From Amphiscolops sp. MND2022 (lineage: Eukaryota), in NCBI GenBank assembly GCA_964187785.1, contig OZ076409.1, positions 62,250,001-62,314,000 on the forward strand: 64,000 nt of DNA. The letters are read 5' to 3'. Shown here one piece after another: positions 1 through 64,000 of this stretch. The first letter of the stretch is position 1; every line of letters begins with the position of its first letter. The notes below the pieces were generated by a model. That model did not search any database, was not told where the DNA came from, and saw only the letters and a list, made by a program, of their open reading frames with translations. Position numbers and translations under genes: made by a program.

Positions 1-817
1 TTACCTCCCTACTTTTTCTAACACGATTAGCTTGAGTTGATCTACAAGCTCATCTGCACCAGATGGGAGGAAGACATACTGTTTTAATCCACTTCCTAAT
101 TGGAGCTGAAAAAAATTTTTACTTATCTCATATCTACTTGATTTTTTTGGTCCTTAATATAGATTATGTTTCATATCATTAAAAAAATAATTAGGTTCAA
201 GTTTTGTATTTCTTTATCTATTTGTGTACTATTTATAAAGTATGAAAGATCTTGATTATTTACACTATGTGTTACCATTCTGGGAGTTATCGTTGAACCT
301 TTGATTTGTACTAGTTGAGGATTTGTAGTAGAATTAACTATGAATAAGTTTGGATTAATTTCCGCAGGTTCTAATCTGAATTGACTGCGGGTGTTGAGGA
401 GGTTGGAAACTATTTTAACGAAACTAGAATCAACTTGGTTTGAATCAACAAAATCTTTAATTAGTTGATTGTTACGGTTAGTAATTTCATCATATTCTTG
501 TATTCCTTCTTTAATAGATTTTTGTGAATTTTTAATCAAAGCGTTATTGATTCTCTTATTGTGTTGTAGTTTGGGTAGAATCACGAAGTGCCTGTATTTG
601 CTTTTCAGAATCTAGCTTTCGTTGGTTTTAGCTTTAACTCTGGTTTTCAAAAGATTCAGCCTGCTTCGCAGTAACGGGTTCAAAATCTTCTTCCATGTCA
701 TAATAGAAGTATTGCTTCCCATGTTTCTCTTTCAATACTTCTTGGCGGAGTAGAGATTTTGTTTCTTTCAGTTTTTTTTAACTTTTCCAAATCATCTTGA
801 TTATGATTTGAATACAC
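1..817 (-). pseudogene. Degraded Polinton accessory ORF(s), partial
   Basis: Fragments YSNHNQDDLEKLKK..EKHGKQYFYYDMEEDFEPVT, ORF 171-584, and VFLPSGADELVDQLKLIVLEKVGG at the edge; collinear with the module. Confidence 0.4.
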
Positions 818-826
818 TTATTAATC

Positions 827-1206
827 CTAATAATTTGACTTTAATTTTAAATATTGAATTTTACCCAAACACAAGCCTTTAGCCAGCAAATCTTCAGGTT
901 TGTATAAACCCGTCCCTTGATGAACAAATTTTGTAAAATCAGGAGCAGTTGCAGCTATCATTCGAGGATTTTTACTTGCTGCTGCAGTTCCAGTATTTGC
1001 AGAAGTCACACGATCCTTCTACTGTATAGTTTGATCTGATACTATAAGTGACTTATTTCTTTTACAAGTTGAACAAGTACCTCTCAATAGTTTAACTCAC
1101 ATGCCAGTTTTTTATTTTGAGTGATATCCCCACGAACATTTGTGGTAGCGGAATAATGTTTTCCACCAACACAATATGAAATAGATTTAAATTTATTGAA
1201 GCTCAT
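827..1206 (-). pseudogene. Small zinc-ribbon/core-protein-like Polinton ORF with G-x-G putative protease sites
   Basis: SYCVGGKH...GTCSTCKRNKS, then (frameshifted) ANTGTAAASKNP...HQGTGLY...AKGLCLGK. Confidence 0.45.
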
Positions 1207-1290
1207 ATAAATGAAAAAATTGTTCATTTTTTCTTCGCTCCGCACAAACTTTTGGTTTGTATTTTTAAAAAAATAACAAATTAATATAAA

Positions 1291-2314
1291 TCATAATAAT
1301 TTGAATTGTAAAGAATAATAATTCGCAGTTGAAACCAACTGAGTTATGATTGCTATCCTCAAGGAAAAACTGGATTTTGTTTAACCTTGTTTTGTTTTGT
1401 TTATTTTTTACACAAAATAATATTGGGTTCTTTTATAATTTTATAACCTGGAGGTGCGCTTAAATTAAAAGAAACTAAAACTTGTTCTCGTATACCATTA
1501 ACATGTGAACCATCTACACTATCACACTTTGTCTGTGGTTGTTATCATAAATGGTTTTTCTGATTTATGAGTTCCTGCTGGGTAGTCGATTTTTGTATGT
1601 CCTTAAGGGGTGTTAATTTCTGAACAAAAATGTATGTTATTAGAAGTTGTTAAAAATGATATCATTGATATTGTATCTGATTCAATGTTAACATTTAAAC
1701 CGTTTTTTTGTATTTTTGATATGCTTGATAAAAGTGTAATTTTTGTTGTATTGCTGTATTCAGATCACTTAGTTCATTTATTCCAGGTCGAAGTATAATT
1801 TCTAGTTTATCATTCGTGATGGGGAGATCAATAGTTTCGAAAATTTGAATTTTTTAAAGAAAGTCTTCACTTTCATAGTGGCTTATTATTTCCTTGATTT
1901 TTTTAAGATCCCTTTTAGAAGCTTTTTTTTCAGTTTAAATGGGGTCTTTATGAAACTATAAACTGTTTTAATGAAATTTGTTTGGTTGGTTTTATGAAAG
2001 TATTCAATATCCATACAAGTTTTGTATCAACCCCACTAAATTGTTCGTCTGTTAGATGTATCTGAAATGAGTTACTATTGTTGGTAATGCTATATACACT
2101 GTTGTATACTTCTAAACTTGCTACTCCCATCAACCATTGTTCTCTAGCTCGAAGGGAACATCAAATGAAAAAAAAATTTTTGTTTGGTGTTTTTAAATTC
2201 CAGAGTTTCATGAGGTTTTGAATGTGTATTTTCAACAATATCCTGATTAGATTTTGCAAAACTCAAAAAAAGAGATTCTTTTTTATCTTTAATTACAAAA
2301 TTTGATAGATCCAT
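1291..2314 (-). pseudogene. Polinton minor capsid (penton)-like gene, frameshifted
   Basis: N-terminal ETLEF..SFDVP..QWLMGVASLEVYNSVYSITNNSNSF and C-terminal DGSHVNGIREQVLVSFNLSAPPGYKIIKEPNIIL..LEDSNHNSVGFN segments, recognised from memory as Polinton penton motifs. Confidence 0.6.
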
Positions 2315-2539
2315 TTTTTAAAAAATTGTTTAAATCCACTAGCAGATTTGTTGTTTTTAAATACTTGGTTCTGTTTTATTAAATTTTTTGGAATTGGGTT
2401 CTTATAATGAAATTGATTTTCATTCTCATTCGAATACATTTCTTCTCTTGGGAATAAAATTTTTTGTTATAAGTTTTTTCTAGCTTTGCAGTTAAAACAA
2501 ATTTAGGTAGTGTAAATTTAATACTGCATTTATAAAGTC

Positions 2540-3520
2540 TATTTTATTTGCTAGATATAACACATACAAACAATCAATAAACTGCACAAAAACTATCAAT
2601 TTTCTGAATTTTGAATTCTGAATAAATACCACTATTAATTTGGTTTGTTATAAGGATTTTCTCGATGTTTACTGGTGAAGCAAAGCCACATGAATCGAAA
2701 TAAATTTGGTTTGAAAACATAACCCAGTGTGTTCCTTTAGTTGGATGTAAGTTAACTATTCCTGCCGTAGTTGTAAACTTATAATCTTCTATATACACTT
2801 CAGCTGGCTTATCTAATTCATTAAGTATTTCTTTTATTAGTCGGCGCCGTTTCCTTTAAGGAAAAAAACCCGACTAATACAGTGGCTAGTTTTTTCTTTT
2901 TTTTTCGTCAGACCACAGAGCTCATCGCGTATGTACCACTTTTTACAGAAACTGATAAGACTACTCAGGCCAAGTCAGGCCATTGGAAACTTAGTGCAAA
3001 TGGTCCCTTTTTCATTTTTTACCTTTTTCACGTAACCTACAAACCGGAAGAGACCAAAGGGTCCCCCCTTTCAATTTTTTTCGGCACTGTGCGAATTTTT
3101 TTTCGAAAATATTTTAAGGTCTCAAAAGAGCCAAGAGCCCCCTTCGAGTTTTGTGATATTTTGCAACAGAATGTATTATAATGAATCCCAAAGGGTCCCC
3201 CTTTTTCATTTTTCGGCACTATGCGACATTTTCGAAGTTTTTTTCAAAAAAATTTTTCAAAAAAATTTTCAAACTTTGTTCCCAGTCGGGAAACAGTGAT
3301 TTTCCAGTCATATCGAGCATGAAAGGCACACTTTGGGTGTCTCGAAAGTGTTTTCAAAGCTTTCATGAATACGTCCGGAGCATATTTAGAAAACTTTGCG
3401 CTTCTTGAGCCTTAGATATAGCGCCGACTTTAGACTTTCCCGTCTTGTTTTTACATTAGAAGTTGCTTCCGTTTTTTATTCCGTATTTTTCAACAAATTC
3501 TTTGAATGATGAACAAGTTA
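2540..3520 (-). pseudogene. Adenain-like (Polinton PRO) cysteine protease, split by a Helentron-type insertion
   Basis: SFKEFVEKYGIK..ATSNVK (3450-3515) joins IKEILNELDKPAEVYIEDYKFTTTAGIVNLHPTKGTHWVMFSNQIYFDSCG...KIQKIDSFCAVY. HW, YFDS.G and Q..xSxC are the catalytic H/D/Q/C motifs of adenoviral-type proteases. Confidence 0.8.
2838..3448 (+). mobile_element. Non-autonomous Helentron-type (HINE/DINE-like) element, full length
   Basis: 5' terminal AGTCGGCGC (2839) and 3' subterminal inverted copy GCGCCGACT (3421), then a short hairpin and TGTT. Removing it rejoins the protease codons (ATSNVK|IKEIL) at a T-run with no TSD. Confidence 0.75.
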
Positions 3521-4199
3521 TTTTTCACCGATTTCAATTTTTTATTATTGTTAAAATCACTCACTTTTTCCATATTTGGCGTTTTCAGATACCACTGGTA
3601 TTCGAATGTTAGTTCAGTATACAAGCACTAAATGGAATGAAATTGTGAAATGAATAAGAAAATTCCGAGAAATTTTTTGTCGGTTTTTTCAAGTTTGAGA
3701 TTTTTGTATTTGTTTATTTATTTTTCTCGGAAAATTCAACACGCACTTGGTTCCACAATATTTGTTCTTTCAGTTATATAATAATACCATTTTCCAATTG
3801 AATGCTCCTTTCATTCCGAAAACTTTTGCGACACAAATTTTGTTCAATACCTTTACACATTGCACCATAGAGGTCAGTGAACTTTTCCTTGTGTCAAGTG
3901 TTTTCACCGTTTGCATAATAAAAAATTTTGTTCAGTGATTTCTGATTTTGTTAACATTTTAGAAGCGAAAAAATGGTAATTTTTAATGATTTACCTTGGA
4001 AAAATGCTTAATTTTGATGGTGTGTAGTGAATGAACAACGATACTGAAATCAAAAGTGAACTATCTCTTTCTGGTTTCAGAAAATACTAGACAGCTCTGT
4101 CTAGTATTAGAAAATACTAGAAAGCTCTGTCTGGTACACTGTCTGGTCTTTTTTCTTTACTGTGAGTTTTCCAAGAAATTTTAATATCTCTGAAATGAA

Positions 4200-5400
4200 A
4201 AACTGCATGGTGTTCTTTTATCGTACACTTGTGTTACCACTTGGATGCACATGGTTTACAAATGTGAAATTTTTTCTCGCATACCTATCCTCCATAACTA
4301 AAAGATATTGATTTTTTAAATGCAAAAAATCTATAATTTTAGATGATATGCATTGAAAATATGCTTCATTTTGATGGTCTGTGATCAGGATCATCATTTT
4401 GAATACTTTATTTTTCCATAGTTTCAAATCATCTGTTTCTTTTAGCCATGTTTCCGAAACACCATGTAATATATTTGTTCCAAGAGCTTTTGTTATATCT
4501 TCTAGAGCCAACTGTTTTTAACCAGGCTTTGCGCATTTACGTGGAAAAATTTCAAATGTTTATTATTGTTCCGGAATAATTTTGTTAAGGCCTTGAAGTT
4601 AACTTGAGGCCCGGGTTTGTTTCAACATCACCACTTAATTTTAGCTTGCGCTCGGAATACGAAATATAAAGGGCTTTTACGTTTTTCATCAGCCCTAGCG
4701 GTAGTTCATTTGAGCAATTAGGAGAGATTACCGTATCAGAAGATATAAAAAAGAAATATCGTCGGGAATTGGTTCTGTGTTAATCTTCGTTCACCAGCAC
4801 AAGCACTTCTTTCTCTGTTAAAGAGTAAATCAGTAGGTTAAATAGGATAACAAATTTAGCGAAGTTTTCATCATGATAAATATTTAGAGTGCCCGTGCAC
4901 AATTTAAACATTGCATAATAAAAGACCAGTGACATTAGGTTCTAATTGTATCCCAAAAGGTTTTATCCTCGATTCCAGTTTCTTTGGTAGTTTTTGACTG
5001 TATTCCACTGTGGGTAGTAGCACTTGTTACAAACTCCAGTCGAAGATGTCAGTAGTTGCGACAGTAAACAGTTTCGGAGGAAAAGAAGACCATCTGAGTT
5101 GTTGAAATGAATAATATCGTAGTAAAGTTGCCGGGGATTTTGGAACGATTCAACCAATTTGTTGATTTCCAGTATTTGAATGCCTTCCACGCTGTTACAT
5201 TTGTCGGCCAGTAGTTTGCTGAACTCGTCAATTCGTTCATTATCTTCTGGACTGTTTCAGTAGTTCCTGTTATCGTAGGCTGCCACCTGTGATGGCAGGC
5301 TCTATACAATTGACCGAAAAGAAATAGCCGTACCCAAAACGATAACCCTAATGTAAACTGATGTCATCAAAACTATTTACCAATTTACATTGATGCATAC
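4200..5400 (-). mobile_element. Degenerate non-LTR retrotransposon (CR1-like) fragment: ORF1 esterase-like remnant plus APE endonuclease N-terminus
   Basis: LKFFHVNAQSLVK..ALEDI...HGVSETWL is APE motif I/II. Upstream YYDIIHFNNSDG resembles the SGNH DxxH motif of CR1 ORF1. Confidence 0.6.
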
Positions 5401-6199
5401 AAAGTTGTTCTATTGACTTAGGACTATTAATATTCGACAGGAAAGCTATACTGACAGGCAGAAATGAAACGCGTTCAAATGTCTGCCAGTTCAGTATAGC
5501 TAGCATAGCCGTCTACGGCGTATTAGCCAATCACAGCTTCGCCTCATTCCTTGCTGTATTTGCTGTTGTAATGCTTCTTATATACTTAGTCAGAAAGGAC
5601 GATTAAGACCATGCAGCCTGATTGGCCCTTACTTGTAAAATCAGCTCTTGTTGTCTAACATAATATGTTTGATGATCAAAACAATACATGTTTGAGTATA
5701 TGTAGTAAATGAAGCCCTCCTGTTGTCTAAGCTCTAAATAGTACTCTAAATATATTCTAGATAGCGCTTTAGTTTCAGTCCAACCCCCCTCAGTGCTGAT
5801 TTTTGAAAAGGCCCGACGGGGTTGTTGGCCGAAGAGGTCACTCCGGGCTAGAAGCATTATCATGTAAATATAGAATAACATGCAATGTTTATTTTATCAG
5901 ACGTAGTAATGTACGCGTCACTGCCACCTTTTGTGTCATTGAGTGCTTTGATAGTGCCGGCATAATAAATAAACAGTGCAAGATGTTCTTTTTTTTACTA
6001 TTTTTAGGACTATGAAATGTAGTTAGTTTTAATATGATGCTTTTTATAGCTAGATGACCTTACTTTTTCTGAGAGTCATGCCCTACTGGGAAACTAAAGC
6101 CAATTTGGTTACTCAAAAACAATCTTATATGATTCGATGCGATACAAGTTGCTTTGTTGAAGCTACTGTAAACTCTGAAGTTGTAACTCAAATTACAGA

Positions 6200-6852
6200 A
6201 ACACTTTGAATACTTCCTCCTGTACACTTACTTATGCCTTCCATAGCCAAAAGATCTAGAGATATTGATATTTTCTCCGACTATGGCCATATGGACATCC
6301 AATTAGAAGAAACAAATTCAAACTCTTTTGAAAGGGGGTCAGATATTGTCATAAACAGACCAGAGGACAAGTAGACTCAGAGTCTTTTGTGAACAGAGAA
6401 AATGCTTCTCAAGAAAATGAAATTAGAAACGACCACAATGAAAACGACCCAATTGTTCAAAACAGAGCTGAAGCGTCTTTTGAGATACTCTCAAACGAAC
6501 TGAATGCTAGGTTTTATCGGGAGATAAATTCTCTAGTGAACGCAATACCAGCATTTCCTGCTATGGTTATACCTGAAATTCAGACCTGACAGGAAATTTG
6601 CCATTGAACCAAAATGGCATTGGGAGGAGTGCGTCCTTGTTTAAAAAATGTCTTGGAAACACATGGAAAGAACCGACAAAAACCTTACAAAGGAGGATCC
6701 AAGGTACACCTTCGGTCTTAGGAACGATGTTGATTTTACACCTTACACCTGTAGTAAATCTTGGTAGAATTAGACTGCATTTTCTACTACTGCAAATAAA
6801 CTCGAAATGATTCTCCCCTTCTTTACCGACACGGTCTGGTTGTATCCACACA
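6200..6852 (+). mobile_element. Degenerate gag-N-terminus-like remnant, possibly the end of a decayed LTR
   Basis: AKRSRDIDIFSDYGHMDIQL...NRENASQENEIR...FEILSNELNARFYREINSL. Low-complexity/coiled-coil composition like the other LTR-borne gag starts here; boundaries unresolved. Confidence 0.35.
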
Positions 6853-7556
6853 TTGATTTCTCAACTACTCATCTGCTTCAATCACAATTTCAATCTCAAA
6901 TAGGACACTGAAGATGACGCTAGTTTTTGTTTCCATTGTGAATGAAGTTGATTTGTAGACAAAAATGACGGCAAAATTGTAGATGTCTCAACTGCATTCA
7001 AAATTAGAACCGTGTCATAATGATAATAATAAAACTTGCTGAACCTCATCGCTTGAACTTCCGCTAAAACATTGATGATTTTTCAAGCAGCTGGGAAACG
7101 TTCATGACATGAGGGAAATATTAACGCAATAACGTTTCCGTAAGAGTTTTAAAGAACCATTTAAAAAGTTGCTGGCAACTTTAAAAAACCTGTGAAATGT
7201 TCAAGCATGTCCAAAAAGGGTTGCCACTCCTGATTTAAAGTGCTGGAACTTTCATAAGGCTAATAGGCTAATAGGCTAATTCATCATGATTCAACCGAAC
7301 TCTCACGGAAACTTCGAGGGTCTAAGTTTTCACTGTTTTAATTGAAATTCAACAAGCTGCCTAAGAGTTCTGTTTTGATATTGGCGGCATATCAGCGACG
7401 GAAAGTTCTATTTTCCAGTGGTCGTAATCTTAATTGCAGCTTAGGTCTCATTATTTTAATCTCTTTTGGCAATGCAAATCAACTTCAGTCACTTTATAGT
7501 GATCACACTAACGTCACACTGAGCGTGCACTTTGACTAACGGTCCTTGCATATATC

Positions 7557-7872
7557 TAGGGCCAGCAAAAAATTACGCACCTATTCACGCTCTTTTTAAG
7601 CGAAAATCACTGTAAAATTACGGATAAATAATCGGAGCAATGTTTGAATTCTATTAAGTTTTCCTGAAGTTTAGCACGAAAGCAACAGCTGTTTGATAAT
7701 TTTGGGTTTTCGCGGTCTGAAGTGACAATATTTGAAAAAGTAGAATAGTTACTTCAAAACAATCATTTTTCTCCTATTTCTAGTTCCGCTGTAAAATCAC
7801 GCCCTGTCACGGAGCATTCTATTTGGCTAGAAAATCACGCTAGTTCACGCGCGTGACTTTATGTTGGCCCTA
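7557..7872. mobile_element. hAT-family MITE (316 bp)
   Basis: Imperfect ~22-bp TIRs TAGGGCCAGCAAAAAATTACGC / GCGTGACTTTATGTTGGCCCTA; exact 8-bp TSD CATATATC at 7549-7556 and 7873-7880. Confidence 0.9.
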
Positions 7873-8725
7873 CATATATCGAATATCGAATAAAGTGTGA
7901 AAACAAAATGATCTAGATGGTGAAGAAGTGGAAATATTTTCAGTTTAATTGAATTAGTGGATGGACGCTGCATTGTAATCCAATAACGTTTTAACAAACA
8001 GGGCTCTGAAATTTTGCAAGAATTGTACGAAATTACCATTGTATGCATAGAAGTAGCAGGAAAAACTTTCGAGTGTATTCAACTGAGGACTGTACAAGTT
8101 GTGCATTTTTCCAAGAAAATTTCAACTAAAATTGGAAAGATGGAAAATTTTTCAAGAATGTAAAAGTTTTAATAGGATTTTTGACATATTCCTGGAAGAT
8201 ATTCATTCCCTGAACGAGTTTAACAGGAATCTGTTAAGATTTGAGTTTTGCGTCATCTAGGCAAACGTTTAATGTGAAGTAGTAATGATTTTTTTGTACC
8301 CAAGAACCAACGAAGTATAGGTGGAAGATAGTTCATGAAAAGAAACTAAATGGAGTGCATCAGGTTTTAATGGTTTTAATACAATATCGTGTAGATTTAA
8401 AAATCGCAAACCGTAACACCGAACATAAAATTGAAAATTGATGAAACTCACGGATCGCTAAAAACCACAATGATTTATTGTTGCTGACTTTTGAGCAATT
8501 TTCGTATCTTATACGTATTTCCATATGAAAATCCATATGAAAGTACTCAGTTAAACTATTTTTCAATGACAACTAATTGAAAAAAGCTCAATATAAGAGG
8601 GTACTACTGGTCTAGGTTTCAAAAGATTGAACTTTTCGGAGCAAAACTTGTACTGGAAACGATTTGTGATCATTGCTAACACTGAAGATCAAGATATAAT
8701 ATCCAATCCTATTTGTTTCCTGCAG

Positions 8726-11700
8726 CAAAGCTAGATCCGAATGGCATGGATACTGCAGCAGTGATCAAATTGCGAACGGGCTTGAAATGCATGGAAAGCA
8801 TGAAACCCGACACCAACTCGCATCTAAAAGCACCAGTTCGATTCTTGCCTTCTGCCGAAGACCTTTTATCTCCTATCACTTATTACACAAAAGCGTGCAG
8901 CCAAGAACGTACAAATCTCAGAGTTTTACTGTGTTTAAACAGAAATCTCGATCGCCACAAGAGAGACAATATCCGCCGATCTTTTGCCGACTTTGAGAGT
9001 CTCAATTTAGCATCCAACTGGACTATTCTATTTTTGGTTGGTAGTTGAAATTAACAGTTGGTGAAGCAGATTCAATAATTTGAGAAAAAGAAAAAAAGGA
9101 GTACAACACGACGGGAACATCTAAACGTTGCGTCCCGCTAAATGCTCGAAACGCATAGTCTTTCAAATATGTCAAAATTCCATGTTGAAGCTTGAGAAAA
9201 AACCAGTTATTTAAAAACTTTTATATAGGAACTTTTAAAAAAGTCACACTGTCAGAAAACCCAAAGGAGTCAAGATTTGCAAACAAAGACCACTAGTCCT
9301 CAGCTGGCATCGGTTTGACGGCCGTCTGTTTGGAAAGCGCCTATCCTAACTACTGGTGGCGTGAACGAACTTTATTGGAAAGTGGGCTTTCGCATACATT
9401 CTGTGGTTTTACGAGACAAAAATGAAAGAAAATATACGTGTTGACGTGGAACTCAATAAACTAATTGAATACAATATGGAGGATAACTGTGAATTGATGA
9501 TGAAGTGAAATGTTTTCGTACTGTCTGTTTCGAATAACAAAAATGATGGCCAACATTTCTGGCTAACAAAGATGATGCTCGGCTAAGATCAAGGTTTGAG
9601 CAAAGTACAGGTACTTATTTACAAACAGTCTTGCTCATTTCAAATCTCTGCTAAATTCCACCTTTCAAATTACGAGGCACATATAAATATACGCCTAAGT
9701 AAATTACCCTCGAACTCAATTACTAAATTGAACTAACAATTAAACTGGTTAACAACTAGCCTTAAACGTAAAGTGACCACAATGTTTGAAATGTTTTGGT
9801 TGCTCAAATGTTACCACTGGGCTCTTCAGTAACCTCCTGCCGACTTTCTTTATTCATTGGCGGGGACGCGTTTTCGATCCAGTGTTTTCATTGGTCCCTT
9901 CTTTGAAAACTGCCACGATGTTGATGCTTTTACTGGAATTTTCATAATTCCCAGCGGTCTTCTTTCTCTTTTTCTATGCAGCTCTCACTCTTTTGCTCCG
10001 TCTGTTTCTGTGCGTCAGCTTCTGTAGTGTTCAACGATATCTTAAAGGTGGAAGAGCGAGCTTCCCCCCTCAAAGTCGAACGTCAAATCTGGAGTCTGCA
10101 CTTTCCCCTTTTTTCCGTTTTCCTCTTTTCCTGACTGGTTCTTCGGTTTCACTTGAGCTGGATGACTCGCCTATACTTGCCTTTCGTCTCAAAGACTTTC
10201 TGAACGTTTCCTTTTGTTCTTCTGTTGCACTTGCGATATTCCGTTCTGAACATTTGCCGTGTTTATTTTTTTCGACGAATCGGGCAGATGCAATTTTGTG
10301 AGCGCCTCTTTGACGACTTTAACCGTTCTCTTGGCGAACGCTGTCTCCAATTTTGAGCCTTTGGTCCTTTCCCGGACTAACACGGTCAAATCAGTTTTGT
10401 CTTGTAAATCAGGGGGTTGGATTTCCAAGTTCAAGTCTTGCACTGATGAAGCCAAAAACGTTTTCAGAAAAATGGATTTCACTGTGTTAGGTTCTTTCAA
10501 ATCTTTTTCGAACACCGAAGTGAGTGAAAAATTGTCTGACAACCCGGACTTATCTTTAGTTGGGACTATTTGTTTGCTCGCTCGGAGTCGTTCGTTATTC
10601 TTTCTAATGAGACTCGTAATTTTCCATCCGCCCTTGGATTTCTTATTGGGCAAGTTATATGATCTAATCTGATTTCTTCGCAAATCACTGCAAATGCCCT
10701 GAATACCATTACCGTCCGTAAGTTTTTTCTTTGCTAATCGGTACTGCGCGAGGTAAAAGTTTAAAGATTTTATTATTTTTTTCGTTGTTGAGGGAATAAA
10801 AAGTCGCACCTGGCCAGACTGAGAAGTGAACTATCGATACTAACAAATACTGTTTTTCGCATATTGGAACGGATCAGAAAATCTAACGCTACCTACTCAT
10901 TTTGCGCCTTTACTACCGTTATTTTTTTTAATTTGTGTTTCTCTCAGGATTTGTTTTAGGTTCTTACCTGATTGGAGACACTGCTCACCTAATCGTGCCT
11001 TATCTTTAACTTCTCAGGGAATTTGAGGCCAGCAATTGTCTTTTATCATAGATAACACAGCGTCTCTGCCAAGATGGCCATAATGAAGTGAACACGTTAT
11101 CATTGATCACATAGATTGCGGTATTACTAATCGATCAACCCTGTAGAGAAATTTTCTGTAGTCGAGCGAAGAAATATGAAATTTTTTTCCTCGCTGAAAA
11201 TGAACGGGTACCTCCGTTCTTGTTGTAGTTTGTTACCAACGGATATATAACCCTTTGAATTCTCTATTGCCAGCAATCGTTTTTAGTTCGGTGATTAAAT
11301 TGACGGACTACGATTCAACTCGCGATTGCCCGCGGTTTCACTCTTTGCTTTCAGCGAATTCCGTTCCTGCCGCGTTGTGATTGGCTGCTTCAGTTTTGCT
11401 ACTTTTATGCGATTGACGGTATAACTTTCGGGCACGTTTTTCACCGATTTGCTTTGTTTGCTTGTCGCTTCGTTCTTTTCTAAAACATCATTCAAGCCGA
11501 TTTCATTTTTTACAGTGAACAATATTCTTGGAAGGTAGTCTGCCATGCCTAGCGTTCTCCCTGCTACTTGCACTACTCCAAAAGCAAATGTGAGTAATCT
11601 ATCTACCCATCTCGTCAATCTGCTCGAGAACATCTTGTTTTCTATGTTTGGCATTAGTACTGACATTAGTGCTTTATGATCTGGAGGTATTTTAGACTGT

Positions 11701-14700
11701 ACAACTGAAACGGAATTTTGAAAATGCTGAACCGACCTTACTATGGCTAACTAATCTAAATCAAAAATTGATTACTTTTCCTCGAAATCAGAAAAACATT
11801 GACGCAAAAAAGGCTGGCTTCTACTGGCCGTTGAATAGAATGTGTTGTTGAACTAAATTCTTGGTTTCTTTTAAAATGGAACAGTTCTGCATCCTTTTTA
11901 TTTCATTATTCATTCTCAAAAGTGTTTTCTTGCTCCTGGGGTCTCATATCCAATCAGCATCTTTTGTCAATATTGTTCTGAAAGGGTAACTTTATGCTGT
12001 TAATTTTGGTATGAATGTAAAAGATTGGTCGACTGCTCCTAGGAATGAGGGCAATTTTTCAAAATGGCAGGTCGCAACCTGTCGCCTAATCCCTGGGTTT
12101 TTGCCTTAATCGATGAGATGCCAGTTCGCGTTAAATTATATCCCAGCCACACTATGCTTTCTTGTGCGATCATACGTTTCACGACCTTCAGCTGTGAATA
12201 TGCCTCATGCAGAATTTTTAATACTTCCCTCATTTTGTTTAAATGTTCATGCTTGGTTCCTTTAGTTACAACTAGTATGTCATCTTTGTACACAAAGAAA
12301 CTTTTCATTTTCGCCAACTTGAGCTCCATCAATTTTTTAATTTACAAGGCATTAGCGTAAGGCAATAGATTCACGTTGTTAAACGGTTTGTCCCTGTTCA
12401 TTATTCCCCAACAATTTGAAAATTCCCCGTTTTTTGGTTACTTCCTGTCTGTACGCTCAAGTCATATCTCCGGACAAATACCAAGCCTCCCCATCTTTTC
12501 CGTTAGTTTTTCAGCAATCATATTGCTTAAATTGTCTATATTAGGCATTAGGTATTTGTCTTTAGCTAAAGGCAATCAATTGAGCACTTTCGCGTCGTAG
12601 CAATTTTCACATACTTATCCTTTTTAACAGTTATTACTGTTAGCTGAATAAACAAATCATTTTCCTTTTGATACACTTTATCAATATGCCCCTCCTTTAA
12701 AGCTTTTCAGTTGCTTTATCGCCTCGATTTTGTATCTGAAATGGGATTTGGCGGCGCTTTTGCTGCGTGACTTTCGTATCATGTTCCATTTATTCTTAAT
12801 TTCGTTATTATTCACACGGCCATTTTCTCCTGAGCGATTTCGGAATCTCCTTCAATATTTGTTGAATATCGGGGCTTGCGCACTTTTCGAAAATTATCTC
12901 ACATACTATTTCTTTACAGTTTAAACGTGGTTTATTAAATTTACACTAACCTCTTTCTTTTGGCTGCGTAATTTTGCAGCGGAGATCAACCAACCAATCA
13001 CGGCTCACGATTGTTTTTCCGGAGTTAGACGCTACTAAGACTCTAGCTTTTGACACTATTGCGCCCGCTACCTCAAGTCGCACGAGTTGATAACCAAGTT
13101 AATCCAGTGGCTTCTTGTTATAATCCACGTAGCGCTCATCGTCAATCATATCTCTGATCACCACTTCTTTCTCACTCACAATTTTTTGTTGATCGCGCTT
13201 TGTGGAGAGAGAGAGTGGGTAACCTGTGTCGATAGTTGCTTTAAAATAGCATCCATACATCATCCCTACCATGTAGAAAAAGTTGCACCCTTCTCTGTTC
13301 ATCCGTTACATTGTTTACTCTTAGTCTTTTCCTGATTTTTCGTCAGATTTTTCACTGTAATTCAGCCTGCGCATACTTTTTACGTTATATAACTTGCGTC
13401 ATCTCCTTGTGCCTGTCCGTAAATTCCCTAATACAGCATTTTCCTACCTGTCTGATAATTTTACAAATTTAAAAATGATGAATGGTAGACAAATTCAGAT
13501 GTCTCATTGTGGAGTTAGCTTCCCTGCATCTTTAGCATTCCCTAGGATCAGTCTTTTCCACGACATATACCGAACAATGACTACTGTTTTTAGTGTCTGG
13601 GGGGCTTTTGTTTCGTAAATGTTCTGCCTTTTGACTCCTTCTTCAGACTCAATGGTGACCTCCAATGCTTAGTCAGGCTCTTTTGCTCAGTACTCAGCTT
13701 CTCCAGCACTTTTTTCTTACTCATGTGAAGAGTAAACGTGGTGATGACTAGGGTTGTTGTAATTTTCCCGAAGTCGCACATTGCTGCAAGTCCATTTACG
13801 GCATGCCATAAGTGAACTAATATTTTGCCAGGCTGTCGAATCTTAGATAAAAAAATCGGTCAAGGGTTCAGTTTCGCTTCTCTCGAAAACACTCGTTACA
13901 CATAGTTCTTAGCTGCTGACCCTTTAACTCCCACAAGGCAGTGTTCGGATACTTGTCGATGAACTGTTTCCTCACCTAAGGACAAGTACATTACAGTAAT
14001 AACTTTCTTGTTTGCAGGGTTTTCATCAAGATCCGCTAGCATTAGATGAACCCTGGAATTCTGCTGACTTGATTCCAGTGCCAACTCAGTAATTGAAATG
14101 GAATATTTAACCATCATGGCTACTTGGAAAAGATCGAGTCACTCGTTCAAATCCATAGTAGGGTTAGCAGTCGCGTCGTCGTTCCAGAACACCTGCAAGC
14201 CCACAAGTTGATGAAGATGTTTGGCTCTTTGAAGTCGAACGTTCAGCTCGCTGAGCCATGTTGACGTTGAAATCAATAAACTAGTTGAACACAATATGGA
14301 GGATAACTGTGAATTGATGATGAATTGAAATGTTTTCTTACTGTCTGTTTCGAATAGTCTTACGCAAATGATGCTCGACTAAGTTCAAGGTTCAAGCAAG
14401 TACAGGTACTTATTTACAAACAGTCTTGCTCATTTCATATCTCTACTACAATACGCCAAACAAATACAAAAAAAAACAGAACTTGAAGGAATGTTCACAG
14501 AAAAGTTTCAACTCAAAGTTTCTGTTTTTAAAGAAACGTTTTCTGCCATTTCAGGTTGGTAAGCCTGAAAACAAAGAACTAACAGAACAACTGGAACAAG
14601 AAAATCGATACTATGGAGACCTGATTGTTACAAATGCTGTCGAAGAATATTACAAAACTACCTTGAAAATGTTGATTGGCTACAAATACGTGTCCTGTTT

Positions 14701-17700
14701 TTGCAGCCATGCTGATTACGTCATCAAGTCCGACGATGATAATTACATACGTGTGGAGTTTTTGGATCAGCTGATAACAAAAGAACAGGAAACTCTGGAT
14801 GCATCACAAAAAGTTAGCAAAGATTTCAAAACGTACATACCGAAAATGAAAGTGAAATGAAACTTTGAAACAAGTATCAAAATCCAGACATGTTCTACTC
14901 TTTGTCCAAATTGGTGTTGAAGCATAAAATAAACAAGCGGGAACGGTGTAAGTCAGTCAACAAAATTTTGTAATTATGCTCGACATACCAGCTAGATTGT
15001 TCAAAAAACACTTTGAAATTTTGTTTCTGAAATAAATTTCTGACTCGCGCCTACTTCGTTTCATTTAAATTTTTGTTTCAGCCTCAAAACACTCTGAGGA
15101 TTAAAACGAACATCTATATGGGCAATTGTGGGTTGTTCAAGGTTAGACTTTGCAACTATTTTTGTTTTTCAAGACTTCAAGTAATTTTCATACACAACCT
15201 AGTTAATCTTACAAGCTAGTCATGTCAAATGTTTAGAAAAAAGTTTTTCCTCTCACTTGAACGAAACGGAGAATCTTGTCAGTGAACAAAGTTCATTCAG
15301 GAAGATCAAGAAACAAAGCCTAAAAAATTTAAAGCCTAATTTCTATCTTGATCTTTATAGCCACCATTTTTTGCCCCAGAATTATTGTGCAAAAGTCATA
15401 TCGAAACTATCGTTTCAAACTACTTCATCCTGAATCCTTTCTTCATCAAAAATGAAATCAAAGCTTCTCTGGCCAAGCATATTTAACATGAATTTACAGA
15501 ATTTTCACTGCTCCCGGGAATCAAAGCTCCCGTGATTTTTCTTGTTTTTTTTAAAAAAAAACGTTTTTCAAAAAAAGACCTTGCATGCGTGAAAGCAGCA
15601 CGAAACGTTTCACAGCAGTCAACTGGCATTAAGCAACATACGAATTTGAGAAAAAAGGAACCTAAAACTACTTTTGAAATTTTGTTAAATCTTGATAACC
15701 AACTCGTTATCACAACTAATCAAAATTTCTGCTGTATATTTTCCTTTTGGGCTTTTTGCATCGATCAACAAAAACGACAACTGCTAAAAAATATAAAATG
15801 ATTTCTGACTGTTTGACGTTGTCACGTGAAATCCATATCCAGTTTTTTGAGCCGGCGTTTTCCCCGAAAATCGCTGCACTACTAAGGTGGCAACTTTGAT
15901 CCTCCAGATGTTACTGGGAGACTAACGGCAGAGATTTTTTCCTGCTAATCAGTTTTGGCCAAAAATCAAAAAAGTATCCAGGGCGGTCGAATTGTTACCC
16001 TTCTAGTTATTTGAACTATAAAACAATTTTTTCAGATGCATATGTCAAAAGTACACAGAGAAACAAAGAAAAAACAAACGAAATTAAATAGACATATCCA
16101 AGTAGGACGCAAAATGAGTATTTTTACTCTTCTAAGTTTGCGAGAAGAGTAAAAATACCTTGAGAACCATACATATGCTTTACTTAATTTCTTGATTTTC
16201 ATTTTTTAAAAAAAAACAAATTGAATAGATTTTTGTTGTGTTGTCAACGATACATAGCTTTCTCAATGTCATGATATAGTTCTTGCCGGCCAATGTTTCA
16301 AATTTTCAGTTCCATTAATCAGTTATACGTGTAGCGAGTTGGTCAGAGATTTACGCTTCAAAGTAGTTCTCCAGTAAATGTATGGTAGTAGTTGTCTTCT
16401 TCTAAACCTAGTTGCGTGTATTTTTTCAGGTGTGTTTCCATGATTCAAAAGTTGTAACGGTGATCCCAATCTAATTTGCTTAAGCAGTTCTTTCATCAGT
16501 TCCACATGAAACAGCTCAAAAAACAGCGAAAACACAATTTTTTGTTAAGATTCCACTCAGTGAAACCCTGCTATGCATGAAAATATTGCCTTCAGGATTA
16601 GTGGTTGCGCTTTTTCAAGTTTTACTGAGGTTGTTTTTGGGTCAGAGCCATATGCAGTTATTTTGTACATAATTTTTGATTCAGCAAATTAATAGTAGAA
16701 TAGCAGTAAACAACTTTTCGGATAGAGATGACGAACACGATAGATTAGTCCACGAAATGGATTGAGTTTTTTATAACGTCGATATGTTCTCTAAAGTTCA
16801 GTTTCTTGTCAATGTACGCTCCTAGATACTGACATTTTTGTAGTCAACTTTTCGACAATTTGTATCAAATTTTTCGGTTTTCCCATCCCGAAACAGCTGC
16901 TTTCACATTTTTAGTCGGCGCATTTTATCATAATGAGCCGGAGTATTACAGTGGCAAGTTTTCTTTCCTTTTTTTCGTCAGACAACATAATGTATGCGTA
17001 GTGGACACTTTTTACGGAACTACTAAAGTACTGGAACGGCAAGCGGAATCGCATCTAAGTTAGTGCAAAGGGTCCCCATTTCGTATACTCAACTTTTAAC
17101 GTAAGATACAAAACCGGACAGAACTAAAGGATCCCCCCTTTGAATTTTGTCGGCAAAGTGCCTCTTTTTTAATTTTTTTTGTCGCCAAACGTTCCCTCCT
17201 TCAAATTTTTTATATTTTGCAGCAAACTGAAGTTTCATAAAGCCCAAAGGCTCTCATCTTTCTAGTTTTTTGGCACCATGAGACAAAAACAGAACTTGAA
17301 GGAATGTTCACAGAAAAGTTTCAACTCAAAGTTTCTGTTTTTAAAGAAACGTTTTCTGCCATTTCAGGTTGGTAAGCCTGAAAACAAAGAACTAACAGAA
17401 CAACTGGAACAAGAAAATCGATACTATGGAGACCTGATTGTTACAAATGCTGTCGAAGAATATTACAAAACTACCTTGAAAATGTTGATTGGCTACAAAT
17501 ACGTGTCCTGTTTTTGCAGCCATGCTGATTACGTCATCAAGTCCGACGATGATAATTACATACGTGTGGAGTTTTTGGATCAGCTGATAACAAAAGAACA
17601 GGAAACTCTGGATGCATCACAAAAAGTTAGCAAAGATTTCAAAACGTACATACCGAAAATGAAAGTGAAATGAAACTTTGAAACAAGTATCAAAATCCAG

Positions 17701-20700
17701 ACATGTTCTACTCTTTGTCCAAATTGGTGTTGAAGCATAAAATAAACAAGCGGGAACGGTGTAAGTCAGTCAACAAAATTTTGTAATTATGCTCGACATA
17801 CCAGCTAGATTGTTCAAAAAACACTTTGAAATTTTGTTTCTGAAATAAATTTCTGACTCGCGCCTACTTCGTTTCATTTAAATTTTTGTTTCAGCCTCAA
17901 AACACTCTGAGGATTAAAACGAACATCTATATGGGCAATTGTGGGTTGTTCAAGGTTAGACTTTGCAACTATTTTTGTTTTTCAAGACTTCAAGTAATTT
18001 TCATACACAACCTAGTTAATCTTACAAGCTAGTCATGTCAAATGTTTAGAAAAAAGTTTTTCCTCTCACTTGAACGAAACGGAGAATCTTGTCAGTGAAC
18101 AAAGTTCATTCAGGAAGATCAAGAAACAAAGCCTAAAAAATTTAAAGCCTAATTTCTATCTTGATCTTTATAGCCACCATTTTTTGCCCCAGAATTATTG
18201 TGCAAAAGTCATATCGAAACTATCGTTTCAAACTACTTCATCCTGAATCCTTTCTTCATCAAAAATGAAATCAAAGCTTCTCTGGCCAAGCATATTTAAC
18301 ATGAATTTACAGAATTTTCACTGCTCCCGGGAATCAAAGCTCCCGTGATTTTTCTTGTTTTTTTTAAAAAAAAAACGTTTTTCAAAAAAAGACCTTGCAT
18401 GCGTGAAAGCAGCACGAAACGTTTCACAGCAGTCAACTGGCATTAAGCAACATACGAATTTGAGAAAAAAGGAACCTAAAACTACTTTTGAAATTTTGTT
18501 AAATCTTGATAACCAACTCGTTATCACAACTAATCAAAATTTCTGCTGTATATTTTCCTTTTGGGCTTTTTGCATCGATCAACAAAAACGACAACTGCTA
18601 AAAAATATAAAATGATTTCTGACTGTTTGACGTTGTCACGTGAAATCCATATCCAGTTTTTTGAGCCGGCGTTTTCCCCGAAAATCGCTGCACTACTAAG
18701 GTGGCAACTTTGATCCTCCAGATGTTACTGGGAGACTAACGGCAGAGATTTTTTCCTGCTAATCAGTTTTGGCCAAAAATCAAAAAAGTATCCAGGGCGG
18801 TCGAATTGTTACCCTTCTAGTTATTTGAACTATAAAACAATTTTTTCAGATGCATATGTCAAAAGTACACAGAGAAACAAAGAAAAAACAAACGAAATTA
18901 AATAGACATATCCAAGTAGGACGCAAAATGAGTATTTTTACTCTTCTAAGTTTGCGAGAAGAGTAAAAATACCTTGAGAACCATACATATGCTTTACTTA
19001 ATTTCTTGATTTTCATTTTTTAAAAAAAAACAAATTGAATAGATTTTTGTTGTGTTGTCAACGATACATAGCTTTCTCAATGTCATGATATAGTTCTTGC
19101 CGGCCAATGTTTCAAATTTTCAGTTCCATTAATCAGTTATACGTGTAGCGAGTTGGTCAGAGATTTACGCTTCAAAGTAGTTCTCCAGTAAATGTATGGT
19201 AGTAGTTGTCTTCTTCTAAACCTAGTTGCGTGTATTTTTTCAGGTGTGTTTCCATGATTCAAAAGTTGTAACGGTGATCCCAATCTAATTTGCTTAAGCA
19301 GTTCTTTCATCAGTTCCACATGAAACAGCTCAAAAAACAGCGAAAACACAATTTTTTGTTAAGATTCCACTCAGTGAAACCCTGCTATGCATGAAAATAT
19401 TGCCTTCAGGATTAGTGGTTGCGCTTTTTCAAGTTTTACTGAGGTTGTTTTTGGGTCAGAGCCATATGCAGTTATTTTGTACATAATTTTTGATTCAGCA
19501 AATTAATAGTAGAATAGCAGTAAACAACTTTTCGGATAGAGATGACGAACACGATAGATTAGTCCACGAAATGGATTGAGTTTTTTATAACGTCGATATG
19601 TTCTCTAAAGTTCAGTTTCTTGTCAATGTACGCTCCTAGATACTGACATTTTTGTAGTCAACTTTTCGACAATTTGTATCAAATTTTTCGGTTTTCCCAT
19701 CCCGAAACAGCTGCTTTCACATTTTTAGTCGGCGCATTTTATCATAATGAGCCGGAGTATTACAGTGGCAAGTTTTCTTTCCTTTTTTTCGTCAGACAAC
19801 ATAATGTATGCGTAGTGGACACTTTTTACGGAACTACTAAAGTACTGGAACGGCAAGCGGAATCGCATCTAAGTTAGTGCAAAGGGTCCCCATTTCGTAT
19901 ACTCAACTTTTAACGTAAGATACAAAACCGGACAGAACTAAAGGATCCCCCCTTTGAATTTTGTCGGCAAAGTGCCTCTTTTTTAATTTTTTTTGTCGCC
20001 AAACGTTCCCTCCTTCAAATTTTTTATATTTTGCAGCAAACTGAAGTTTCATAAAGCCCAAAGGCTCTCATCTTTCTAGTTTTTTGGCACCATGAGACTG
20101 TTTTTTTTTCGTTTTTTTATCGAAAATGTTTTCAAATAATTTTTTATATTTTTTTAATTTCTCCAAAGGTCCTTTCTCAACTTTTTTGTTATTTTGCAAA
20201 ACACTGGATTTGAAAAAGTCTAAAGGGTCCCCCCTTTCACAATTTTAAAGAGTTGCGCCTTCTGAGCCTTAGATATAGCGCCGTTTTTAGACGTTCTCGT
20301 CTTGTTTATATAAATTAAAAAGCGAAGCGGACCTAAAACTGAACCCTGTGAAACTCCGGTTGTTTTTTAATTTACTTGACTTTTATCCCGTTAATCAAAG
20401 TATATTGTCCTCTTCCATGGGGATTGTCATCTTCCATGGAGATGTCTTCTTCCATGGAGTTATTTTATATTTCAACTTGAAATACAACTGTAACGTCCGG
20501 CAGTCGGCGTTGCTGAAGTTTTTGGAAATTTCGATCGAAAATTCGAAATGTGCGGCATCGAACAAGCACATTCAAGATGGCCGACCCGGCAGGTACAAAA
20601 ACCGAAGAGGAAGCAAAAAAAGACAGAACGGAGCCAGACCCAGCCCGAGAGACAGACCTCGTTGTCCCTGACACCCGAAGAAACCCAGTAGAGGCTAAAT

Positions 20701-23700
20701 AGAACAAAACCACGGGTTGTGTTGTACCCCCAAAGGATGTCCTGGAAGGCCCGAAGGAGATCGAGATCCCGACAGTGGTTTGCACGAAGATTTTGGAAAC
20801 TGCATGAAGATCAGCATGTTTTATCATTTTCAGTGCATTTGTAGCTATTGCCTTTTATTTCGCAGATTTATGATGGTTCAGGATCTACTAGATCCCTGTT
20901 TTGCCCATTTTAGATCTTATTCACAGAATTGATGTACTTTAGCTAAACCTCTGTTTTTGGCCTCGGAAGAATGTAGGAGGTCGCGGGAACACGCTAGAAA
21001 CCTTAGGATTCGTTTGTACAGGCTTGTGGGGCGTGTCCGGACTTTGAGAGTGCCGGCGCGTTGCCTCGGAGCTCTAACTAGAGGAGCCTCCTTAGACGAA
21101 AGAAAAGTCCCCTTGGAGACCATTTTGGGATCAAAAAGTAGTGTCTAGAGATGTAGTAAGACAACCATCTCCTGTTTAAGCACCCTAGGCATTGTCCCTC
21201 TTCCTAGATGTGCGCCGCTAGCCGAACGTTAAATCTGGAATAGTTTTTATGGTGACCACAGAGGGATATTTTTCAATTTCCACGTCCTGCGAGGAATAAC
21301 TCCTGCTTTCCGGTCTTGTTAGATCCGGATCTGGGAGAAGCTTTTCGGAGGGTCCCAGATTGTTTTTATTGCCTTTTTTGAGCCCTTTGGGCCGATTACT
21401 TGTGTTTTTCTTGCATTTCCTGCATGTTTCCGAGGTCTACGGCCAGAAAAAAAACAGAATCAAACAGTGTACCCCCTTGAACCCTATCTGTACTTGCTGA
21501 AAAAGCTATTCCGGCCTATCCGGAACGTGTTTTAACTGGTTTTCCAGCTTCTTTTCAGCTAATTGGTATTCTACAGGGACTGAGAGGACAATTCGTGAAG
21601 GCCCCAGCTAGTTGAGTGCAAGCCGTCAGGTGCTTCACGTCATAACCTCCACTACCCCTCCTGCTGCCAATTCTACGACGACAGCTGAGTTACTTCGTTC
21701 TCTTTACATTTTCTAGCCCAAAAACCGTATTCCCAGGCCTATTATTACACTAACTAACTGGAAAAATACCCAGAGGGTGTTTACGCCAGTTGTTTCAAAG
21801 TTTGAGCACAAAAACATCGAAAATAACGCCTATAATAGCTCAAATCTCGGTTTTTTCAATTTTAAAAAGCAAACATTTGTAGAGATGAGTATCGCCTGTG
21901 GGAATACCTAACAAACGTTCTGTCAGACCTACCAAGTCGAGAACAAAACCTTTTGTTAGGCTGCATTTCGAAAAATCACGAAAATTTCAGCAATTTTTGT
22001 TTGAAAATCATCAAAATTGGCCATTTTGACCATTTTAGAAGAGGGCGAAACCTTGGGTGTTAATTCTCAAGCCTTTTAAACAGCCCAAAAATTTTGTTAT
22101 TGAGCTTGGCAGTACAAAATACTACTGCTAAGACGATTGTTGACTATCCCCAATATAAATTAAAGTTTTAACATTCCCTTTCTTTCATTACAAACAGACC
22201 TGAGTGAAGGACCCCCATAGGCCTGAGTGTTATTGAAATCAAATTAATTATTATAACCACCCCTGTCCCCTAAATAAAGTTGTTACGTCTTCTAATACTA
22301 CTGATAGAACTATCTAGAACGCCAGAGAACAAAAGAAACATCAAGTTCTTGGCGAAAATACGTGTTTCCAGCATTGTTCCGAGGGTGTGAAAAGTGCAAC
22401 CTGAAATTTTTTTGAGAGAACTTATTTGAAACCTACCAGGTTTCGCTCGCCTATTTTCTGTTAATACAGAGTGTGACGTTGCAAACGCAAAAAATTGTGA
22501 GTTATTCCAACCAGTGGTTGCTGAGAAGTATCCGAAAACGTGCTATTTTTGCGACATTTTGTGAATTCGGCAATCACGTATTTTTGACAAATCGAAATCT
22601 CTCCTAACAGGAAAAACTAAATACAGACTAAACCATCGTGTGAACGCAAAAAGCTACGGTAGTAGCGTGATTGTCAGAGCTCTACTAAAAAAAACCTGCA
22701 GAGAAATCTTAGTCGCAGTTCTGCTCAAAAATCGTGTAAAAATGTCAAAAAAATGGAATTTTAGTTGAGCATAGTGCAATACCTCACAGGTATCCCAGCA
22801 CTAAAATTCATGCAGTTTCGTACATACGGCGCTAGATCCCGACGATTTGTGCAATTTGAGCAGCCGGCTAGAAGTCAAAGCTGAGAAATTGTCATTTTTG
22901 TGAATTTAGACTCGAAAAAATGGGACCTCTGGTACATCAAGTTTTTATCACTTCGGATCGCCAAATATCAAGCCAGACACCTTGCCGCCGTGCTTTTCTG
23001 TTGTGTGGGCAGAATCTACCGTCTCACATACAAAATTTCAGGTAGCTAGGACGCCTAAAAAGCGAGCTTGACCACTTTTTGTGAAATTCACGACATAGTC
23101 AATTTTTTAGTGAACATTGTTAAGTGGCCGTGCTCCACGCAGAATCACTTTTAGCGCAATCGGAGAATAATTCCCCACGATTCAGCCCGTGTAGTGTATG
23201 AGGTGAAAATTTCAGCTCGCTACTAGCAATAGAAGTTACTTTCATACTTTTTGGATTGGCTAATCGACGAAAAAATTGCGTATTTGGGAAATTTTGATCG
23301 AAAGCTTGCACACTTCTGGTCTTGATACGTGCCAGTGAAGCTCCAAACAATCCCTTTCGCGCACCAGGCATCTCCTACACACTTCGCTGAACCCGTAGGA
23401 TCAGCATTGAACAGGCCCCAAGACCAAGGGCCTTAGCCAAACACTCTACGAGACAAGGAGACGAAAGACCCAAAACGCGAAATTCGTCTCCAGCCCGCCA
23501 TCAAAGTCACGTAGGTGCAGCCTGTTCGCGAAAAACACACCTACTCGGTGCCCCGAGTACCTTGTGGGCGTGCGAGTGTGTTTACGAGCGCCATTAGAGT
23601 TTTAGACCTTGTACGCGGAGCGTGTAGAGAAAGTAAACCAGGCACCTCAATAACCATCCATTTAGTAATAGAACGTATCGCCCGACAATAGTGAAGATAT

Positions 23701-26700
23701 TAGCCAACTTGCCATTCAAAACTCAATGTCTTAACCCATGTTGACCACCAAGACCTATCCCAGTCCATAGCTTACCCAATTCTCTAACATCCCGCTCGTC
23801 ACACTAGCATAGCAAATAGTGTAAAATAACCCCAAAGCGCTCTGCGCTAGAAAAACCAAAATAACCACTACCGCCAAGTCTGACGAGAACCCCAAAAACT
23901 TTCTGTTGGCACCAGTCGTACAATCTGCGGCTGCCCAAAAAATTACTAGTGTGTAGCAAATTTCAGTTTATAGTCTTAGTAATCAAAAAGACTTCTTTGA
24001 CCCATCGTCAACCAATCCATGACCATGGAACAACGGGAAGCCGGGACCGAAAGGAGTGGCTTCCACACCACAAACCCATTCGGGAGCGGAATAACCGCCA
24101 GGTTCGAACTAAATGGAGTAAACGGAAGTAGAACAGACATCACCATAGCGGCCATTATTTCAGAAATCATGTCTGACTACATACCGAGCCAGGAGCAAAT
24201 CGTGGAGATAGCCGCTGCAACTAGCCAGCCTAGCTCATCACGAGCCTCACCAGACAGCACGAATTCATTGGATGGCGCTGAAACAATCATGCAGAACGAT
24301 GCCAGGCATCCGCTGGAAGTCACTGACTACAGTTTGGAAAACTGGCCAAACTCCAACAATGGGCAAACAAGCGAGCCCAACCCTGCCAATGGTACTATTG
24401 AACTAACAAGAAACTTAGTAACTCCAGTGGCGGCCCCGCGAACGCCAGCCATTAAAAAGGACCCCCTGTGTCCCCAAAAGTTGACCCGTAGCATAGGCGA
24501 AAACCCTTTTCTGAACACAATAATGAGCACCGGCGGAAGCGTCGAACAAGCCGTCGGAGAATCCGAACGCCCACGTAGAAGAGAATCCGTTGCGATACAC
24601 TTTCTGAACGCCGCCTCCGTCGGGTCCCATCATGGACTATACCACTATAAGTCGATAAACCCACACCACAAGCTCCAGAGCCAGTATCGAAACCGCTCCT
24701 GACTCCACTGTAACCAAGGCAAAGAATGCAACCACGAGAAAACAACAACCACGAGATGCGAGACGACGCCATCATGAAGGACATGGACGAGATGCGGAGG
24801 GGCCTTCTGGAAATGCAAGCTGAAGGAAGGCAGAACCAAGGCCGCTTGGAAGCGTCCATGGCCTCCCTCAATGACTTAATCAAACAGAGAGAGACCGCGG
24901 TGGATGCCCGCGTGGCTGAAATGTCTGCGGTAATGAGAGAAAGAGACCGCCAAGCCGATGAACGCATGAAATTGATGGCGGATACTAAGCAGCGTCGAGA
25001 CATAGACGCCAATGTTCGTATGGCGGACCTAATGACAACCATTCAAGACTTAACATTGGGAGTGAAAGCAATTGTATCACAAACAGCTGCGGCTCAAAAA
25101 CAAGCAGCGCCACGAGCGCCTCAAAAATACCAACAAGTAGCCATGCCTTCCACCAGCGCGGCTCCCCAACCCACCTACCGAACAGTGGCGCAGCCCACTG
25201 CCGAGCAGATTAGGCCCTCAAAATTGGCGCCACCCGCGACTTACAAACGCGACCAGACGAAACTCACCAAGATAGCAAAGTAGCCCACACTGGAACGCGT
25301 GACGCGGAAACCGACCCAATGATCGACTTATCCTCATTCGACCCATACGCCCGCGGAGCATTGACGTCAGGAGATTTCCATTCTGCTGCAGACGAAATAA
25401 TTACGCGTAGGACAAGCTATTATACGGCGAATTCCAGCGCGGCCTTTCGATTACACGCACGAACGCAGACGGTTAAAGATTTCGTCCCGCGGCCACTGGC
25501 AACTAGCACGCAACGAAAATTTACGACCAAACGGAACTTAGAGCAAGAACAGGGCGACGCGGAAGAGCTGCCCGCAGTGGCAGACGAGACTCCTGATACT
25601 CCAAGAACTAGCCAACGACAGGCACTGGCGGAAGCCATCTCCACGGCCATGTCGAAGGGACTGGAACCGCTACTAGCGGTCAAAGAATCAAAAAACAAGC
25701 CTACCAAAAACAGAGGAACAAGAGACGCGAATGCTGACGGATGGATGATGTTGATGAAGCGCCATCTGGAGAAAGCACACGCCAAAGCGACTCCCCTTGA
25801 TAGAGCCTGGACAATATTCGAATACCTAACATGAGGCCAGGGATTACATTACCAATAAGTCCGAGGCTGAAAGAGACACTGACGAGAAAATTTTCGCACT
25901 TCTAGCGCGTCGCTTCGGAACCGGCTCCAGCAAGATACACATCCAACAACAATTCCGAACCCGCAACCAGAATAGCGAGGAAGACTACATGCAATATCTG
26001 GACGCCCTCGAGGGCTTGCGCAGTCAGGGTTACCCCAACGAGGAAGAGACAGTTCGGCGACATGAGATAATGCAACGATTCATCGAAGGAGTAGGCAACT
26101 TCGAGTTGAAGAAGAACCTCGCGCTCATGTACGCCCCCTAACAGTACGTGGAGGCTCCACCGACGGTGGAAGCACTCCGTTTTACCGTCCAACAATACCT
26201 GCGCATGCGCGGTTCCTCATGTTCGGACAATTATCCGATGGCCCATCCTCAACAACATCAGGCCAACCACTCACAACCGAATCACTCCCCGGCACCAGTC
26301 TCACCAGCCTAAGAAATGCAACAACAGCAACCACCAAGGCCTGCGGCCTACCAGCAACCGCCTCAACCACCAGCGGGCCACCGACAACAACCCCAAAGGG
26401 CGTGTTTCAATTGCGGTGATCCATCGCACTTTGTCGTAGACTGCCCGTTAAAAGATCGCGCGGGGAAGCCAGTGCAACAACAAGTACACTAGTGACTACC
26501 ATAGTTGAAAAAGAACGCTTTTTCTGAATGTACTACGATCGTAAGGCAAGAAACCACTTCAAACTCAGTGTCTCTACTCTTATTCACCCCCAAAGTCTAC
26601 CGGTAGTCTCTAATCACATTTTTGTTATAACTTGTGCTCTCCAGAAACAGGGCAGCATGAGTCACAAACGGACTCTTCAGACAATCTAACATCTGTAGCC

Positions 26701-29700
26701 AAGCAGGCTTCTCAAAAAATCAGTGTTCATTGCTCGATTCATGCCTAAGGTGTACCTTGGAGCTCGGTACCACAGTTGCGTGAACCATGTCGATGTGAAA
26801 ACACCGGACCAGAGATTGGCCTGGGGAGTACCCGTACTCTCCCGAGAGAAATTAACACCAAGCATGATGAAACGCCTAGAGCTTCGAAGCTCTGAGAACT
26901 GCTTGGCCTGCGGCCGTGCTTTTAGAACTCGAATGATTGCTCTGGAACTTGTTTTCAATGCCGAAGACTGTTTTCATGATCTATCATGCCTGATTTTTGA
27001 CTTTTATTGATTCTGCTCTATCGTCGCTTGTGACATTGTCATCCTCTTGAAAACCAGTTTATTTCCATCTCTTGCATATACACTGGTGCTTGTACTACCT
27101 AGGCAATACTTATACCTGAGCGTACACTGCTAACACAATAGACTGAATGGGTCCTCACTTTTGGTGATATTTTTGATTTTTTGAGGCCTGTTTCACCATT
27201 GGTGCTAGTTATTGTGCAGTTTCTATTGGCCATGAACTTTGCAAGACCACAGCTGTTACTTTTATTTTTCGCTTCTCAAGTGCTATCGTGCATTTTGTAA
27301 AACCTAACCTATCAGGTGGGCCCCTGGTCAGTGCCAAACCTGTTGTGATGAGTGCTTTTTCTGCAGATGCAATAAGGTGCTAGGAATTTTGAAATTTTGG
27401 TGCGAAATTAAAAATTTGAAATTGTTTTGAATATAAGGCTAAGTGTCTCAAGTTGCTGATATTTTTCCAGTGCAAGAACCCGTTGTTGGTGTGGAAACCA
27501 AGGAAGCCTGCTAGGCTGGCAAAAACTCATGTTTTTGGGCAATAACGTGTTTTTGGGCAACGACTTCCATTTAGATTCCTGAAGTACCATGTTGCAACAG
27601 TATCACTGGATCACTGGATGGTGGCAACCAAGATGTGAACGTCCTCTCTCGTTTGTCGAGGACGACAAACTACGGCCCGGGGTGGATGTAACGTCCGGCA
27701 GTCGGCGTTGCTGAAGTTTTTGAAAATTTCGATCAAAAATTAGAAATGTGCGGCATCAAACAAGCACATTCTAGATGGCCGACACGGCAGGTACAAAACC
27801 GAAGAGGAAGGGAAAAAAGACAAAACGGAGCCAGACCCAGCCCGAGAGACAGACCTCGTTGTCCCTGACACCCGAAGAAACCCAGAAGAGGCTAAAGAGA
27901 ACAAAACCACGGGTTGTGTCATACCCCCAAAGGATGTCCTGGAAGGCCCGAAGGAGATCGAGAACCCGACGGTGGTTTGCCCGAAGATTTTGGAAACTGC
28001 ATGAAGATCAGCATGTTTTATCATTTTCAGTGCATTTGTAGCTACTGCCCTTTATTTCGCAGATTTATGATGGTTCAGGATCTACTAGATCCCTGTTTTG
28101 CCCATTTTAGATCTTATTCACAGAATTGATGTACTTTAGCTAAACCTCTGTTTTTGGCCTCGGAAGTATGTAGGAGGTCGCAGGAACACGCTAGAAACCT
28201 AAGGATTCGTTTTTACAGGCTTGTGGGGCGTGTCCGGACTTTGAGAGTGCCGGCGCGTCGCCTCGGAGCTCTAACTAGAGGAGCCTCCTCAGACGAAAGA
28301 AAAGTCCCCCTTGGAGACCATTTTGTGATCAAAAACTAGTGTCTAGGGCTGTAGTAAGACAACGGTCTCCTGTTTAAGCACCCTAGGCATTGTCCCTCTT
28401 GCCTTCAGAAGTATTTCAGAAGATTTCGCAAGTTGTTTTTGATCATTTCCAGAAGACTTTCCTCTTCATACTTTGCTCGGAGGAAATCTGTCCGAAATGA
28501 AATATATTTAAAAACGTTTTGTCTCTCAAATGAAGACAGGTCTAATTTGTAAGTGGAGACTTCTGCTTGGCTCGACTTGAAGAAGTGGATTTGAGTGGCA
28601 CATACAATAGTTTGTGTCACTCAAATCCACTCCTTCAAGTCGAGCCAAGAAGAAGTCTCCACTTAAAAAGTTACGGGAACTCACAAGGATTCAAATTGAG
28701 GAATGCGTCAAAAACATTATAATGTTATTGATGCATTCCTCAATTTGATTCCTTGAGGATATAAAAAAATATAAGAAATAAGAGGATATAAAATAACTAT
28801 AGTCTAATATAAAAATACAAAGATCCCTTTGAAATGCATTTCTAAAATTTAATTCTTCTTATACCCGACTAATTGATTACCAAACAAAAGTGAGTCAATG
28901 AGTTCACACCTTTTATGAGGGAGTTAACTCAGGCCCCGCCCGAAGTGCTTAGGAGGTTAGGTTCAGCTGAAGTGAGAATGCTCTTCGGCGTCTGCAATCT
29001 GATAGTCTAAAAGAATCTTTTTATCGAGGACAAAATGAGCCTGTTGACTTTACTAGTTGCGACCTTAGGAATCACATTCAGCGCTGAAAAAATTTTTCAA
29101 ATATTAGAAATGCATTTCAAAGGGATCTTTGTATTTTTATATTATACTATAGTTATTATATTAGACCATAGATTCCTCAAGGAATCAAATCGAGGAATGC
29201 GTCAATAACATTATAATGTTTTTGACGCATTCCTCAATTTAATTCCTTGTGAGTTCCCGTAACTTTTAACGGATTGTGTTGAAGTACATCATCCAGTTGC
29301 TTCCATCAGTCAAAACGTTTTCTTTGGACTTTTTCGCCGACTGATCGCTTGTGAATCTTCCGGTATTTCAGATTTTTGAATTACTGAATTGCATTTTATG
29401 GTTGTTAACGAAGACAGAACAGTAATATTGATTGTAGTCTAGGATGTATTTCCGATAGGAATGGCTTCAAATGAAAAGCATTCTTAGAAAAGAAAAAATT
29501 CTAGGATAAGGGAATTGGCTTTTTATTGAAACAACAAATATGAGAATTCCCATCAGACATTCAGGCTCTTTCGTAAATTTTAGGCTAGAATGACAACTAA
29601 ATACAGCACTAGTTGGGAGTCTACCGAGTTCCATTTATACCTGTTGTTCACTGTAGTTTGACCCTGTTCAATTGTAGTTTCAGACCGAATTGATTGCCTA

Positions 29701-30138
29701 ATGGTCACAATATTCAGGTGTATAGATTTGCAGGTTGTCCGGGATGGAAGATGGGCCGTTTCGTACGAAGAGTACAATAAAACGAACATCTATCCTAAAT
29801 ATTGCTCCGGGGCCTTGAATGTGCTGAGCATGGAAACCATTCATGGAGTAGCGAAGGAGTGCCCCAACCATTGCATTGGATACGATCGCCTCGAACTTGA
29901 GACAGACAAACCTCAATCTTGCTTTTGGAAATTTGAAGATACTCACCTCGGTTCTTGCATTTTCTATACCCAGAAAAATACAACAATGCTACCACTGTCA
30001 CACGCAAAAGCTTTATTCGTCTACAAAGACAATTATCAAACCCAATTACCATATGAAAAACATCTTGTGGTTTTCGAAGTGGAAAATGCTTATGAAATGA
30101 TACTTTTTCACACTCTCTATAAAAACATAACTTTCTGA
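8726..30138 (+). CDS. GT31 / beta-1,3-galactosyltransferase-family gene. Exons 8726-9036, 14555-14812, 15082-15141, (duplicates 17368-17625, 17895-17954), 29734-30138; 5' exon uncertain
   Basis: GT-AG, phase-0 joins give KRDNIRRSF..WTILFL|VGKP..EQENRYYGDLI...Y.KTTLK..YVIKSDDDNYI..|PQNTLRIKTNIYMGNCGLFK|VVRDGRWAVSYEEY..YPKYCSG...FEDTHLG. All canonical GT31 motifs are in order. Confidence 0.88.
9290..9362 (-). repeat. Degenerate tRNA-derived SINE-like head
   Basis: Minus strand TAGTTAGGATAGGCGCTTTCCAAACAGACG..: D-arm/anticodon-like look, but the B-box is broken and there is no acceptor stem. Confidence 0.3.
9439..14470 (-). mobile_element. Old, heavily decayed Ty3/Gypsy LTR retrotransposon in the GT31 intron
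   Basis: Diverged direct repeats starting TGTTGACGT at 9439 and 14259. PBS-like TGGCTCAGCGAG abuts the right LTR. Remnants of protease (IDTG, ~13230), RT (FVYKDDILVV), RNaseH (FSSRLTRWVDRLL..MADY) and integrase (LHYGHLGRD) occur in Gypsy order. Confidence 0.85.
14472..20098 (+). repeat. Near-perfect direct tandem duplication, units 14472-17284 and 17285-20098 (~2.81 kb)
   Basis: ORF pairs offset by 2813-2814 nt (e.g. 16323/19137, 16860/19674). The only differences seen are homopolymer lengths; junction CATGAGAC|AAAAACAG. Confidence 0.97.
19726..20305 (+). mobile_element. Helentron-type element copy (its 5' part is duplicated at 16912-17284)
   Basis: TTTTAGTCGGCGC start; ends GAGCCTTAGATATAGCGCCG..AGACGTTCTCGTCTTGT. 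Confidence 0.75.
20489..28400 (+). mobile_element. Ty3/Gypsy element with decayed gag, pol deleted, 3' LTR truncated
   Basis: ~710-bp direct repeats starting TGTAACGTCCGG at 20489 and 27687. Purine-rich GGCCCGGGGTGGA precedes the second. The 5' LTR possibly ends ...CTCCTACA at 23379, before a PBS-like stretch. Confidence 0.85.
24019..26490 (+). pseudogene. gag: gag (frameshifted, with stops)
   Basis: ORF pieces 24019-24702, 24726-25283 (coiled coil) and 25319-25834; capsid-like RNQNSEEDYMQYLDALEGLRSQGYP; CCHC knuckle CFNCGDPSHFVVDCP at ~26403-26447. Confidence 0.8.
28550..28665. repeat. Long hairpin (~53-bp arms, 10-nt loop)
   Basis: TAAGTGGAGACTTCTGCTTGG...GGCACA / TGTGTCACTC...GTCTCCACTTA. 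Confidence 0.9.
28667..29265. mobile_element. Fold-back MITE with ~170-180-bp TIRs, TTAA-flanked (Kolobok/piggyBac-type target)
   Basis: AAGTTACGGGAACTCACAAGGA... / ...TCCTTGTGAGTTCCCGTAACTT; TTAA at 28663-66 and 29266-69. Confidence 0.7.
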
Positions 30139-30226
30139 CGTTTATATTGTTTATTTTGTACAGATGTTGGAAAATGGGTCTTTATTTGGCTACTTCTACA
30201 TTACGTTGCAGAATAAGTTAAAACAT

Positions 30227-30950
30227 AACAGGGGGAACGTCTCAAGTCGGCGCTATACCTAAGGCTCAAAAAACTCAAAAAGGTTTTGAAATATGTTCAG
30301 GACGTCTCAAAAAAAAGTTCTGAAACATCAAAAAGGTGCCTTTGGTGCTTCTGAAAAAGTTCGCTTCAGAAGTTTGAATTTAACGTGCTGGAACAAATGG
30401 AAGCGCTTGTTTTCAAAATTCCCTCTTTTCCTTGGTAAACGCAATATACTTCGGATATAACGATAAAAATTTGGATATAGCGGTTTACATCAGTTATTAC
30501 GTCGAAAATTCAGATGGTATTTGAAAAATTATTGGATGTATATTGACAAAACATTATATCAAACGAAAAATAAGAATTTTGAAACAGTCGCATAGTGCCG
30601 AAAAACGTGAAAGTGGAGACCCTTTGGGATTTTTTAACATTCATTCTGTTGCAAAATATCCAAAAAAATGAAGGGGCTCTTTGGAGACAAAGAAATTTGC
30701 GAAAAAAAGTCTCACAGTGCCAAGAAAATCGACAGTACCTTTTAGTCTCGCCCGGTTTTGTATGTTACGTTTAAAAAGTGAAAAAATGAAAGGGGACCCT
30801 TTGCATTAACTTAGATGCGTTCCCAGGTATTCGTTTAGTTGAACAAACCTAATAAACTTCCGTCGCAATTGATTCTGTCTTGAAAAAAAAAACAAAAAAA
30901 CGAGTGAGTGTAACAGTCGGGCTCTTTTTGTATATAAAAACCCTAGACTA
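30227..30950 (-). mobile_element. Helentron-type element copy (diverged)
   Basis: Begins AACAGGGGGAACGTCTCAAGTCGGCGCTATACCTAAGGCTC (reverse complement of the family 3' end); internal GGGACCCTTT blocks. Confidence 0.65.
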
Positions 30951-31275
30951 AAAATTGAAACTGGGGAAAATAAGCTCATTTTATCAGCAATAGTAAAGCA
31001 TGCATGCATTGTTGATAAAATTTCTGCTTCTTGGTTATGATCGACACACACTTTTCACATATCAAATTTTAACAAAATGAAACGTTATATTTTTAACAAA
31101 GTTTAGCTAAGGAACACTTTCCTAAAATTTAGCAAGCAAAAACATTTACGAAATTTTTAATTGAAGCAAATAGTAAATTAACTTTATGACTAATTCAAAA
31201 CGAACACTTCATTTATATTGAAAATTGTCAAAAGAATTTTTTAACTGATCTGAAAATTGTTCAATGTAACGAAAT

Positions 31276-31773
31276 TCAAATGACGTGGACGAAAACTAGT
31301 TCCGCGCTTGGGCCTTTGATCCGAAGTTGTTCATCATCTCTAATGAGCGCCGGAACAACTTTTAGATGCGTTATTTCTGACATGAGATCGGAAATTCTGC
31401 CTTCCCATGCATTTACTTCAGGATCAGTTGATGCCATCAATGTCGAAATAAAGGACCCATTCTTCCAATATACATTTCGCCAAATAAAGCCACCATCGGA
31501 ATCGAATACAGATCCATTGATAACTAGAGTACCACTCATTTGGTTTACAACGGAGAAGGAAACCTCCAGTAGCCCGTCCGAGGAACAATCTCCCGTGACT
31601 TCGAGGTTAACGTTCGTTTTGAAAGGGCCAAATTCATGCTCTTGACCTACTTGGATTTTGTGCAAAACCCATTTGCCCTCGCAATCCAATAGTTCTTCGA
31701 GGGGCTCACTCGACGATATATTCTTTGTGAAGATTGCCGAAATTAACAGGAAAGCCAACAGCTTGTGAGACAT
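31276..31773 (-). CDS. Intronless secreted protein with META (HslJ/DUF306)-like domain, 165 aa
   Basis: ATG start; signal-peptide-like MSHKLLAFLLISAIFT; GKWVLHKI...SVVNQMSG...GSFISTLMASTDPEVNAWE..ISDLM...LRIKG..LVF follows the META pattern; intact ORF amid decayed DNA. Confidence 0.7.
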   Translation of the reverse strand: MSHKLLAFLLISAIFTKNISSSEPLEELLDCEGKWVLHKIQVGQEHEFGPFKTNVNLEVTGDCSSDGLLEVSFSVVNQMSGTLVINGSVFDSDGGFIWRNVYWKNGSFISTLMASTDPEVNAWEGRISDLMSEITHLKVVPALIRDDEQLRIKGPSAELVFVHVI

Positions 31774-31944
31774 AATTGATGCCAGATTGTCTAGCCGGGA
31801 GGGATGTTTTGTCTCGATCCGTTATCTTGTTTGACATCTTGAATAAAAAATATTGAAGTGCAAATAAGTTGATTCAGCGAGATATTTCAACAGTTTCGGT
31901 CAATTTTTCAAGCTGAAAATCCGCAGAAGTTACTTTTCACCATT

Positions 31945-32533
31945 TTTCACCACTGCAGTTCGTGTGGATTGAAAAAAAAGAGTCACTATAATAGTTGCGT
32001 TTCACTTCATGAAGCGCCGACTAAAAATGGTCGGCAACAATTGATTCAATTTGGGACCATAAAATTTCGTATAATTTTTTCGAACTATTTTGGTCATGAC
32101 CAAAATAGTTCGAAAAAGTTATACGAAATTTTATGGTCCCAAATTGAATCATTTGGCCTAGCGAATTAAACCAAAAAGATTTTTCCTCTTTTTCCGCGCA
32201 ACATACAATACCGGGAGAGACTAAAGTGTCCCCCCTTTCAGTTTTTTGATGTTTTGCGACAGAATGGATGTCGAAAAATCCCAAAGGGTCCCCCTTTAAG
32301 TTTTTTCGGCATTGTGACTCTTTTCTTCGAATTTTTTTCACCAAAGGGTCCCCCCTTCAACTTTTTCATGTTTTGTCACAATGGATGGCAAAAAATGCGA
32401 AAGGGCGTGCCAATTCGGTCCAACTTTTTGGGTTTTTCAGGTACCGTGGAAGAGAATACTTTGACACTTTGAAGTCCTTTTGCTATTTTTGAGCCTTAGA
32501 TATGGCGCCAACTTGGGCCGGTCCCGGCTTGTT
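31945..32533. mobile_element. Rearranged Helentron-type copies joined by a ~109-bp palindrome (32042-32150)
   Basis: Minus-strand 5' end GCGCCGACTAAAA (~32014-32026); palindrome centred on GGTCATGACC; plus-strand 3' end GGCGCCAACTTGGGCCGGTCCCGGCTTGTT. Confidence 0.65.
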
Positions 32534-33726
32534 CCCCAAATGTTGAGTGTGCTACCGATTAACTGGTTATTTTCAAAAGTTAGTCGATTAAGCTAAGTTT
32601 TCAACTTTTCCGGGTCCTAGCCCCCCATTTCAGCACTTTGATAGCTTTAGAGCAATTCTTAATTTTGAAATTTTGTATCAATTGATACAAAATTGCAAAA
32701 TTTGTTTTGGAATTACCTACTTGCAGACAATATAGCGGTAATATTATTCTGCATGCCCCGCAAAACACCCAACCGCGTATTATTATTCATAGTTAAAGAT
32801 CTTATTCAGCGAACAAAACATTTTGAAGAGCTGATGAATTGAGGAATTCTTGAGTTGAAATTACTTCAATCCAAGTGAGTTGATCTGTTTCAGCTTATAT
32901 TTCTAATTGAGTCAATAAATAGTGTTATCTGATAGTCTAGACTCTGGATTTTGTGCGATCATGCTTCAAAGCTGTTGTCGGTTTGTTTTTTGATGCATTT
33001 GTGAACATTAACGATTTTATCGACAGACGTTTGTTTTGCGAACAAATTGATAGAGACACAATAGGCTTTCAACCTACAACGAGATTTGAATTTGAGCAAA
33101 ATTTTAGGGCTACTCCTGTTGACCGTTGATCTTTTGTCGCTTTCGACTCCCATTCATTTTCAAGTTCGTCTCCAAAATGATGGCTTTTTCAAAAAAATTG
33201 CTAAATTTTAGATATGAAACGACCACCTCATTGCAAATTGAACATGCTCAAAGGTCACCAGATATCAAAAACCTTGTGAAGTTCCTTTAGATCTTAATAG
33301 CTTTCTATGTAAGATTTTTGGAATTTCCAGTAGCTTTAAGACAAGGAAATCATGATCTTCGCAACTTTGGTATTTTACCGTCTTTCAGGGGGTTTGTCTC
33401 GCTACTCTTAGGCTGTTTTTAGAGTATCTTTTCGCTGATGAGAAGAAGCAGGTTGAACTTTAATTAATACACAACAAATAAATAAGTCGATTAATAGACA
33501 CAAACACAATTTCACATCCACGAATAATAGAATGAATAATATGATAACATCGATAATAGCGGAGAATATTACGGAGTATATTAGGAGGTATATAACACAA
33601 GAGAACAACAAACAAGGGTTTCAGCAAGGTTAAGTTTTATATCCGTGAGGATGGAGGTGATATCGAAGATATTGAAAGAATCAACTCGCCGCAAAATCTC
33701 TATTGATCATGGAGTGAAAACAAAAT

Positions 33727-33898
33727 CCGTGTATTATCAGCCCACTTAGGCTCAACCATGTATTATCAGCCCACTTAGGCTCAACCGTGTATTATCAGCC
33801 CACTTAGGCTCAACCGTGTAATATCAGCCCACTTAGACTCAACCGTGTAATATCATCCCACTTAGGCTCAACCGTGTATTATCAGCCCACTTAGGCTC
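33727..33898 (+). repeat. Minisatellite, ~6 x 29 bp (CCGTGTATTATCAGCCCACTTAGGCTCAA)
   Basis: Head-to-tail copies with no spacers. Confidence 0.95.
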
Positions 33899-36800
33899 TT
33901 TTACATGTAATACGATAGACCTACAGTCCACCCTTCTCCCGGGTCGAAATCCCTACTAGCGAAAAGCGGGGTAGCAATATATCAGGCTGCATCAGGTTAC
34001 GCTGACGGCACGGGCTAACCGGCTAGTCGAAGAAAATCTGCAATTTCAATAGTCCGACGTCTGATGCGGAATGCTATCGGACACCAAGGCAGCAAACCGT
34101 TTTCTAGATTTCAACTCATTTTGTGTGTAGCTAAAATAGCGCACACTTCGGCCAAAGTTACTTTTTCGGCGGTTTATTCATATCTTTATTCATAATTCAT
34201 CATCCTTTTTGGGACCCTGACTAAGTGTTGAGCAATACAGTTTTTCCTACTTCGGTACTAAAAGTTCATCAGAAGTACGTTTTCTCACCACGACTCAGTT
34301 CAGTTCTGGTTCCACCTTCTTGTCAATCATGACTAGTGTTTTTACTTCGTTTTCAATAAGATTTAAGGGGAGGTGTTACTGACTCAATTTTTCCCACTTT
34401 TGTAAGCACGACTTGAACTTCGGCTTACTGATTGACATTTGCACTTTTTTGTCAGGCCTATTTTTCCCACACGGTCCCTGACAACTCTCTTCAGCTAAAC
34501 ATGGCTGGAGGAAATAATTTCCAACAATTTACAATGACCTAAAAGGCTATTTTAATTCCTAGTCCAAGAAGTCGATTTTCGTGTTACAACTTTGAAGGGC
34601 AAAAACTAGGTGTTCCTATCTCGGGGGGCTGAAACTACAAAAACTTACTCCATGGTCAACTTTCTATTTCAACTCCTTCATGGTGAAAAACACCCTTAAA
34701 AATTGGTAGTCGAGAATCGCTTGTTATTTTCCACGCAAATCTCAACTTTGGAGGGCTCATTCTCAGTCATTTTGAAAGATACAGACTGGGGGCTCATTTA
34801 CATCGCTAGCCCAAACCATTGGGAGTATTTTGCGCTTTAGATGACGTCTCGAGCGTGTTTCAACAAAATTTGGTTTCGAATTTTCGAGTTTTCGAATTTT
34901 CGTGACCTGACCTCCAACTTTAGATGTCAATATCTCAACACCAGGTCGTTTTTCGGAAACACGCTCCTGCTAAACGCTGTGCGCAAGACTCTCGTGCGTC
35001 TATCCTGAAAGTTTCAGCTCGAGATCGCCCAAAACGTGCGGGGGGTTTCGCATTTTGGTGAATCGATTTCAGTACTGACAACAAAAATTCTCTACTTTCA
35101 ATTCTTGGGGGTTTCTCGCTAGCGCGCCGCAGCACTCTATTTATTATTTCATTCACTCCTCCTCTTCAATTCTCAAGTACGCTGCAAAAGGGGCGGCTAT
35201 TGTGCGCTTCTACGTTGAGTACTAAGCGATATCACGCGAAAAACGGCTATTTAGGCCATTTCAGGGCCTTTTTTAACGTTTGCTGGATCAAATCTCAAAA
35301 ACTACTGAGTAATATTTATTTTCCATTTACCAACAGTTAGGACATTCATTCATCTTTAATTTGAGCCATATCCGAACATTTTCTGACAACTGTAGCGATC
35401 ACACGAAATTTCTAAAGGAAACTCATTTTTGGAAAATCGTAAAAATTTTACACGCACTTATTTTCAAAGCTTCCCCCCAATATGTTCTCGTTACCGCACA
35501 AAACTCATATTCTCAACTTAAGTTTTCCTTTAGACGGGCTGTCGAATGCTGAAAACCGTTTGTTGCTATCTTTTTTCATCTTCGAAAAATCGGGTTTTGA
35601 TTTTTATTTTCTATTAAGAGGGGGATTAATTCAAAGTGTGCGGCGGCCGTTTTCTTTTTAGCTACGCGTACAGCCACTCACAGCGCGTTCTAATTTTCAT
35701 TCCATTCGCTTTCTCACACGCTTAGGTGAGTTGCATTCATATGCTCATAGCACACTCTGCGAAGTTTCACTCTCGCTTACCCTCAAATACATGTATTAAC
35801 ATAGCAATTTGATTACAATTCTGTTCACAGTGAATTATGACTTCAAGTGCAATTTCTGTTGAAACTCGTTGCTCAAAAGTTTTTAAATGTTTACTCAACA
35901 CGTAGTCAGGTCAAAAAGGGACATTTGATGGTTTAATTTTTCTTATATTCGCTATAGGTATCGAGAAATTCAATGTTAAAGTTTCGTTCCGATTAGAATT
36001 TTCTTACATAGGTTTAGGTGGCGGCGGCCGTCTTACTGCTTTAATACGTTGTGCGGCCACTTGCTAACAGCTACGAATGGTTATTTTGGTTGTCCGCGGG
36101 ACTAAAGACGATAATATTGACATTAAACAATAATGCGAGGTACTTGAATTACCTATTGTAATGTTTACTTTTATACGATATCACCTCCGGATATTCTACC
36201 TTGATGATGAAATAAAATTTAATAAACACCATTATCATGAACGGAAAGTCAAAAATCCTACATTCTAGTTTCCGATTGTCCCTCAACTAGACAATCTGAA
36301 CACGTAAAGCAACTGAGAACAAGTGAGAAGAACCTCTGAGATCACGGTGGTGCTCTTTGGAAAAAACCATTACTGAAAGTGAGTTAAACAAGTATCATAG
36401 TACTATAAAAACTTCATAGTGTTTTTTTTGGAATATTATGAGGTGAGATGTTGCGGGAACTGTGGGAAATTTGTGTACTCTGATGAAAAGAGCCATTGAC
36501 TTCCAGATTTGTTATTTCATTTCCGAAAAACAGGTTCTATTTACGTTTCTGAATCAACTGCTTCAACTCCTTAGCTCATTAAATGTTTCAAATGTTTGTG
36601 GTTATTACAGAAGCTGAACAGAGTGAAAACTGTAGTTGACAGGTCTCTTGATGAAGTAAAGCTGTAAACAGGTTGTGTAAAAAGACTTGAGCTTCTTTCG
36701 ATACACTTTTTTGAAATCAAAATGATACTCTTGAAGGCTCAAAGTACTTTATAACTCTGTAGAATTTCGATAGCAAAACAAAATGCCTTTCGCCAACACG

Positions 36801-38256
36801 GGAGTTGACGCAATTGGACCGTTTTTCATTGTCAATGGAAAACGCACTGAAAAACACTAAAGACTTACACTGATGGAGACTGGTGTGGCTGTTAAGAGAC
36901 TTCATTCCTCGTTGAACTCGGCTTATAGTGCGAGTTGAAGCTGTGTCCGCTGGGCGAGATGGAGAAACCGAGTGTGTTTTGTGAAGACAGTTCATGGAAC
37001 TTTCGAGCGCCCCATCGTCTCCCTTTTTCGCGTTTTCTCCCCGTGACGGTTCGTTGGCCTCGATTTTAAGACATTTTGTCTCGGTCTGCTGATTTTCCCC
37101 TCGCTTCTCGTTTCAGTGGGGGGGGGGGGGGGGGTGGGGTTTGGTCGACTTAACCATGTCAATGAATTTTCACAACACTGACTCGAGCTATTTCAATCTG
37201 TATTTTCTGACTTTCCACGTTTGTTTTCACACTTTTGTTGTACCATATGTTTAAATATGAATCTATTTAGTACCAAGTAATGCAAGCATTACTCATTCAA
37301 ACATGAACAGGACACAACTGAGACTAGACACTCCTATAAGGCAGAATAAATTTGAATCACGTGCTGTCTACTCTATATGTATACAAATTTATTTTTGTCT
37401 TTCTTCTTTCAATTCTTCGAAGTCTCAGCCTAAAGGATCTCAGGTCATGCTTTGCTTCCTTGATTCAGAATGTAAAGCACTCGAGCAAACATTTGGATGA
37501 AAGAAAACTCCAATGCAAAAGAAAGGTTCTAATCAACTGATCACAAATAATGACACTGAGGGATTGCAGACCGCTATCTCGACAGATTTTGCCAACTGAT
37601 GAAAACGCAACCTGAAAGACAGTGGGAGAGATACTAAATCATCCTAGGTTTTCGACAGGCGTATCTCACCGAAGTGCAGCGTCATTCTCTAGCGGGATTA
37701 CAGTTCTGGACATAGACTTTAGCCAGAACTACCAAAAATTGGACTGGATAAGACTTCTACTTTTCTTGGGTTTTCATCAACCTGCGAACATGCCACCTTG
37801 AAAGCTTTTATTCAATGCAGATTAATGTTGTCTTTGTTCTCTTTAGATTCTGATGGTGCTGCTACTTGGATATAATCTCGGAGACTTTTAAAGCAAAACA
37901 TTACTGCGTTCAGAGTACCTGAGCAAATAACTCTTTATAGTGTTCGCTGTGAAACTTTGTTTGAATGCAAAAGGAATCTCAAGTAGCTTTTCTAAAATTT
38001 GAAGTTATGGCGGTACATAATGCAACAGTAAAAAAATTAATCCGAGAAAATTTTTGTGAAAACTAGAGAAAATCATAAAAGAAGTTTTTGGCAACCTCCA
38101 AAAACATGAAAAACCATATCTAGCAATTTGAAAGAGGGTTCCTGCTCTTCTAGTTTTTGTCGTTGCAAACCCACTCTTGTGAGAAGAATGTTCTTTATTT
38201 CAAAATCCATAGATTCTTGAGGTTCCAACTAGTCACTTCAACCAAGTAGGTAACTT

Positions 38257-39396
38257 CCCCAGTCGAACATCCATACATCTTCTGCAAGAATCTGTCAGAT
38301 TTCACTTCCAAGAGCTTGAAAGACAATGCATCATCCTTGGAGTTATCTTGGAAGGTCTTGGAAGATAATGTCTGATCTTGCAAGAACTTGCAAGAAATGT
38401 GTGAATCTTGAAAGTAACTTGGAAGAAAAAGCCTGATCTAGGAAGTAACTTCGGAGAAAATGTCTTATATTGGAAGTAACTTGGAAGAAAAAGCCGGAAT
38501 TTTAGAAGTAACTTAGAAGAAACTGCCTGAATTTTGTAAGTAACTTGAAAAAAACTGCCTGAATTTCAGACGTAACTTGGAAAAAAAATGCCTGAAACTT
38601 GAAAATAAATTGGAAAAAAAGCTTGAAATTTTCCAATTGAAAGATTTTTACAGCATCAGCAAATCAAATAGAGATAAAGATAAACTAAATATGTTCGAAG
38701 ATTACAGCATAAGAGTTTGTTCGACATATGGGATTCAAGATTGCTGCTGTCGAGTGGACCGAACGTCCAAATCTTGACGACTTAATCTTGAGGTAGTCTG
38801 CTGCTTCCGTCTTTATGGCAATAAGGTTACCTTCTGTGCTGCACCTATAATATAGCAGTAGCAGAAATTGTTTACACCTGTATATTTTCTGGTTGCACTG
38901 ACGTATTTTTCATCTCACTGTGCATGTACACTTGAGTAGTTCCCTCATCAAGATCATCGCAAGTTAGGACACCGCCAAAGCGGCTGTCCTACGTCAGCAT
39001 CGTGGCAAACCTGCAGCTCCCAAAACCGGTAGTTCTAAAAGAAACAAATCATATTTCAACACCTTCAGTCACATTTAAGTCAGCGCGACTCCATATACGA
39101 GATATTTACATTCATTTTGAACATATTTTAGGTTTAAAATTGAAAAAACAATCTTGATGTTTTCCGTACATTCCAGACATTTTCTTGCTGAATACCTCTC
39201 AATTTTCAAACATTGTCTTGCAAGATCCGCCCAGAATCTTGCAAGAATTGTCTGAATCTGCAAGAAATGTCTGACCTGCCAGTATCTGACAGGTTTGTCT
39301 GAAACGTATGATACTTGCAGGATTCTTGCAGATAGTGTCTGATATGTACCGCTTCTGGAAGATTCTTGCAAGAAATATATGGCAGATTGACTGGGG
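38257..39396. mobile_element. TIR element/MITE with degenerate ~30-bp subterminal repeats rich in TCTTGCAAGA/CTTGGAAG
   Basis: CCCCAGTCGAACATCCATACATCTTCTGCAAGAATC vs inverted GATTCTTGCAAGAAATATATGGCAGATTGACTGGGG. Confidence 0.6.
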
Positions 39397-39779
39397 TTAA
39401 CATTATTCTTCTCCAACAAACAAATCGAACGAACTCAGTCAAGTCAAGGTTTCTTGGACTGTTGCAGGCATGTGGTGAGAAACCTTTTGATTTCTTCGAG
39501 CAAAATAGCCATGTTCGAATCAAAGTTTTTCGAATCGGGAGAATCGAAAATTAAAGTTCTTCGACTACTTCAACTATGAACATACACGTTCAAAAAATTA
39601 GGTTTTTTATTTGTCGCATATTTTATCCTTTTTCTAACGCAAAACAACCAATTCCTCTCAAAGTTAGTGGATTTACCTTGAGAACAGGTTCTTCGTCGAT
39701 CCATGGTTGATGTGACAAATGCAATATTTGTTTGAGCCTATGCGCAATAATATGTGATGGAACAGCGTGGAGGGAAACA

Positions 39780-40697
39780 ATCAGGACCCATTGGGATTTA
39801 TTAACATACATTCTGTTGCAAAATATTTTAAAAACTGGAGGGGGGACCCTTTTGAGACATTAAAAAATTTTCAATGTAAGACGCACAGGGCCGAAAAAAA
39901 ATGGAAAGAGGGGACCCTTTCGTCTCATCCGGTTTTTTAGGTTACGTTAAAAAAGTCAAAAATGAAAATTTGCACTAAACTTGCCTTGGCTGGACTTGGC
40001 CTGAATAGTTTTAGTAGTTTCTGTAAAAAGTGGACCGACCAGTGTGAGTTCTGTGGTCTGAAGAAACAAGACGAGAACGTCTAAAGTCGGCGCCATATCT
40101 AAGGCTCAAAATGCGCAAAAGTTTTTTGGAAAAAAACTTGAAATTTTTGAAATTTTTTTTTCTTTCGAAAAATGTCGCGTAGTGCCGAAAAATGTAAAAG
40201 GGGGACCCTTCTGGATTTACTAACATAAATTCCGTTGCAAAATATCAAAAAACTCGAAGGGGGACCCTTTGGGGACATTAAAATTTTTTCGCAAAAAAAG
40301 TCACACAGTGCCGAAAAAAATCCAAAGGGGACCCTTTAGGCACGTCTGGTTTTGTAGGTTTCCTTGAAAAAGTAAAAAATGAAAGGGAGGACCCTTTGGA
40401 CCAAGTTTGCCTTGGCGGGACTTGGCCTTAGGTGGTTTGGTGGTTTCAGGATTGTTTCTAAAAAATTGACCGATCAGTGTGAGGATTGTAGTCTGAAGAA
40501 AAAACAAGACGAGAACGTCTAAAGTCGACGCTATATCTAAGGCTCAAAAAGCGCAAAACTTTCTTGCAAAAAACTTGAAATTTTCGAAAAAAATTGTTTT
40601 CTTTCGAAAATGTCGCATAGTGTCGAAAAATGTAAAAGGGGACCCTTCTGGATTTACTAACATAAATTCCGTTGCAAAATATCAAAAAACTCGAAGG
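39780..40697 (-). mobile_element. Three head-to-tail Helentron-type copies
   Basis: Family 3' end (AACAAGACGAGAACGTCTAAAGTCG) begins at ~40065 and ~40503, each directly after GTCTGAAGA(A)n of the neighbouring copy. Confidence 0.75.
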
Positions 40698-42025
40698 CGT
40701 ACGAAAGCATAATTCCGAACATTCGCTCGCTTCATCTCAATGACGTCAACGTACAAATGCATAATTACCACTAGCTTGTTCTATCGCATGAGAATTGAAT
40801 TGTCGTCGTCAGCTTGAGAAATTTAATTCTCACGCTTATGGTCACTGCCGAACAAAATATCTGAATTTTTCAGTATCGCGACGAAAATTTTACTGAAAAA
40901 CATCTGGCATCTTGAGGTTTCAATCACATTCCTGCTATTTCAGAAATAATAATAAATACACTTGTCCGTATACATCTCTGTGACGACTCTTAGTGCGTGG
41001 AAACTTCAGTTCGTCAAACATTCATAGCGGCTAAATCATGGTAGAACGTTCAGTAAATACTGCGCTTCATTTGTCACGTTACCGAAATTCGATCCAATGA
41101 GCCAAATAAATTACAGGAAAATGAAGACAGCACAAGAGCGAGTGACATTTCTGATCTTATAAAATTTTGAATATTGAGAAAACTGCGATAGTTTACAAAA
41201 CAAAAATACCATTAACTAAATGATGTTTTGACCACCATTGATTCGCATATCATGAACCACAAGGTTGCGCCGCTTCTGTTACACAATGAATGACGAGAAT
41301 TTAAAAATTTTTCGACGATACTTTGACCACATTCATTTCTCAGAAGGGTATTTAGTTAGCACAACGGTGTTTCCGTAATAGGGTTATAAAAAACCACAAA
41401 ATGTACTTCAGGCGCTTCAAGAAATGTGTAAGCTCTATGTGTGGTTAAAAAATTATTGATGAAAAAAAAGATATTACCAACAGATCTCAGACATATTGAA
41501 GCAGTTTATGATAATGACCAAGTCCATTGTTTGACAGTACATTCCAAAGTATCAAGGCAGTTCCAATACAACGGCTGTAGTATGGGTATTTGAGAGATAA
41601 TACATATAATTCAAAATTGTCTATTCACTCTACTCTGACTCATCGGCCAATAAAAAGCACACTTGATTTTAAAATCTAGAGAAATGTTATCAGTCCTAGA
41701 GAAAAAAGAACAAGGAATGATCAACGCAAAAAAAGACATGCGGACGACGCGCGACGACAAAGATTTTGTTAGATTACCAAGAGGAAGAGAAGTTTCTAAA
41801 TAATAATAGTCACATTCGAAACATAAGAAATCACATGCGGGAAATACCCGAAGTTTATTGATGTTCTGGGACACCATTGACACCATGAGTCTTGTATATG
41901 GCTGTTGTGGACTGTTTTCCTAATTGCCATGTGTTGATATGTAATGATGTTTTCTATTGATTTTGTTGTGATCACTGATTTTTCGACACTTTGAGTAGCA
42001 TGAATACTTCCGACGCTCTGAATAG

Positions 42026-43928
42026 TGTCACAACCCGGTCCCGGCTTGGGATGCTCCTGCAGGCGAGTGGCGATCGGAAGAGGGCACGGATGCAACATGT
42101 ATATTTGTCGTCAGTAAGACACAGACAAGATTTTAAGGCATACGAATTAACATCACTGACTCGTCTATGCGTACTAGAGAACCATTCCAATTAACCGCCT
42201 ATACTAATGGCATCATTAGAAATCATTCCAATTTTCCGCCAATAAGACGTCACAGCGATGGTAGACAACTGATTTTCATTCTAAATTTACGTCCACGCTA
42301 CGTCCACTATACTGGTAGACTAAAGCTAATACTAATACGTCGTCCACGTTAGGTCCAAAATCCATCAAAATAACCGCTTTGATCCAACTAGAATGATGAA
42401 GTAAACGCTGTTTTAATGGTTTAGGCTTAGGAGCATCATGCAGTTATAGATTCAATCAAAAGTAGGATAAGAGGGAAAGACATTCGAGATAACGTTTTAA
42501 CTGTCGTCAAATAAATCTCCAACTTAGATATTATTATTACGATTTAGTTTGAGTGAAACTTTTCCGCATCATTCAAGATAGCAGTCACAATTTATTCTAA
42601 AGGACACTTCAAAAAAGTGTATTTTGTAATACCCGATGTAAACTCCTGGAACTATTTCATACAAACAAATGTCGGCTTGACGTCCCAAAGAAATTCAATG
42701 CTTTAATATTCTGGAATTGGAACCATATTTTTATAGTGCTGCATTTGTATCGTTTTGATACGCCTTTATCTAGTGTTGTTGTGATCACATATTCGGGATT
42801 GTAACCAAGTGTATTATCGCTTGGAATTGCTGTTACTGTTCAACGTTTTTGTTGAAGTTGACCTAATTCGACGTTATCAATAAGTTTGACTATGATTGTA
42901 CCTATTTAGAAAGAGGGTCTATGCGTGCCAATTTATATAATTAAAGTACAGTTAACGAAAGTCTGATACTTTTTACTCTCCTAGCATCATCAAATTGTCT
43001 AAATCAGGATTATTAGTCATAATTTCGCAAGTTGAAATTCAAAATCAGGTATTAGTTGTTCACGTCAGCGTTATCTCCGCGTCAATTTTCCTACGAACCA
43101 AAGCAGAAAAACAGGGAAACATTTCCGGTTTGAGAAACTGAAGTAATATCTACTTCCTGCTTGGGAGGAAGCAAAAGGACGCCGGAATGAAATGATATGA
43201 TCATGGTTGATGACTAATACTAGAATAAAATTACCGTGTCTTAAAATTTGACAAAATGTCGAGGCAAATTTCGGATCATAATGATTTTTTCACCGGGAAA
43301 ACAGGAAATGACTTATTGTTTGAAAGAAATTAGGATTATAGTCGTGATCAAATGATGCTAGGAGGGTATGAAAAAGGGTGCATTTTGATGATTAAGGGGC
43401 TCAGTCTTTTTTAATTGCAGATACCAGTTGCTCCCAACTTGTTTGTCTCAATTCACCTCATTCAATTTTGTTGAAAAATCTTCAAAAGATAAAATGAATT
43501 CATCCCAACCAAATCTTTCTTCATCAAAATGTCAACTACAAGGAGCCAAAAGAGAAAGAATATCCACCAAGAGGCTAATGAAAATGTAAGTAATGGTTTT
43601 GTTTCACCAGTGATAGTGGAAAATTCATGTCCTATAGACCAGTACGTATGTGTTGCGGGATCGTCTAAACCAAAATCCCCCAGGATCGAAGGTAGTTTCT
43701 TAGAAAGTTTGAGGGCTTCTTTAAAAGAAGAGCTTACTTCCAAAATCAAGAATCTTCTTAGAGAGTCCCAGAAAGAAATGCTAAGGCCTCTTAAACCTGA
43801 AACAAGAGAAAACATAAGAGAAAATGTCGAAGAAGAAACGGAGAATGAAACGAGGAGTTTCTACACTCCTACGAAATCCGTTAGAATTAATTCTACCCAT
43901 AACAACGACCCGTGTAGTAGTCGTAACA
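42026..43928 (+). mobile_element. Solo LTR (1.9 kb) containing a gag-like 5' ORF
   Basis: TGTCAC...GTAACA termini, exact 5-bp TSD AATAG (42021-25, 43929-33). ORF 43529 (MSTTRSQKRK..., 133 codons) is open right up to the LTR end. Confidence 0.85.
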
Positions 43929-44751
43929 AATAGCTCACTGTTTTTTACGCCGATATGAAACTTTTGCAAATTGAAGCGTCTTCTCAAATTTGATTGCGCG
44001 AAGAGTGCTGTTTCAATTCGTAAAAATTACAACATTCTCGAAAAATAGGAATAAAAAACAACATCACAAATCAAAAGATGACAAATAACAAACACACCAG
44101 TCATTTACGGCCACATTCAAACCTCATGATGTTTCAAAAGCCCATAAATGTTCGGGAACTTCTCGCAAATTAATTTTATTTGTGGCCAATGCACCTTGGT
44201 TCAAACCCGAAATTGCGCTTCGTCTACTTATTTGTAATGTCCCAATTATAAAATTGACTTTTGCCTCTGAGCCTCGGCGCTGGAGTCATCTTATGGCAAC
44301 TCCAACTTTCGGTCATATTTCCCATTTTGTTGTTTCACTTGAAATTCCAGCCCTCACAAATGTTTGTTGTTTGAGCTTAGTGAAATAATTGATTAGGGTT
44401 ACTATAACCGCGTTGCAATTTTGATCGATTCGTATCGTAGGCTGTGAATTCCACTATTCACTGTTCGATTAGGTCTGGGGCAAACCTTGCACGGCATAAA
44501 GTTTTCTGAACAATTTTTGAACGATTGGGAATTCGGCTTGAATTTGAGATGCGTAATTCGTTCAATCTGCCCTCCGGGAACGTAAAGACACGAGGATTTG
44601 GTACACCATTAAAATACCAAATTTCACCTGCAAGTGGTAGAATGCTCTTGGACAGCTCACAATGTAGAACTTGACACTTGATAATTGTTTCAAGATGCTA
44701 ATCCCTTGCAAAACCTACAACTCCTTCCTCAGGAACGTTTTTCAACAGAAA

Positions 44752-45013
44752 TTGTTTATATTTGATTGTGTGAGCCCATCTTCCCTCACTTAGAATTTTG
44801 CTTCCATTACTACCTGGCACTGGTGGCATTTCTCCGGTTCTCGTTCGATAAAGTCTGATTTTTTAAATCATTATGTCGGAATAGAATAAATATATTTATT
44901 CTATTCCGACATAATGATTTAAAAAATCAGACTTTATCGAACGAGAACCGGAGAAATGCCACCAGTGCCAGGTAGTAATGGAAGCAAAATTCTAAGTGAG
45001 GGAAGATGGGCTC
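44752..45013. repeat. Perfect loop-less palindrome (141-bp arms, centre 44892/44893); the last 20 bp of the right arm are displaced to 61132-61151
   Basis: Base-by-base reverse complementarity around AATAAATA|TATTTATT; continues ACACAATCAAATATAAACAA after the retroelement. Confidence 0.92.
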
Positions 45014-46571
45014 TGTGATAATCCTCTAAGGACTCTGCGTCTGATTCTTCATCTGAGTGTATTGTTACGTCTACATCTGACTCGTATAAAGGTTTAGCAG
45101 GATGTTTTAATTCTTTCATTTTTGACGCTTTAAGAGGATATTCTTCGTTTTCTGAATCAGAGTTTTCATTGTTTGATGCGCGTGCTCCTATAGACTTGTT
45201 CACCTTGGATCCCGACGGTTGCATGTCTTGTATTTCATTCACTTCTGACCTGGGATTCGTTACGGTTGATGCACTTTTGTTTGATTTTATTTCTCTGAGA
45301 ATAGTTTCGAGCTTATTTTCCATTTCTTCGCGCATTTTCTCAATTCTGTCATTGTTTCTCTGTTCAAATATCTGGGTCCAAGCTTGGATCTCAGTACTAA
45401 TCTGACTGGGCTCAATAGTTTGAACTCCTGAGGTATTTTCACCTAAACTTTCTTGTACAACAGTGTTAAAATTAGTCAAAGTCTCATTACCTGTATTAGG
45501 GGTTTCTACCTGAGTTCTCTCAACATCTCTATCGGGAGATGGTGTTTCAAGTCTTCTAGATCTTCGATTTCTTCTATTTCCCATTGTTTTTCTCAATTGA
45601 AAAGTTGTTATGTTTGCCGGGGAAGAATTTGAATTACGAAGTTGAACAGATATTCAGTTGAACAAAGAATTCAACAAAAGTCGAAGAATACTGCATTTAC
45701 AGCAATTGATCAAAATGAAGTGACTGATTTCAATGAAGGATTCTTTTGTTTTGTTTTTATATCCCAGCACTTTTCCTCAAAAGTTTTTAAAACATGACAC
45801 TCATAATTTTGTCCATCATCATCAACAAAATTATAAAAAACCTGACGTCAAGTGACGTAATTCTATTTATAACCAAAATATATTCGTTGCATGACATCCA
45901 ATATTCGAATGCTGAAAGGACGTTTAAAACCCTGGGAAACTGTAAATTCGCGTATGTTCATCATCAAAAATCCGCTTAATGACGCATAGGATTGTAGGGG
46001 TGAAAGTTACAGCACAATGAGATTAGAATGGAATGTTTTCGTGTGATGACGTATACTCATTCTGTATTTTCCGCATGTTGACGTGTAGTCTACGTATACA
46101 CAATTCATAGCACTTGTACAATAAGATTGATGTATGTCAGTATAATGCCGCATAGACAAACACACTCTACCGCATATTGACGTGTACACGTTTAGACTTT
46201 TACGTACAATACATCATATTTAGTGATTGGAATCAGCACATTAGAGCATAATCAGCAGTTTCTATCCACATGGTGACTCACTGATGATTATTTAAAGGCA
46301 TTTACATAATAATCATCACATTTCCATACATGACAAATCCTAATTACGACAAAATAACTCATCGATTTTCAAAGTAATTCAAGATGTAGTAATAAAATAA
46401 TTTACATGACTTGTTTGATGAACAATCAAAAACAGGTAGACAAACATTAAAGAGAGAGAGTTTGTTTAGTTTATGGGGTTTAGGTCGTTTACAGTTTACT
46501 TCTTCGGGTAGTACTCAGAGTTCTCTTTCAGGCTTGCACAACAGGTCCAGAACAACCTTGAGGCTGTGACA
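45014..46571 (-). repeat. 3' LTR (1558 bp)
   Basis: Direct repeat of 59554-61126 with scattered substitutions and one 15-nt in-frame indel (NEEYP vs NLKKKFKDYP). Confidence 0.95.
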
Positions 46572-47543
46572 GTCCCGCACCTTTGAAAGAGAACAGGGCT
46601 GCCTCAAAACCGTCTATGAATGCTCTAGATCTGACCCCGCGATCCCTAACTGTTTCAGCGTCGTAAGCAGTTGCTACAAGATATCTTCCCAGCGTTTCCA
46701 AAGCTTTGAGGTCGTAACACTTTCCACACCAGTCACAAAATCCAGCGACGTGGGGCATCACAGTAGGAATTAAGCGATACATTTGCCTCTCGTTCGAGGG
46801 CAATAAGAGCAGATTCGTACTGTGGCTAACTTGCAGTGGAAAGTTCGGTAAGGCTACCGGGTTCGTTCCGATGTTTTGTTGCATAGTGATAGGGTTCCCT
46901 TGGTGAGGTGGTATTTGAATCATCAAAGGAGCGTTATCGTATGTGGGCAAGTCATTTCGCATGCCATTTTGATTGTTATGCAAATCCTGCTGAGTTGAAC
47001 CTTCATGATGCCAAATTCGAAAATTTGTTGAATCGTTTGTGAAATTAGGGGGTATGTAGGAATGGGTCTATTAACGTTGATAGGTTGTCGATTGTCCGTT
47101 CTAGGGGTTGGTAGAATAGGTGCCGTTGGCCTCCCATAACTGTGTGTTTGCACACGGGTAGGTCTTTCAGATTCTGGCGGAGACATTGGGGAATCTTCAA
47201 ATTCAGTATCTATAAAAGATGTAGACGACAATTCCCTGCCGAAGTTATGTTCATCTATAACTTCCATGCGTTGGCGCTCAATGTTGGTTCCCGCTGTATC
47301 AATAGTTTCGTGTAGGCTAGCTTCTACTGACTGTGACGGGAACAAAGTCGCTGAGGCTGCCCCCATGAACGCTGTAATCGCATCTGTCCCAGGGCCGCCA
47401 ACTCTGAACCTTTCTTGTAGTACAGGTAAGTCACCAGGTTGGACCAAGAACTCTTCACCAGAGTCACTAGACACGTCGATGATCTCAGGGGACTCAATTG
47501 AAATCAGTGGGCTATCCTCGAGGGCAAATTGGAGGTTATTCAT
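46528..47543 (-). CDS. Accessory ORF of unknown function (~338 aa, one frameshift near 47000), ending inside the 3' LTR
   Basis: MNNLQFALEDSPLISIESPEIIDVSSDS.. (ATG 47543) joins ORF 46528-46983 with GFCDWCGKCY and RSRAFIDGFEAAL; stop is ~43 nt inside the LTR. Confidence 0.6.
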
Positions 47544-47645
47544 TTTCTTTATGGTGGTAGGTTGATTAGATTTCGATGTACAGGGCGTAATGTTTTTGAA
47601 AAGCTGAGGAGATTTGTGACGATTTAGTTTAAACAGAGTTACTGT

Positions 47646-48200
47646 TTCAGATGCTTTTAACAGACCATTCTGTGATTTTCTTTTCAGTTTCTTCCGTCTT
47701 CTCCACAATCCCGCGGAAAAGTTGAGTGTCATTCTTTTTGGGTTTCCCATATCCATAAATGGGATTCTCATCGATAGGGTTTTCATCATCGGTGAAAATC
47801 ACTAGTTTTGTATCAATTAATTGTAAACAAAATCTTCGTTTGCCGCCTTCACACTTCCTTTTGAAGTATTAATCGTCTCTATCAGATTATTTTTGTGGCG
47901 TTTGACCAATTTAAATGATACATAAACAAAATTTATATCCTTCTGAAAAAGAATGACTTTTACATGAATCATATCATCAAGCAAGGAGAGAAAATTAACA
48001 ACTTTATGAATGTATGGAAAATACATGACTTAAAAGTTTTTAAATGAACATAATTTCGAACGAGCTTATTTTCACACAAGGGTTCCCATCCCTTCTAGAA
48101 ATATGTATGTTTATTCGGTCAGTTTGTGTCCCGCACTTGAAAAGTGCGCTATTCCTTGTAGAAATTGTTAAGTCTTCGTCTTCATCAATATCGTCTCACA
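47646..48200 (-). pseudogene. Second, degraded accessory ORF
   Basis: Fragments DDIDEDEDLTISTRNSALFKCGTQ.., YFPYIHKVVNFLSLLDD.. and LIDTKLVIFTDDENPIDENPIYGYGKPK.. in successive frames. Confidence 0.35.
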
Positions 48201-49006
48201 TCTAACAATTTAGGTGAGAACTTCCATCAGCACAAAATGACTGTTACCGCAGCGGAAGTTTCCGCATTGTTAACCGTGAATTTCAGCCATTGTTTTACGT
48301 AATTAGATGTCTCGTTGTTTCGTGTGTAATGAAACATTCGCCAGCACTATGTACAGTAAGCCGCGTAATGCCGCATATGTAGTGGCGATCTTCAGTATTT
48401 GAATGTATATGTTGTAATTAATTTCCGCATAATGCCGCATAAGTGGTGGTGAACCTTTGTATGATACCGCATATGCTGCAGTAGATTTCCGTATAATGCC
48501 GTATGTGTAGTGGCTGAATGTCGTATGCTGCCGCATAATTTCTCCAATAAACCAGTAGTCTGGCGTACTGAACTAAAATTGCTCAATTTACTTTTGTCTC
48601 AACCATGCGAACATTGGTTACGTCATCGTCCATTCTGGCAGAAATGGACGACGATTTATTGACCAATCAGAATCGAGAATTTTCTACTTTTGAGCACAAA
48701 TTTCGTACTTATTTGCTTTTGCCTTTACCGTATACGCCACGCCTTCTGTCAATTTGAAATTCAATTGTGAAAATTTTCCATTGTCTTTATGAGTATTTGT
48801 AGTTCCAGTTACATCAGTCTATTCTAGTCAAGTTTCCTGTTTCGTTTTTTGTTCTTCCTTCCTTTCGTTACCCCGTGTATACCTTTTAATTGCTATTATT
48901 GCCATCCGTTGTTCAGATTTCCTTGTGGTGGGTTTACTTCCATCTGTTGTTTAAATTTTTTTGTGGTGGGTTTACTTCCAAAAGAGAAAGTTAGAGGCGA
49001 GGGAAA

Positions 49007-52000
49007 ATGGATTCTCCCGGTACCCGAAGGTCCCGCAAGTTGACTGTTACAAAGAGGACGACGACAAACTGGGGGTACAAATCTCCTACTGGAAATTCCC
49101 CTGGTAAGTGTCAATTTGTTTTCTGTTCAGGATTGGGATTTTCGTTTTGTTTTCTGATCAGAATAGACTTTGAATTTTTTAAATAGCTGGCCAGGCTATT
49201 TAATTGATTGATCTACTTTACTTTCGATCAAGATTCAGTTTCATTTTGAAGCAAATTTGCCTCCGGTTTCAGTTTAGGTTACTTCCGTTTTAGCGAAATA
49301 CTCTTTTTACTTCCGGTATTTTCGTCTTTTTGCGGAGTTCACCTGCTCGATTTGTTTTCAATCCATTTACAGTGAATATTGGTTTGTTTTAGTCGAACTT
49401 GGTTCTACAGTCAAATCGCCTGCTAGAACACCCACTAAAGTCTACACTCCTCTTGTTGTTACTTCAACTCCAAACCGCAATTTCCCAGTTGAAGGGGAAA
49501 TTGAAACTCCTGTTACTCCTGAGAATAAGGATGGAATTCACCACGAATTTGCCGAAAGCTTGAATATATCCACTTCTCCTCAAGCTCTCATCATCGCTGA
49601 CGCCACCCTGGAGGGAGAAGAGCACGAAAGCGCTAAAGCGGTTGAAACCGCTCAGAACGAGTGTCCACCTGAGGCAACTAGTCAGGACATTACTCTACCG
49701 GACCTCGGGTCAATGGTAATGGAGAGTTTACCAGGGACGTCTACACAGCACGTCGTGCCGGTTGGAACTGATCCAGGGGGTCCTAAGTTTCCTTCGCCCC
49801 GATTTACTTCTTACCTACAAGGTACTGAAAACTTGTTTTCTCCTGTCGAGTCACCGCAGAAGTTGGAGAATGTACAAATCGAGATCCAGCCTGACGTTGA
49901 AATGTCAAACCCTGAACCGCGATCAGAAATGATTGCTTCTACTAGCACCGGGAACAGGCCCCGGAGTATAGCTATTACACGACAAGAGGCCATAACTCTA
50001 GACCACTTCCTGTGTAAAATTCCCCCAGCTTCTCTACGAGGAACGGGAGAAGAAGATTGTGACATACATCTTGACATTGTCGATGATCTTCCTCAGTCTC
50101 CAATCAAGGACCAACCAGAAGAAGTCCATAGACGTGAACTTGGACTACCAAACACAGAAGCCGTGCAATACTCAAGTTGCGAAGATATGGCGCCTCCCGG
50201 CGGGAAACGACGCAGGCCGAAATACACTTTAAAGACCAGTATGCTACGAAAACATCCTTATCTCAAGTTCTCGGCAACGGGGCCTTTGAACAGGCAGAAA
50301 ACCCCACACAAATGGTGGTGTCGCGTGTGCCGGGTTGAGCTGTCCTTAATGAGTAGAGGGGTACTTGGTCTTTTGTCCCACTACAGGACTGAGGGCCATC
50401 TCATCAAAGAGCACAGAATCCGCCTTGAAGTCCCCGGAATGCCACTTTACGACCGTTTTGGAAATGAACTACATGGAATCATGCTGCAAGAAGCAAAAAG
50501 AGTTGCCAAGGAGACATATCCAATAGCCCCACAGCTAGACACTTGTAAATTGTTGGTCGGACAGGATAAACTTCCAGATTTCGGGTCGACCACAAGTCCC
50601 AGTGAAGATGTCATTACCCAAATTGGCATTCTCGAGCAAGGTCTCCGCTATGGAGGACATATTGACAGCCACATCGGAATCTGGAATGAGATGATTCGAG
50701 CTTCCCCTTCCAGTGGGGAAAACTCCCTTTATTGCTGGAGCAGACAACGAGTCTTTGTAAGTATAACACCTACTCCATTGGTTTGTCTTTCAAATTAGGT
50801 AATAGTGACTCAATAAGGATTTTCGTTTCAGGCTATTCTTGTGTACATGTTCCGGGAGTTGCTAAATTACAGTGTTACTGCCATTTCTACTTCCGATTCT
50901 TATTCGTTTTCACTTCGCAATTCCCCTACTTCCATTGAGTTATTTGTTAATTTTTGGTCAGGCAACGTTTACCATCAGGTATGTCTAGGTTCTGGACCTC
51001 GTGGGTTGCTTATCCCCAAACGTATTCTGTCAGTCATCGCCGCTTTCGTCAGTCTTTTTGAAAGGCCACCATCTTGTGTCGGCTTAATTGGAAGTCCAGA
51101 TAGACTCGAAACCTGCTTAGTTAATTCCTTACCTGGCAAGTTACGCCCCACTCCAGTGAGCGGGGTTGGACCAAACGATTTGGAAAAGAATTTATCTCTT
51201 CAAGGATCATCGAGAGGCACGATTTCCGGTCCATTTTGGACTATCTACTCATAAAGTTACGCCCTGCTCTGGATCGCGAGTGGTTGCAATCTTTGCCCAT
51301 TCTCCACAAGGTAACTATTTCTCAATCAAATGAATTCGCATTGGGGTTTATCTTCTTATTTGGTGTTGGGTTTTTAGTGTGTGATCAATCTCTCATATAC
51401 ACTGCCCGAAGCATCGACCATTATCGAGAATTTGTCGAGCCACTGGGACATGGTGTTGGATCATCTGACTAGGGAGTCGAGACTTCCCGTTTACAGATTC
51501 CACATGAGAGAAGTAAGTAACGTATTTCGCCTTCCCTTCTAACTTGTATCCATTCAGAGAATACAAAAGGTTATTTGTATTTCAGCCCAATACCTTGGAC
51601 GAATGCTTCAAATTGGACACTGCCTACCTCGCAAGGCTGTTTATCATTAGATGCATCATTGACCATTGTTAGTATAATTCCTTATTTTTCTAGGAGTTTT
51701 TCGTGGCAACACTTTCCTTTTATTCCTTGTTCCGCTTTAAATTTCGTTCCATTTCTTCATGTTTCTTTTGCTTTTCTCCCGCTCTCCAAAGTACACATCA
51801 GTCTTCATTTCATAGAAACGTGATTTCATGAATCCTTTTCAACACGCACGTGTGAATTTATCTTGCTTCGTGAGGTGCCGCATCTGCGATTTCACATTTC
51901 CGCATAACGCCGTATACTTAGGCGTCGTTTTCTTCATAGTTAGGATCGTTAAGAACTCAAATATAGGTAATAACTCGACACATGTATAATGACGTATAGT

Positions 52001-53327
52001 TGGAATACAGGGTACGCATAGTGACGTATAATCATTTCTCAAAATACGTATGATGCCGTATACTTAAGACTGTGCATACGTATTATGACGTATGGTTGGT
52101 GTTCAAAATACGTAGAATGACGCATATTAGTTCTTCAGAAGTGTCCATTAACGTATGACAATTTCTTTAGGCAGTACTTCGGCGCATAACTAGCTGTCCG
52201 TGTGAGTACTATTACGTGTTGTTTCACTGTTATGATTATGTTCTAGACAATTCTGCCTTTTCGGAAGTGACAGCTCAATTTGGGTCTGGATTCAGGCTTT
52301 TCAACCAGTTTGCCGTCTTTGTATACTGTCAATTACAAAGTATTCTCCCAGACAGTTTCCTCAGCGACTATTCCAATTGGGATCATTATCTAAAGATTGA
52401 TTTAACTCGCACGGATCTTCCATTCAAAACATCAGACGAGTTTGTTTTGAATGTTGACTATCACCGGCTTGTCCTAGCAAATTTATCGACCAGACTATAT
52501 CTTTTTGTAAATCCTTTTGTGGGATCTTACTATCGCACGAGATTATCAAGTCAGATTTAGTTCGTGGATTGTCTAGTTTCGATTCAGCAGTTGTCTTGGA
52601 AGGTTCAGAAGAACACTACCTCTCTGCTATTGAGTATTTAACAAGTCATTTCCTGGTTAAAGGGTGGATCACTGTTAGTGATAAATCCAATGCAGTCAGC
52701 CAATATCGAGCATTTGTAACCAAATTGAGAGTAACCCGGAATGTCAACACCGAAGACTGGTTCCAATTCTTGTCCAGCCATTATGAGTTGCAAAACCGAA
52801 GTGAATTGTATCGCATTTTTAAATATGCAAGTCTCTGTTTGCCTTCTATTCCTAATTTTCCTGAGCCTTTTGTGGTTCCAATTTCGGACCTCGGGTCCGA
52901 TGCCGATACCTTTCAGTCGTGTGTTAGGAGTCTGCAAGTCTCCTTCAACGCTGTACCAAATGTTGCGAGCCTCTATCGAGACCCCAGATCTATTAGTCGG
53001 GTTTTCCGGTTACTTGGGAGAGGGCCAGATCTGATTTACGATAAGAAGTTCTCTATCTGGAATTTCATGAAAAGCAGTGCACCACGGCGCCAGGCATTGC
53101 AGAGCAAATTGGAGTCTGCTTACCGGTCTGCAGTTATCAAAACTGAAGATTTATGTTTGCCAGGAGATGCTGAGGCTGTGAGTCGGAGTGGGTCTACCAG
53201 TTGTGCGGGTTCCCTTTCTCCTAAGTCGCTCCCTGGGCGAGTTACACTTGCTATGTCCCGATGTGAGGGGGGAAATGTTGGTGTTCAGTGGACAAAGAAT
53301 AAGTCAGGGAAGAGCAAGAAGAACTGA
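49007..53327 (+). CDS. Antisense six-exon gene inside the retrotransposon: BED-type zinc finger / hAT-transposase-like protein, ~1,080 aa (two 1-nt frameshifts in this copy). Exons 49007-49103, 49393-50756, 50832-51310, 51378-51512, 51586-51667, 52247-53327
   Basis: Donors GTAAGT (49104, 50757, 51513), GTAACT (51311) and GTTAGT (51668) pair with pyrimidine-rich AG acceptors; all five joins keep frame. KWWCRVCRVEL...LLSHYRTEGH finger; C-terminal DWFQFLSSHYELQNRSELYRIFKYASLCLP. Confidence 0.8.
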
Positions 53328-53563
53328 TTGAACATCTGTGCATTTACTTCAGAAACTTGAGTTTTTGTTTATGTTTTACCTGGTTGCCACATTTGTTGCT
53401 TATGTACTTTGTTTGTATTACTCATTGTTGTTACATTTTCTTGAAATTGTTGCAGCATCACTTCGTTGATGTATAAATGTGTGAGAAGAGTATAAAATTC
53501 CACACAGAGAAGAGAAAAGAAAAGAAACGAAACAGAAGATAGTTTTCGGTTGTATTTGTGTTT

Positions 53564-56500
53564 TTAGTATCTGTAAGAGTCTGAGTAGTTTTGGTTGGGA
53601 TTAGGACGTAAGTTGTATTTCTCACCACGGGTATTTATGGGTTCTTCTTGCAATGGGGTATTTTGGGTTTTTTCTGGGGTTTTTCGTGGGTCATTTGGTG
53701 GAATATTTGTATCTTTTTGGGATTTTTGTGTATTTTGATCATCTTCACTGATTTGTTGTGGAATTTCATCTACATGAATTTCATGGTTTTGATCTGGGTC
53801 GGTGGTCTGTTCCACTGGGCTCCCCTCACTATTTTTTGAAGATCCTGGGGAGCGAGGGCGGTTATCGTCGGGTAATTGAATTGGGATATTTTCAGTGTCC
53901 TCAGTATTTTGTAAAGAATCTGAAGGACTTTGTCCAATTGCGATAACATCATCAAACGGATTAGATCCGAAGTTTGTGTTCCATGATTGGGCATATAGAT
54001 CATCATTTGCTACAAGCATTTGGTCATCTTTTTGCCAATCGGTTTCGCGGACGAAAATGTCTGCTAAAGGCGCTTGCGGGGTAAATTTCCGCAGACGAAT
54101 CCTGTGTAACAGTTGTGTTTTGTTAGTGCCAAGTCTCCTGACAAGGTAGTTATTGTTAGGGAGCACTTTTTCGACTTTATATGGCCCACACCATCTAAAT
54201 TCTCTGAATGGTATTTTTGTTGCTTGCGTGTCTGCTTTTGGGTTAAGTATAAAGCAATAATCTGTCGTTTCGAGCGGGGCCGCTTTCGCTTTTCGATCAT
54301 AGTAGGCTTTATATTTAAGATAAGATTGCATGATGTTCTTCTTAGTTTGAACTAGAAGGATCTGCATGCGTCTTTGGACTTCATCAGCAATGTCAGTTCG
54401 CGGTTGGTATCTCGGATTTGGGTTATATCCAAGTTTGTAGTCGAGGATATTATGCGGTATCCGACCGTGAAACACGCGTGATGGTTCGCAACCAAGTGAT
54501 GCGTGGTATGTCATTTTATGGTTAAGGACTGCTAACGGGAGAAAATTATGCCAGTTTTGTCTGAATTCTCCCGTTGCGGCTTTGAGGTGTGTTTTGACTG
54601 TTGCATGGGTCCTTTCAAGGAGTCCTATTGTTTGTGCATGTTTCATGGTGGCATGTTTTAGTTCAGTTCCAAGGACTCTTGCAATTTCGTGGGTAACTTG
54701 AGCATTGAACTGTGTGCCGAGGTCTGTGATTATCGTTGTTGGAAGATAAGTATGTTTGCATAAAATATCCATTATCACTCTTGAGACCGCTGTAGCGGTG
54801 ATACGAGTTACAGGATAAGCAAACAAGTATCGGGAGAAAACGTCTATTGCTGTTATTATATGATAGTATCCTCCACTTGGGGGAAGATTGGGTAGGATGT
54901 CCATCTGAAGAATATCTTCAGGTCCTAGATCCCATTCTGGGCAATTGAGGAGCTCTGTTCTGAGGAGGTCATTGTTGATACGTTTGGTTTGGATACATAT
55001 CTCGCAGGTCATAACCCACTTTTTGATGTATTTAGCTAGGCATGGGAAGTAGTATTTTTGTCTTGCTTCTTGTATCATCTTTGTTATACCTAGATGGTTT
55101 GAATTGTGTCCATGTAATGCTTGGAGGAATTCGTCCAGGAGTTGGATCGGTAGTAGTATTTGATAGTGTGATCTGGTTCCAGTGTCGGTATAATATTTCC
55201 GAGTGAGAACCTCATGTTTGATCTCAATTCTAGTAATGTTTTGGAGATAGTGTTGATAACGAGAGTCTGAGGTGAGTTCATTTTCATCGAATGGATTACC
55301 TTCTATTTTTGCTCTCAAGTTGCGGAGTACAATGTCATTATTCTGTTCAAGTCTGATGCGGGCATTATCTTTAAAGTGTCCTGATGAGTAGGAAATCAGA
55401 CCCGATGTTCGTTTGTGAAAATGTTGCAATTCAGTTACATCGTTTTCTGGTTCATTGTGAGTTTCATTTTGTGCTTGGTCGCGCACATTTTGTTTCTCCT
55501 GACAGAGTTGGTTTTCATCTAGCTCGTCATCTGGGAGGATGTAGATCTGTTCTTCCTCTACAGTACCAGTTGACTGTATGTTGACTTCTATGGCTTTTGT
55601 GTGTATGTCGTTTCGAATTGACATTTCCAGTTTTTCGGTAGGATTAACCTCAGTTCTAGAGAAGAAATCAGCTGCGGTATTCATTGAACCGGCAACATGA
55701 GCAATGACAAAGTTGTACTGCAAAACGTAGTCGCATGCATTCCAAAGTGCTGGAGGGATTAGTTTTGCTTGAAAAAATCGGGTGACTGAGCGATTGTCGG
55801 TGAACACTATAACGGGAAAGGTGCTGCCCCACATCAAGTGTCCAAACTCGACAAAGGCAAAGTTTATGGAGAGGAATTCTTCTGCGTAAATTGACATTTT
55901 AGTTTGTGTTGGATTAAAGGTTTTTGAGCCAAAGGCTATAGGTGCATATGTTTTGCGTTTTGACTGGAGCTTTTGGTTAGGATCGTCTTCTATCATGATT
56001 GCGTAACCAGCAGCTGTGAAGCTTGCATCGGACATGACTATGAGTTGTTTGTTCTTCAAAGGTTGTTTGAGTGCTAGTTGGGATGAGTTTTCGAGAAGTT
56101 TGTTGAGATTGGTGAAATTTTCCACCAAATTTGTGGGTACGTAAAATTTGGACGTTTCTTTGAGGAGTTTAAAGGATGGCGTCAGTCGTCCTGACAGGCG
56201 CGGAATGTAGTTTCGGTAATAATTAAGAAAGCCAATATATCTTTGGAGTGCTTTCTTGGATTTGGGGAATCTCAGTTTTGACAAAAAGTTTGTGACTTTG
56301 TCTGCTTGAGGAGTAACGCCATGGGGTGTAATTGTGCGTCCCAAAAAATCAACCCGTTTGACTCCAAAATGGCATTTAGACATAGAGAATTTGAGGCCTG
56401 CGTTGCGGATGCATTCAAAGACAGTTTTGATATTTGCACATAATTGTTTTGAGTCATTGGCCGCTATGCCAATGTCATCTACGTATTGGGCACATTGGTC

Positions 56501-58440
56501 TGCTTTTATTGCTTTGTCGAGGTATTCTCGCATAAAGCTTGAGAATGCGGAGAGGGATCTGCTCAAACCTTGTGCGAGGCGTCGGTATGCAAAAGTTCTG
56601 CTTGCGAAGTTGAATGCGAGCATTTGTATGGATTGGTAGTCTGCCATCTGAAGGCAGTGGTAAGCTTGGGAGCAGTCCAATTTGCAGAAAAGCTTTTTCC
56701 TGCCATGTGCTGGGCTGCGTCCGATAAGGTGCTTACCGGGTGATTGTTATTGACGTAATCTTCAGTGATGAGGTTGTTGATTTTTCGGAGGTCAACTAAA
56801 AGTCGGAGACGTCCGTTGGGTTTGCGTTGTGCAAATATCGGGCTTGCGTATTTAGAAAAAGGTAAAGTTGTGATGATACCATACTTATGTAGAAGTGCAA
56901 GTTCTACGGTGATATCGTCTTTTAAGTTGATTGGAGTCGGCAGACTTTAGCTGTAAGCAGGTCTGTCGTCGTTGGGTGTTAGTTTAACTTTGAATTCACG
57001 ATTTGTGCCGATATCGAAACGATGTCTAGCGAAAATGTCGTGAAATTCGACGAGGATTTCCTCAATTTCTTGTCGTTCATCTGGGTTGAGTGTTGTATCG
57101 GACCAGTCGAAGTTTGAGAGGAATTGTGTTCGTGAAGTTTCATTATCATGTGGGTTTAGTTTTTCGAGTTCTCGTAGTTCGAGAAGCTCGTCATAGATAC
57201 GTTGCTGGATTGGGGTGTATGTAGTTGGATCACCTGGGTCCTCTGGAGTAGGGAACCAGTATGTTTCTTGTTCTTCATTTGGTTGTGGAACTTTGAGTAG
57301 TTCATTGATGTAGACTTCGGTTGTTTCGTCTTGTTGTATCATGAAGGATAACAACGCTGGGTCTACTGGTTGCATGTGTTTGATTTGTTCGGGTGTGAGT
57401 ATTTTGAAATCCGCTAAGTGGGTATCAAGTGTGATGGTATGTTGTAATTCGGAGAAGTTGATAATTTGTATTCCGATAGCATTGTTATTAACAGTGCTGA
57501 GTGATGCGGTTATGAAAATGCTATCGTGGTTTTCGAATTGTGGTGATGGAGTGACTATTCCTGTAGCGTCGTGATCCATCAAATGGGGCATTTTGCTTGC
57601 CACGGCGAGTGTTTCGCCTGGTTGTAAAGTGTAGGTGTTTTCTGCGAATAGTGGTAAAGCTTGGCGTATTGACGTTTGGGTTTCAGGTCTGAGTTGCATT
57701 GAAAGATAAGGGAATGTCAGGATGCCTTGTGTGACATCGAAGATTGCATTGTTTCTGCGAAGGAAGCATAATCCAATGAGTGGGTTTGGGAGGTCTTCCA
57801 TAATTATGAAGTTTTCTTTAAGCATGAAGTCTGCTACTTCGAATTCGAGTAGTACTGTGCCGATTGGTACTTCTAGTTGACCATTTGCCACCTTAATTTG
57901 GAAATTTGGGGGTGGGCCTGTTTCTTTGATTGCTTCATTTGCAAGTAGTTTAATTTTGTTCAGAGATCGCACTTGTCAGGGCGCCTGTGTCTATAAGACC
58001 ATCAAGTGTAAGTTTTTCGAAGTCCATCGGCATGTAGTACATTTGGCGTTTTCTTTTTAGTGTTAAAGATGTAGAAATTGGGAGGTATGACAGGTTTCTT
58101 TCCTGGTCAAACTGTATGTGGTTTGTGAGATCCTCATCTAAAAGGGGTTGTTTTTGTTCATTGCAAGAAGTTTTTGATGAGAAATTTTCTTTTATGGGTG
58201 TGATGTGGTGAGATTCTGGTGTTGGTTCGTTTGTAGGGGGTGCTAGGTAGTTGTCCGGAGCATCTTTCAGATGCTCATAATGTTTGTGGAGGAATGGGGT
58301 TAGGAGATTGTGGTGATTGTGGTGTGGAGTCTGGTTCTATAGTCAGTTGTTTAAGTTGTATGTTTATTGGGTCCACTCGACGCTGCCAGTCGTCTTGTGG
58401 TTTTTGATTGTTGGCGTTTTGTTTGTTGAGGCGTGGCAAT
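53564..58440 (-). pseudogene. pol: Pol (PR, RT, RNaseH, integrase) with ~3 frameshifts and one in-frame stop
   Basis: LIDTGALTSAI (PR); SPIFAQRKPNGRLRLLVDLRKIN and YVDD (RT); SDAS and TDNRS (RH); H..H..CEIC, QMD, TDLGTQF, LLERTH and GPY (IN). Lesions at ~58300, ~57960, 56947 (TAA) and ~56695. Confidence 0.95.
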
Positions 58441-58441
58441 T

Positions 58442-60139
58442 CTAGTTTAAATCTTTTGATAAAGACTGTTGTTGACGTTCAATTTTCGGTCTTATTGGTT
58501 TATTTGCCTGTTTGTAGGCTTCTATAACTTTCTTTTGGGATTCAGTTAGAGTCCACTTGGGCGGACGGTTTTCCATGTTGGCTCCGAAGTAGCAGTTTTC
58601 TTTTTCGTGGCCGGGTGTATTGCAGTTGGTGCATTTTTCTGCATCAGGGTCTTCTTCTAGTTTGCGCCGCTTTGCTAGTTTTGGGCAATCAGTCATTAAG
58701 TGGCTGGTGTCCTTGCAGTACCGGCATTGATAACTTTTAAATGTTTTGTCAGGGACTGTTTTCGGTGTCTGTTTTTTCGTTTTGTCATTTTGCTTTTTAT
58801 TTGTTTTTTCGGTGGTTTGTTCTTTTTTAGTGACAGTCATTTGAGTTTTGACCAAAGGTTCATCCGCCTCTAGTCCGTTTAGCTCCATCTCTCGTTCGAG
58901 ATGTTTGACGATTTGTTCGTATGTTCCATTCTCAAGATATGCTTGATTAATGGACTTTTTGAGGTGTGGGGGCATCTTGGCGTAGAGTAAATTCTCTATC
59001 ATCTGATGTGCATTTTCCCCAAACGCTTTTTCTGCACTTTCTTGAAGTTCTTCTAGAAAGTCAGGGAGTTTCTGGTTTTCGGGTTGAAAAGAGAGTCTGT
59101 GAAATCTATGTTTTGCTAATGCACTAGACTCCGGTTTTTTATATTTTCTGCGGAAGACTTTGAGGATGTCTTCCAATGTGGTACTGGGTGTTCTTTGTAT
59201 GTTTTTGAATGTTCTCAATGCCAAGCCTCTAAGGTGGGCGTGGAAGTGATTAATTTTCATCTCTGCCGTTAGATTTGGTTGCATACGAAGTGTTGTATGA
59301 AACAAGTCTTCGAAGTATTCAAATTGCTCGTTTTTCTCGTTTTTTCCATTGAAGGTAAGTGTGTTCTTCGGGTGGAATAGTGATTGTGGTGAGTTTTTAT
59401 TAGCTAGTTTTTCAATTGCAAGTGCAATTTGGTTTACTGGGTCGAGTGGTTTTGTTGGTAGATTCGTTAAATTTTGGTCTGCATGGGATCCTGATGTGTC
59501 GTTTAGTCGTTGTGAATTTTGTCTATGGAGTGGTCGAGGGGCTCCTGTCACCATGTGATAATCCTCTAAGGACTCTGCGTCTGATTCTTCATCTGAGTGT
59601 ATTGTTACGTCTACATCTGACTCGTATAAAGGTTTAGCAGGATGTTTTAATTCTTTCATTTTTGACGCTTTAAGAGGATAATCTTTAAATTTTTTCTTTA
59701 AGTTTTCTGAATCAGAGTTTTCATTGTTTGATGCGCGTGCTCCTATAGACTTGTTCACCTTGGATCCCGACGGTTGCATGTCTTGTATTTCATTCACTTC
59801 TGACCTGGGATTCGTTACGGTTGATGCACTTTGGTTTGATTTCATTTCTCTGAGAATAGTTTCGAGCTTATTTTCCATTTCTTCGCGCATTTTCTCAATT
59901 CTGTCATTGTTTCTCTGTTCAAATATCTGGGTCCAAGCTTGGATCTCAGTACTAATCTGACTGGGCTCAATAATTTGAACTCCTGAGGTATTTTCACCTA
60001 AACTTTCTTGTACAACAGTGTTAAAATTAGTCAAAGTCTCATTACCTGTATTAGGGGTTTCTACCTGAGTTCTCTCAACATCTCTATCAGGAGATGGTGT
60101 TTCAAGTCTTCTAGATCTTCGATTTCTTCTATTTCCCAT
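58442..60139 (-). CDS. gag: Gag polyprotein (intact; first ATG at 60139, inside the 5' LTR)
   Basis: Capsid-like FNGKNEK..FEYFEDLF...; two CCHC knuckles CRYCKDTSHLMTDC and CTNCNTPGHEKENC. Confidence 0.92.
   Translation of the reverse strand: MGNRRNRRSRRLETPSPDRDVERTQVETPNTGNETLTNFNTVVQESLGENTSGVQIIEPSQISTEIQAWTQIFEQRNNDRIEKMREEMENKLETILREMKSNQSASTVTNPRSEVNEIQDMQPSGSKVNKSIGARASNNENSDSENLKKKFKDYPLKASKMKELKHPAKPLYESDVDVTIHSDEESDAESLEDYHMVTGAPRPLHRQNSQRLNDTSGSHADQNLTNLPTKPLDPVNQIALAIEKLANKNSPQSLFHPKNTLTFNGKNEKNEQFEYFEDLFHTTLRMQPNLTAEMKINHFHAHLRGLALRTFKNIQRTPSTTLEDILKVFRRKYKKPESSALAKHRFHRLSFQPENQKLPDFLEELQESAEKAFGENAHQMIENLLYAKMPPHLKKSINQAYLENGTYEQIVKHLEREMELNGLEADEPLVKTQMTVTKKEQTTEKTNKKQNDKTKKQTPKTVPDKTFKSYQCRYCKDTSHLMTDCPKLAKRRKLEEDPDAEKCTNCNTPGHEKENCYFGANMENRPPKWTLTESQKKVIEAYKQANKPIRPKIERQQQSLSKDLN
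59536..59553 (-). promoter_or_regulatory. Primer binding site (tRNA not identified)
   Basis: TGG immediately after the LTR terminal CA. Confidence 0.75.
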
Positions 60140-61126
60140 TGTTTCTCTCAATTGAAAAGTTGTTATGTTTGCCGGGGAAGAATTTGAATTACGAAGTTGA
60201 ACAGATATTCAGTTGAACAAAGAATTCAACAAAAGTCGAAGAATACTGCATTTACAGCAATTGATCAAAATGAAGTGACTGATTTCAATGAAGGATTATT
60301 TTGTTGTGTTTTTATATCCCAGCACTTTTCCTCAAAAGTTTTTAAAACATGACACTCATAATTTTGTCCATCATCATCAACAAAATTATAAAAAACCTGA
60401 CGTCAAGTGACGTAATTCTATTTATAACCAAAATATATTCGTTGCATGACATCCAATATTCGAATGCTGAAAGGACGTTTAAAACCCTGGGAAACTGTAA
60501 ATTCGCGTATGTTCATCATCAAAAATCCGCTTAATGACGCATAGGATTGTAGGGGTGAAGGTTACAGCACAATGAGATAAGAATGGAATGTTTTCGTGTG
60601 ATGACGTATACTCATTCTGTATTTTACGCATGTTGACGTGTAGTCTACGTATACACAATTCATAGCACTTGTACAATAAGATTGATGTATGTCAGTATAA
60701 TGCCGCATAGACAATAACACTCTACCGCATATTGACGTATACACGTTTAGACTTTTACGTACAATACATCATGTTTAGTGATTGGAATCAGCACATTAGA
60801 GCATAATCAGCAGTTTCTATCCACATGGTGACTCACTGATGATTATTTAAAGGCATTTACATAATAATCATCACATTTCCATACATGACAAATCCTAATT
60901 ACGACAAAGTAACTCATCGATTTTCAAAGTAATTCAAGATGTAGTAATAAAATAATTTACATGACTTGTTTGATGAACAATCAAAAACAGGTAGACAAAC
61001 ATTAAAGAGAGAGAGTTTGTTTAGTTTATGGGGTTTAGGTCGTTTCAGGTTTACTTCTTCGGGTAGTACTCAGAGTTCTCTTTCAGGCTTGCACAACAGG
61101 TCCAGAACAACCTTGAGGCTGTGACA
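59554..61126 (-). repeat. 5' LTR (1573 bp)
   Basis: Followed on the minus strand by PBS TGGTGACAGGAGCCCCTC. Confidence 0.95.
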
Positions 61127-61145
61127 GGCTCACACAATCAAATAT

Positions 61146-61264
61146 AAACAACGTATAAAATCCTGTTGTTGAAGAGAACTTACACTTATTTCTAATTTGT
61201 TTATAGACAAATTAGAAATAAGTGTAATAAGTTCTCTTCAACAACAGGATTTTATACGTTGTTT
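61146..61264. repeat. Second fold-back hairpin abutting the first palindrome
   Basis: AAACAACGTATAAAATCCTGTTGTTGAAGAGAACTTA... / ...TAAGTTCTCTTCAACAACAGGATTTTATACGTTGTTT. Confidence 0.9.
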
Positions 61265-61600
61265 TGGATATGCCTTGATACATTGATTTGCATTGTCAAT
61301 AAACCTGGACCGGTCGATTTCAACAATGCATCATTGCTGTGATCGGTTGGTGACTTGAATATTTCCGTTAAAACAGTAGCAACACTTGCAATGCTTCCAC
61401 ATTTCTTGAAGAATCGCAAAGACATTTTCTTCGTTTCTGTTCTTTGTAATTTAATAACTTTAATCACGGTGAAAGACAAAACAATCTTTTTGTCATTTTA
61501 GAAATCTAAAATCTCGTCATTCATTTTGTAAATGGAAAGGCGATCTTTCTTATGAGTTGTGAAGTATCCAATATTTTGTAAGAGAGAAATGTCGTTCGGT

Positions 61601-62838
61601 GGTTGGGCGACAATTCGTTCCAAGCGACAATTCGTCCCAAGCGACAATTCGTCCCAAGCGACAATTCGTCCCAAGAAACAATTCGTCCCAAGCGACAATT
61701 CGTCCCAAGCGACAATTCGTCCCAAGTGACTATTCGTCCCAAGCGACAATTCGTGCCAAGCGACAATTCGTCCCAAGCGACAATTCGTCTCAAGCGCCAA
61801 TTCGTCCCAAGCGACAATTCGTCCCAAGCGACAATTCGTCCCAAGCGACAATTCGTCCCAAGCGACAATTCGTCCCAAGCGACAATTCGTCCCAAGCGAC
61901 AATTCGTCCCAAGCGACAATTCGTCCCAAGCGACAATTCGTCTCAAGCGCCAATTCGTCCCAAGCGACAATTCGTCCCAAGCGACAATTCGTCCCAAGCG
62001 ACAATTCGTCCCAAGCGACAATTCGTCCCAAGCGACAATTCGTCCCAAGCGACAATTCGTCCCAACCGACAATTCGTCCCAAGCGACAATTCGTCCCAAG
62101 CGACAATTCGTCCCAAGCGACAATTCGTCCCAAGCGACAATTCGTCCCAAGCGACAATTCGTCCCAAGCGACAATTCGTCCCAAGCGGCAATTCGTCCCA
62201 AGCGACACTTCGTCCAAAATGACAATTCGTCCCAAGCGGCAATTCGTCCCAATTTGGAAAGGCTATAAGTTCGTCCCATTTGTGAAAAGTGACAATTCGT
62301 CCCAAATTGTTGGCTTGATTAGCTAATTACCAACCTTTTCAAGATTCAAATTCAAGAAAACCAAATCGTTCTAAAAGTAGAAATTTGCATTTTGTATATT
62401 GCATTTTACGTACTAGACTTGAAATACCGAAGAATGTGAGAGAAGATTATTCGGTTTGCCATAATGGGGTGCTATTAATTAGTGTTAATTGTTGGTACCA
62501 GCCTCTAAGTCTTATATTTACGGATTCGTTATTACAAAGGTATAAATTGGCAATTAAATAGGGGACGAATTGCAGCTTTTAATAGAAGGGACGAATTGTC
62601 GCCATTCCAACGTGACATGCACAGCGGATCACTACAGTGACCTTCAGCCATACCGTAAAACATGCGGACTTAGACAGAGGCGCAGGCATTGTTTAGCAAG
62701 AGACTCTAAATGCTGTCATTTCGAGTTGAATAGATTTGTGAACATATAATACCAAAAAAGGTTGACGCTTGGGACGAATTGTCGCTTTTTGGAATTTGTG
62801 ACGAATTGTCGTTTGTGACGAATTGTCGCTTTACGTCA
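61601..62838. mobile_element. Mutator/Foldback-like non-autonomous element with an expanded 17-bp subterminal array
   Basis: 9-bp direct repeat TCGTTCGGT at 61592-61600 and 62839-62847; GCGACAATTCGTCCCAA units on the left, inverted GGGACGAATTGTCGC units at 62560-62830. Confidence 0.75.
61607..62251 (+). repeat. Tandem array of ~38 x 17 bp (GCGACAATTCGTCCCAA)
   Basis: Directly visible; causes the repetitive ORFs in the track. Confidence 0.97.
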
Positions 62839-64000
62839 TCGTTCGGTCTTGTGCGGTATCATTTCACTAGAATTCGATCAGCGTATTGAATGAAATTTTT
62901 GTCACTTGAATACGAAGCGCAGCTTCACGTTTTCTGGGGCCTTGAATTTTCTACAAAGTCAAGTTCAACACGCGTTTATTGAGTTTATACCCTTTCAAGC
63001 CTCAATCAGTCAAAAGTAAGACGAAATTGATAAAATTACTTTGAATTTATTCAAGTAATTAAAACTAAACAGCCGTAAAATGGATTTAAAAAGAAGTCGT
63101 TTTGAATTAAACAAGTGCAAAAACTCTATTGGAATTAGACAAAGTAATCTGAATTTATTCAGGAAATTTATCCGTCAATTTATTCTCGGCCAATACAAGC
63201 TGGAAGGTAGGTTGTCGTGTGGTTATACCAGAATTGGCATTTTGAAATGTAAAATCTATTCTGCTGCAATGTTTTACCACTCAATGTCTCTCCTTTAGGG
63301 AAAATGAACTCATCTTTTTAGGATGCCAATGATCTTTTGATAGCTTGTTTCCAACAACTTGTCGCATTTCAGCCATGTTCAGAAACGGAGAGTATTTCGG
63401 TAAATTTCAACCAGTGAAGTTGCCGGGACACCGAGGTCACTAATGCGAATATGAGGTCGATCGTTATCAAAAATGCAAATTCCGGAAGCGTTCCTATCGG
63501 AGAAACTGCTAGTTCCTATTCTTATTTGCTCACAGAACTTCCAAAAACCGAATGGCGGTATCCACGTATTCATCGTCAACTTTTCTGTTCAATCCCGGAT
63601 CACCTCAAATTGGTGGCACGACCCCTTCTTGGAATGCAGTTGTTTTCTTTGTTTTGAGAATTTTGGCCAACTCTACCAAGTCATCTTTTTTATTATATGC
63701 ATCCAACAGTCGCTGTTTATCATGCTCGGAACTTTTTTCGTAAGGACCATTTGACTATCGAAGTCGTGGAATTTTTTCAAATTTCAACTATAGTGCGTTT
63801 TTCAACTTTCAATTTCGAAATTAGAGATAATGATTATCGCATTAACTTGTTGAACCTTTTAATGTATGTCATTGAAGTTTTATTAGTGTTGGGTTAGAAA
63901 CGCACTATCTGTGTTGGTTAAATCGAATTGAGTTTGTTTATTTCAATTTCACTTTGATTATTTTCACGCGCGTTTGATTAAATCGTTCTTAGTTTGACTA

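Follow-up and report, generated by a model that had tools for sequence, protein, structure and literature searches.

A divergent META/HslJ-family gene for a putatively secreted protein in an animal-like genome, with a likely origin in bacteria

How a protein of the bacterial META/HslJ type could come to be encoded in the repeat-rich DNA of an animal-like genome is the question raised by one open reading frame in the stretch of 64,000 nucleotides analysed here (the window). The original prediction, made from the sequence alone, regarded this frame as an intact and intronless gene for a secreted META/HslJ-like protein and as a candidate for horizontal transfer. Translation of the minus strand between 31276 and 31773 confirmed an unbroken frame of 165 amino acids from Met to stop (P0001), and among 500 mononucleotide shuffles of the 3.2 kb around it one produced a Met-initiated frame of at least this length. 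The coding sequence has a GC content of 0.44 and a GC3 of 0.45, compared with 0.36/0.40 and 0.44/0.49 in the two adjoining host exons; both values fall inside the host-exon range, so that the base composition is host-like. The encoded protein is acidic (22 Asp and Glu versus 12 Lys and Arg). The absence of introns held for the coding sequence, and the 5' leader contains candidate acceptor AGs ending at 31791 and 31838, the first of them a possible splice acceptor 17 nt and the second 64 nt upstream of the ATG. The repeat family suggests an animal, probably an acoel, as the host; genomes of acoels are rich in AT and in LTR elements, and one species uses spliced-leader (SL) trans-splicing (PMC9911081). 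An out-of-frame ATG at 31837 starts a 43-residue open frame overlapping that of P0001 and could reduce translation of the latter. No Rfam match was found in the 64-kb window. P0001 is missing from the protein collection, in which 7 of 10 other window open reading frames looked up are present as exact entries, all from one ENA contig of 636,817 bases. The features of the locus are collected in Table 1.

Table 1. Positions of the META-type gene, its parts and its immediate neighbours in the window
Feature	Position	Strand	Basis
Single-exon coding sequence, P0001, 165 aa, very probably a divergent META/HslJ-family protein	31276..31773	-	translation, phmmer, fold, profile
5' region with candidate splice/trans-splice acceptors and upstream ATG	31791..31840	-	read from sequence
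Putative signal peptide, about residues 1-21, cleavage site by eye, without lipobox	31711..31773	-	hydropathy
Predicted META-type broken beta-barrel with one long helix, residues ~29-165	31279..31689	-	AlphaFold2 model
Motif V75-V-N-Q-M-S-G81; V76 at the usual first-Cys position of bacterial META	31531..31551	-	alignment
N-glycosylation sequon N86-G-S; N-D-T at the same position in both relatives	31510..31518	-	alignment
Motif S110-T-L-M-A-S115; S115 at the usual second-Cys position of bacterial META	31429..31446	-	alignment
Last coding exon of convergent GT31 (beta-1,3-galactosyltransferase-like) gene	29734..30138	+	tblastn with P0011-P0013, 42-44% identity
Dispersed host repeat downstream of the META gene	30225..30830	.	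74-89% identical pieces near 3, 17, 20 and 40 kb
Further copy of this host repeat family in inverted orientation, upstream of the META gene	32170..32540	.	repeat comparison

The assignment to a family was reached mainly through the relatives of P0001. No family was matched by P0001 itself in Pfam (at E up to 10) or NCBIfam. The phmmer search of 1.84 billion representatives with P0001 gave five matches at E ≤ 0.001, none of them near-identical, and two of these, P0002 and P0003, align to P0001 over most or nearly the whole length with 34-35% identity (E 2e-7 and 8e-7). Both pass the Pfam META (PF03724) gathering cut-off of 24 bits, P0002 with 24.9 and P0003 with 38 bits, and neither matches any other family. 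The comparison with Pfam META that had been proposed as a check was thus negative for P0001 and positive for its two relatives. The remaining three matches (P0004-P0006) were dropped, as they consisted of short repeat-driven alignments to proteins with unrelated domains. The same search recovered no bacterial META protein, which indicates that its sensitivity was only moderate. A word-index search with P0001 gave none of 561 candidates at E ≤ 1, and with an alignment of five sequences it returned P0002 and P0003 alone among 1,841 candidates.

Profile comparisons connected P0001 directly with the bacterial domains. A bacteria-only META profile (101 bacterial META domains and 6 bacterial seeds) gave P0001 11.7 bits, the maximum over 5,000 shuffles being 4.9; nine of its 107 rows are of an Enterousia-like type found by motif, which makes this score slightly circular. 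The best score of P0001 with any single sequence among the collected bacterial domains was 9.2 bits. The profile of P0001 and its relatives, searched against 177,635 PDB sequences, had HslJ as its sole match (E 0.12), and hhalign to E. coli HslJ gave a probability of 72 and an E value of 3.5e-5. The ESM Atlas placed META clusters first for both P0001 (0.82) and P0003 (0.87), values which lie below 0.9 and are taken as leads only. The hydrophobic and structural positions W35, L37, I40, F51, F73, V75, N77, F108, T111, M113, I127, L130, L150 and F161 are invariant among P0001 and its relatives, and the META motifs around N77 and S110-M113 line up with the bacterial domains. With E. coli HslJ (PF03724, DUF306; PDB 2KTS) P0001 shares the predicted broken beta-barrel with central helix, the conserved Asn and S/T-T-x-M motifs and the character of a single small domain that is exported, putatively so in P0001; it differs in lacking the lipobox and the Cys pair, in possessing a sequon and longer loops, in residing in a eukaryotic genome, and in a sequence identity of 9-20% across alignments, which places it below Pfam detection. 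The META/HslJ-like identity originally proposed is therefore upheld by the Pfam scores of the relatives, the bacteria-only profile, the hhalign result and the best fold match described below, and P0001 is with high probability a very divergent protein of the META/HslJ family, to be called a relative of that family rather than a Pfam-scored member.

The two motifs quoted in the original prediction, VVNQMSG (residues 75-81) and GSFISTLMAS (residues 106-115), are both present, and the bacterial Cys pair is indeed missing, V76 and S115 replacing the cysteines. Across 101 sampled bacterial META domains, a set biased to the best Pfam matches and with two loci of an unpublished genome excluded, the pair (C-N and M-x-C) was complete in 90, absent in 8 and represented by one cysteine in 3. 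Trypanosomatid META1 is likewise not known to carry the bacterial Cys pair, and from this a likeness of P0001 to the trypanosomatid type had been drawn. That step fails, because META domains free of the pair are also found in bacteria, namely in host-associated Alphaproteobacteria and among Actinomycetota, where 4 of 31 domains are of this kind, so that the loss of the cysteines is not a trypanosomatid signature. A GTDB scan for the Cys-free motifs themselves yielded at least 120 loci; of those listed, 92 had an open frame and 86 proved to be META, almost all from genomes titled Alphaproteobacteria or Candidatus Enterousia. Proteins of the Candidatus Enterousia type (e.g. L021, L013 and L019) share with P0001 the V-V-N and S-T-x-M-M-G motifs without cysteines and have the best scores against the profile of the clade, up to 30 bits. 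These META loci (within L009-L128, e.g. also L073) represent a large Cys-free lipoprotein subfamily of gut- and termite-associated Alphaproteobacteria, Candidatus Enterousia and its relatives; two of them come from genomes labelled Ruminococcus gnavus (L083) and Lactobacillales (L088) and are possibly mis-binned. The two cysteines which P0001 does possess, C31 and C63, could be joined in a new disulfide, as judged from strand order.

The features of P0001 concerned with export are of eukaryotic rather than bacterial character. Its most hydrophobic 10-mer comprises residues 5-14 (Kyte-Doolittle mean 2.98, the next best elsewhere being 1.75), and by the same hydropathy analysis no stretch of transmembrane length follows; this N-terminal peak fits the signal peptide that had been predicted. 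The lipobox pattern was found in none of five sequences (P0001, P0002, P0003 and the cluster mates P0007 and P0008 of the last two). By contrast, 80 of the 86 Enterousia-like META proteins among the matches listed have a lipobox-like Cys, identified with a loose pattern. A sequon nine residues past the conserved Asn is present in P0001, P0002 and P0003 (NGS, NDT and NDT; 3 of 3). In bacteria it occurs at that site in one of 97 general domains and, among the matches listed, in one of 86 of the Enterousia-like type, together 2 of 183, and the probability that a given protein has a sequon at one particular site by chance is under 1%. Since the three proteins share it by descent, the sequon is, on the evidence of the alignment, a single gain retained through S/T exchange and not three events. 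P0001 is quite probably expressed and secreted.

P0001, P0002 and P0003 formed one clade in every tree built. The support was SH-aLRT 95 in a quick tree of 117 rows, and 100/97, 100/100 and 98/96 in three careful trees of 41 rows hand-picked from the 117, with 74-105 alignment columns; the stem of the clade is long (1.3-3.4 changes per site). P0002 and P0003 are both encoded on an ENA contig of 391,543 bases. P0007 and P0008 lie together on another contig of 404,403 bases and are identical to P0002 and P0003 at 151 of 157 and 150 of 154 aligned positions, which looks like a single paralogue pair represented by two haplotypes or copies. Among the proteins closest to the GT31 exon next to P0001 there are likewise only ENA entries (3 of 210 candidates), one of them on a contig of 44,133 bases, a length that recurs for a contig with the Gypsy element of the window. 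Two transposon-type open reading frames of the window have 90%-identical copies on many other large ENA contigs (15 of 17 and 15 of 16 of the members listed), so that the contig of the window is one of many with this Gypsy element, and the protein collection includes the assembly of the host itself. The lengths of the contigs with P0002 and P0003 do not occur among those members. The GARP/FYMINK ratio, a weak indicator, is 0.58-0.59 for P0002 and P0003 and 0.59-0.60 for host-type GT31 paralogues. P0002 and P0003 are, on this indirect evidence, probably paralogues of P0001 from the same host assembly, and paralogues at 33% identity would imply a long residence in the host genome. The frame of P0001 is intact, its core and sequon having been kept across the clade at this level of divergence, and the host META gene is probably functional.

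The origin of the clade was approached through the distribution of the domain and through trees. Of the bacterial genomes sampled, 35 of 121 in Pseudomonadota, 30 of 61 in Bacteroidota and 20 of 101 in Actinomycetota contained META. The sister group of the clade shifted with the alignment, no donor group being consistent across four trees, and the 117-row tree gave no resolved neighbour. The proteobacterial sequence L179, sister at 98/90 in a MAFFT alignment, was rejected, since the strand before the conserved Asn was out of register with the model strands. Once the strands were anchored on the AlphaFold2 model, an Enterousia-like sister group appeared at 99/99; this grouping was lost after removal of the nine motif columns used in the scan, and an alternative placement was not rejected (p-AU 0.41). 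Enterousia-like bacteria were consequently not accepted as donors, their support hanging on the motif columns that had served to find them. With so short an alignment and so long a stem no donor can be named. Of the phylogeny which had been suggested as a check, the clade itself thus stood firm and a stable bacterial sister group did not emerge. The transfer is inferred from the distribution of META and not from nesting in a donor clade, and on this basis an origin of P0001 in bacteria by an old transfer is likely.

Searches for closer sequences gave a uniform picture. No close bacterial relative of P0001 was present in GTDB, in JGI metagenomes or among the 1.84 billion proteins; the META alignment search confirmed 0 of 35 viral (IMG/VR), 0 of 123 metagenome and 0 of 47 GTDB stretches, and motif scans with 6 viral and 8 metagenome matches contained no META gene. 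The clade profile gave one weak match, judged to be due to chance, in 301 Pseudomonadota genomes, and tblastn with P0003 on phages and plasmids and with P0002 on plasmids gave none. No named animal protein was matched in the word-index or phmmer searches. The original prediction had held that broad metazoan orthologues would speak for vertical descent; none appeared in the phmmer search of the 1.84 billion representatives, a search which also missed all bacterial META, and divergent animal orthologues could escape it too.

Two variants of the origin deserve mention. The animal lineage may have acquired META independently from a host-associated alphaproteobacterial symbiont, the product being a secreted glycoprotein family which, where host and symbiont meet, binds lipids or metabolites of microbes or algae, so that barrels of the bacterial envelope would have become a second lipocalin-like system; this more specific version is unlikely. 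It is rather unlikely, too, that META arrived through an intermediary, either another eukaryote such as a protist, an algal symbiont or a food organism, or else a large DNA virus, or that it belongs to an old eukaryotic family kept patchily, perhaps with an ancestry shared with META1. Such a route would agree with the long stem and with a best bacterial score as low as that given above; P0002 and P0003 could stem from a co-assembled organism if the assembly were mixed, and trypanosomatids, as PMC3270026 describes, already carry a eukaryotic META lineage. However, the five phmmer matches include no trypanosomatid, algal or viral protein, the word-index searches gave no trypanosomatid sequence either, none of the IMG/VR stretches was confirmed, and a fold search of BFVD with the P0001 model gave nothing at E ≤ 0.001, leaving an origin in giant viruses without support. 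In amino-acid bias P0002 and P0003 equal the host-type GT31 paralogues, weak as this indicator is. Trypanosomatid META1 and META2 resemble P0001 in being eukaryotic META proteins ascribed to lateral transfer from bacteria and in having a hydrophobic cavity; META1, however, has 112 residues and aligns to HslJ minus its signal sequence (both according to PMC3270026), unlike P0001-P0003.

The fold of P0001 was modelled with AlphaFold2 from five sequences, at low confidence (pLDDT 54.5); a single-sequence model (pLDDT 38) was discarded. In the model a helix occupies the middle of the sequence with more strands after it, an arrangement shared with HslJ, and in a structural search HslJ (2KTS) was the best match with Z 8.8, rmsd 2.8 and 107 residues aligned, in a type of search where top Z values of 7-8 are common without true kinship. 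It was followed by 4ZGF, 2LA7, 4QRL, 4L3R and 1Y9L at Z 8.6-8.0. 4ZGF and 4L3R are DUF4847 proteins, 4QRL is a Bacteroides protein titled 'lipocalin-like', and 2LA7 is presumably a META protein. 1Y9L is MxiM (PMC13042144). Foldseek with the same model gave nothing at E ≤ 0.001; it ranked rice fibrillin 5 first and then 2KTS and 2LA7 with probabilities of 0.99-1.00, the E value being only 0.03. The structural check that had been proposed was accordingly positive as to the best structural match and negative as to Foldseek significance. MxiM (1Y9L), ToxS (8U2F) and the DUF4847 proteins belong to the same fold group as the model (Z 7.1-8.6); they differ from P0001 in showing no detectable sequence similarity to it and in having bacterial envelope partners that are missing from the host.

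Taken as a whole, the reading that appears most plausible, and which we hold to be somewhat probable, is that of a resident host gene derived from a bacterial META/HslJ gene by an old transfer, since duplicated, and encoding a secreted soluble carrier of a ligand. The gene of a bacterial META/HslJ envelope protein would have entered a eukaryotic, animal-like lineage long ago and would there have been duplicated into a small divergent family. The signal peptide would route P0001 through the endoplasmic reticulum, where N86 could be N-glycosylated, and the protein would be set free in soluble form, in contrast to bacterial HslJ, which is lipid-anchored. The hydrophobic core of the broken barrel might then bind a small hydrophobic ligand, such as a lipid, a sterol, a bile-salt-like molecule or a pigment, outside the cell in the fashion of lipocalins, for example in mucus or at a surface facing microbes. 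A carrier function is proposed because two members of the fold group bind such compounds: the cavity of MxiM binds lipid (PMC3270026) and ToxS binds glycocholate (PMC13042144). By this analogy, whether P0001 is a carrier of small ligands may be regarded as evenly balanced.

With the same origin P0001 could have another task, that of a secreted chaperone or partner-binding protein or of an extracellular factor protecting against stress, an alternative which we consider improbable. HslJ, ToxS, MxiM and META1 are grouped as chaperone-like in PMC13042144, HslJ guards Acinetobacter against H2O2 (PMC11724541), and META1, the modelled cavity of which matters for secretion, alters secretion in Leishmania (PMC3270026). 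The known roles, however, require envelope partners (secretins, ToxR) or a membrane anchor, which P0001 does not have, and the Cys pair that possibly serves redox chemistry is missing; carrier and chaperone functions would be compatible with each other.

Animals possess secreted lipocalins, and P0001 might be a fast-evolving animal lipocalin or fatty-acid-binding protein whose likeness to META is due to chance or convergence, with no transfer involved. Lipocalin-type folds do appear at the lower ranks of the structural search (Z 5-7.3), and fibrillin 5 was first in Foldseek. Fibrillin and lipocalin-type folds nevertheless rank below the HslJ group at Z 7.3 or less, save for 4QRL, P0001 has no lipocalin match in Pfam, and its relatives pass the cut-off for META and for no other family. 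The position of the helix before the later strands and the alignment of the N77 and S110-M113 motifs with bacteria also argue for META, and this explanation is very improbable.

The genomic surroundings bear on whether the gene belongs to the host at all. As originally described, it is convergent with an intron-containing gene, identified here as a GT31 (B3GALT-type) galactosyltransferase gene with plus-strand exons at about 8785-9045, 14555-14830 (copy at 17368-17643) and 29734-30138, the acceptor AG of the last being read from the sequence. The upstream exons match Pfam Galactosyl_T, the relative P0011 has beta-1,3-galactosyltransferase 5 as its best PDB match (E 1.4e-15), and the stops of the GT31 and META genes are 1,137 nt apart. 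An extra short exon at 30164-30218 was rejected, as the C-termini of the relatives, compared by eye, fit the stop at 30138. P0001 has host repeats on either side at a distance of no more than 400-450 nt, which, together with the nearby intron-bearing GT31 gene, bears out at assembly level the claim that the gene is embedded in a eukaryotic contig. The inverted flanking repeats were considered as arms of a single gene-carrying transposon and dismissed, being 81-84% alike and thus no closer to each other than to other copies in the window. Among 25 window open reading frames tested with Pfam no bacterial gene was found, the other matches being domains of Gypsy-type retroelements and one weak match below the cut-off, and the host DNA is repeat-rich with about 30-44% GC outside one GC-rich element. 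That the locus is a contaminant, the product of a chimeric join or a bacterial insertion of recent date and without function, as the intronless coding sequence and the possible presence of bacteria in a metagenome-type assembly might suggest, is most improbable in view of the host repeats, the host-like GC, the lack of a bacterial neighbour gene and of a close bacterial relative in the collections searched, and the eukaryote-type secretion features.

The window gene for GT31 has at least three coding exons and introns of 5-12 kb. Its relatives P0011-P0013, with 51-53% identity on one exon, are called as single proteins of 352-429 residues, apparently without introns; a Cys-rich stretch before W-K/R-F-E-D is shared. 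One exon of the window gene is doubled by a tandem duplication of 2,814 nt (14472-17284 and 17285-20098, 99.96% identical), which is either a very recent event or an assembly artefact.

Among eukaryotes META was, as of 2011, recorded from trypanosomatids only (PMC3270026). No report of META in animals was found in the literature searched (titles and abstract openings), and META is unmentioned in the main text of a compendium of metazoan transfers (PMC13342648), the gene tables of which may bear on this claim. If the reading given here is true, the gene represents a second eukaryotic capture of the domain after that of trypanosomatids, with a clear refit in which the lipid anchor and the disulfide were lost while a signal peptide and a glycosylation site were put in place; it would also offer a soluble META from a free-living host for testing the ligand of the family. 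The domestication of single bacterial genes by invertebrates is already known, so that the surprise is limited. The family itself is known as well; what is probably new is a non-lipidated, probably glycosylated and secreted META in an animal-like host.

The remainder of the window contains several further elements. Between 49278 and 53327 on the plus strand there are long broken open reading frames of 506, 145, 129 and 289 residues with a C-x2-C...H motif, transposase-like by eye, for which Pfam gave no match. A Gypsy-type LTR retrotransposon (gag, RT, RNase H and integrase) occupies 53564-60208, and a copy of its 5' part (1.56 kb, 97.9% identical) lies at 45014-46572, adjoining a perfect palindrome of 242 nt at 44772-45013. 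Tandem arrays are found at 61607-62252 and 33698-33927, one with a 17-nt period, which leaves long frames open on either strand, the other with a repeat of 29 nt. Upstream of the META start by 265 nt there is a near-perfect palindrome of 118 nt (32038-32155) composed of two 59-nt arms with 97% identity and no loop, and similar palindromes occur at 28546-28669, 28684-28755, 29178-29249 and 32661-32702.
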